Shown here one piece after another: positions 1 through 64,000 of a stretch of 64,000 nt of DNA. The DNA is taken from positions 92,577 through 156,576 of the forward strand of contig OZ199839.1 in assembly GCA_964304625.1 (NCBI GenBank), in the 5' to 3' direction. This DNA comes from Kudoa neothunni (lineage: Eukaryota > Animalia > Cnidaria). Position 1 is the stretch's first letter, and the number at the start of each line of letters is the position of its first letter. Position numbers and translations under genes: made by a program. Below the pieces are notes generated by a model. It saw only the letters and a program-made list of their open reading frames with translations, did not search any database and was not told the origin of the DNA.

Positions 1-559
1 CCTATCGAAAAGCTAGTAATCTGCAAGCCTCACAGAGCCAACGTTCTTAAAGGGACAGAGTATGGGATGGTGACCGCCCTAAGACGAGGATGTTTATTAT
101 AATATTTATAAAAATATGTTTTTGCATTAAATTAACATTCTATTATATAACAATCCCCCCTTTTTAACTTTATTTTAATAAACATGATAATTTACGAAAA
201 TAGAGATTTTATATGTCAAAAATATTGATATGAAAAGAATTTTTCCATGGATTTTGAGGTTTAATTTTAAACGCTTAAACATTCATATAATAATAATAAT
301 AATAATAATAATTAAACAAATTCCATTAATTTTTATTTATAAATATTACGCGTCGTCTATATTTGGTTAGAGTTTAATTCATAATTTGAATTTGAAAATA
401 CGAGGATGTTTTTAACGTTGTTAATTTTTTGCTTCTATACTCAAAATAATGTAGTTCTCAGTGATTAAAAATTTTTAACATTTAATAAATATATTTAATT
501 CACACAAAGAATATTTTGATATAATTGGGGTGTATGATAAATAAATTATGTTAAAATGT

Positions 560-601
560 GTATGTTTGGGGTCCGCAAGCAAGAAAGATTAAGAACCACC
601 G
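560..601 (+). mobile_element. hAT (Charlie-like) terminus
   Basis: ggggtccgcaagcaagaaagattaagaaccaccg resembles hAT 3' ends (GGGGTCCG...AAGAACCACTG). Confidence 0.4.
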
Positions 602-2852
602 TGTTAAAGTCAAGTGCGGCTCCTCATCTTTGATACATAATACATACAGTAGGTGATCGATTTCACGTACTTTTACTTTTTCTTCTCTCATATATAATTA
701 TCAGAGTTAAAAATATTTTTTTAAATTAACAAAGTTTATTTTATGCAATTAGAATTAAAAGTTACAAGAAAAAAGTAATTTATAAAAGATTTTTATATAA
801 AAATAGGGATTTTCGATTTTATGTAACTTTACGACTCCAACCCTAATTTTCAAAATCCTTTGTTTTGATTAATCACATCAATGATAACATTGTGAATAAT
901 TTAGACATGAAGTAAAGTTTATTATTCTCCATTTTTTAAATATTTGTTAATGAGAGCTGGAAAATCTTTTACATTTCGCGATTTTGATCTCATACCTATT
1001 TCTTCTTTGAAAATTACTAAAACAATAATGTCGATTTGATTTCCTCTTGTAAATAAGCTTGGGTTCATTCAAAAGAAACATTCTGGATGAGGAATCAAAT
1101 AATAATTTTTATGATATAGTTTATACTTGATTAAAGGTATTAGAGGCAAGAAATCCGATTTATTATAGACAACTACATGTGTAAAAAATTAATAAAGGAG
1201 TTCAATTAAAAAATTATTACTTATAGGGGATTTTTTGATTATAGGTCGAGCCTTAATTTAAAATAGGTCAATTTTCTTGGGTGTTCATTTATGCACTCAA
1301 AACTGTTATCTTAAGTAGTAGAACAAATTGAGTGTTAGAGCGGCAGAATCTTCTACCGGCACTCTTCGTACAATTTATATAAAACTATATTATTCAATCA
1401 ACAAAAAATGTCATATTATTTTAATATGTACAAACATTCCAAGGTAAACTTTGAGTTACGTCTGGAATCCAATTCACATCTAAAAAAGAGATCCAAAATG
1501 ACTTATGAGCTAATTTTATACGTCCATCTCTGGTAGTTGTTCAGATCATTTTTTGATTTGTCATCGCAAGAACTAACAATTTTTAACGGCAGTAAAAATT
1601 TACCCATTTGATATGAGTAAAATAGTAATTTCAAAAATATTGCTAACAATTTGTATGTATGTCTCTATATCCCAACTTTTAACAATGAAACTAAATTATA
1701 TGACGTCATTCTTGTATTTTTCAAAAAATTCACCAAATCAACCACCATCTCTCAATAAACGAATAATTTATTTTTCAAAGCCTAACTACCAAAGTATTTC
1801 GGTTGAAACCCACATTATTGAAAATGATAGCGATCTAAATGCATAACCACTAGATTTTCTTAAATTTATGTTAAAATTATAAAAATCTTTCTAAAGTTAA
1901 CAATTGTGAACTTTAGAAATATTTTGGAAATGACTATTACCACTCTAGCGAATAATTCCATAACCACACAATATTACATATTTCTGTTTATATATTGTTT
2001 GTTAGAACTCTTTTTACTATAAAAACTCTAATTTTCATATGAAAATTCATTCACCTAATTTTTGGCATTTGAAGCATATAATCGCGTATTTTTCACACTT
2101 GTTATAATAGTTACTTAGTTATTATTAAATGTTTTATGATAAAATTATTTACTTAAAAAGTTGAAAAAATAAGAGATAGATATCTTAAACACAATATCGA
2201 ATTCGTAAGTCATAAGTAAGTCATAAATAGGGGTCATTTAATCATTGACTGAACTTCGAGTATCTTTGAATTTTGCGATAAATAGAAAAAATTACGCAAG
2301 GTCGCTTGACAAAACACAAATAAACTTTATTATAATTCATGAATTTATCATTCAATTATGTAGTTTTTTTTCTTCCCAATTGCAGGTATTCTAAAACCCC
2401 TTAGTATTCATACCTTCATATTTTCATACTGCTTTAGGCTTTTCAGGGAATGCAAAATCTGCAAAAAATGTAGGAAGGCACTTGAAACTGAAACCTTCGA
2501 ATTCCAGTAGATTTGGTTGATTTTATATTGTCTGATAAATTAGTCCACTGTGATCTAACTGGATACCAATTCTTTTTAAAATACTAATTAAAATACTCAA
2601 CGTTTAGCTGTTAAGCTCAGTGAAAATTTTCTGATAATCATCTTAATCTTTAACGAAGATTTTTTTGAAGAATATCTAGCATCAAATCTTTTAATTCACG
2701 CGTGATATCATATATCTAAAGCAATATCTACTACTCAAAAATTTGCAAAACATGAAATTTACATATATTTAGTTTAGCATTCAAATCTTTGTCGGTGATT
2801 ACAGAAAGTAACTGCTCCTTTATCGATGACGGAATAGATATTAATTCATTAA

Positions 2853-3755
2853 CCCTCCCTGTCCGGAGTGGGGTCCGCGTGGATCCCAAATCCGACTAAT
2901 TTGAATCTAATTTTCGATAGACAAATCTAAACCATCCTTAAATTTCTGAATTCCTCTAAATATTTATAACAATTAGAATTACATAAAAAATCCATTTTAA
3001 AAAATTATTATCGGCTAATTTTAATCAATGATTTTTAAGGAAAATCAATGAAGTAGTTTAAATAAAATGGGATTTTTGTTGTCTTACTTAACTTTGTAAT
3101 TATGAAATCCTACTCCTTGTATTATTAAATTGAAAGGGAAAAATTCTTAAACAGAGCAATACAGCGAAAATTAAAAATTACATAACAGAAATAACACAAT
3201 AAATCTAGTTTTTAATAACAAATTAGGTCTGAAAAAAAGAATGTATAAATCAAATATCAAGAGTTAATTTGAACTATGCTTTCTTTATATGCCTAAAATT
3301 AATGGTAAATTACAAGTTCGAGCTAAGACACCTTCATTCATTTTAACCCATTTTAACCCATTTATTGCTAATTTGTTGTTTTCGATTTTGTACGATCATG
3401 CTGCTGCTGTTGCAGTCCGCTCGGATCAATGTTATTTATGATTTCTTCTTTTGAAATGGTTTTCATTTTGAAGATTACTTTTTTTAAATTAAATAAGTTT
3501 AATTTTAATTTTTGTATCATTAAATTCTTTCTAAACTTTAAATAGCTGATATTTGTGCATTATGGGACTCTGTTTTGATGCCTACTAATGTTCCATGATC
3601 AATTTAATTGTCTATGCAGAACATCTTATAAATAGTTGAAAAATTGTTTAAAGCATGACATTAAGAAATTAAAGACCATTAAGACAGTTTTTTTGGGGGT
3701 CTAGACGGACTCCATTGGAACGGGAGGATTTTATTTTCACTCAATACAAGGAAGG
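2853..3755. mobile_element. Non-autonomous piggyBac-like element
   Basis: TTAA+ccctccctgtccggagtggggtccgcgtggatccc at the left, a degenerate inverted copy at ~3693-3730, and ggaagg+TTAA at the right. Confidence 0.6.
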
Positions 3756-5229
3756 TTAATATACTAGTTTAAAATAACTTTTTTTGCAAATAATACATGA
3801 ACTACATATATGGCTCGTTTCAGAATAAATCGTTAACTGTTAGGCATTGGGGAAAACTGAAGAAAATTTAATAAAATTGAGAGTTTAAAAAATAAACAAA
3901 TTACGAATAATGAGTTTTTTATCGTGATTCCAGTAATTTTTAGGCTGTATCAACATGAGTAGTTCTAGCGAAAAGGAAAAAACCTCCTTCATCTCATCCT
4001 CTATAAATATTATTGCACAAGGCCGATTCGCATCTTCAGTAAGAATTCTAACATCACAGTTATGATCCAAAGTTAAAATCTTATAAAAATAATTGATTTT
4101 GTTACGTTAGGAAGATGCTTTCTTCGTATAATGTAGGGGATTGAGTGTAATTATTACACCTGTTTCTTATTGTATTTTAAACTGCAGCATTTTTTCATTG
4201 GCAGACATAGAAATTAATTTTGATATTAATTTACTATTGCGGTCTGATTTAGCTTTTGGTGGTACATTTGAAGAAAACCTGATTTCTTCTGTGGTTATGT
4301 GCTAGGTGTAATAATTTTACTTCAAGTTTTTTTCCATCGAAACCGATTCCTATCTTAATATGAGTTTGACAGGTGCCTCACAAAGTTTCAGCCTCTCTTA
4401 CACCCTTTGGCCTATTACACTATTACAATAATGGTTGTCAAAATAACAAATATACTAAATATAACAGTATTTTAACTTCCCATTAAATTTTTTGGAAGAG
4501 AACTCATATGACATAAATAATTTTGTTATTATCTATCTAATAAGCTACATAATGATTTTTTTTCATATGACTTTAAAGAATCTTTAGTTGATGAGCCGAG
4601 ATAAATCTTCTTTCTATTTAAAGATATCACTCTCAGCACAGCCTAATGTTATTTCTTATTCCCGCAGATTATAAATATCTTCAAAAAATTCATATTAATG
4701 CGGAAAAAATTATGTATTATTTATAATCATTAATATTCAATAAAATATAATTCATAATTATAAGTATTGAAAGTTGTGTAAGTGTATTTTCATAACATTT
4801 TTACACCCTTTTCAGAGTTATCCATTTTAAAGTACATTAAAAGGTTTGGTAAAACAGCTTTTAACGAACAAAAAAATGCGTATAAATATGGGCATACAGG
4901 TTCTGTACTTATAATAGATTTGATTTAGTTAGATCGATTTGAGGATGGATCATCGAATTAGTTCTCAGAACAGTCTAGGAATACTCAATTATGATAATGT
5001 AAAATCGAAAATTATTTCAACGGTCACTCTGTGTATATGGATAAGCTGATATTTTAGCTTTTAAAATCATCGATTTTATCCTAAAATCTATATAATAAAT
5101 TTTAACGCAAAAATTTAAAATTTAATAGATAAAAATATGTTAAAGTAATAAAGAAAATTATAGATCTTGACATCCTCAGAATTAGGAGAAATTCGTTTTT
5201 GTGACAATAGACAGCCCCAGCCAAATAAA

Positions 5230-6350
5230 TACAGTCGAACCTTGATTATCTGGAAAATTTAGGACGGGCGATTTTCTTTGTGGATAGCGATGTTCCCGTT
5301 AATCGAACATAAACAATATTTTTCGCGCGCATTTTTTAAAATTTCTACTTAAAGGATTCTTTACTTGATTAATAAGCAATTTTTACTATTTATTAAGTAA
5401 AATATTTTAATTTCTGTCACTAAAATTAATAATTTTGATATATCTATTAACTTGGAATATGGAGACTTAAAGGAAAAACAGTATAACAATTGTGACAGTT
5501 TTTACAAGTTTACAGAGGAGTAACCTATTTTTTTAAATAATCGATAATTAATTTTTGTTTAATATACATAAAGCCATGTGTTCAGATATAGTAAAAATTT
5601 ATATAAGGACCGAATGTTTAACTTAGGTTTTAAAAGGAAAATTTATTATTAAATAATCTAGAAATATTTTTGTTCTAAATATTGCATTGGTATATATGCT
5701 ACATTTTACATGTCGTACGGTGATGGGTGCACTTTTATCTGGAAATATAATTAAATAGTTTTTCCGGTTGTCGGATAATCGAACATTTATTGAACGTAAT
5801 GTCAATAAAATAAAATTTAAAATTTCTTCTGCATAATCACGTTTCGATTGTATTTTAATTGTCTCAACATGCATCCAAAGTACGGAAAATCGGTAAATGA
5901 TGCATTTTCCGTAACTTTTCTCCGGTCCCGAGAGGGTTATGGAAAATTGATTACCCACTGTATCAGATCCCTACTACGGTGTCCTATTTATATATTGTTA
6001 TGTAAGAACCAATTCCAATGTGAAATTGTAGGTCATCCTAGGTGCAAGCTGGATGCTGAATTAAATTCGCCATTAACAGAAATATTTTGTATAAAGCGAA
6101 GTTTGAAATTTCGAGAATATAATATTTTCTTACGAAAAATATTTTTATTACGTATGTTACATTTAATCCATTCGGGCTTTTCTCGTCGTTTACCACACAC
6201 TAAAAATTGCACGATATCTTTAAATGAAGAACAAATTCTTGAACAACAATATACTTGAAGTATGAAACATAACGCCACATTTATAATATTTATATGATGC
6301 AACAAGTAGATAGTTTCGCCATTTATATATCATTCGATTTTTTCACCTAG
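5230..6350 (-). mobile_element. Tigger/pogo-like remnant
   Basis: TA+cagtcgaaccttgattatc terminus typical of pogo/Tigger, and a weak KD.V.FLVC..EK segment on the minus strand. Confidence 0.35.
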
Positions 6351-6499
6351 AGCTTTTGGTTCTCAATATCTCGAAATTTTTGTTGCAATTATATTATTAT
6401 ATACTTCATTAATATATCTACATATATATATTGAATTATAATATTATACGAATTTTTTTAATTTCCTGTGATAGAAAATCAAAATGGGCTAAATGATTA

Positions 6500-7504
6500 A
6501 GGATCTCTTCAGTTGACAAATAGAACAAGCTCGTTGATTGCCACTCTATGTATTTTTCTATTTCACTAACGAGTTAAAAGCGACTGAATTATATCAAGGA
6601 CACGAAATGTCGACGTTTATTTTTAGGAGAATCGACGTCTATAAATAAACATCGAACTCCCCGAAGCTTTTATGCAAAACAGAGATTATACACAGATCCG
6701 CGCAAACATCTCTATGGCGCAAAAAACACAAATTAACATTATATATAATATAATAGAACTATATTTTAATACAATTATAATATTATAGGGATTTTTCTAT
6801 CGAAAGAACATATCTAATCTCCAACAAATTTAAATTGCGATCGAAGACAACTATTATTTTAAAAAATATTACCGAAAAAATTGTTATTGCCAAAACCTTT
6901 TTTCATAAACAATGTAGATAAGTGCTTATCAACAAAAGTTTTAACATTAGAAAATGAATGTGCTGAAGCACAATATTTTTAGGAAAAATTTCTAGGTTTT
7001 GTGTGATTATCTATTATTTTAAATGGTAATCCATCATACACATCAGCTGAAACAAGATAATCTTTATTTTTTTATCTATGTGATATCTAAATTACGGGGG
7101 GATCAAGAAGGATAAGCTTTAACGATTCTACAATAATTCAAAATGTTCCTGTACATGGTTTTGTTTTTTAGGTAACTTTAACTTGCAGAATTTGTAAACA
7201 AATTCATTTTAAATAATTCTAAATTAATTCAATCCTCAATAAAATGCTCCAAATCACATCTTTTTCTGCCCATTCTTATTAAGGTGCCCCTTTCGAAACC
7301 TTCCGAAAAAATAAACGTCGAACCATCCTGATAAATTTAACCGAAAGTGATTAATATCTAAAATTTCATACAATAATTATATCGTAACAATGTGGTTGAT
7401 TATGTGGAAAAGATAAGCTCCGGTTGGAGTTATTTCCTTTACAACAATGTTTACATTTAGAAATTAGTCTAACTAGTGTTTCCCATGCATTAATTTCGAG
7501 GGGT
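6500..7504 (+). mobile_element. Very old piggyBac remnant
   Basis: Degenerate Y.GG.D-like segment near 7090 and a gaggggTTAA end at ~7498-7508. Confidence 0.3.
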
Positions 7505-9277
7505 TAATAAAAAGGCGTTTACTCTTAAAAATTAGTCTTTCGTAAATTCGTCGCAATAATAAAATCTGGCGTACAAACATAATAATTCTTGACCAATAAT
7601 GTTATAAATATACACAATTAATATATTTAGGTGCCCTAAGTCTATTAATTTGTATTAATTTAGCTTAGCTAATCATCGAATGTTTGTGAATCCAAAAGGT
7701 TGGACAACATTGTTATAAAATAAGGGGTGCGAGAATATGTCCAAAATCAATGTGAAACCAGTTTCAATAGGTGTTGTGTTTATCACGAACAAGCTCAATT
7801 TGCAATAATAATAATAATAATAATATTACAAGCGGTCCCCAACTATGACCCGATATTAATAAAATAAAGGTGATGCTTTAGTGAAACAGTCGTTAAATTT
7901 CTACTTAATTTTAATCCACAACAATTGGTTTTCACTTTGCCATCGTTAATCCTCCTTAAATTATCCTCTAGTTTATGTTGGACATCCTATTAACGATGAT
8001 AATAACTGACGATCAGAATACATTGATAAGAACTCTAAAAACGATTGGAGTGTTCCGTTAAACAGAAAAATGCCATATTTTGAAAAAGATATGGATTAGC
8101 GGAGTGAGAAAGAAATTTACGCAGTTGACCCCTAACCTAACATTTACAGTTTGAACAGCTCTATTTTTGAATTACTTTTCTCATGAAATAGAATATAAAT
8201 TGTTGGAGATTAAAAATAAATGCATCCTAATCAATTCAACATTTAAGTGTCGGTTTTATTACAATCTTTTTTCTTAAAGATTTTTTAAGAAAAAATTATT
8301 ATACATAATTATAACTGAACAAATATTTTTAATTATAATTATGGAATATCATTTTTAGACAAATATACATATACAAGGTTGGTTGTGACACGCCCCCCCC
8401 CCCCCAAAAATGTATAATTATTTATAAAAATTTCTCATAGTAGATCAAACAATCTATTTTTAATTTAAATATTTTAAAAAGATTTCGGTAATTTTGTGAA
8501 TTAATTTAAATAATAATCCAAATAAAAAATAATGTCAAATTTTTAAACGAGTTATTATTTTTAAAATTAACGTAAAACTAGCGTTTATCCTTGTATTTTG
8601 ATACAGGAATAAAATATGCGATTAAAAAAACATTGGTCTATCTAACTGAGACCAACTGTATTGTATAGAAAACCAATTGAAATGCACAAATTTAAACAAC
8701 CAATTTCAAATTTTGAAAAATACACCAATCCTAAGTATAATTGTTCACAATAGATTTAATGACAGTAGAGCCGAACAGATCGATTGATCCTGATGTGCAA
8801 TTGAGAATCAACAACCGGATAAATCCCCCAAAGTTGATGATTAGAATAATCGCCCACCGTTTTAAAAACACCACGAATGATAACGACAAAATAAATCTCC
8901 AACATTACTTTAGAATGTAGGTTAGCTACTGTGGATTGGTGTGAGAATGATGTGAATTAGGTGTATTAACAGTGACGCCTTAATGGTGGGTGATTGATTG
9001 TGAATGGATGGTGGATTCCAAAAGAAAGCTAACAACTTCTTTTGGCACAATTAGAAATCAACAACCAATCACAAACCAATCAGCGCCACTTAACTTGTTC
9101 TAATTTCTCAATGTAAAAACAATAGTAATGTTTATGAAGCCAGCTATAGATACCTAAATAAGAATTAAAACGAGTTCGAGCGATTACAATCGCCCACTTA
9201 AATTTAATACGTCCTGGTGGATACTGACGATTTGAGATTTTGCCATTTGGTTGAGTCGAAAATTTTAACATAAAAAA

Positions 9278-12200
9278 ATGCAGAACAAATTCAACTGTTT
9301 CGAAAATAATTCGATCAGCGCCAGTGTGGTTGTTACAGATCAAGTGAGTTGTGTGAAATATAGCTGCGAGTTCCAATGTGCTAATATTACACTGTGTTAG
9401 ATGGAAATTAACAACGAGCAACGTGCCATTTCACCATCGTCTATTTCTGATAACACTGGATCCGCCACAGTGACATATATGTGTCCAAATGTGGAGCATT
9501 TAAGATCTCGACAAATGAGATCAGATGCTGTAAAAACCAGATCGATGTTATGGCGTATAATGGTCACTACAAAAGTGAGTCGTAAATCACTTTTCAAGGA
9601 TAGCGATAGCACTTTTAATGACAATACGTTTCCATCTGATGATTCCACGAGACATTTGAGTATATATGTACAATGTGATCCCTCGAAAGAATCGAAATTT
9701 TGGCATTGTTATGCCAAATGTAAGGTGACACTGATTAGCAAAAATCCCGCAAAGACAATATCAAAAGGTTTTTTCGAATTACCACTCGCACTCGCACATG
9801 CACTCGCACACGCATCAATTTTGGAAGCGATTATAGGTGCAATAAATAAAATTCCTTTTGCTTAATTTACTGATTCCTCACAACGAAAATACTTTTTACT
9901 CAATATTCTAATTTGTCAAATCGAAAGCAGCTAATAATATAGCAGAATAATTCGATATATGGTCGTCGAAAAAACAGTAATTTCATGGGAGATAAAGGTC
10001 AACATTAAAAGGTTACATTTTCCTGTGCGCGCGTTTTTTAAATTAATAAAGATGTCTGTTGACTTGATTAAGTCCCATATTCAATTTTAATTTTGGTCAT
10101 AGTCTATCACTTAGAGTTTATGAGATTTTATCGGTTTATTAGGAATAATTAATCATAGCAGGTTGTAAGGAAACCTAATGTCTATGTTAATTATAAGTGG
10201 GAGTTGAGGAGATTAAAAATGGAGAATGCTCAAGCGTATATGCATATATATTGTGAGAATGCGTGAGTGCAGATCGATGTGAAAGCATAAATTTAATTTG
10301 ATTGTGCCAACAACCTAAGTGCATGTGCTTGAGAGCAATAACTAACTGAAACTGTTTTTATTGTTGCTGTGTAGAATTTCGAAACAACTTCACCAAAAAA
10401 GATAACGATTTCGGGTATTCTGAGTTTATATCGTTTTCCTGTCTGATGGATGCGTCTAACGAATTTTTTGAGCCAATCGAGAATGAAGACGGAAACTACA
10501 TAACCATTGTGGCCAACATTGTCACCGAGTACCCCTACGGTGTGGATTGGGATTCAAGAGGCAACACTGACCATGTTGGTCTGTTGAATTTGGGTGCAAC
10601 ATGTTATATGAATTCGTTGCTGCAAACATTCTACTTCACCAATCAACTTCGATTGGCAACCTACAACACTCCCACCTATATGGATGATGGCAATAACAGC
10701 ATAATGTACGCATTACAGTACATTTTCTATCAATTGCAGTTCAGTCAATTGGCGGTTGATACAACCCGACTCACACAAGCGTTCGGTTGGACTCAAGCTG
10801 ATAGTTTTCAGCAACATGATGTTCAAGAGTTTTGTCGTATTCTGTTGGAAAGCATGGAAAATTCGATGAAAGGCACGGCAGCTGAGAACATAATCGCCAA
10901 ACTGTTGGAAGGAAAACAAATGTCCTACATCAAATGTGTCAATGTGGACTATCAATCTGAACGAATTGAATCGGTGTACGACATTCAGTTAAAAGTGAAA
11001 GGACTACGAAATGTGTACGAATCATTCGACGATTATGTTCAAATAGAGAAACTGGATGGAGAGAATAAATATGCTGCCGAAGGTTACGGCTATCAAGATG
11101 CCAACAAAGGAGTGATATTCACACATTTCCCTCCAGTGCTGCACTTGCATTTGATGCGATTCACTTTTGATATGGAGTTGTTGGATTTTATCAAGATTAA
11201 GGATCGTTATGAGTTCCCTGATGAGCTGAATTTGGATCGTTATCTACACAAAGATCATGTCAATCAAGACGACCCTGCCACCTATACACTTGGGGCCGTG
11301 TTGGTGCACATCGGTGGCATCAACAGCGGTCACTACGTGGTGTATATTAATCCCGACTGCTCTGGTCAATGGCTTAAGTTTGATGACGATCTTGTGGTCA
11401 AGGTGAACAAAAATGAGGCTGTTGAGGACAATTTTGGAGGCTGTGGGTTGAATGTGTTCAAACCTGGCACCACCGCTTACATGCTTGTGTATGTGAGAAA
11501 CAGCGCCAAGGATCACGTCTTCAAGAGTATTGACTGCGACGATATTCCAGCCGATCTTGTTGGTCGTATCACACGAGACATTTCTCAGGAACGGTTTGCT
11601 CTCTACAAATACGAACACCGAAAAGATGTAATAACACTTAAGCTGTATTTGGAGGAGTGTTTTTATGTGTGCCAATCGGTGGGATTGATTGATAGCGGCC
11701 AGCAACATGGTTATTTGTTTGAGTTTTTCCCCACCTACACCATAGGACAAGCACTTTGTTACGTTTGCGCCCAATTAAAGATCCATTATGATAGTTGCAA
11801 AGTGTGGTTGTTCTCTGAGGAGGCAGCCAATAGCGCTCCCGGCCTACCCAGATTGCTGTCCCCCGAGAGCTACTCAGTCTTGCTCAAAGATATGACCGGC
11901 TACTCCAAACAAATATCCATATTCTTGGATACATCCATGGCGAGTGTTGAAAACATGCTAATAAATCCCCAGCATTACTTTCCTCCAACACCAATTTTGT
12001 CTTCATCCGAATGTTGTCTAATAAGTGACAACGGTCAACCTACCACTCTTTCAAATCCTGACGCCAATGAAAATGATCTGGCTTTGATATTTATCAAATA
12101 CTTCGATGTGCTATCCACCCAGCTTTCCTATGTGACTCACATGTATGTGAATCCTAATCTAACATGGAACCACTATATCGAATCGATTTTGCGTAAATGT

Positions 12201-15200
12201 GGCATTGAGTTGCATGTTGCCAACAATAACAACCAGAACCGTGACGTCGATAACAACTCCCATGATACTCGTGATGTTGATAATGGAGTGTGGGCCACCT
12301 ACAACAATAACGCTGCCAACAACAACGATCGTAACACCCCGGTGTCACTCTACATTGAAGATGTCGATGATATCCCCATTTTGATTATGGATTGTGACAG
12401 CGTTATCAACAATTATGTGATCAAGGATCAATCTTGTATACTGTGTGTACAACACAATGTTAGAAGCACAACAACAATGCCAACGCCGACGATGCTCGAT
12501 GTTACAGATTTTCCTCAATTCATACACAAATCCAACAATAATTTCGATGTAAAATTCGTCGATAAAAAATTCCCTTGGGCTGTTGGGCGTAGTTTTACAG
12601 TGAGTTGTTCACCCAACTCCAACTACTCTGATCTTATGACTATGCTCACCTCACATGTGGTACATCCTGAAGAACAAATTCAGTTGTATTACTGTCCCTC
12701 CAGCGGCACCGGTGACCATCACTTTCAACAAACCCCCAACACTCATCTCCTCACTCCTAACAACCCACTCACCGTTTTTGATATTGCCAAACAGTGTAGA
12801 TCTTTTGCAATGTCACCCGAAAAACGGTCTGAACGCATGTGTACTATTTTCTACGAATGCCTCGATATACACGTTGGCCAACTTGTGGACAATGTGCGTT
12901 TAAATCTTAAATTCATTCCTGATATTCGCTCTTTCGAGGGCAACGGTGACGACCTTGTCATCGAAAGACCACCACTATCCGATAAATTCACCTCGTCGTT
13001 CTATCTGCCACTGTTGTTGCCAAGGTGCTCTACCACTAAGCAGTTGGTTGAATGCGCCAATCAATATCTACACTCTATCAATTACCCCCTAACCAACAGT
13101 GTACGCATTTTCGAAGTGGTCTCCTCAAAAATTGTCTGTATACTGACGGATGATATTGCTGTCTCGAGAATTCTTCCTTCGATTGAAAAAACCTTGGTTG
13201 TCGAAGAGATCCCCTCCAACCAACTGCAAATGTCATTCAAACCCAACTCTACTGATCGTTTGGTTAATTGTTGTTTCTGCCACAATAAGGCAATATTTAT
13301 AATATTTGAGGGACTTTTTTAAACACTTTTTTAGAATTTTAAAAACTTTGTCGGTATTCCATTCCTCATCAGGATATCAAAGGTAAGTTGGTCATTGTTA
13401 CAATGCGCGATAATTATCGGTTTTGTTTCTTCGCTATCACAACAAAAAATGGATGTTTTTATTGTGATAACTTAATTTTGATAAATAAATTATTATGATT
13501 ATTGTTTCACCTTATTCATAATTAAAAGATGAAAATATTGTAAAAAAGATAATCTTAATTGATTATTTCTCTAATTTCTTTAATTTTAAAATTCTGATTA
13601 AAATAATGATATTTTTCATTTAAAGTGATTATTCTTCGACTTAATGTTTGTTAATTATTTAATATTTAATTAAGGAAACAGAATATTCATAAATAATTAT
13701 TTTTTACTTTATTAAAAATTAATAATCATTAATTAAGATTCAGAATATACTTAAGGGATTATTTTTCGACTTAATAATTATTAATCATTCAATTAAATAT
13801 CAGGATAAAATTAAAAGATTACTTTTCATCTCATTAAAAATTAAGGATCTTTAATCAAAGGATTATAATAAATATAAATGATTATTTTTCTCGGTGATTA
13901 TAAACATACTCTTTGTTTTGAAAAATTAAGAAAATATTCGATGGTTATTTTCCAGCATGCTTACCCACTTTACCGAATGTCACAAATATCACGTGTTGTG
14001 TGATTATTAATTAATCTCGCATTTACAGTTTTTCCTGTATGTATCAGGGGTGGCCAGGCTTACCCAAATCGGGAGCCAACTTTGAGGTTGCCAACATTTT
14101 CGAGAGACACAGGGCATTAAAATCATTTATATACCCTCTTCCTTATTTAAAATTTACATTTTTGATAGTTATTAAGATAAAATGTTGTAGAGTTTTAAAT
14201 TCAGGTTTTTAATTATTTCTTACTCAGTTAACCGCTGGACAACTCACATATAATTTTTACAGGTATAATTTATGGTGGTTTTTCCAAAAAAGTAAATTAA
14301 TAATTAATGATCCAAGAAACTTCTTCTCTATGATTAAGGTCGTAAAAATGATAAAATATTTGTCATATTTAATCATGTATGGTGGTATGACAAAAAATAA
14401 AATATTTACGAATAAAGTAATTTCACATGAATTTAACGCTTTCGACGAATTTTTTTAGAAATTATTTCAAATATTACAAGTTTTTTATGTTTCCATATTA
14501 CCCAATGAGCTGGCGGTAATCTGGTTCGTATGCTGTTAACCCGGTACGGATAAGTTCCCTCAATTGTTCGTTTATGAGGGAGGGATCCCTCGATTTTACA
14601 AACTTCATTGTTGACCAAATAGACTCACAACAATAAGTTTTTCCAAGCATAGAAACGAGTTTGAGGCCATTTTCTTTTAATTTTGAATATTTAATTTCTG
14701 AAACGTATTCAAAATTCTCTTGGTGAGTCGGAATTACGAATCATCTTTGAAGCTTTTTAATGCGTGTTTTATTCTTTCGTTATCTATCATTTTGGTAATG
14801 GATAAACACTAGTTGTAATTGTATTTCTTAATGAAACTAGTAATAATTCTAGTTTGTATCAAATATTAAAACTATATGGTAGTTTTTAACTATGTTTTCT
14901 AGTCAAAATTATTATCTAGTTTACGATTAAAGAGTTTATTTCTTCAGTTGATTAAGTAGTTTAAAAACTTACAGTTTTTCCGAGTTAACGTGCTGGCAGA
15001 ATTAAAAAAAAATTCTCAAAGACCACACCACGACGTCCAAAGAGCCACGGTTTGGCCACCCTTGGTATATATCCTTTATTGATCCTAAAAGTTATGCAAG
15101 AAGAGATATGAACTGAGTTTTCTAGGTGAATGTGTAAGTCGTCCGCGAAATAAGAGAAAGTGACTTGAAATGGAAATTTTCATAAGGCGCAAAAAATAAG

Positions 15201-16273
15201 GTTCAATTTTTATGTACTGTTGAACAAAACCTATTAGTTATTAGTATGTGTTAGAATAATTAAGTTGCTAAGTAATTATTGTTCGGGCTGAATTATTCAA
15301 TGTATGCTTTAGTTGTTTGAGCATATTTTTAAGAATTATACACAGCTCGATTAAGATGAGGAGGATTATGTTGAAACATTCTTTCTGTCTTACAAATATT
15401 AATATTTGTCGAAAGAAGGGAGATGAAATGTGGATTAATAATGATTAAGCTTGAAATTTCATCGTTGAAAATTTCGAAAATTTTTAAACTTAAAACGCAC
15501 ACATGAAAAATTTCTGTTTTGTTTTATATTTGAAATAATACCGTGTGGATCTCTCCATATACTGTATTTCTTTCAACGTCTGTGTTAACGTATGTTTTTT
15601 AAAATTCTTAAATATAACATGGTAATATTTGAGGTAGTTATTCTAGTTATCAAATTAAAATTTGAAATGTAGTATTTACTATTCGTAACACTAAAAGTAG
15701 AGTTCATTAAAGTGATGTTATGCGCACATATTGATTAAATCTATACAATTTTTTTGATAAGTTCAATCCATTTGCTTACCGAGACCCTCGAAAAATATTA
15801 GCACACCAATATCCTTACTATGAATTAATTTTTAGGGTATGTGCTACAACGATATGGTTGATCAGATCAAATCCCGTCTCACATGCTACCCTAATGAATT
15901 TTTAAATAAGGTATTCAAACAATCGAAAATTATTTTTAGTTATTATTACTAAAATAGTGCTCTTTATTTGTTCTACGTCCCCAGCAGGTTCAGTGCTTCC
16001 CGCCACCTGACGGTATGTGTATCTATATTTTGTCAATATTAACTAATCTTTCGTCGTAATTTTGTAGACTTGGAGGGAATAATGAAAGAATTCCCATTCG
16101 AACAAATGTTCCCTTACCAATCGGATCAGAATTTGGATGATGCTGAGGATTATGACGTTTCGTGTATTTTCTCGTCCAGTGTTGTTATTGGTGTAAATAT
16201 GAACACAACCGACACTACCCCAACTTATAGCACCGCCACTCGAAACAGCGCGGCATTAAGAATTGGAAAATGA
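9278..16273 (+). CDS. USP7: Ubiquitin carboxyl-terminal hydrolase 7-like (MATH + peptidase C19 + UBL tail), 7 exons, ~1243 aa
   Basis: Hand-spliced exons 9278-9343, 9401-9767, 10375-13289, 13335-13382, 15836-15910, 15958-16012 and 16068-16273 join in frame. MATH domain (HLSIYVQC...WHCYAKCKVTL...KDNDFGYSEF). Catalytic motifs: Cys box GLLNLGATCYMNSLLQ, QHDVQE, His box VLVHIGGINSGHYVVYI, WLKFDDD. The C-terminal region (FVGIPFLIRI, terminal ALRIGK) resembles the USP7 tail. Confidence 0.93.
14045..15064 (-). mobile_element. Non-autonomous hAT element inside USP7 intron 4
   Basis: TIRs caggggtggcca / tggccacccttg (11/12), 8-bp TSD gtatgtat / gtatatat (7/8). Internal minus-strand hAT C-terminal remnant CESIWSTMKFVKSR...LRELIRTGLTAYEP. 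Confidence 0.85.
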
Positions 16274-17365
16274 TTCTTAATGCACGGTCATCTGCATAAA
16301 TTTTGTGTGCATGTATGAATTTGCTGTTCTATTTTCTTATCTTTTTCCATCTTCATTTTGTTTCCTACCATCTAATGTTGTTTCTCACTTCCAATAATTC
16401 CGATTCAAGTGGTGGTTCTTCTTATGTTGTGTAACTGTGTGCATATTTAGTAGACATTTTTAAATTTTTACGTGTTCTCATGTTCGTGCTGATTGGTTTG
16501 TTTTCCGATTAAAATTTCTTGTTTTTAAGCTAAAATTATTGTGGCATTGGCCGTTCTCAAATGGTTAGGTAATGTTAGTAATGCAGGCAGTGGAGAATTA
16601 GAATTAGTACTAGAAAACGTGTTTGAGGTTGATAATTTTGAAAACTTAGATCAGCTTTGGATTTACCCAAAAAGCAAGTCAATTTCCTTCTAATCAAAAA
16701 ATTTAAACTTTAATATGGAATAAAATAAGTTGTTTGTTGGAGAGGTAAAAATCTTTATGTAACTTATTAAATTTTCTCCTTGAATGTTCTAGGTAGCGCA
16801 ACTTTTAAGATATAACCCCTCACCCTATCTTTCTGCTATAATGTGAGGGTGAACATCTTGTCTCAGGAAACTAACATTTGAAACTCAACACCTTAAAGAG
16901 CGTTGTCTTTGTGGAGCCTGTCGATTTTTGATCGTCCAATACGTACGCCCCAACGATTCAAACGTCTAAACTGATTTTCTGGACTGGATCGTACTATAAT
17001 TACAGCATCAAATATGGAATAAGGATTCACTGTGCAAAAGTAGTAACCTGTCTAAGAAGAGGTTGAACTCACGACCTAGTAGTAGAAATGTATCCATCTT
17101 TTTCTGGATGGGTACCCGACTTGGAAAGCTAATGGCTGCTCATCTATCATTTATTTTTACTTGGAGAAATGTATTTGTCCCACACCTCCCACTAATATGA
17201 AGTTGATCAACGATTGAACACCTTTACTTTTGGGTTATTTTAAAACTGTTTAAATGTGTAGAACCTAAGTTATAATGAGAGATTGATTTTAAAAACTAAT
17301 TTTTGATAAAATTGTTGACCTTCAACCAAATTAAAAGCTTTGGATTAAGACTTCTCATTATATAA

Positions 17366-17632
17366 CCTATAACGGTTTTCATATTTAAATCTATAAAAAA
17401 TTTAAACTGCAAACAGAGAATAATTATTAATGATAAATCCTAAAATATTTCTTATATAATCCTTTGGAAAGTTTGAAAATAATTCAAAATACAAAAGTGC
17501 CGAAAAGGGTACGATAAACGACCAACGTGCATCTCTCTGATTTATCGCTGGGGCGTTTGCATCGAGGAAAAATACTATAATATATAAATAATACGACAAA
17601 ATATTATGACTTACGATAAATCTTTGAGAATT

Positions 17633-17668
<36 letters not shown>

Positions 17669-19720
17669 TTTGCACATTAGACACAAATAGATAGTGTTCT
17701 ATACAAACGGCGCATTTGTGTCTTTTATTCAATGAGTCGGTGAACATGGTTAGGCAATCACATAACCAAGCAGCGTGAATATTTTCTAGTGATGATCTTC
17801 TAATAATTTTTTTAGTGCGGTCGGTTCCGATCATATTGGCCACAATGCGCCTAATATGAGCCAATAGTCTTATGTTGCATTTATTCTTATAATTTAGCCA
17901 TTTGCAGGAATTGACCGCTGCGATTGAGATGATATTCGTAAATAAGGGTCATCGCCACTTTTTGGAACGAATTTTCACTCTGTAACCGGATATATTATTG
18001 TCCGTAATGTCAATTCCTCCCATATGTTTGTTATACATATGAGACATGTCTGGTTTATCGTCACACACCACTTTCTGATTTAACAATAACGTTTTGAATG
18101 TTGAGTCGACTCAACAGAAAGCATATCGCTGAGAAAGTCAGTTAGTTGCGATCGTTCCAATAAACATCCATTTTCTTGGTTGAGAAATCTTCGTAAGTCT
18201 CATAAAAACCTCTAGGTTTCTTTTCCATTATCCTAGGATCTATCGATGGGCATTTAAATGTCCGCTTCAACTTCATTGTTCCCATGGCACTTGCATCTCT
18301 CTTCTTCATTTCAGCCGTTAATTTATGAGATGAAAAAATTATCCAGAAAAAATGAACATCACTTCTTTCACCAAACTCTTTGATTAATTTTAACACAGTA
18401 CTACCACCTAAACCAAAACATTTGCAATACGATTCTAACCTACCAGAGTACACATTAAAGCTGTACATATAACCATTAAAAGATGCTAAAACCCATTATT
18501 TCTTTAAGCCAAACCAAAATGGTTTCTCTTACGTGCACATTTGACAGGTATAATGACCTGTGTATGGTATCATATGCTCGTCAATTGCAAAATTATGAAA
18601 AAAGCAAATTTTTCAAGATTTCTATTCATTCTTTCAAGTAATGGCCTTACTTTGAAAAGTTTATCATTTTTAACCGACTTTGAATTGTCGTTAAATGTAA
18701 GTATATTTTAATTAATTTGAATCTACTACATGGCATTGACTTTTTACTAGTTAAACATCGCCGTCCATAGTAGATTTCCATTACATATGTTTCTAGGATA
18801 ATTTATTATATCCCGTTAATAATTAAATTCCGACGAAACACTTGAGTTCCTTTATCATCAAATGAAATTTATGGTTGTTCTTTTGTTTAGCGAACAAATT
18901 TGTTTCCTCGACGATATTGAATAACAAGTTTTCGTCAAAAAATTCTAGATAACTTTCTTACGACTCATACATGTCTAAGCAATCATTGTAGATATTGTCT
19001 GTACTATGGGTTATCATGTCTTCATGTATTGTGTTCATGGATGAACGCAACAAGGGTGATATTATACAATAACGCTCCGCCATTTTCAATATTTTGATCA
19101 TTTTCAAAGTTAACGAAGATTTCTACTTCGCCACATATATCGGGAACAGTTTCAATATTAATATTGGCGTAGTCTCTGTGGACGAATTCTTATTCTTCAT
19201 CAATCAATGTATCCATAAGATTTGGGCTATGACCACAAAATCAATTGTATTTGGTAAGATATCAATATTTTCGATAGCATCGACTAAGTTTCTGTACCTC
19301 ATCTTGAAGCTTTTACTGCGAGATCAACAAAAAGATTAATTGGGAAATCGCACGTCGGTGGTTTACCGTACCCTTTTCGGCACCGTTTTGTTTTGATAGC
19401 TATTTGTAGCCCTCTTATACCTTTTATTTTATTTTCACTTATATTAAACTTTTGTTCATGTGTTATTATATACTGAAAATATAATGTTGATAAATAACAG
19501 TAAAGTGGAATTCCTGTTCTATTTGTCTAGCGTCATATTACAAGGGTAATATAGAACAGTATCTGGCGCAATGTAAAATATATTTAATTAATATTGTTAT
19601 ATTATATTGAAATTATATATGTGAATCATAAATTCTAGAATTACATTATTAAACAAATTATTGTAAATTATAGAGAGGTGTGAAGACATTGCCGAAACGG
19701 GAACGAAAAACCGCTACGGG
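17366..19720 (-). mobile_element. piggyBac transposon, decayed (PGBD2/3-like transposase pseudogene)
   Basis: TIRs cctataacggtttt (17366) and aaaaccgctacggg+TTAA (19721). Transposase fragments MYSFNVYSGR...GLGGSTVL, MGTMKLKR, WNDRN, MGGIDITD, and a Cys-rich C-terminus. Many stops and frameshifts. Confidence 0.85.
17634..17665. repeat. (AT)n microsatellite
   Basis: Direct reading. Others occur at ~44711-44731 and ~54657-54677. Confidence 0.9.
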
Positions 19721-19744
19721 TTAATACTTTAACTGGCGGGTCAG

Positions 19745-20000
19745 ATTAAAAATAAAGATAATTTTTTCTTTTCCAGTTTTTCTAATTAAATAATCTCATT
19801 ATGAAGTGGAGCTGAATGCTTTGATACGACTAAATTTTTTTTATTGAAGTGGTCGTCAAAGGGATATTATAAACAATGAGTTTATATTTTTTACCCGGGG
19901 GTTGTATATAGGGATTAATATTTATTTTAATTTCCCAAGATATTTCTTTTTAATTTAAATTAGCCCACTCCAGAGCAAGGTCGAGGTTTTTACGCTATCT
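19745..20000 (+). mobile_element. Helitron-like 3' fragment (family member 1)
   Basis: Aligns with 32387-32640 and ends in a degenerate GC hairpin followed by a CTA-like terminus. Confidence 0.5.
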
Positions 20001-20328
20001 ATAAACATGGAGTTGTTTTGTTTTTATGTGCTTAATTTAATATTTTTATCAATACGTATGCATCATCATATTGATAACATTCAACTAATGTTTTAAACAA
20101 GGGATTAGTTTCTGCACTGTTTAAATAATGATGATTTTATGGTGTGCAATTTGTAAAATCTCTACAAGTAGAGACAACGTTATGAATTAGGATTAAGTTC
20201 ACTTATTATGCCGAATTAGTTAAATAATTCAAGTTTTATTTGTGTAATCTTTGTATTATTCGTCCAAATACACTTATTTTACTTTTAATTTAAAATAAAT
20301 ATGGCCTACTTAAGACTTTAGCCTACTT

Positions 20329-20371
20329 GGCCGAGCAAGGAAGCCAACGCGAAGCGGGTCTTTTGAGCTAG
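20329..20371 (+). mobile_element. Helitron 3' terminus
   Basis: GC-rich hairpin-like gcgaagcggg followed by ttttgagCTAG|t. Confidence 0.45.
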
Positions 20372-20490
20372 TAATTATATAATTTAATTTTAAAATTACT
20401 GAGTAAAAGAATTTTACTAGTAAATTAAACGATTCTAAATAAGCATTGAATGAAAAAAAGATTATTTCATATAATACTGAATAAAATAAA

Positions 20491-23400
20491 TTAACTAAAA
20501 TTATTGGAACTATCATTTCCTAAGGAAACGAGAATGCATCGTTTATTGGTAGGATTCTTTGCGTAATTTTTTCATGTGATAATATTTTCTACATAATTTT
20601 ATCACAAAAGCATTCAAAGTAAACATACTTTAGGTAAAATGAAATAAGTACTGTGAGGCAAATAATCGCTATGATGCCCAAAGCTAATGAAAAAAATTCA
20701 CCCGGGAAATAACATTGAAAATTTACCTATAAGAGAGTATTTTGCAGGATCACTTAGAGTAGATTTAGTCTTAGGTATTTTAGGATTTTCCGTGGATTCA
20801 GTTGTTGCAGGCGATGTCTCTGGCTTAACCCTTGGTGGCATCGTCCTTGGTGGCATCGTCCTTGGTGGCATCGTCCTTGGTGGCATCGTCCTTGGTGGCA
20901 TCGTCCTTGGTGGCATCGTCCTTGGTGGCATCGTCCTTGGTGGCATCGTCCTTGGTGGTATAGTCCTTGGTGGTATTGTCCTTGGTGGTATAGTCCTTGG
21001 TGGCATCGTCCTTGGTGGCATCGTCCTTGGTGGTATAGTCCTTGGTGGCATCGTCCTTGGTGGCATCGTCCACCTTGTTCTAAAATATACAAAAATTATT
21101 CAAAATCAGTTCTAACACTACAAAGGAATAATAAAGAAAAAACTATTTTAATACATAGGAGTCCTTGAGGTAGTTGATTTCTCTTCTTGTTTGGGAATAT
21201 GGTACAAGGGATCGTACATCTCTGGACTTAAGTAAAGGTTATTAGAATATAAAAACCATTTTGACATACATCAGTGGTTTCACGCATCTTCCACGATCAT
21301 CGCAAACCTACAATACGTTTATATAATTTATTAAATTTTGATAGACCTCATCTTGTTGGCAGAATACGGATTGACAAGGTGTGCCCAGAGGAAATTCCAT
21401 CTCACATCTTCCATCATTACAAACCTAATCATTGACTTCATAATCTAATTTGTATATCATATACCATTCCCGCAGAACAACTGACACCTCGGCAATTGTG
21501 CTCATTTCGAATAGGATCAATACATTTGTGATTGAGACACATCTAAACGAATAACAGTTATCGTTGAAATGAAACATTATTATCATTGATTAATTGTTAT
21601 TTAAAAAATAAATATTTTTAGCTAGAATCTACGAAATTTAAAATTCTTTTTTACATAATTCAAAATTAGTTAACTAATTTATTCTATATAACAAAACAAA
21701 ATATTAACTGTAATTTTATAAAATACTCAAAAATTTTCATTTATTTGACCGTTACCTTACTCCCTCCACATTTGTAACCATTTGGAACAAAAACAAGCTT
21801 CCTTGGTCTTATAGGATTTGGTAGGTTGTAACTAATTTAGTCGAATGCAAATTAATTTCGTGTCAAGTATGAAAGAAAAATAACCGGCAGTTTTCCACTG
21901 TCCCATAAATATTAACGGAGTACTCCCAGTGACCTCCTGGACCAAAAACATCGCAATATAGAAGGCCGCAAGGATGTTCACTAAAAGAAGTCATACAATA
22001 ATCCATCCGAAATAAAATACCCATAATTGTTGCAAATCTTTTGATCGTATTTAAAGTGTGATTTATCATGGCAGTATTTGCTTTTATAGATGGCATATGC
22101 ATCCAAACATCTAGTGGTTAAAGAAGCTCCTATATTTAGATATATTATAGTTTTCCTAATGCAAAATTATTATATTTTTAAGAAAATAGATAATTTAAAT
22201 AGAAATGTTAATTGGCATATAACCTGTCTTCATAGATTGAGCGCATTGGTTGTGTTCATCCGCGCACTGACCACCCACACAATACCCCTGTATTTGAATA
22301 AGTTTTATTATGAGCACGCTAATGAAATAAATTCTACATACAAATCGACAGCTTGAACCATCAGTTTTATGACGATCCTTTGGACACTAAACAAATGGGA
22401 AGTTAACTTCAATGACTAAAAGGACTTTTTCATACAAAGGGGCTTCTTCCACTACACGTTTCAGCTAAGCCACATTCACCGACCGCTTCTCGACAAATTC
22501 TAGTAGTGAACTTTAGAATTTTAATATTAATATAATTTAAACAAGTTTAATGATACTCTGCAATTCTCGCAACATTCTCCATGTGAACATTGGGCATCTC
22601 GTCTAAGTTTACAATTTCGCATATCGCAACATTTATCTTGGTTGGTGAGAATGCAATTAGCTTCAAAACCGCAATCGCATTCCTCCCCAATATCCACTAT
22701 GCCGTTACCACATTTATCAAATTTGGCAAGGTTGAGTTTGTTCTAATGAATTATTCATTATTTTTTAATGTATACCGCTGCCAATAATTCGCTAACATCA
22801 TAGGTTGTATCGTAGTTACATCCTTTAATAAATTGAGTTATTTCAGCGGCCGATGAATGGCTAAAAAATGGTGGAAATTTCGCGGTCCAATTCCTATTAG
22901 TAAGTTATACATATCAATCATACTAAATTATATTTGAATGATTACCAATTTTTACGTTTATGATTCATAAGACAATTAGTATTTCCCAAGAAACAATCTC
23001 CTAGAATATTTAATTTAAAATTATAAATTCTTATTTCTTTATATTCGTTTTGGTTAATTTTTTAATATATAATCAAATCAGAATAATCACATCTTATTGC
23101 ATTTAAAAGATTAAATACCTGTGACATTATCATGATCAGAGGAAAACGAGTGCCCAAGCTCATGAGACACAGTCACCGAATTCAAAAGTGGATCATTGGA
23201 ACTTGAAAACTTAAAAATTATATTATTTCTGGATATGGAATTAAATTTTACATCAACAACAAAAAAGTTTGGACTTTTATCACACTTAAAACCACGATCG
23301 GCAATTCCAATGACAGTTTCAGATGTATTTTCTTTATTTCTTCACAGAATACAATTATATGTTATTTTTTTAATCAAAAAATTTGTTAAAAGTTTTAAGT

Positions 23401-24025
23401 TTAGATTTTAATTAATAAAAAATATTCCTACTTCCAAGGAAGGAACATAAGTTAGATTCACTATCTAATATTATATTAAAAATTACAAAAACAAAGCATG
23501 AAATCCGGGTTTTGCTGTTTTTCTGCTGTTAACAATAAACTCTTTCATAATCGCACCCATTACTCGGTTTTGTTGATCGATTTTGTTGTAATAATAAACT
23601 TCTTTGATTATTATTTTTATATTATACCAAGCGTAGGTCTAGAGATTATTACGCAATGTTGAATTGATAAAATCTAAACGATTACTTGTTGCGTAATTTT
23701 CAATGTATCTTCAATAAGTCTTGGATTTTTACTTATCGTGTCACGCTATCTATTCATGTAATGGTGTAATTATTTGTACAAATTACCATCGATATATGAA
23801 TTTGAATGTATAAAGGTATGTATATTGAATTAGGCAGTGGTTTGATTATGTCTCTTTGATAATTTAGGATCTAAAAAAGTTTAGATTGTTAAATGTCACT
23901 TAACCGTACCTCATTATCCCAGTCTCGGCCGTAACCTAACTCTAATAAGATATCATATACAAGTAAAAACTGTCGTTCAATGTACTTATTTGAAAAAAAA
24001 CATAAATGAATGTCCAACCAAACAT
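20491..24025 (-). CDS. ADAM-family (reprolysin M12B) metalloprotease-disintegrin, type I membrane protein, copy A, ~23 exons
   Basis: Minus-strand GT-AG splicing gives an open frame. Signal peptide [16 protein letters not shown]; zinc motif [12 protein letters not shown] (23129-23164); Met-turn CLMN; disintegrin [15 protein letters not shown]...CCDMRNCKL...[11 protein letters not shown]...[16 protein letters not shown]; Cys-rich CGLLYC and VPNGYKCG; two small Cys repeats; 16x (M/I)PPRT stalk; [20 protein letters not shown]; short tail with stop at 20491-20493. Confidence 0.88.
20829..21070 (-). repeat. Coding 15-bp VNTR (ccttggtggcatcgt)x16 encoding the (M/I)PPRT stalk of ADAM copy A
   Basis: Head-to-tail 15-mer array with no spacers. 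It lies in frame in the exon between the Cys repeats and the TM helix. Confidence 0.95.
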
Positions 24026-25399
24026 TATTTTTTAAGAATTAGGACATTTAATCCACGTTTGACTTCCATTAAGCTTATGTTAGGAGATATTCAGCTACAT
24101 ATATTTCTTATGATTTTTAAAAAATGTTGTATTAAAATTGATACCAAAACTTCTCCATTAAAATATTTATATTATGACAGAAACTCAAATCTCTTCATCT
24201 GCTGTATTCAGAAATATCCCACTACTTTTTATTATACTAATTGTTATAAGTAATCTGTTTTGCTGAATAAATTCTCTTCAAAATAAATATTTAATACATT
24301 TTGATCATTATAGATATGACTTTATCACTCAATCAAAATAATATTTTCAACGTTAGAATAAATAATTTCCACAAGTTTTAATCGTTTACCAGTGATAAAT
24401 AATTATTCTAAGCTTTGGTGTGAACGATCTAATTTTTATATGAGGTTTCAAAGTTATTTATATTTGAAAAATTATTCGATTGTAACACAAATCACAAAGG
24501 ATATAGATACAATCTAATTCCGTTTTATGGGCCAATTTTCATCATTATTCAAGAAGTATGTTTATTCGAAAAAATTTAATAATTGGAAATTTTTCATCGA
24601 TAAAATAAAATATACGATATTATGGATACGTGGTTAGAATAAAGAGCAGATTAGAGATACACCCAATTTACCTTAATCACGTTTGCGATTATAGATAATC
24701 TGCAGCATCCGTCCATGTCGAAGTTGACGAATTATATTATGATAATAATAATAGTAGCAACTAAATTCTTCGTATTTTACAATTTTGAAAATTTTGTTCT
24801 GTTCTAGTTTATAATATTTTCTATTTCACGAAAAACTTTATATCAATTTTTAGAAGTTTGTGCGTTTCGGCTAAATGATTATAATTAAAGGAATCTTATT
24901 TGATATAAACATAAGCACATTATATACTTATCATAATGCAATCTTATGGATCTCTTTAGTTCACCTGATTTTGAGATTAGAATTAAGTTATTAATTACTT
25001 CTTATCTCTTTAGTAATCGTTATCATTAAAAAATCAAAAATATAATTAAATTTTGAACCCTTTAATGATTTTTTAATAAGTTATACCTCAACGTGAATTT
25101 GTATTTAGAATATCTCCTTTTCTTTTAATTCAGTTTCCTCATATTTTGGATATATTTTTGACTGGAAATAATTTGTTTTTAACTGAATAAAACTATTAAC
25201 TAATAAATTTTTTATTTCAAAATTATCTTTTAAGTTGTTGATATAAAATTAATTCCACTTTTTTATTTTTTCAATAAACAGAGTATATTTTAAATAGTTA
25301 AATCATGAATTTTTATCGATATAAAACAAATATATTTAAAATAAAATATGAAAAAATCGTGTGTTTGTGTATATTGCAGGTGCGCATTAGTGGATATTT

Positions 25400-26677
25400 C
25401 TAAATGAGTGATGCGAGTGATTTTCTTTACGAATTTTTCTCATCTGGACGAAAATCTAACGGCAAACTATTCATGAACGTGATATATCATACCTGAAAAT
25501 CAATTTAATTTTTAATAAAGATAATAATTGAAGAAGTAAACGTGGAATTATTGGTGGTTTTTTCAAAGTCAGCTAATAAAAAACTCTTGCCAAACATATA
25601 AAGAATTCCAACTGCAATTCTATTTCATCTTTTTAACGATTAAATCAATTAATATTGATTATTTTCTGTCATTATCTGCTCCTAGACATTCCATTCATAG
25701 TACGATTATAGCGTATACAAATACGCATGGAAACCATTATTTCATAGGCGAATGGTACACTATTAGATAAAATTTAATTCCAAGGTTATTTAGACCTTAT
25801 ATTCTTAATAAACTATTCACTGAAATAGACGAGAACTCCTATGCATTATTTTAGGCGTCAATAAAGACAAAGAAATCTACGGAGGATTATTTTCACATAA
25901 GCGATTTACAAAAATTTCGACATACCTCCATTTTGATAACATCAAAACAAGATTAGATCGTAAAATTCAAACATATTTTATCCGATTCACAAGATGTGTG
26001 CTTTTTTTTGACGTATTGCCAAAACGATTTTCGTGATACCCAAAATGTTACATTGAATAAGCAACTTGTATCCTTCAGGGGGAGATGTCCATTTAGTCAA
26101 TATATACCCATGAAACCGGCAAATTATGATATTAAATTTTTTATTGAATCTTACTGCCAACTAACTGTGCCGAATATTAGCATATACCTTGGTAAAAACA
26201 ATTCGGAGGGACCGAAGCAATATATTGTTGATGAAAGTGTAATTATCTTACTATCAAGTCTCTATTCAATTCTGGTATTAATACTGTAACTGATAATTTT
26301 TTCCGTGGCTTTTACTAGCGCAAAAATTATTACAAAAAGGTTAAAGTTTCTGAGGACTTTATGAAAAATCACAAACGAAATACTACCTGGTCTCTTTTCT
26401 TCCAAAATAAAGCTGGCTTTGCACTAGTATGTTTTCTTTTAATGTTAAGTATGCGATAACATCCTATGTTTATAAAAACGATAAAGTTGTCATCATTTCA
26501 TCAACATGTACCATAGGTAACACTTTCAACGATGCATCTACAAATTTTAAACCTCAGACGTTGATACCTTACAATTGAATCTAGAATAGAGTTGATGATG
26601 GAGATGGATTATTGCAAACCGATTCTACGTTTTTTATAAAGGAGATGGTCATTTGTCAACTTTTACAGCTTAATTAA
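25400..26677 (+). pseudogene. Heavily decayed piggyBac (PGBD4-like) transposase, truncated at a TTAA by a nested element
   Basis: TLNKQLVSFRGRCPFSQYIPMKPANYDIKFF (25996-26289), with TDNFF and RRW remnants downstream. Confidence 0.75.
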
Positions 26678-26836
26678 CCTTCCGAGCGCCTTAAAATCGA
26701 CTAAACACTAAACACTTGATGCTTTCGGGGCCAATTTTACCCAAATTTTTATTGCATAATTGAATGCAATAAATAATTATGTAATCGCTGGGAAAATCAA
26801 ATAAAAATTTATGGACAGATTTCTGTTGCATTCCCA
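26678..26836. mobile_element. piggyBac terminal fragment (TIR ccttccgagcgcct)
   Basis: Follows TTAA at 26674. The same TIR occurs inverted at 45308-45321. Confidence 0.7.
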
Positions 26837-26840
26837 CTAA

Positions 26841-29217
26841 CCCATTAAGGTTTGTTGGGTCGAAAACCACCCACCAATAATCCCCTTTTTATTTACAAAG
26901 TTAAAATGTTTATATCTCTCTATTTTAGAGAAATAATTTTTAACGTTTCAACATTTTAAAAGTATCACTGTAGTATTTTAAAAATAATTAGATTATTAAT
27001 TATTGTTCTATTTGTCGCGAATTCACTCATTATTAGTAATAGTGCGATAAATTCTGTTCAATCAACAATATTTATTTTTAAACTTTATTGGAATATTGGA
27101 AATAATTAGGAAAAGTTTCTACGTTCAAATTAGTTGACTGTTATCGTTGTTAGAATGATAGTAAATACATTTGTTTACTGGATCAAAAACGACCCAATAA
27201 ACACTCCGGGCACGTTGGGATTAAAATGAATGATGTCAGGTTTCAATGGATATATAAAGTAAAGTGATGCTATTGATGCCATTGAAGATGATGATTTTGA
27301 TGAAATTCCAAATATCATGACCTTACCATCAGAAAGTGTTGACGTTGTTACAGATACGGAAGACAACTGTTTTCCCGTATGTGACAACATAATAAGCAAT
27401 CATGATATTCCAGAAATTTCTCGTCATGTCTAATTATAAAGTATATAGAAAAGGATTATGATGAAAATTATAAATCAAAAAACATTTTTTGGGAGACTGC
27501 TATTCCAACGGATTATCATGAACCGGCTGATATGAGTCAATCTGAAATTAATATTGATGACTTATACGAAGGTATACAATATACAATTATGTTTTAAATG
27601 ATATGTAGGATCACACGAAATTTTCCAACAATTTTTTGACAAAAACGTCATGCTTCACATTGTGAAGCGGAGCAATCTGTATGGTAGACAAAACAATGAC
27701 CATTCATTCAACCTAACCATCAACGAACTAAAACCATTTATCGGAATATTAATTCTCTCAGGCTATCATAAACTTCCGAGTCAAAAAATGTCTTGGGAAA
27801 CCGCAGAGGATTCTGGGGTAGACTTAGTGAAGAAGGCCATGACCTTAAAACAATTTAAAGAAATCAAAAAGTATATACATTTTGCTAATAATGATATGAT
27901 AGATAAGGATGATAAATTATTCAAAATACGATCATTGATCGAAAAACTAAACAAAAATTTCAAGATTTTTGGGTTTTTTGATAAAATAATTTCGGTCGAC
28001 TAGCAGATGGTTCCATATTATGGAATGCATTCGTCGAAAATGTTCATTAAAGGAAAGCCAATAGCCAATTCGTTTCGGCTTTAAAATCTGGGTTATGGCG
28101 AATAGAGCGAGATATATTTATAGTTTCAAAGTCTATTACGATAAGGAAACACAGAATACGTATTTCGGATTAGGAGAAGGTGTGATTATGAATTTCATAA
28201 GCGAAATAAATAATAAATCAGGTGTTGAAGTTTATTTCGACAACTTTTTTTCATCACATAAACTTTTCACACTTTTGAGGAGCATAAATATTAATGCGAT
28301 CGGAACTGTTAGAGCAAACCGAACTGGCCACTGTCCACTTGAACCACAAAATCATTTAAAAAAACGATAGAGGGTATTTTGAAACTTTTCACGATGGGAA
28401 TGGAATCGTTTGTGTCCAATGGAACGATACTAAACTCGTCATTTTGATGAATAATTTTTCATCTTGTTTCCCTACTCTTTCCGTAAGGAGGTACTCTCAA
28501 AAAGAAAAAAAATATATTTCAATATCACAACCAAAAATTATTAGCAAATACAATAAGAATATGGGTGGGGTAGACCTCGCTGACAATGCAATAGCTAATT
28601 ACCGAATATCCATAAAGGGGAAGAAATGGTATTGGAAATTATTCACAAACTTCTTATCTATGTGTGTCACCAACTCTTGGAAACTGATACGAAAGAGTTC
28701 AAATTCGAAACTTACATTATTACAACACACACGAATAATTGTTTCCGGATTAATAACTTCTCGTGTTAATGAAAATGGAAGAACAAGACCGTCGATTGCT
28801 TTAAATATTTTAATGAATGCATGTTTAGGTGATTCCCTTATCAGTGATCCAGAAAGAAGAAGAACAAGATGAGTTAGTTGTATGTCGCAATAAAACCTAC
28901 CATTATTGTGAAGGATGTGACTCAAGACTACATTTAAAATGTTCATCCCATTTTCCATAAAAAAATAGGATCAATATTATTCATTTTTGTTATTTAAATT
29001 CAAACTATTATTGTAAATTTAATGAAATATTGTTAAAATTTAGGCGCAGACGCGAATTTTGGGTGTTTATTGGATCGAAAATGACCCAGTCGCTTTTTTG
29101 TATTTATTTACGCTCGATACGTTATATTAAAGTGAAATTGTTCTTTTATATTGTCTAAATAAATTTTTGTATGTTTCTAAAATTTCGTTAATTTTCATTG
29201 ACCAAAACCTTAATGGG
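26841..29217 (+). mobile_element. piggyBac transposon, near full length, transposase with few lesions
   Basis: 13-bp TIRs cccattaaggttt / aaaccttaatggg, flanked by CTAA and TTAA. Motifs FIGILILSGY, SVD*QMVPYYG, FDNFFSS, AIGTVRANR, YNKNMGGVDLAD, KKWYWK. Lesions: stops at 28003 and 28370, and a 7-bp agccaat duplication at ~28056. Confidence 0.92.
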
Positions 29218-29984
29218 TTAAAATAAGTTCCGCGCCCCACCTTTTTCAAATGTATTTAATTTTTAACTTAAACTGTTTACAATTTCGAATCAAGCTTCAT
29301 GTCACATTAAAATTAGAGAAAGACAAATATATATATTTCTCTTTCATTCGAATTAAAATATGTTCGATCAGATCTAATTTAATTCATAGATGGACTTTAA
29401 AAATTAACATTTTTACTTCTTCATTCCGTCAAAAACCGCGTTAAGTGAAACTTGTGGTAATCCAACCCGTATCAGGCAAAACTTTTCTGTATTCGGGGCT
29501 TATAAATCGAAATTAAATAATTAATATTGAAAATTAATCAATATTGTTTTTGGATAAGTCAAAAAAAGAGGAGATCGCGGTTATAAATATGACAACACTT
29601 GAATTATGACCATGCCGATTCTATTGATCAAAAACCGTGTTAAACATTTTTATATTTTGTATATAAATTGATCAGTGTTTTTGTATTGTTTTATGATATT
29701 AACATTCGCTTAAAAATAAATAAGATCAAAATTCGAAATATTGATTTCAATACACGCCATACTGCCCAATTATCTCATCATTATTCACGTCACATCTTCA
29801 GTATATGCGAAGTGAAATTATTTTTTCGCTTAAAGGGATTCACAGACGTTTCGTCAAAATTTTTGGGTTGATAACTAAAAAAATGTTTTTAGAATTCTAA
29901 CCATCGTAAATTTAATAATATAAATATTCAAGTTATGGTAATTCATTGTATTTTTTAACGAATCGAAACCTCTCTATAAAAAAT

Positions 29985-32382
29985 CATCCTGTGGCTGGAC
30001 CAAATTGCAAATAATTAACTTGGAAATGAAATCGATAAAATTAAATGAACGTAAGGATTAATTTTTTTGCCTTTTCTCTTTCTAGCAAGAAAATTTTTTT
30101 ATTTATTATGAATTTTTGCGGAAGCTTCAGAATCTTTGTTGCGCATTGAAAATGAACAAATTCAATACAGAATAAGTAAATTTTTTATGAATGATCAATC
30201 AGTTAATTCGTGTTGACAATCTGGACAGGTGATTACAATTATTTTCAATTTATGTATTGAGCACACTGGCTTATTGCAAGATGTGCATTTCATTTGTGTT
30301 TTACGGTCAATATTTCTTGGACAAAATATGCATCTAACTCTTGAGCATGATAATTTTTCGTTTCCAGTTGCAATTTCAGGAATATAATTAAAATTGTTGA
30401 AAATTTTGAATCTGTATTGTAGACTAAAATGATATTTGTTGCCAGTTTGCTCTTTACGCAAAACGATTGGTGTTATTAATTGAATACCCAAATCACGAAG
30501 GAAAACTTGACGTCTACTTCGATCATTTGACCGCTACTCGGGAAACTTAACCATCCAGATAACGTACGCGTTCAGCGCCGATATGTCAATCAATTCCATA
30601 AAAACGCGAAAAGGCCAACGATTGGTTCTACTACTTCTAGAACAACTACATAATTTAGTCATTCGATCCCCATTATCACTGCGCCTTTCGGTTGATTATA
30701 ATAGATGATGACTTGAGGTTTCTTTTCGCCACTTTAAATAGAGCTATCGTGTAATTCGCTTGATAGCACTATCACGTTTTTGTTTTTCTTTGGAATATGC
30801 GAGACGATAGTTAAATCGTCTGAAAAACAAAACATGTTAGAATACTCAGGTCGACCCTTTACATTAAAAATGTTTTGCAGGATGAATCCGTTGTTTTTCC
30901 TAAGAGTCCCCGTCAACGTTAGATTCTTCTCTAACAAAAATAATGCTAGAGGGACCATCATGAAAAAATTGTCCGGTGTTACTCCACGACTACTTCCATA
31001 AAAGGAGAAACCAAGTCTATAACGACTCTTTCTCCGTGATTTTTTTTTCTCGCACGCCATTAATTTTTCCGAGATATGGCTTTAGATTTAATAAATAAGA
31101 CGTATCTACGTCTGAGGCCACCCATAACTTCATTCCGAGGCGGTCGGGTTTATTTTTCATATAAACCCGGGAAGGACATCGTCCACGGAGGGACACTATC
31201 CTTTCATCTACAGTTATGTGAGTGCCTGGAGAATAATGTCGTGTGAAGGCGGAGTTTACTTCTTTGAACATCTCATCGATGGCTTCATATGGATTTTTGA
31301 TTCCAAAATGCGGTCTTTACTCGTTCCCCTGTTGTCAAATCAAATACTCTTATATATAAGACTGAAACGATCTCTAGGGGTCGCAACAGACACAAAGTGT
31401 CGTTTAAACATGGGATTCAGGCTCCACAATTGTTTAAATGACAATTTGGAACCATTACACCTCCTTGCAGCTGTCCAAACATCAATAAAGGTCTTAAGTT
31501 CCTCCATAGTAATGAGTTCCTTATTTTGATATTTGGCTCTTGACAAACAGTATTCGTTTGTATAATACAATATTTTTTCCAAAATAATTTCTGAATAAAA
31601 TAATAGAAAAGATCCAAAAATTGAATCTACGTTATTGGATTCATCGGTGAGTCCGGAAATTGGAAGATCCTTGTTGTGGCTTTTATTCTTTCGTTTTATT
31701 TGGTCACAGCAATTCCACTCAAAGCCACTTTTTGAATGGCAAATATTAAGATTCTCCGCAGAATCATTGTTGTCGATCTCAGTATCGTTATCTCAATTAA
31801 AATCTTCGTCTGTTGACGAGTTCATCTATGCTACATGATCTTCACAATATGAAATATCTGACGACCCTTTAAATTCAACGTCACGGTCTACTTCACTGTT
31901 TTCGTCGGAATCGTTTAACATATCTTCGTATAATTTTCTTGGCATAACCTTAAAAGAATTTTTTCAGTCAAAAATAAAAATAAATTTATAGTTACTATTA
32001 ATATAACTGTAAACAAATAGAGTGTGATTAAACTAATCCACATATCGTTATTTATCGGTAAACAGTCAAAAATTAATTGTTCTGATTAACATTTTAACTA
32101 TTTAACTCTTATATTGATTTTTACGATTTTTTATCTATAACTATTGTAAATTATGGAGCAAAATATTAATGTTTAGAACGAATTTATGAAACAGGCATTA
32201 CGATAAAGCCATAATTTTACAGAATGTTTGTACAAATATCTTTTGTTCGAATATAAATTCAAAGAAGAATTAATTATCTTGGAATTGTTAAAAACATGAG
32301 AAATGTGAAGTCAAAATCAGCGAAAAAAATATTAAAATACGAAAATTGGGGTCGAGATTGACCCCACACCGCCCCACAGGGG
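29985..32382 (-). mobile_element. piggyBac transposon, decayed (PGBD4-like)
   Basis: Right TIR cccacagggg+TTAA (32383) with the internal palindrome ggggtcgagattgacccc; the left TIR is only partly recognisable. Motifs ITVDERIVSLRGRC, KPDRLGMK, DNFF, LTGTLRKN, and C-terminal CIFCPRNIDRKTQMKCTSCNKPVCSIH. Confidence 0.88.
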
Positions 32383-32386
32383 TTAA

Positions 32387-32640
32387 AGATTGTTTTCGTT
32401 CTTTTAAGTTTTTCTGATTAAATAATCCCGTTATTTGGCAAAATCTGGTATTTTGTTACTACTAAAATTTTCATTTTACATTAAACAATAATCGAAAGGA
32501 TGATATTATAAACAAGTTTTGAGTATATTCTGTTCGACACAGGATTATATACAGAGATTAATATTTTTTTAATTTTTCGAGATTTATTTTAATTTAAATT
32601 AGTCCACTCCCAGGCAAAGGTTAGTTTTCGCGCTATTAGT
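32387..32640 (+). mobile_element. Helitron-like 3' fragment (family member 2)
   Basis: Diverged homolog of 19745-20000 (e.g. tttaatttaaattag.ccactcc). Confidence 0.5.
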
Positions 32641-33729
32641 ATATAAGTAGATATAGCCAAAAAAAGAGTGAGATGTATTACACCCCAAAAATCGTTTGAA
32701 GATTAATATACCAATGAGGAATTGTTTAAAAAAGTTTTCCATAACGATCTTTAGTGTTTCCTCAATATTTTAGAAAGACCCTATCCTTAGTACAATAGAT
32801 GACGGGTAGTTTGTAATCCCATTGGGACCTCAACAAATTCACGAATCACACGTCGTCGACCGCATGTTCCGAAACATAAATGAATTGGCCATATGCGATT
32901 TTTCTTGATCTTGACTTTACTAATGATTATTTTTAAATGAAAATATGCATTAGAAAACATTTATCTGACAAAAATAAATATAATTTTATTTCGAGAAAGT
33001 CCGGAATTCTTGTAATCCCAAGTTGTTCCAAAAGTCCATAATTTACGTATCTTTCATTCGATAGAACAAATAATATATCAATGAAGTTAAATAAATTTTT
33101 AACATTATTAGTTTTGATAAAAAAGGTTAATATAAAGGAATATGAGAATTACTTAGATCCAGTGAATGACCTTCGTCTATCGTTGCCAAGAAATTAATCT
33201 GTCTTTAATGGTAAAATTTCAAGAAGCAACACAAAAAATCAATTTTATCTTTTAATATAATTATATTATACATTGATCTTTAGCATTATTAACTTTTTAT
33301 ATTAAAAAGGAAGTGACTATTGACATAGATCATAATATCCAGGTAGGTATAATTTTGAATGCATTTAATTATTTCTGACCCACCGCTTCGTTTTTAAGGG
33401 CAGAAATAATTAAGTATAGCAGATTCTAAACAACAAACTTTATTGATCAATTATAAACTGGAGTAGCCGGGATTAAAAATGGACAATGCGCAAGCGTAAT
33501 TGCCTTTTTGGATTAAAAACTTCCGTGTCAAAAGCAGTGCCTCTCCAAAATACATGCACCCGCTATTAGACGTGCGTGAAGCTTAACTCGAGATTAGTTA
33601 TCGGGATATTGCTCATAATCCATACTCTGATCAGTTATGGATTAAAGTGGTGGAGCCGCCTTTATCCATCGTAAGGGCACGGAACCCTAAACGAATAGGG
33701 AAGCGCAAAATTAAGAAAATTATTTCTTA

Positions 33730-34775
33730 CTAGCTGGAACTGCCCAGCGTTGCTTGGGGAAGATTTCACCTAGAGGCATTTTTCAATAGCATTCAAAAAA
33801 TATATTGAAATCTCGAATTAACCCATAGAAACAAAATAACTAAAAATTTTTAATCAACTTACTATAACGATTTGGATTATGTAATTTAAATTATTATAAT
33901 TTCTGTGAAGGAAAGTATCAATCCCGGCGTCCATTTAAAAATTTCGTGGCTCGGTAACTAGGTGCACCACTAACTTTTTAAGAGATAAAAAAATAGAAAA
34001 AATAAAAGAGATAGAAGAAAACTTATGAAAATTAATCGATATTGCAAAAATTAGCATCGTTTAGCTCGGCATAAACATTCATGCGCTTTTTATCATAAAC
34101 AACCACAAATTGCGTCGAGTTCAACATAAACAATTTAAATAATTTGGTGAAATAAAAGTACAACCATCCGCATTGAATTTAACCACATAAAATAAAACTT
34201 AGCGGACAATTTAATGAAACCTATGAACGCAGTATTTCCATTATAACGCTTCAATCAACGTAACTTTAACGTTCTCCACGAATTCGTTATTTATGAAACA
34301 CATATAGATTTTTTACCACATTTAAAACCATTAATAGAACTTATAAAATATACTTATCAAGTCATATACGTTAAAACTCCGCAAATAAGGAGTGTGTTTA
34401 AACAGACACCCAAATAGAAACGCCAGCCTTATATATAAAGATAGATAGAAGCAGTTAATGAACATATGATGGAGCATATAAAGAAGATAGTTAACTTCAA
34501 CCGACCATAACCATGAAATAAGCAAGTGCTAATCCTATCGTTGAACTCATTTAATCCGAAAAACAAACTTTAAATCGACAAAATCACTATTTCATAAATA
34601 CTTTTTGGAAACTTTCGTAGTCCGACAACAATTAAACGATTTTTTTAAATATCACAAATTTATAAAAATTTTATATACGGCTCTCTATAAGGAAAAAATT
34701 ATCCGCATATGCGTACTTAGGGGCATACACACACAAACAAACATACCGACAGTCCTCTTTTATATATATAAAGGA
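33730..34775 (-). mobile_element. Complete non-autonomous Helitron (~1.05 kb)
   Basis: On the minus strand it starts TC(ctttatatatataaaag...gtttgtttgtgtgt) and ends with the hairpin cccaagcaacgctgggc followed by CTAG. It sits between A and T with no TSD. The paralogous empty site is at ~20461-20480. Confidence 0.85.
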
Positions 34776-34846
34776 TAATACTGAATAAAATAAATTAACT
34801 AAAATGACAAGAATTAACATTTCATAAGGAAACAAAAATGTATATA

Positions 34847-37800
34847 TTAGTTGGAGAATTCTATACTCAATTCTTTTTTTCGACAATAATTTCTATTCAA
34901 ATTTATCACAAAAACATTCAAAGTAAACATACTTTAGGTAGACTGATGTAAGTGTCGTAACGACAATAAATACTATGATGCTCAATGCTAAAGACAAAAA
35001 TTTTTCTGGGATATAAATTTGAAAAATTACCAATAAGGGAGTATTTGACAGGAACACTTAGAGTAGATTTAGTCTTAGGTATTTTAGGATTTTCCGCGGA
35101 TTCAGTTGTTGCAGGCGATGTCTCTGGCTTAACCCTTGGTGGCATCGTCCTTGGTGGCATCGTCCTTGGTGGCATCGTCCTTGGTGGCATCGTCCTTGGT
35201 GGCATCCTCCTTGGTGGCATCGTCCTTGGTGGCATCCTCCTTGGTGGCATCCTCCTTGGTGGCATCGTCCACCTTGTTCTAAAATATACAAAAATTATTC
35301 AAAATCAGTTCTAACACTACAAAGGAATAATAAAGAAAAAACTATTTTAATACATAGGAGTCCTTGAGGTAGTTGATTTCTCTTTTTGTTTGGGAATATG
35401 GTACAAGGGGTCGTACATCTCTGGACTTAAGTAAAGGTTATTAGAATATAAAAACCATTTTGACATACATCAGTGGTTTCACGCATCTTCCACGATCATC
35501 GCAAACCTACAATACGTTTATATAATTTATTAAATTTTGATAGACCTCATCTTGTTGGCAGAATACGGATTGACAAGGTGTGCCCAGAGGAAATTCCATC
35601 TCACATCTTCCATCATTACAAACCTAATCATTGACTTCATAATCTAATTTGTATAGCATATACCATTCCCGCAGAACAACTGACACCTCGGCAATTGTAC
35701 TCATTTCGAATAGGATCAATACATTTGTGATTGAGACACATCTAAACGAATAACAGTTATCGTTGAAATGAAACATTATTATCATTGATTAATTGTTATT
35801 TAAAAAATAAATATTTTTAGCTAGAATCTACGAAATTTAAAATTCTTTTTTACATAATTCAAAATTAGTTAACTAATTTATTCTATATAACAAAACAAAA
35901 TATTAACTGTAATTTTATAAAATACTCAAAAATTTTCCAAACAAAAATAATAAAAATTTTCATTTATTTGACCGTTACCTTATTCCCTCCACATTTGTAA
36001 CCATTTGGAACAAAAACAAGCTTCCTTGGTCTTATAGGATTTTGTCGGTTGTAACTAATTTATTTGAATGCAAATTAATTTCGTGTCATAAATATGAAAG
36101 AAAAATAACCGGCAGTCTTCCATTGTCCCATCAATATTAACGGAGCTCTCCCAGTGACCTCCTGGACCAAAAACATCGCAATATAGAAGGCCGCAAGGAT
36201 GTTCACTAAAAGAAGTCATACAATAATCCATCCGAAATAAAATACCCATAATTGTTGCAAATCTTTTGATCGTATTTAAAGTGTGATTTATCATGGCAGT
36301 ATTTGCTTTTATAGATGGCATATGCATCCAAACATCTAGTGGTTAAAGAAGCTCCTATATTTAGATATATTATAGTTTTCCTAATGCAAAATTATTATAT
36401 TTTTAAGAAAATAGATAATTTAAATAGAAATGTTAATTGGCATATAACCTGTCTTCATAGATTGAGCGCATTGGTTGTGTTCATCCGCGCACTGACCACC
36501 CACACAATACCCCTGTATTTGAATAAGTTTTATTATGAGCACGCTAATGAAATAAATTCTACATACAAATCGACAGCTTGAACCATCAGTTTTATGACGA
36601 TCCTTTGGACACTAAACAAATGGGAAGTTAACTTCAATGACTAAAAGGACTTTTTCATACAAAGGGGCTTCTTCCACTACACGTTTCAGCTAAGCCACAT
36701 TCACCGACCGCTTCTCGACAAATTCTAGTAGTGAACTTTAGAATTTTAATATTAATATAATTTAAACAAGTTTAATGATACTCTGCAATTCTCGCAACAT
36801 TCTCCATGTGAACATTGGGCATCTCGTCTAAGTTTACAATTTCGCATATCGCAACATTTATCTTGGTTGGTGAGAATGCAATTAGCTTCAAAGCCGCAAT
36901 CGCATTCCTCCCCAATATCCAATATGCCGTTACCACATTTATCAAATTTGGCAAGGTTGAGTTTGTTCTAATGAATTATTCATTATTTTTTAACGTATAC
37001 CGCTGCCAATAATTCGCTAACATCATAGGTTGTATCGTATTTACATCCTTTAACAAATTGAGTTATTTCAGCGACCGATGAATAGCTAAAAAATGGTGGA
37101 AATTTCGCGGCCCAACCCCTATTAGGAAGTTACACATATCAATCATCCTAAATTATATTTGAATGATTACCAATATTTACGTTGATGATTCATAAGACAA
37201 TTAGTATCTCCCAAGAAACAATCTCCTAGAATATTTAATTTAAAATTATAAATTCTTATTTCTTTATATTCGTTTTGGTTAATTTTTTAATATATAATCA
37301 AATCAGAATAATCACATCTTATTGCATTTAAAAGATTAAATACCTGTGACATTATCATGATCAGAGGAAAACGAGTGCCCAAGCTCATGAGACACAGTCA
37401 CCGAATTCAAAAGTGGATCATTGGAACTTGAAAACTTAAAAATTATATTATTTCTGGATATGGAATTAAATTTTACATCAACAACAAAAAAGTTTGGACT
37501 TTTATCACACTTAAAACCACGATCGGCAATTCCAATGACAGTTTCAGATGTATTTTCTTTATTTCTTCACAGAATACAATTATATGTTATTTTTTTAATC
37601 AAAAAATTTGTTAAAAGTTTTAAGTTTAGATTTTAATTAATAAAAAATATTCCTACTTCCAAGGAAGGAACATAAGTTAGATTCACTATCTAATATTATA
37701 TTAAAAATTACAAAAACAAAGCATGAAATCCGGGTTTTGCTGTTTTTCTGCTGTTAACAATAAACTCTGTCAGAATCGCATCCATTACTCGGTTTTGTTG

Positions 37801-38250
37801 ATCGATTGTGTTGTAATAATAAACTTCTTTGATTATTATTTTTATATTATACCAAGCGTAGGTCTAGAGATTATTACGCAATGTTGAATTGATAAAATCT
37901 AAACGATTACTTGTTGCGTAATTTTCAATGTATCTTCAATAAGTCTTGGATTTTTACTTATCGTGTCACGCTATCTATTCATGTAATGGTGTAATTATTT
38001 GTACAAATTACCATCGATATATGAATTTGAATGTATAAAGGTATGTATATTGAATTAGGCAGTGGTTTGATTATGTCTCTTTGATAATTTAGGATCTAAA
38101 AAAGTTTAGATTGTTAAATGTCACTTAACCGTACCTCATTATCCCAGTCTCGGCCGTAACCTAACTCTAATAAGATATCATATACAAGTAAAAACTGTCG
38201 TTCAATGTACTTATTTGAAAAAAAACATAAATGAATGTCCAACCAAACAT
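34847..38250 (-). CDS. ADAM-family metalloprotease-disintegrin, copy B (tandem paralog of copy A)
   Basis: Same exon structure as copy A, offset ~14.2 kb. Zinc motif at 37354-37389, 9x MPPR(T/R) stalk, [20 protein letters not shown], tail [15 protein letters not shown] with stop at 34847-34849. Confidence 0.88.
35133..35270 (-). repeat. Coding 15-bp VNTR x9 encoding the MPPR(T/R) stalk of ADAM copy B
   Basis: Same unit as in copy A, with variant units ccttggtggcatcct (MPPRR). Confidence 0.95.
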
Positions 38251-39203
38251 TATTTTTTAAGAATTAGGACATTTAATCCACGTTTGACTTCCATTAAGCT
38301 TATGTTAGGAGATATTCAGCTACATATATTTCTTATGATTTTTAAAAAATGTTGTATTAAAATTGATACCAAAACTTCTCCATTAAAATATTTATATTAT
38401 GACAGAAACTCAAATCTCTTCATCTGCTGTATTCAGAAATATCCCACTACTTTTTATTATACTAATTGTTATAAGTAATCTGTTTTGCTGAATAAATTCT
38501 CTTCAAAATAAATATTTAATACATTTTGATCATTATAGATATGACTTTATCACTCAATCAAAAATATATTTGCAACGTTAGCAAAAATAATTCTTCATAA
38601 GTTATAATCGTTTATCAGTCATAATTAATTTTCATAATTTTCTTTTAAACGATTTAATTTGTATAATAAGAATCAAAATTATCCTCTCTGATAAATTATT
38701 CGATTGCAATATGAATCACAAAAAACACAAATACATTCGAATTCAGTTGTATGAACTAATATTCTAACATTATTCATGGTTATTTGAGAAAAAGTATATC
38801 TATTCAATATAATTTAATAGTTGGAAATTTTTTATCGATAAAATAAAATCACGTTGTTACGGAAAAGTTAATAGAACAAAAATAAGATTAGAGACCCACC
38901 CAATTTACTTTAATCGCGTTTACGATTGCAGATAATCTATAGCACCCATTCACATTAAAGTTGTCAAATTGGATTATGATAATAATAGCGACATTCTTTG
39001 TTGTTTACAATTTTGAAAATTTGGATCTTCCCTAGTTTATAGGATATTTTGTTACAATACAAATATAATCGTCTTATTATAAATTTTAAAACAATTGTTG
39101 TAAAGTTCATGCATTTCGATTAAATAATTATACTTAAGGGGCTAAACTAGAGTTTTAGATCACACCGCGTGTAATACTAATATAGTAATCTTCCTAAAAT
39201 TAA

Positions 39204-40449
39204 CTTTATAAAGCTCAGTGGACCCCTTTTTGGTCCAAAATTTAATTAAATGCTTATAAAATTATAGGGATCTTCTATATAACAAAATTAATATTACGTA
39301 AATTATATCATAAATTTTATGTAATTATATTTACAGGAGTTAAAAAAATGTTCTCATCCTATGTACTTTTTTCTCAGATTTATCAATAAGTTACACAATG
39401 ACTCAGTGGACTCTTTTTTGGTTCAAGTATAAATTGATCGAATAAAGTCACCTAATTATCGAAAATTATTTGTTTATATATTATTTAATTACAAATGAGA
39501 AATGATATTTTGTGTTATAATTTCAGTAATCCATCAACAACAAATATCCTTGGAGAGTGATTTTTGTAATATTTAGCTATTCATCGAATCTTTTAATTCT
39601 TTAATCTAAATTCAGATTTTTCGGAAAGAAATGAAACTTTAATGTATCAAAAACATTTCTTGTAAATCATAATATATAATATTGGGAATGAAACCTAAAT
39701 AAACATGATGTAATTTTAGTTGTCGAGCGTTTAAATAGGAGATTCAGTTTTATACATACAAAATGAGTGATCATCGTAATTATTCAAATAATAACACAGA
39801 CTACAAACGAATATTTTTTCAAAAAAATTCAACATAATTTAATAAAAATTGCTGAGACGTACAATTTACGCAGTAAAGCCACGAAGTTGTTTCCATGGAA
39901 TCATGGTCGCCACTCAACAATAGGTTATCATTTTTGTCGTTCCAAAACTTCTATATATTATGATCAGATTATTTGAAATACGATTTAATGTTGAAATATG
40001 TTTCGGGAAGGAAGGTATCGAAATCAAACGTATTATTCCCAGCCGTTACAAATCTCGTAGCGTAAAAAAATTAATCCGCTTCTCAAACATTCGATAACCA
40101 TAATTACATCGTGTTTATTTAGGTCTTATTCCCAATAATATATATTATTATTTTAATAAAATGTTTTAAATATATTAAAGTTTAGTTTCGTTCAAATTAA
40201 TTTTAATTTATGATAATGAATTAAATGATTCGATGAATAGCTAAATATTACAAAAATCACTCTCCAAGGATATTTATAGTTTATGGATTACTACAATTAT
40301 AACACAAAATATCATTTCTCACTCTTAGTTAATTAATCTATAAACAAAAAATTTTCGATAATTAAGTGACTTTATTCGATCAATTTATACTTGAACCAAA
40401 AAGGAGCCCACTGAGCCTTTGTGTAACTTTTTCGGTGAGCTTTCTAGGG
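39204..40449. mobile_element. Foldback-type / piggyBac-derived non-autonomous element with ~215-bp internal inverted repeats
   Basis: 39388-39605 is the reverse complement of ~40215-40429 (e.g. ttggttcaagtataaattgatcgaataaagtcac). The outer ends carry a degenerate TTAA-ctttataaagctca TIR. Confidence 0.7.
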
Positions 40450-40748
40450 TTCATAACCAGTTAGGATTAAATACTGGAGGTAGCATCATAGCGTTGACAA
40501 GGATGTCTCATTTCGGACAAATTTTTTTACTCTTGTTTTTTGAATGGTCGCGTAATCGCATAACAAAACTTTAAAAGTAGGAAAATATCGCTTATTTCAT
40601 AATCCAAAAGATGGAACACAACTGTTTTTTATTCTATTACGAGATTTTTTCAAATAAATATTTCTATACTTGGCGTAATACTTTATTTAAAAATCAAGTA
40701 TCCGCAGAAAAAATTTAGCAAAGCTAAATTAAAATAATACATTTTAAC

Positions 40749-41780
40749 CTTCGAAGTAAAATGGGGTAGAAATCTACCCCACGTGATATTTAAGTCATTT
40801 TTTACTCAATAAATTAAAGATAAATGGTCCAAATTCAGTATAATCTTATAACCGTTTTTATATTGTAAATATAAGGGATAAAAAGGGGTCAAGTTAAATT
40901 TGAAAAAAGTTACTTCAACAATACCTTCCAAATATAAATGGGGTAGAAATCTACCCCAGAATTTTTTTGATTAAAACTGTTTAAAATAAAAAGTTATTTA
41001 ATTATGAATTGTATTAGGCTATTCTATGGATTAGTTTTTGGGTAAATCATGAAATACTATTATTTAGCCACATGTGCGCATGCTCTCCTATCGTTTTGTG
41101 TGCGATGAGTTCGTGTGGATACAGTGAAAGTTGCTCAGATTCCGACTCATCGGATACTTATTACGACCTATTAACGTAGAATCTTCAGAAAGATGCGATT
41201 TTGATATAAATTTTCCAGTCGATTGTTTTATTGATAAGAATGGAACATTGTAGAGGGGGAGCTGAGACTCCATTATCTACTCAAACACCAACTGAAAACA
41301 CCCTGTGAATCGTTTCGGTGTTTCCCATTTCATAAAACAGAATATTAACTCGATGATCGATACATTTCGGACATTCTTCGATCAACAAGTGTATGACAAA
41401 AACTGTCCATATATGTGACGCTCTCCTAGCGTTTTGTTATAAAAAAACATTTTTGAATGTTTGTTGGACATTTCTCAAGAAATAACATCGTTCTCTTGTT
41501 ATTCCTGTTATTATTTTGTATAAATATTACATTTATTAGTTCGCAATAAACCTTTAAATTCTTTTACATTAGAAGAACATTTTAATTAAAAAAAGAGAGA
41601 TTTTCTGTTGATAAGACAAGAGCGTACGGCGAAACGTTAACTATTTAATGTGAGCACATTCGCAACGTTGTTATTATAATGTTTCTTGATTTATTCAAAA
41701 TGTAATCAGTGAAATTTATTGTAACCATTCTATATTATATAACTTTATATTTTAAACAGTTTTAATCCAAAAAATTCGTT
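40749..41780 (-). mobile_element. Internally deleted piggyBac remnant
   Basis: TTAA+ccttcgaag..., the palindrome ggggtagaaatctacccc present twice (40762 and ~40940), Cys/His-rich C-terminal remnant near 41060-41140, and an inverted copy of the subterminal sequence at ~41745-41778. Confidence 0.55.
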
Positions 41781-44079
41781 ATTAAAATCCAAAGAATACA
41801 GAAATTTGAGCTGAAAAAAACGTCAAAAACTTATGGAAATAAGCACATTAAAATATTTATTCCAATTAAGACTTTTATTTTGGATTTTCCGCCATTAGTT
41901 CTCGATACAATCTTGTCATGATCTCGGATCATGCTTGAACCTTTGCGAAGCGTTTTATGCTTGTTTGAATTCTAAATGCTTATATTCTGGAAAAAAGTTT
42001 TAATGTTGATCGTATCCGATGCCAAGATACCATTAAAAATGTTTTTTAATCAATATAAAACATAAGTTTTCGTTAATATTTAAATAAAATTAATTAAAAA
42101 ATGATTTAATTGGCTAATTTTTCTTATTATTAGTGGATGAATGATCCTACATAGAGATAAAACCACATTTAGATATAGTTGTTGTATTCAAACATTGAAC
42201 ATAAGACTTCACAGTTATTCGAAATTAAAGAAATTAAAATTCGACTTGAAAAATAACGTTAGGTTAATTCAATTATCAATAATTGCATATTTTGGGCTGA
42301 ATTAATTCATGACCAACATTTGCTGGCACATGCCTATTGAGTGATTTTTATTAAAACAAGTGCTAATACCCAGTTTTTCCTGGTATTGTGTGATGAAAAA
42401 TTTTAACTTTAAATTTTATATTTAAGTGGATATATTCCACGAAAGATTTAATCTAATTAGCAGGTTAGACCCTGCAAATTTTATTTCTCCATTAAAATTT
42501 ATGAATTTTAAAGCTTGCCATTATTTTTGCAATGTGATGATTTAGAAAAAACAAACGTATACGCGCACTTTACATTCAAATATAAATAGAGGTATTGGGA
42601 GAAATTAATGAGTATTTTTAAGTTTATTTTACAAATTATTGACCAAAACTATGGTGACCTTAATTTTATGAGCAATGTAATTAACAATTAAAGTTCATTT
42701 ATTTATTAGACAAAATCACCAAGTAACTTAAATAGGATTTTCAGTTCTTCTAAAAATTTCGCGATACAAATTAATCCTTCTGGTTATAAAATTTATTATA
42801 AGTCTACAAACGATAAAAAAAATAAAATCAACCCAAGATGCCTCCGAAATATAAATATTAATTGTTACTCCTTTTTTCGCAATTTTATAATGATGCCAAT
42901 GATGTTTTGAAAAGCTGTGAGCGATAACTTACGTATTCACTATTGTAAAAAAATTTCCCAATTTATAAATAAATCCAACCTTGCTTTTCATCAAAAATAC
43001 TTAATGGTTCAAAAATATACACATTTAATTAACAAAATACGATTAAATTAAAAATTGTAAGGGTGTTTTTGGTTTGAAAATTAACAGTATGCTTCAATAT
43101 CAACTGATTTTCTTAAAGGATGCACCCTTTTAAAAATTAACATACTGTTTGATTGCCCTAAAAAAATCTCTTTGTATTGAACTATTCTTATATCAACGAA
43201 AAATTTGTGAAAATATCGGTTAGATCGAATAGACCAATAATTTCCTATTAACTTACATGGCACGTGTTAAGATTGAGAGGGGATTGTATTTTGTGAAAAA
43301 TAATCGTGAATATAAATTCTTAAGTTACGCATAGAATTCGGTGTCGCATGTTTTCATGAAGCTTTTTATCATAATGAATTATTTTTAGCGAAACGAAAAT
43401 TATATATTGATTTGAATGTTAATTTTAAGGTCTGGGGATGGGGAATAATTAGGTCACTAAGAACTTAAACATTATTTTAAAAATTATCTCATCAAATATA
43501 GAAAATTATAGAATTAGTTATGCTAGCTGCTTTGCAAGAAAGATTAGGAAAACCAAAAAATGAGTAAATACTTATCGAAAAGATGAATATAGTTTCAATC
43601 TCAATCGATGAACTTGATAATAAGAAATTGTCACGTCTCAGCAATTCCAATGGAGCATAATTCTCATTTAAGAAGTTATCACAAAAATTTAATTATTTGA
43701 AAACTCTACACACATCCTACATCGTTTTTAGAAGGCGTATAGAGACCCAAATTATTCCAACATGGCAACAATTTTAATCTCGAATTATGTGTTTTATTTA
43801 AAATGATCTTAATCTTTTTCGCTTAATTATATTCATAACGCTTGAAAAATGAGAATACATCCTAAATAATTTGGTTATTCTTAAAATTTTAAAGGAAATG
43901 CAACAACTCTTGTAATGTGGTATTAATGGTTTTATCTGTCTTAAAATTACTCCTAACAGGAATATGTAATATTTTTGAAACATTATACATCATAATTAGC
44001 AGATTCTCTTTGTATGCAATGAGTAAAAGTTCATTCTAATTGATTACTCTTAATTAAACAAACATTAAATACTATATAG

Positions 44080-45185
44080 CAGCGCTTCCCGATTCGTTTA
44101 AGACTTCGGACCCCCCCCATTAAATTAGATATTTTAAAACAGATATACCTTTAGTAGAAAATGAAGTTAGTTAAATTCGAACATAAGTTTTCCAAAAATT
44201 ATACAAAAACAAAAATGAAACAACACTTTTCATAACAAAAAAATATAATAACTGTAGTTAAAAAAATTAATTCGGTGTTTGACTTTTTTCTTGTCTTTTT
44301 TGGAAACAATAACATCAAAGCGAGGCTCTTTATTGGATAATGATAAACACATCATTTTCGGGATTGAGTGAATTTCGATATTTATTTTTTATATAAAGTA
44401 GTGTGGAAAATCCAGCTTCACAAAGCCAAGTTGTTGAGAATTGAACTAATATTTGGAGTGCTCTTTTCGAAAGGGTAGGATATTGAATTAGAGTTCCGCA
44501 CCAAAAATGTTCGAGCGAACTAGAATCAAATAACAATTTCATGGAATGGCATTCTCGCAAATCGATCAGATTTTCTTTTTCTTCGTCATTATCATTCATT
44601 TTGTCCAATTTGAATGCAAAGGGGTTAATGATCCAACTCTCTGACTCCTGTATTTCTCCAGCGGTGAAATAATCATCAAGTGAATATCTCAATCCATCCA
44701 AATGCTCGCATATATATATATATATATATATTTTGAAATCCTCAAAAACATTGCTCGTATCATTCAAAACGATTTCTTCCAGAGAAGGAAAATTCGCCAA
44801 GTAAGCTAGAATAGATGAGAAATTAGGAATTTCAAAAGTACGCGCAAGATCAGATTTTTGTTCGAATAGAAAGTTCTGAATTTCGTTTCTAAGTTCGAAA
44901 AACCTAGTTAAAGCTTCGCCTCGTTAAAGTCAACTGACTTCGGTATAGTACAGAAGTACAGATGCTTCTTCATCCAAGTCACTGCAAAATGCCTTGAAGA
45001 GTCTGTGGTTTAGAGCTTTGCCTTTGATAAAATTTACAATTTTTATGCAAGAGTTCATAACGTTTCTCAAAATTTCTGGCATCGTTTTTGACATGAGAGC
45101 TTGTCGATGAAGGATACAATGGGTAATAGTAACGTCGGGAATTCGGTTCCGCATTAGAGTAGCAAAACCGGATCGTTTTCCAATA
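44080..45185 (-). mobile_element. hAT (Buster/Charlie, ZBED5/SCAND3-like) transposon, 3' half
   Basis: Terminus cagcgcttccc at 44080. Motifs THCILHRQAL, KIVNFIKGKALNHRLF, LLYYTEV, WIINPF, FSTTWLCEAGFSTLLYIKNKYRNSL. Stops and an (AT)n insertion are present. Confidence 0.88.
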
Positions 45186-45189
45186 TTTT

Positions 45190-45321
45190 ATCGCTAGTTT
45201 TCTCTCATACTTTAGTAAATGACTTATTTCATTTTTATCCATAATTGAAGCTAAAAAAGGTGGGGTCCATTGGACCCCAATAGAAGGAATGTGTAAAGTC
45301 AATTTTCAGGCGCTCGGAAGG
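45190..45321. mobile_element. piggyBac terminal fragment (TIR aggcgctcggaagg+TTAA)
   Basis: Contains the palindrome ggggtccattggacccc. The TIR is the exact inverse of 26678-26691. Confidence 0.7.
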
Positions 45322-45849
45322 TTAAACTGTGGCTCTGAGGGTTTGAACCATGTCCGCGACTATTCATTGCATTATCATGTTTGTGTAATTTGATTTTATT
45401 CTCAATAGTTCTCTGAAAACGAGTCATTTTCTGTTTTTATTGTGAAGCATTTTGAAGATTAAAGGGATTAAAATCAACGATTTTAGCTACGCAATAGCAT
45501 GAATTATAAATTTTCCCCCTTTTTCCGATTTTTTTGTATTTTTAAAAAATAAACCAATCAGAGATGAGGTTCTAACATCACATATTATTATTATTAATTT
45601 TCTTTATCATGGTAAAATTATCAAAAAATATGCTCAAATATAATGGATTACGCAATACAGTCTTGCAGATTTATTGCGCACTTTTAGAAATAATGTCGAA
45701 AATTCAAAATATACGAATTAACTATGGATATTAATCGTGAGATAAGAGTAAAATATGTCGATAAATATAATTATAGAATTAATAAATAATTTCTTCGTTC
45801 GGAAAAATAGGAGTGCATGGTTATTACTCACCTGAAATCTGTTGTTTGA

Positions 45850-46857
45850 TTACATAGGTATGGTTAATACGCAGCAGGGAAAATTATCGCTTACTTGAAG
45901 AAAACGTGTAGATTATTAAATAATTGGAAAAATAAGGAACTAAGAGTGGCTCTAAAGCGAGCATCGGTAAGCCCTCCGGCCCCAAATCACTCACCACATT
46001 GAATACAATTGTATCAATAAAATCAAAAATATTTGCAGACTTTATTTCAAGTGATTTAAAATTTTATCGCAAAACTCTTAGAAAAAAAAATTCAAACTAC
46101 TCGATATAAAAATGGATGAATGGGCCAACATTCGAAAACGAGGAACACATAGCTGTCCAGAGAGTACAATATAGTAGGAAAATAAATTAGTCAATGGCAT
46201 AAAGGACCACCCTTAAAACAACATTCCTATAACTGTCTGTCGGGGACAGTTCCATGGGTTTGTTTCGAGATTTAGTATAAAAACGAACAAATTAAATAGA
46301 AAATCAAAAAGAAATAAAGAAATTATTCAAAGTACATCCATCACGCCAAAATTCTGGGACAAATTACAAAGTTAAATTTTTCCTTTTGAAAAATAAAATG
46401 AGCTTGGTTTAAAACAGGAGAAATAACAAATTTCTTGTTGAAAAAATAATTTTGTCATAAACTGCCTTATTCGTTTCCAAAATGCTCTTCGAACAATAAA
46501 AAAATTAATACGAAAATTTTTCACATCTCCCTATTAAAGCTATTATTAGTGCAACGAGAGAATAAATTAAAAAAGCAGAAAAAGTGGTCGCACACCCACA
46601 CAATTTTCCCCTATATGCGATGGCGCGAAAGCATGGATATTAAATAGTGTAGGGTTATTACGCAATCGAGTCGTTCTCCCAAAAAGATGCGTAGTATCCT
46701 TGCATAACTGTACAGAGAATTTACTGTAAATATAATTGAAAAAATTAAAATGTTTAACATTCAATTCGATTCAACGTTTTTAATATTAATGTGGGTCATT
46801 AAATCTTTTTTTTCAAAAAATTATCAGTTACGGGTAAAAAAAGTACGGGAAACACCG
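45850..46857 (+). mobile_element. Old hAT remnant
   Basis: Degenerate DE..N / CDGAK segments and a hAT-like terminus gggaaacaccg at 46847-46857. No TSD found. Confidence 0.3.
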
Positions 46858-47473
46858 ACTTAAAAGTTTATTTGTGTCTAAATTATTTTAATGATAACTG
46901 TTGTAACGCGAAAAAAACCAAATGACAACAATAACAATATGATAAAAATGTGGCGCCCTATTTTAATACTTTGTTAAGCTTGCACCTAACTAAAACACAA
47001 CACAACAATAACCGATCTTTTACAAAATTTATAATCATTTGTTAATGTGTCTCTTCGGTCAAAGAAGGACTACAATGTTCCTTAATGCGAATAATATAAA
47101 ATTCAAACCTATAAAAGGTAATCACGAAAAATGGGATAAAGAAAAATTTTTGTTTTCCTATCGTTAAACATTGTTTATTAACGATGTTCAATGTAGGTTC
47201 CGTAACTATTACGTAACATTTACATAATATCAGGAAAAGTGTAGTAGACATATTTAATTAAAGGTTGTAGCTATTGGAAGATTGTTGGTTTAATTAAAAG
47301 TTGAATTTCGTAATGGTTGATTCTAGCTTTATATTTTTTCAAAAAAGTTCCTCCCATATTTTAACCGATAACTCATTCCCTTCCGATATACACAGTTAAA
47401 TCGTTGAAAAATGGCTACTTAAGATAGTCGAATATTTGCGAGAAAATGCGTCAAAGGGGCTTTACATACGAAA

Positions 47474-48522
47474 ATGCGATTAGGCAAAACCCACCAATGT
47501 ATGATGGGTGCAGCGATGATTCAGACAGCACTAATTTTAATATTTATAGCAACTGCTATGGAAACTGCCATAGTAAGCGATACTGGTGAGATGCTGAAAC
47601 GTTTTTGTACGGGATTGGATTTAATTTTGTGCACCTTTTCAGATAGGACCAACTATTGCATAGGAAGTGCAGCCAAACAGTTGATCACAACAAACAATTT
47701 GATGGTTTACGACTATGTTGGCCACAGAAATAACTATGTTGTCGATAAAAATTACAAATGTTGTATTGATCAGGGAGAATTGTGCCTATTTTACGATCCC
47801 TGCCTAACAAGAAACATAAAAATCAAGGGAGAAACCTTTGAACGCGTCTATTTGGCATTTCTAGGTGGAAAGTACACTCAAAGTGAATTCTCTATTGTGT
47901 ACAACTCGAAAACTAATAAAAATCAAAAATTGGATCCCCGAACGTAATTCCGTTAGTGTCACACGAAGACGACAAAAACAAACACAACTAACTGTTTTCT
48001 TGTAGATACAATTTTAGTGTTACACTTAGCCCTAATTCCAATGGTTTAATTTGGATACAGGTATTAGATTGGTAGGTGAGCTTTTAGTTGATGAATAGAA
48101 TGAAGGTCACTACTGAAAATTGTAATCCCAAGAAACTGCCTCAAGCGCTCCAATGTGATAAACGATACATCACTGCTATCTATCACACACAAACAACCAA
48201 TGCCGATTGTACTTTTCTTAAGAGGCTGGGGAAAAATGGATCAATCAAATTTTTTATCACATTCACTGTTGCTCCATTAATGGCATTTTTGATGATTTTT
48301 GGATATTCAATTTTTAGCAAGAGAGTTCTGCTCGAAGAATATAACCTGGTTGTGTCGGAACAATCCTCCAATGCTAGTAATCAAGCTATTGGAATGGTTA
48401 ATTTACCGGTGGATACTACCAACTACAACTCCAACAAAGTGGATAGCCCTAACTCATGTTTGACTATCAACAAAGAAACTACGCCGGCTCAAAAATCTAG
48501 CAGTGTTGAATCGCAATTATAA
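47474..48522 (+). CDS. Orphan Cys-rich single-pass (type I) membrane protein, 3 exons
   Basis: Exons 47474-47943, 48006-48060 and 48088 (or 48106)-48522 splice in frame via GT-AG. N-terminal hydrophobic segment ALILIFIATA, about 10 Cys in the ectodomain, TM FFITFTVAPLMAFLMIFGYSIF, Ser/Asn-rich tail. No family recognised. Confidence 0.7.
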
Positions 48523-48649
48523 CACTATTTATATATCATAATTTTATTTTATCGCAATTATAACACTATTTTATATATCATAATTTTATTTTTTTCATTT
48601 TGAGAGTTAGTTATGTTTTTCGGTCGGTGTCTATTGACCCCAAACACTC

Positions 48650-50000
48650 ACACATACGATATTTCGTAATCAACTTTACGAGTTGGTAATCCAATTCCGT
48701 AGTACAAATCTTTAAATTTTACCGGCTCTGCCGAATATTCATTCAATTTGTGAGTCAACTATAGTTTAAATCGAATTAAACACTTATGAACTGACGAATC
48801 TAAACTGATACCATCTCTATTTCTTCTTGGTTGTCCTTAAGATTTGATCCATTGTACTTGTTTCCCATACTAAATGGTTGGGTTGGTTATATTTAATTTT
48901 TTAAATCAATCCCTCCACCTAATTTGTTTGTTTATTTATTTATTACCTTACAACATATTCCAACACTTAACATTGTTTCGCTGTTCGGTAAAGCGTTATA
49001 GCCGGTGTGATTGAGACAGGATCTTTTTATGAGATACCCCACAACAAAAATATAGCAACAACGCAACAGTTTACTCTATATGGGTTGTCAACGATCCTTT
49101 ACAAAATCACGATTACCCCACAGATATCATGGCGAATATGAAAATGATAGGTCTATATCTGGAAAAACTCACTCATCATACCAATAGCAGAAATCTACCC
49201 AAAACAGCACCCCTAAATGATTGATCTGTTGAAATTTGAAGAATGTCATCAAATAAGCGCTAATATCATTTAAGAAAGTTACTTTAACTGAATTAAAAAA
49301 TGAATTGGTGTAATAATTCATAAGATGATAACCGAACCAATGGGATCACATGCCGAGCTATTGATCTTACTTAGTGTGTGGAAGTTAGGCTGTAAATAAA
49401 CACGATTAATTTTATTCCTATCCAGCGTAATTAGTTGTGAGATCAACCCTGTATCTATAAATCCATCCTTAAATGGTTTTTAGGATTATTTGTAGAATCT
49501 ATAGACCTATCATAAAATAGAGGTATTTTGAATTTGGCGTATTTAGCTATAGAACATTATAAACTAGCTTAAGGCGATTACAGGCGTTTGACAGGTAGGA
49601 TCTACTCTCAACGAAATGCTCCCTTCACATATTAATAAGAAGTTGACTATTAAACCGTCAGAATATACGAATTAATGGACATTAAACAATCCACCAACAA
49701 AACTCCTTTGTTAAGACTTTTGAGCTTAAAATATGAGCTATGTAAAACTGCAGTTGGCTTAATTAATAACATTGTTTTTTTGAATGTAGACAAAAATTGT
49801 TTTCCTACTTCTTAAATTTCTTAAATAAAGGCGGGATGTAGTATTTAACTTTAATGAATGAAACCTGATAATCAGATTTACCGTCATCGGCAATTTGCTA
49901 TTTTAGATTGATTTTTAGCTTGATTGACTTATAGGAAAATTATGACTACCATTATTCTTTAAAATTTAAAATATTTTAATGACTTGTTTTTTTTACGTGT
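48650..50000 (-). mobile_element. Possible Penelope-like retroelement remnant
   Basis: Degenerate KD...Y.GQS..NLK..TTE pattern (GIY-YIG-like) near 48690-48850. The rest is very decayed. Confidence 0.25.
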
Positions 50001-51126
50001 TTAACAATCACGTAAGATAGCATCATCGACGCTAATCATATGTGTATATGCACTGATTTAAAGTCCAATCGATAGTCGATTGTTGCCTCTGGTTAATTCT
50101 GTAATGCTTGTCTCTAATCCAAAACATTTTTCTGCTGATTTTACGAATAGAGTACATTTTATACGTGAAGTGATCTGATAATTTTTTGTGTCTGTATAAT
50201 GTACAATATTTTCTTTACTTAAGTCAACGTTTGAGCTCTATCATTATCTGATTTCTATATTAAAATAAATTATTAAATTCAGCTAATAATTCACCTTGTC
50301 CCATAATTGGGTCTAACCCTCCTTAGCGCTTGATTTTAAATCAACTTAAGTTCTTTTTATGTCAGGCTGAGGACAAGTGATTGATTTTATTCTCATAATT
50401 TTAATGTTTCTATAATACAATTAGCAGGTATGTAGTTAAAACAAATATACATTACGATACCAACCATTCGTTCTCCTCAGATTCTTACTAAGCCAGCTTG
50501 GATTCTATTTGCAATACAGTGCTGCAACCTCAGAGTTCGATCGTCTTGGATCTCGTATAAATCGGAGTTTGGCCAAAAATTTCGAGTCAGAAACACTTTT
50601 GAATTCGAGCATATATAGAAAGAGTATTCAGAACAAATACAGTTGGAGCAAAAACAGAGAAGAAGAGTCACTCAATCAAATTATGCAACCGTCATCAAAG
50701 GAGAAATATTTATCCTATATTTCATTTTTACCAACATATTTAATATTTACATTTTATAAACACAAGATATTCATGGTTTTTTATAAATAAGAATAAAAAT
50801 AGTCATTTATTTGAGTCGCGGTAATGGATCAAACTAATTCTTATTATTTTGTAGGTAAAAAATTACTCGAAATCGAACACACCACTAGAACGGATTATTA
50901 TCGAAGTTCGCGGTTGCACTGTATTTGTAATAAGGTTTTTTAGTAAATATTGAAATTTTTGATACATAATCATCTTGAATAGATAAAGAAAAGATCAAGG
51001 TTTCTAATAAAGACGAAGAAAAGAAATCGAGTAGTTTTGTAATATAAATAATTAAAATATTTTGGAAGAACAGGAAGCACGATATTGTTAAAGAAAAAAT
51101 TGGAGTCAGACTCATTTAACCCTTAA

Positions 51127-51375
51127 CCCTTAAAGGATAACCTTCAGTTCCATGCACCCATCTTTATATTATTTTGTTTATAAATTTTGTTGTTATGCAT
51201 GTTATATTTTGTGTATATTCGTCAGAATTTTATCTACATTTTTAAAAAAGCATTATCTACCGACCGACATAATAAAATAAGTTAATGGTTTGGCGAAATT
51301 ACATAAATTATAACAGGTTTTACAACAAAATAATAGGGAGGTGGACGCACGAATCCAATGGTTAGCCGTTAAGGG
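51127..51375. mobile_element. piggyBac-type MITE (~250 bp)
   Basis: TTAA on both sides, TIRs cccttaaaggataacc / ggttagccgttaaggg (14/16 match), no coding sequence. Confidence 0.85.
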
Positions 51376-51386
51376 TTAATGGACAA

Positions 51387-53524
51387 CTCTGGGTTCCACG
51401 ATCCCATATACATTTACCGGCTTAATTATAGTATTAATGTGTTAATTCATGCATTAATTCGTGGTCTCTCTTAAAGCTAGCTGTGTTGTATAATAACGCT
51501 TTGATAAGAAAAGAAAATAAGAATAAATATTCTACTAATTTTTTGAAATACAATAAAAATAATATTCCTCGTGGTATGCTCGCTGCATACACTTTTTTGC
51601 AAAGAGGACACGCTTATTCCTACGAGTTACGGGGCTTGGACAAAAATGACATGGCCTTCGTCTGTTATCTTTGCAGATTTGGGTTAGGTTTGATTTATTA
51701 TTGGAAAATTGATATCTAACAATTTCCGTCGAGCGTTTCAAAGTGGGTTTGGTAGAAATTAATGGATTTTCGAATTTTCTTTCTTATTCTTCTTTTATTA
51801 ACGAATAAGACAAATCCAATGGGAATCCTTGTCTTCAACCAGTTTTATCGGTTCTCATGTAGGTAGGATTTCTATTTATGAAGATTACAAACGCGTTGAA
51901 TGCAGCCACATCTAATAATTGGCGAAACACCGCGAATGATCAATGTCGACACATTCTCTTGCAAGAATATGTTGAAACACACTGATCTAATGTGTCAACG
52001 CCGCATTTTTATTGTAGTCTAAGATTGCCTTGAGCTTAGCATATGATATTCTTTATTTACATTTTGAGTACGGTGTTCTGATGGAAGAACAACCACTGCC
52101 TTGTTTTTACGCGGAACGTACGAAATAAGAATGAATACTTTGTAAAAACCCAATAACGATGAAAATATCTTTCTTGATCTATGCGCCAAAAATTCTGGGG
52201 ATATAAAAGTTTTGCATATAAATATTCAGCCAGTTTCCACGAAGTGAAATAATTGTCGATGGTGATACTACGACCTGCATCCAACAGATGTTGTGTTAGA
52301 TTTACCACAACATTAAAAGGCAGGTTGGATTTACGGTAACGGTCAAATTTACCAAAATATGGAATCATGTTTGAAACATAAAATGTGTCGCTGTCGCAAA
52401 CAATCCAAAATTTTAAACCGTATTTCAATGGTTTTTTGGGCATGTAAACCAAAAATGAAACTCGCCCCCAAAAAGGATATAGCTGTTCATCAACAGTTAA
52501 ATTAGGACCTGGGTTATAGCTAGTTTTACAAATGTTAGTAAATTCGTCGAATATTTTTTTTATCAGTGAAAATTTATCTTCCGATCCAGGATTGTTGTTT
52601 CTGGTCCAGTACTCATCAAAACGCAATACACAGGATTTTTATGAATTTATCTCGACTCATCGTTGCAGGAAATAAGGGCCTCCCATGAATTTCATCCCAC
52701 AAAATTTTTGTACATTCCGAATTGGATTTGTAGATGACAGCTAACAACAACAACAATCCCAAAAAAGCTTTTAATTCAATCAGATCGAGATGTTTCCATT
52801 CATCTCCTATCTCATCGATGCCTCTGTGATTGGTATACAACATGATTTCTTCCATTATTTGTTTAGTTATGAAATGATTGAAACAATCAAGTGGTGTCAT
52901 TGAATCGAAAGAATCAATTGGTTTCCTTGTACAATAATGCGGTCTAATATATTATGACAGGAAGTTCGTCCAGAAGTGATCTGGGGAGTACAAATAATAG
53001 ATGTATCTTTTGACAAATAATTTTTAATGGAATATCGAGTGTTACAATCATGTGAGACAATTTGTGAAGAAGAATGTTGATTAAATACATTTAGTTTCCT
53101 CTTAGATGAATATATGAATAATGAAATGAAGAATTTAAATTTTTTCGATAAATTAACCGTAATATTCATTTATTAAACTTTCGTTTAATTCGTTATTATC
53201 TTCCAAGAAATTTTTTAGCTCGTTTGAAGATAAACTTTCAGTGTCAGATGATATATCAGTAAATAGATGGGAATCTTCCATTATAACTGTTTGGTGCAAT
53301 TTTTTGATCCAATTTTGTTATGTACAAACATAACAGGCTTAATGTATGTAATCCAAAAGATGAAAACACTGGTCTTACAACCATAAAAAAAAATTTTTAA
53401 TGAATAACACCAATTCATGGATAATTAATTTTTATGAATTTATGTGAAATTTCAACCCAACAATAATTAGTCTAACCTAAGTAATTGACGATGTATCATG
53501 TGGGTGGGTTCGTGGAGCCCAGGG
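51387..53524 (-). mobile_element. piggyBac transposon, decayed (PGBD4-like)
   Basis: TIRs ctctgggttccacga and tcgtggagcccaggg+TTAA (53525). Motifs ELKAFLGLLLL, TMSRDKF, LTVDEQLYPFWGR, KPLKYGLKFW, ITIDNYFTS. Frameshifted. Confidence 0.9.
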
Positions 53525-53539
53525 TTAATTTAATAATAC

Positions 53540-54100
53540 GTAAAAAATATCAGAAAGTTGGAATTTTTTATTACAGATGAAGTGTTAATTGATATATTTT
53601 ACAAATAAACATTTTCTAAAATATCGCCGGATGTTCAAAGAGCATGATTGTGAAGAGTCCGATTTGTGCTATGTTGGAGGCACTCATTCGCTGGGATTAT
53701 TTTTTTTTATAACAAAATCGAATTTAACAAATATAAATGTTTTTTTATTTCTAATTCGTAAAAGAAAATTTAGCCAGAATCGAAAAAGCCATTAAATGGA
53801 AGTCTAGACTACGCAGATGACGACATGCTTGGTTTTAAATAACTCTTCTCAGAATATATCGTACAAAATAAGATATGTTTTTAGGGGTACCAATTCTTAC
53901 TTCTTAGAATACTTTGCCTCTACAGAATATCCGACACTTGACAAAATACTCTGCGCATTCAAAAGTAAATTTGTTTTTAAGAAATACATTCCCTCAAAAT
54001 GTTCTAAATATGAAATTAAAATTTTCAATATAGCGGATTTTTAAATTTTTTGCACTATAACACACAAATTTATGTTATGATTCATAAAATAGATGGTTTA
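53540..54100 (+). pseudogene. Short decayed piggyBac transposase fragment
   Basis: TLDKILCAFKSKFVFKKYIPSKCSKYEIKIF resembles the piggyBac DE...FRGR...YIP.KP.KYGIK segment. Confidence 0.5.
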
Positions 54101-56699
54101 TCTCAAAATTTCATGTTGTGTCTAGTTAGGCTAAAGTTGGCGAAGGGTTGAGGATTAAGTTAAATTGTTTTTTCTAATTAGAATGATCATTTACAATTCC
54201 TCTATTTTTTATAATCGATCTTTTCAGCACATAAGGACGTTTAATAGAAATATAAACGATTCCTTTTAAATATTATCTCCTCATTTCTAAATGGAAATAT
54301 GTAAACAACGAAATAGAGATTACAATATTCCCTCCAACCTTATTCTTACTCATTTTTACTGACAGTATTATATCAGTCCTATTGTAACGAATGGAAACGT
54401 TCAATTATTGTTCTTAACGACTTTGAATCACCATTTAAATATATAAAATTTTAAATTTATTATCACCAAAATAAGATAAATTTCGAGAACAAAAATTGTA
54501 TAAAACTAACCATTTCCTCATAAAAAATGTCAAGGGTTCGTTATTTTTTCGCGCTCTGCGATGAAAATCTATTCTTATAAATATCATAATGTAAATTTAC
54601 GAAGCTAATTTTCAGCTGTAATGCAAAAAATTAATTACATACAATTATGTATGTATTTATATATATATATATATATTCTGGTTCGCCTTCTAATTTAGCA
54701 CGACTATCCGACCCTTGCCCTAAGAGAAACATCACATAAAATTGTTTTCTAATCAATTTCTCTATGTGAATACTAATTAAAATATGGAATCACTACAAGT
54801 GATGACATAAGATAAAATCAAACAGAAATAATCTCAGGAATTCTACCCCAAAGAATCTCGCTATATTTAATAACTACAAAACAACGAAACATTTTAAATT
54901 TTAAAATATTCCATACTGATCAATATTATAAATATCAAAAACTAAGATTTCTTTTAAAAATAATAATTTTAAAAATTGGAATTATACAATATTCAGTCCA
55001 GTTTTGACTGTAAACTATTTTTCATAATAAAGTGCATGAATACGCATGCGCTGAGATAAAACTTTTGTAGTGCTTGTTCTGGCTCGTATGATCGACAAAT
55101 CATCAACCAAAGTGCACAGTCGAATTCTATAAATGATTAAGTTTCTGTAGGTCTGTTTAAGAAGGATACCGTGTTGTTTATTGGGCGATGCTTTCTTCGA
55201 TACATTCACACAAACACCTGGTTTTTTAGAGATGGAGAAAATTCCAGCCAATCACCCAGTCGGAAAAACCAAGTAATTTGTTTTCAGTTGAATTTATCTG
55301 ATAATTTTTATGAAGTGACTGTAAAAGTAACACATTCGAAGCGTATTTGTTGTATGACAGTTACGCTAATGCGTTACAAGTGATACATTTTATCAACAAA
55401 ATGTCGTTTATTTGCAATGAGGGTATTTCCATTCGATGACCTTTCATCATAGTTAACATATGCTTAAGTGAATAATCGTACCCATTCAATTTGTGCAATG
55501 ATAGCGATAAACCAACGATTTTTTAAATGTCCGAAACTTATTGACCATTTGGAATCTGATAGAATCCCGGTCGGCGATGCTGCAATAGGAAAAAGTACTT
55601 TTCTTTAATTTGGTTGATCTAATGAATTTCGAAATAAAGACGAGGAATTTATCAGATTTCAATCAATTATTCAAAAACCACAAATTAATATGTCCGAAGC
55701 TGAGGCATACATGAAATCATTAGCTCCATCTGCCACCACATTGAACAACCATTCTTCTAAATGTAATTTAATTTTACGATATTTAGTTTTTTTGAATGTG
55801 TACTAGCCAATGAAAAGGTTCATATTATTAATCCTAAGCTTAAAAATGATAACAGAAAATCGAATTTTAACTCATCGAAAAAAAATGAAAATGGTGATCG
55901 AAGGCCGAAAAATCCTAAACAATATCGTAGTTCAGTAACTATAATGTTGGCTATTAATTTGAAAATTAAGAGGGTGCGCGCAAGGGGAGAACCGACCGCG
56001 TCGGTGATAAATCAAAGGAATAACCGATGTCGCTCAGAATTTCTCGTCCTTGGTGGTTGAATTGTTTGGTATTAGTCACTACTTACCGGATATTTGTGGA
56101 ATGGGTGATCACTTGCTAAACTCATTAGTTTAATGCTTTGTGTTATTTTTATTTTTGTGAACCCTTTACTTATGCTTGTTTATACGCCATATTTTTTCAT
56201 ACCTATTACCTATTAACGACTAGTTTTGCCCAATATTTTTTCTTTTTTTTACTAATAGTCGGTACTCACCAAAACTTCCCGTTATTCAAGATATTCAAGA
56301 CAGATGCAAAGAGAATTTGAGTCTTAAATAAAAACACCAAATAATTTAAGATAATATTCAATATCATTGATTAATAGATTAATATAAATTGTTCTCTCTT
56401 TTTGGTGTATTCCTCTCGAGAAATGCATAAAGTATAGTGTTTCCACGAAAATAAGACATTTTCTTATACTAATTTTACACAAGAAATAGCTATTAGGTCT
56501 TACATCTCCGACATAAAATCAAAATAATTATACTCCTATGCGATTATCTAAAAAATCAATATAGATTATGTTTTTGATAGCAACAAATCATTAATATCTT
56601 CAAAGAAAACGAAATTACTCATTATTGTTGTAACTAAAGCCTGGTAATCAAAGTACTGTCGAATAACCATTACTACAATACTCTGGAGCACTGTCAGGT

Positions 56700-56856
56700 T
56701 TTACTTAAAATTCTCACTAAAAATATCACTAGGTTCTATTCAAAATTCCCTCCGAAAATACAGTCAAGTCTTATTTATAATTCCCATTAAAAATATTGAT
56801 AGGTCTTAAAATTCCCCCGAAAAATACAGTCAAGTCTTATTTAAAAATTCCACCCA
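56700..56856. repeat. Degenerate ~33-bp tandem repeat
   Basis: Recurring aaaatacagtcaagtcttatttaaaattccc units. Confidence 0.6.
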
Positions 56857-58420
56857 AAGGGCGAACTTTTGCCGATGCGTGCGCACTAAAAAATGTAATG
56901 AATTATATATTATTTTTTTACCGGATAATCTAAACAAATTGCGAACTATAAATTCTTGTAATGGATTCTAATAATAGGTTTCCGTGGTAGAAAGTGGCTA
57001 TTGGCACGGTAAATAATACTTAGGTGACATTAGTTTTGACTGCATTTTAAAATTGTTGGCCTTAAGAACGAATCGGTGGGTCAGAAATAGTTAAATAGAG
57101 CAGATTCTACAAAATCAAATCTGTTAACAACTTATAAATAAGGATGGCTGAGATTAAAAATTTTGGTCGCGCGTGCGTACATGCCGTTTAGGATTAAATT
57201 TTAGCGTGCCAATAGCCTCTACCTTTTAAGCGTTTAACTACTCCTGACTAATGATGTCACTCTTACGTATTAACTACGAAGAAGACATAATTAGCTAGTC
57301 TTATTGGAACATAATGATTATTCGAATAAATTGAGTATGGAAAGTATTTTTGCTGGTCTCAGCATCTCCCAATGTCATCTCTCTGTTTGTTCGTATCTGT
57401 CGAAATAATAGCATCATTCTTCGTGGAAATAAAACTGAATCCAAATATTTTATTACATCATTTATATTCATTTCTAATTGACAAATTTCGTCACGTGACG
57501 TTTTTCACACCCTTTGAATCTGAGTAAATAATAGTTTTAAATTTTTAATTATTCTTTGGGAGGCTTAATGCTTAATATTCAGTGAATTTTTAGGAAATTT
57601 CGGGTTGAATTAAGTTTGAGAGTTCTTTTAAGTTGTGTTTAATTGTGGAAATATTCAATTTAAATTTTGGTTTGATTCAAAGTTTATTTCTATTTTTTCA
57701 AACATTATTGAAAGGCAGTCGATAAGTCGATATCAATATGGGGGAATTTTTTCATTTTTTGATTATGACATTATTTGTTGGGAAGTAACAGACTTGAGGG
57801 CCTTTCCGAACTAATAATGGATTTTTTGAATTTTTTTCATTTTAATCCCTGCAGCGCAATTATAACACTCGGCTCCAAATTTTCTTTCCACTTTTTTAGT
57901 CGTAAATAATAATTAAACCTAGAAATTTCATTAAAAATTTCTCAAAATAATTCATTTTAAAATAGGATCAAAATATCTTGAATAAATTTAAAGTATACTG
58001 GATTAATAAGCGATAATGTATTTGAATCGATTTTTAATTTGAGATGGTTCTTTGTTTTATTATAATACAGTGATTTTTTTGAGTGACAATTTAAGTAAAT
58101 ATTTTTTAATTAATCCGGGGATTAAATCAGTACGAATGTGTTATATAAAGTTGCACAAACAACAAACAAACTATTAATTTTATAAAATCATTTAACAAAC
58201 AGCCGAGTTTTAACTATGAGAACAATAAAAATGCACATAAACTTATTTAAAATTAATTAAAGACTGCAAGTAACGCTTTAAAGGCGATAATATCGTACTA
58301 TAGTTGAAGTTTTGAATTCTTAGTTAATCGGTCGGTGAGGCTTGAATACACCGCCAAAATATTTCATGATTAAATAATTAAATAAACACTCAGCTAAAAT
58401 ATTAATGATCTTATTGGGTC

Positions 58421-60085
58421 ATGACCAGTACATTTGGAAAGTCATTGATGACGGTGGAAACTAGGCCAACTATAAAAGACCATCATACTATTCAATCTTT
58501 TGAACTGGTGACCAAGATTGTTGACATGAACGAAAAAACAAAATATAACGATAGAGCGTTGCGGAAATCCAGTCTAGTTAATGAACTGAACCAATCTAAT
58601 CTATCAAATGAATTACGCGATTTCATTATGAGGCAACAAGAAAATCAAGAAAGAATATGGTCTTCTCAGTTAGCAACTGCAACAAATTTGTCCCTCTATG
58701 TCATCAAATCTATTGTCGCGAGTGGCAGATATAGTGTAGGGTATTATGTGTCGAAACATGGAGTGAGACAGCAGTTTTTTATGAAAAAAATCACATTTAC
58801 CCGCCTTAAGTCGTTGGCTGATTACACGGATGTAGCTAGCGAATTACTGTTTCTGTGCAACAGTTTCCACCCACTCATTGCCAATATGTACGAGACATTC
58901 TGTGATGCGAACAGTATTTTTATCGTTACCGAGTTGTTGTTGGGTGGAGATCTACAGTATGTGATGGAAAATATGTTGGAAATGGACAAAAATATGGCTC
59001 ACTTTTATATGGTAGAATTGGTGGGTGCGGTACGATTTCTTCACGAGTAACTAATTTTTGCCTTTACACAATTCAAAGTTAACATTATAAGGAATTATCA
59101 TTTTTTTAAATTATAGAAAAAATATTATGCACCTAGATATATCACCCCAAAATTTATTATTCACTGATAATGGACATTTGAAACTCGCTAACTTCGGTCA
59201 AACACGTTATATGAATGGTAATAGTTGGCTTTTCCTCTATCTTCAAATGGTCTACGATAATAATATGGAAGATATAGTCGAGTGTGTAGAAACTATCCTG
59301 AAAGAATCGTCTTCTCTCTCCAGTATCCATATTTTACGAAACCCCGTTAACTTTTAAATTCTAACTGTATTTTCTTTGAGAAGACAATATTGAACAGATG
59401 ATTGATTCGAACAAACAAATTTTAAATCAAACCGATTATGCCCATTTTCTAATGCAATTGGTACGTACAGAATGCTGCACTTTTAGAAGCACGCGTTTTT
59501 TCAGTGCACCAGAAATCGTCTTAGGAAATGGTTACAACCAACTATCAGACTCCTGGTCTATTGGCGCTGTTTTCTATTACATGCGTATGGGTCAACCACC
59601 TTTTTGTATAGAGTGCAAAGAGAGCTATCCCAATCAAGTAGTCTATTTATTTGTTACGTGATTAGATGAAGCGATTTTCTCATTTTTTTATTTAGACAAA
59701 CAATATCACAAGCTGTTTGATAAATACTAATATACTGAAAAATATGAGCGAAGAAGAAGTGAAATTACTACAGGTTACACTTGTTAGTAGTAGGGTGAGA
59801 AAACCAGTTCTAAATTCTGCCTGTCTCTCCGAGTCGTTAATTGGTCAACCTTATTTTAATATGGTTGATTGGAATGAAAGTTTTCATTATGCAACTGCTC
59901 CGCTAATGTGAGTTTTCATGCTGTCCAACTGAAGATTTAGATTGTTTTCATTTAGCAATAAGACCAACTACTACAAACGCCCATCGTCCGATGTGAAAAC
60001 CATTTTTGACTATGAAATTGAATCAAGTGAAGATGCCTCCAACAATACTCTAAAATCGTTACTCAAATGTTTCTCTTCTAAGTAA
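58421..60085 (+). CDS. AGC-group (MAST/NDR-like) Ser/Thr kinase-fold protein, probable pseudokinase, ~5 exons
   Basis: Exons ~58421-59046, 59117-59217, ~59381-59637, 59696-59907 and 59956-60085 (the second intron's boundaries are uncertain). Subdomains: ASGRYSVGY, FFMKK, ELLLGGDL, FYMVELVGAVRFLHE, HLDISPQNLL, GHLKLANFG, SAPEIVLGNGY, DSWSIG, GQPPF, PYFNMVDW, AGC-like tail LKCFSS. Confidence 0.8.
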
Positions 60086-63000
60086 CTATCAAATTAATTT
60101 CCTTAATTAATTAATTAATCTTTTAAGAAAATTTAACATAGTCAATACCTATCCTCCAAAATCATCCAACCTTCGATCCTCTAATATTCAAACCACAAAT
60201 TACCTTGTTTAGTCTTGCGTTTTCAATTTATTTAACATCGCCGTTTCATTAACCGTGTTTAATTTTTTTTTATTCGCAAGAATAAAATATTCTTAATTTT
60301 TAAATTCATAATACTGATTTTGTAATTAAAAACATCATTAAACCCAATTTATTAATCGACCAAACAGATAAATGTAATTTTTGGGGATAAAATTACTTTA
60401 ATTTAGAATTTTTTAAATCTGTGTGGAAAAATGATGAAAATTTTATACTTTTAAAACTTAACTTTTTGAAACGTTAGCATTTTTCTACGTGCTGAAAACC
60501 ACCATTTATGGATGAGGTGGGAATATTTTTCATAAATAGCTACCGTCAATAAGCTCTATAATCTATTAGAAAACATGGAATGTTACGTATAAACTTTAAT
60601 TTAAAAATATGGAATGTACAGATTAAGTTTATTGCTAGAACAATAACCTAGATAAAATGTATTGGTAAAACTAATAAATAATTTTACTCTTAATTGTTAA
60701 ATTTTTTAAGTTTGAATTATCATAAATTCAATTTTTTGAAATTTGATGGTTGGATTTCATGTTCTAATGTCTAGATAAGCGATTCTTATTTTTGTTTTGA
60801 TCGAATCTACAGGGTTCAGCAGCGAATGGAACCTGAGGGTTTGATGAAAATATGTTTTATTTTCCCAATTTAATTTAGACTTACATTTTATATTAATTTT
60901 TATTTATGTTTTAAGAAAATATATGAATTATGTTATGAATGTAATTAAAAGGCAATTTTTAACAATAACATAATTTCAATAACAATGTCGTGAAATTTTT
61001 AGGGTTCGATAAACCCAAAAAAGTTGAAAAAACCTGGTCTGGATATTATTTTGACTGTTCCGAAATAAATTATTTTAAGAATATCATAGAGTCTTCAAAA
61101 TTTATATTATTTTTAAGAAAGTTAGATTCACAAGTAAATTCGTCTTTTTTAATGTTTTTATTTATTTTGAACATACATCAATATTTTGTACACAAAGTAG
61201 TTTGTAGGTTAGTATTATGTTAAGAAATTAATTTTGTTGATTATAATTTATTTCCAAGATGCTAAAAAGGTATGCTTATCATCGCTTAACCCATTTTGCC
61301 GATTTTGATTCATATATTAATCTATTAGTTAAATATTTAAGTAATAATATCAATAAAAGATATATTAAAATTTTAAATTATAGTCTTGATCTTAACACAT
61401 TATTTGAATGAAATAATCGGAAGCATTTCTTCATACTCAAATTTAAAATTAGTCAGATTATATTAATTTTTTAGAAGAAATATTGTAAAATATATGTACC
61501 ATCGTAACAACATTTATAATGAATTTTAAAAGTTAGAAAATAATTGTTTTATTTAATTTTAAAAGAATTATCCATTTCTTCATTATATTTTATTTCTCTG
61601 TTTGGAATTCTGATCCTTATATCTTTTTAAAAAAAATTAAAAGTATAACTAATGAATTGAAGTTGCGAGGGCTAAATAAAAGGACCGTGTAAATATAAAC
61701 GGTTATAAAAAAGTACATTCGAGCCCAAATTTCATTCGCTTGGCTGTCTGGTGAAACGAATTGATAAATTACATGTTTAATTAATAAGTTAAAAAGATAA
61801 CATTAAAAAAATTAAACTTAAAAATCATTCAAAGATGACTTATTTTTGGTTAGGAATCTTTTTTTAATTATCTTTCTATTTTATTTTTTGATATCTTTAT
61901 TATCCTTATTTTTTCCATTCGATTACTTTATTTCTAATAAATTTTAATTTAAATAATTGGTCAATGTTGTTTCGTTGACGCTATTAGTCAAAAATATATT
62001 TATATTTTATTTAATGATTTTGTCGCATTTATATAATTTTTACCCATTTAAATTAAGAAAGAAAAAAGAATATTACAAAATAATTTATTTAAATAACATT
62101 AATTCAGTTATACATCAGGAAGAAATCGAACAAAACATTCTAAAGCCAAACTTTATTTCTCTGCAAGAAAACAAAATAAATGTCTTATTGAACTTTAGAA
62201 TTTCTTCTACACTAAGTCATATTCGGCATGGGTTTTCAAATAGGGCAGCACCATTTAAGATTAGGTTTGAAATGGCCAATAAAAAAGACATAATCATGTA
62301 TCAATGATAATGTAGTATCTTTTGGTTATAAAATGTGAAAATAATTTATATTTCGATATAAACCTTAGAAAATCTCAATTGATGTTATAATTTTCATCAA
62401 TTTTTTATTCAAAATGTAAAAATATTGGAGCAGTCACCTACATACGAAATGTGAGCAATGCAGTGAATCATATGCAGCGCCTCACTTTGTCCTTCTGCGA
62501 TGATATGGGAATTTAACTCGCATGTACACCCATCTAGACTCTAGAGCAAGATACTACTCCAAATTCTACCTCCCAACTTCAAGGTTGTTGACTCTGTGGG
62601 ACAAACAGGAAATATTATTATAATTTAATAGATCCCCAACGATCCAAACGTCTAATCTACCTCATCCCATAAACATGACTTTTAACCACAGATGCATCAT
62701 AAATATCGGGCTTACACTCTAACCAAGCTTCTATTAGAGAATATGGTTAGGCAGAAGTAGTGACTCGTGCTTGTATTAATAATCTCCAGAGAATAAGTCA
62801 AAACGTCAAGGCACCCATACCCTCATTCCCTTTTTCAGTACACACTAGTCTGGAATACAATATGTACACCTCAAATTTCACATATCTTTGCGCAAAAATA
62901 CACGTAAGATGTCGCATCTCTGACGTAAACGCGGGTAAATAAAATAACAGACTAAAAGTATGTTGTATAAGAAACTATACAGTTGTATTTTAGTTTCAGA

Positions 63001-63118
63001 TGGATAAACTAAATGGCGTCGAATAAATATAGCATAATTGATAAGACAATAAATTTTTTAAAAAATCTGTTGGGTCTCAACAACTCTAATAACGTACACC
63101 CGCGTACAAACACCAACG

Positions 63119-63965
63119 TTAACCACTAGTAGGCAGGGTGTCTAGTAGGTTTTTGCACATAGCCGAAGCTCTTCTCACTATCCTTTTGGTATCTTTGATG
63201 AGCAAGCAAAGTGTGAAGTCGATAATTTGTAAGAATTGAGGGCTAGGGGTTAGTTTATTTTTCGAGAAAATCTCAATGACAACGACGAAGAAATTGATGA
63301 GTTGGATTTTGAATTTAAGGGGATATCCACCATGGCACATTATCGCATCAATCGCTTTCACAATAGATTCTTGGCTGGAAAACATAATAGTAGGATTGGA
63401 GCGGCAAATGCTGGTGAAAATCTCAATGTTTTCCATGAGAAGCGAACCAGCCATGGAGTTATCATTGTTCACAACGTATTTCTCAATCTAAATTGAAAGC
63501 ACACTCACAACAAAATTCACCATTTATACAATGAGTTGAATAGAAATACGATATGCGGGTTTATTTTTGAATAATCTGGCAGATTCGAAAAGCACCTCAA
63601 AATGATAGGCACTCTGGTAGATAAACTGTCGCCAACAATCTTATTTTCAAACGAATCGATCACAAACAACGACAACCATTGAACGAACAGTTCACAAAAC
63701 GATGTTTCGTTGGAGAGGGGTTGTTTAAGCCAGTGAATCCATTTTGAAGTTAGTACACATTGTAAATTTGAGAAATCGTCCAGGAAAGTCAGATCAACTG
63801 GCACTTTCTCATTAGGGCTGTCAATAAAGGTATGGTAAAGTTGGGCGCATGTAAGGAATCCACGTATAGGTTGGAATTCGGCCGAACGAATACATTTTTC
63901 AATCAGCAATCTGGATCTTTTGATCAACAAACGTTGTTTGTGGGTGGCAGCTTTAGTTGCGTCAT
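63119..63965 (-). CDS. MMS19: MMS19-like HEAT-repeat protein (cytosolic Fe-S targeting), 3' part only; the gene runs off the window
   Basis: Two exons (~63965-63550 and ~63487-63119) with helical HEAT-like sequence. The C-terminus LLIKDTKRIVRRASAMCKN resembles the MMS19 C-terminal LDDKKRLVRKEAV motif, recalled from memory. Confidence 0.55.
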
Positions 63966-64000
63966 CTACACATAAAAAATTATATTTTAATCGATTAACA

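Follow-up and report, generated by a model that had tools for sequence, protein, structure and literature searches.

How do two neighbouring genes come to be near-identical over most of their length while almost every coding difference left between them alters the protein? The question is posed by a 64,000-nt stretch of DNA (the window) from Kudoa neothunni, located on contig 2 of a four-contig, 40.26-Mb assembly. Kudoa neothunni is a myxozoan, and its assembly was built on HiFi reads from an infected yellowfin tuna host (40.2 Mb after purging, QV 48.5, GC 30.4%, intron length 49 nt); the paper describing the genome makes no mention of ADAMs (PMC12239612). A sequence-only reading of the window had placed a pair of paralogous ADAM protease genes at 21150-37820. 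The pair is present, although the genes reach further (20543-38250), and both lie on the minus strand, where all peptides quoted in that reading were found:

20543..24025, minus strand: ADAM gene A; 23 exons encoding 689 aa in one open frame, 22 of 22 introns GT-AG
34847..38250, minus strand: ADAM gene B; 23 exons encoding 654 aa, same architecture as A
20830..21071, minus strand: stalk tandem repeat of A; 15-nt coding unit, 16 copies
35134..35270, minus strand: stalk tandem repeat of B; 15-nt coding unit, 9 copies

Gene A encodes, in order, a putative signal peptide, an M12B catalytic domain, disintegrin, Cys-rich and EGF-like domains, a Pro/Thr/Arg repeat stalk, a membrane anchor and a short tail. 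The difference in protein length between A and B is due to the stalk repeat. Exons 5-16 of A have bounds identical to those obtained when P0123, a spliced relative recovered from a public run (502 aa, 32% identical), is aligned to A DNA, and A and B agree in exon sizes with 15 other members of the family in this genome. Exons 1-3 and 22-23 of A are less certain, their basis being splice signals, the open frame and paralog exon sizes. An earlier model, which had an additional 29-nt exon and gave exon 9 as 118 nt, was abandoned in the light of the paralogs and P0123; the counts given below stayed the same. When the A model is projected onto B the frame stays open and the splice sites are intact. 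No RNA run holding the gene was found in the public run listing.

Database searches were run exon by exon. They returned Disintegrin and Reprolysin-like Pfam matches in A (PF00200 above cut-off) and PDB matches to the disintegrin part. Direct exon searches were too weak for the Cys-rich domain, which was therefore placed through P0123: this relative scores above cut-off for PF08516 and was aligned to ecarin and VAP1, and the assignment was transferred to the exons of A. The N-terminus is hydrophobic (11-residue mean 1.68), making it a candidate signal peptide, and the membrane helix reaches a 19-residue hydropathy of 2.77 in A (aa 654) and 2.44 in B (aa 619), with basic residues following. Elsewhere in the window there is a USP7 gene (9401-13322, plus strand), comprising a MATH-domain piece and 958 intron-free codons, which is unusual beside the intron-dense ADAM genes, and a protein kinase exon (PF00069; 58409-59047, plus strand).

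The zinc motif of the catalytic domain lies at:

23126-23164 (aa 168-178) in A and 37351-37389 in B, minus strand: zinc motif

The three His and the Glu of HExxHxxGxxH are retained, and the Gly is replaced by Ser in both genes. The same Gly to Ser replacement occurs in the paralog L037; L040, in which the third His is missing, may encode a pseudo-enzyme. The Met of the Met-turn (aa 194) lies 16 residues past the third His, inside the 12-24 residues typical of M12B proteases, and is kept in 17 of 17 members. The prodomain, of some 200 aa, is missing: the first strand of the catalytic domain begins near aa 40, with no Cys and no furin site ahead of it. Instead the putative signal peptide runs directly into the catalytic domain (23787-24025 in A), as it does in B and in the paralog models (loci L026-L040, L043 and L048). 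A prodomain encoded in 24320-24820 was ruled out, there being no start and frame-breaking indels between A and B. P0123 also lacks a prodomain and carries an in-frame stop three codons ahead of its ATG.

These genes belong to a family of at least 17 in the genome with a common exon structure, and a prodomain is absent from all models of its members. In another sample, one contig carries what is probably the L026 orthologue (64% identical), with an equally short N-terminus. A second, more distant fragment, L042, is 53% identical to A/B, shares their 97- and 45-nt exons and is probably their orthologue, so that K. neothunni is younger than both the family and the A/B lineage. Judged from these sequences, loss of the prodomain looks family-wide and likewise older than the species. 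No close A/B orthologue was found by a word search with the disintegrin exon, which returned one fragment, or by a subsequent large search; this is not evidence of absence. Five models look disturbed and possibly represent pseudogenes: L027 has a 41-nt gap in the Cys-rich part and a long 21-nt tandem array past the EGF part, L034, L035 and L038 have shifted or merged exons, and L039 is alignable only to about aa 430. In view of the absent prodomain, we term the genes ADAM-like by domain content rather than canonical ADAMs.

Comparison of A and B along their length reveals an abrupt change in identity:

20794..24320: homogenised core of A; ~99% identical to B, the 295 nt upstream of the start codon without a difference
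35098..38545: homogenised core of B; counterpart of the A core
24321..24820: old upstream flank of A; ~79% identical to B 38546-39050, 103 of 488 aligned sites differing; not homogenised
20471..20793, minus strand: old 3′ part of A (stalk end, membrane anchor, tail and 3′ UTR); ~77-86% identical to B 34775-35097
33720..34780: high-copy repeat of 1.05 kb with at least 39 genome copies, where B loses its 3′ homology to A

Across the membrane anchor, tail and 3′ UTR, 64 of 280 sites differ between A and B. The old 3′ part has a pN/pS of 0.7-0.8, and by this measure appears to be still weakly constrained. Homology between the genes stops within 0.5 kb beyond them on both sides, their neighbours are unrelated, and the ~10 kb of transposon-rich DNA separating them consists mostly of transposons. 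Transposon remains in the window (26830-29220, 29800-32360, 33720-34780, 44333-44923 and 52060-52638) include piggyBac-like pieces (PF13843), a hAT piece (PF05699) and the 1.05-kb repeat. A 28-nt inverted pair occurs at 27177/29063, and a 371-nt inverted repeat (39385-39755/40062-40432, 85% identity) lies just upstream of B.

A simple young duplication is ruled out by flanks that are ~20% diverged. Diverged flanks combined with identical runs in the core argue for conversion within a tandem pair, as opposed to alleles or a fresh duplicate. From the contrast between ~99% and ~80% identity we infer that the tandem pair is old and that its core has been overwritten by gene conversion. The near-identical paralogous pair recognised in the earlier reading is thus real, but its near-identity reflects conversion between old paralogs and not recent duplication.

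A global alignment of A 21080-24025 with B 35279-38250 gave, from start codon to stalk repeat, 35 substitutions and two intronic indels (24 nt and 2 nt). Split on the splice model, 25 substitutions are non-synonymous (affecting 23 residues), two synonymous and eight intronic, which bears out the earlier estimate by eye of about 24 amino-acid changes against about two silent ones. The differences are far from evenly placed. The densest cluster holds 13 within 170 nt, and three identical runs of ~560-745 nt, introns included, sum to 2,042 nt; neither was equalled in 20,000 random placements. Introns differ at 6% of sites within the islands of difference and at 0.2% in the rest of the core. The islands are three in number:

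22815..22983 (B 37040-37208), minus strand: island 1; Met-turn, next loop and C-terminal helix; 10 non-synonymous, 0 synonymous, 3 intronic
21760..21922 (B 35983-36147), minus strand: island 2; Cys-rich hypervariable loop; 8 non-synonymous, 0 synonymous, 3 intronic and a 2-nt intron indel
23544..23583 (B 37769-37808), minus strand: island 3; loop past strand 2 and adamalysin helix start; 4 non-synonymous

The nine replacements without a silent change reported around the Met-turn are as stated, with the three intronic changes there having gone uncounted. The letters of B and both indels are present in contigs of four public runs (one sample, probably that of the assembly itself), and the A and B letter sets occur at about equal depth in the two large islands of these contigs. 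Given that the run contigs carry both letter sets, consensus error is ruled out: the differing letters are not assembly errors.

Two origins for the islands were considered and rejected. If they were unconverted relics of the old duplication, silent changes should be as frequent as in the flanks; there are none in ~65 silent sites (P ≤ 5e-6 at flank-level divergence). A third paralog as donor is likewise rejected, none in the assembly exceeding 71% nucleotide identity.

Where do the changes fall in the protein? Positions were mapped by way of P0123, its alignment to ecarin and VAP1, and a structure model in which the catalytic domain is fairly confident and has an adamalysin fold (TM 0.8 by the target). 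Four changes (aa 91-104) map to the start of the adamalysin helix, which in this fold lies away from the cleft; this helix is not a known specificity site. The C-terminal helix of the catalytic domain carries four more (aa 213-227), and another four are scattered (aa 249, 449, 465 and 529). Six changes (aa 413-429) fall in the loop between two Cys motifs that bound the hypervariable region; these were placed by sequence because the model is unreliable in that part. The remaining five (aa 189-204) are predicted to lie in loops around and after the Met-turn, that is, in the lower subdomain. An N-glycosylation sequon at aa 202 in A is removed in B by two of the island 1 changes. Changed positions are variable and mostly exposed. 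Exon-level PDB searches with the islands gave no match.

The lower subdomain forms one wall of the substrate pocket (PMC4885070). The sequence-only reading also had the Cys-rich hypervariable region mediate recognition; changes are found there, but the exosite role of this loop in ADAMs is a hypothesis and not established (PMC4885070). The description of the changes as clustered at specificity-determining regions holds for 12 of 22 scored changes, which occupy the lower subdomain and hypervariable loop (14% of residues, with bounds drawn after the data were seen); it does not hold for the four on the C-terminal helix and the four at the adamalysin helix.

The ratio of non-synonymous to synonymous change in the core corresponds to an omega of 3.4-4.1 under five mutation models. 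Tested against an omega of 1, coding sites gave P values of 0.024-0.055 gene-wide and up to 0.064 in small windows, from 27 coding differences among which neighbouring changes inside one island are not independent. With introns as neutral sites and a control for local neighbourhood P was 0.001-0.045; each island alone, set against its own neutral sites, was not significant (P 0.07-0.14). P values of 0.02-0.06 are weak for a pair chosen by way of a genome scan. Across the family, the background is one of purifying selection: a one-ratio model (M0) of seven older members gave an omega of 0.125, and older pairs gave 0.18-0.37 over whole domains. With 0.32 taken as the background omega, the P value of the A/B count is 2e-6. 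The A/B pattern consequently reflects either positive selection or full relaxation. The 95 conserved columns contain no scored change (0 of 22; P 0.008), and all 40 cysteines are the same in A and B. A family site test (M2a) was uninformative, being borderline with an implausible omega of 40. The residue typical of the family is shared by A at seven sites and by B at two; with polarity based on residue sharing and branch lengths, B seems to hold more of the derived residues.

Five other close ADAM pairs in the genome serve as controls. The inverted pair L030/L031 (contig 3, ~2.115 and 2.147 Mb, 99% identical) shows nine non-synonymous, one synonymous and one intronic difference. Five of the nine amino-acid changes are in the lower subdomain and hypervariable loop regions (P 0.004) and one more is inside the zinc motif, making this pair the best independent support for selection. 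Taken jointly with A/B, omega is 3.7 (P 0.011 against 1). The pattern is not repeated in L028/L027 (four non-synonymous, nine synonymous); L035/L034 has a single coding change and L032/L033 none. The last of these (C1 17.06 Mb and C2 12.00 Mb) is 99.8% identical over at least 8 kb near the ends of two chromosomes, and may represent a subtelomeric duplication or assembly redundancy. In the tandem pair L036/L037 (C2 11.84-11.85 Mb) homogenisation spans 1.47 kb, starting where the catalytic domain ends and reaching the EGF part; the catalytic domains themselves remain divergent (omega 0.35). When A/B and the four other young pairs are pooled, leaving out L036/L037, the ratio of non-synonymous to synonymous changes is 39 : 12 and omega 1.05, meaning that the non-synonymous excess belongs to some pairs and not to the family. 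Overall, the diversifying selection proposed in the sequence-only reading has moderate support from an omega that nominally exceeds 1 (3.4-4.1, P 0.02-0.06), from the sparing of conserved columns and from a second pair; the pooled value speaks against it.

Together these analyses probably point to selection for distinct substrate or ligand contacts acting under gene conversion. On this view A and B are tandem paralogs of long standing that code for membrane-anchored ADAM proteases, and conversion repeatedly overwrites the core specifying the ectodomain. Once the copies had been homogenised, amino-acid changes would arise in the Cys-rich loop and around the substrate cleft, at positions that are variable; selection, we infer, favours or protects them, such that conversion tracts erasing them are lost. 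Short islands of difference would then accumulate as silent differences elsewhere are erased by conversion. The outcome would be two proteins with the same scaffold and the same promoter-proximal DNA, with different cleft walls and with a glycan site beside the cleft in one only. Most likely A and B would act on different substrates or binding partners at the parasite surface.

The main competitor, which we regard as rather unlikely, is that selection relaxed after conversion: one copy, probably B, became redundant, its omega rose to near 1, and the lack of silent changes is chance, picked up by the genome scan, with clusters arising from uneven ages of conversion tracts. The P values of just 0.02-0.06 against 1, the pooled omega of 1.05 and the weak asymmetry towards B all suit such a history, as does the concentration of intronic changes in the same islands (6% versus 0.2%); several family members also look broken. 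However, a gene free of constraint would hardly avoid conserved columns and cysteines altogether (P 0.008), both A and B keep open frames and intact splice sites, the old 3′ part appears weakly constrained (pN/pS 0.7-0.8), and L030/L031 has changed in the same regions.

It is less probable still that the islands are patches from old divergent alleles or from an absent copy, with A and B shuffling variants and thereby escaping fish antibodies. The patchy pattern of differences, their location at variable and mostly exposed positions, and the gain or loss of a glycan site would fit, but the assembly contains no donor, the sample's runs hold just two letter sets in the islands, and old alleles should have brought silent changes as well; moreover, the genome paper reports apparently low diversity (PMC12239612). 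It is very improbable that two alleles were mis-assembled as the tandem genes A and B, or that the differences are consensus errors. The assembly is of low coverage and from an infected fish. The letter sets stand at approximately 1:1 and their depths add up to that of the shared core, as would be expected of alleles and of paralogs, the two looking alike in read depth taken without a single-copy control. Against this, the differences are found in independent short-read contigs, the flanks are 80-86% identical and give way to unrelated neighbours with ~10 kb of transposon-rich DNA between the genes, and the HiFi assembly was purged and has a QV of 48.5 (PMC12239612).

Selection under conversion may also extend beyond this locus. 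Tentatively, and as something possible more than probable, we suggest that Kudoa and its relatives have an undescribed family of at least 17 prodomain-less ADAMs, shared between species, in which young duplicates time and again diverge rapidly in the Cys-rich loop and at the cleft wall, under selection driven by the host and despite conversion. If this is true, A and B are a natural pair for mapping how ADAMs choose substrates and how they are controlled in the absence of a prodomain. Of the 23 ectodomain residues that distinguish A from B, half lie in the cleft wall and hypervariable loop, and the pair provides a ready test of the exosite hypothesis (PMC4885070). A and B are also candidate host-interaction proteases of a tuna parasite.

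The evolutionary process is already known; the protease family is little described. No report of prodomain loss, conversion or selection for these genes was found in the literature, a result that does not prove novelty. P-III snake venom metalloproteinases and group-A ADAMs (M12B) share the catalytic, disintegrin and Cys-rich domains and are the best sequence and fold matches of P0123. They form tandem families with fast change at surface residues. The Kudoa genes differ from them in having a membrane anchor, a repeat stalk, no prodomain and Ser for the Gly of the zinc motif; they come from a fish parasite and there is no sign of a venom role. In myxozoan transcriptomes M12 is the largest metallopeptidase group (the table gives 17, 22 and 7 in its first three columns), and reprolysin and disintegrin domains are found there together, in one case with a membrane tail; prodomain loss, selection and conversion are not reported in the parts of that study drawn on here (PMC7296530). 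M12B proteases are all said to carry a prodomain (PMC4885070). A parallel is ADAMTS13, an M12B protease that works without a normal prodomain, its own being of 41 residues and dispensable (PMC4885070); its domain set is different, and the Kudoa genes appear to have no prodomain at all.

For the islands themselves the precedent is the model of Teshima and Innan, in which islands of divergence form between converting paralogs, and the Drosophila pair CG18281/CG17637 (PMC2588116). Like A/B, the Drosophila genes are an old pair with a homogenised core and higher divergence at its edges, and in both pairs local peaks of difference in the coding region are accompanied by linked neutral changes. Unlike those of the Drosophila pair, the islands of A/B are younger than the duplication and almost purely non-synonymous.
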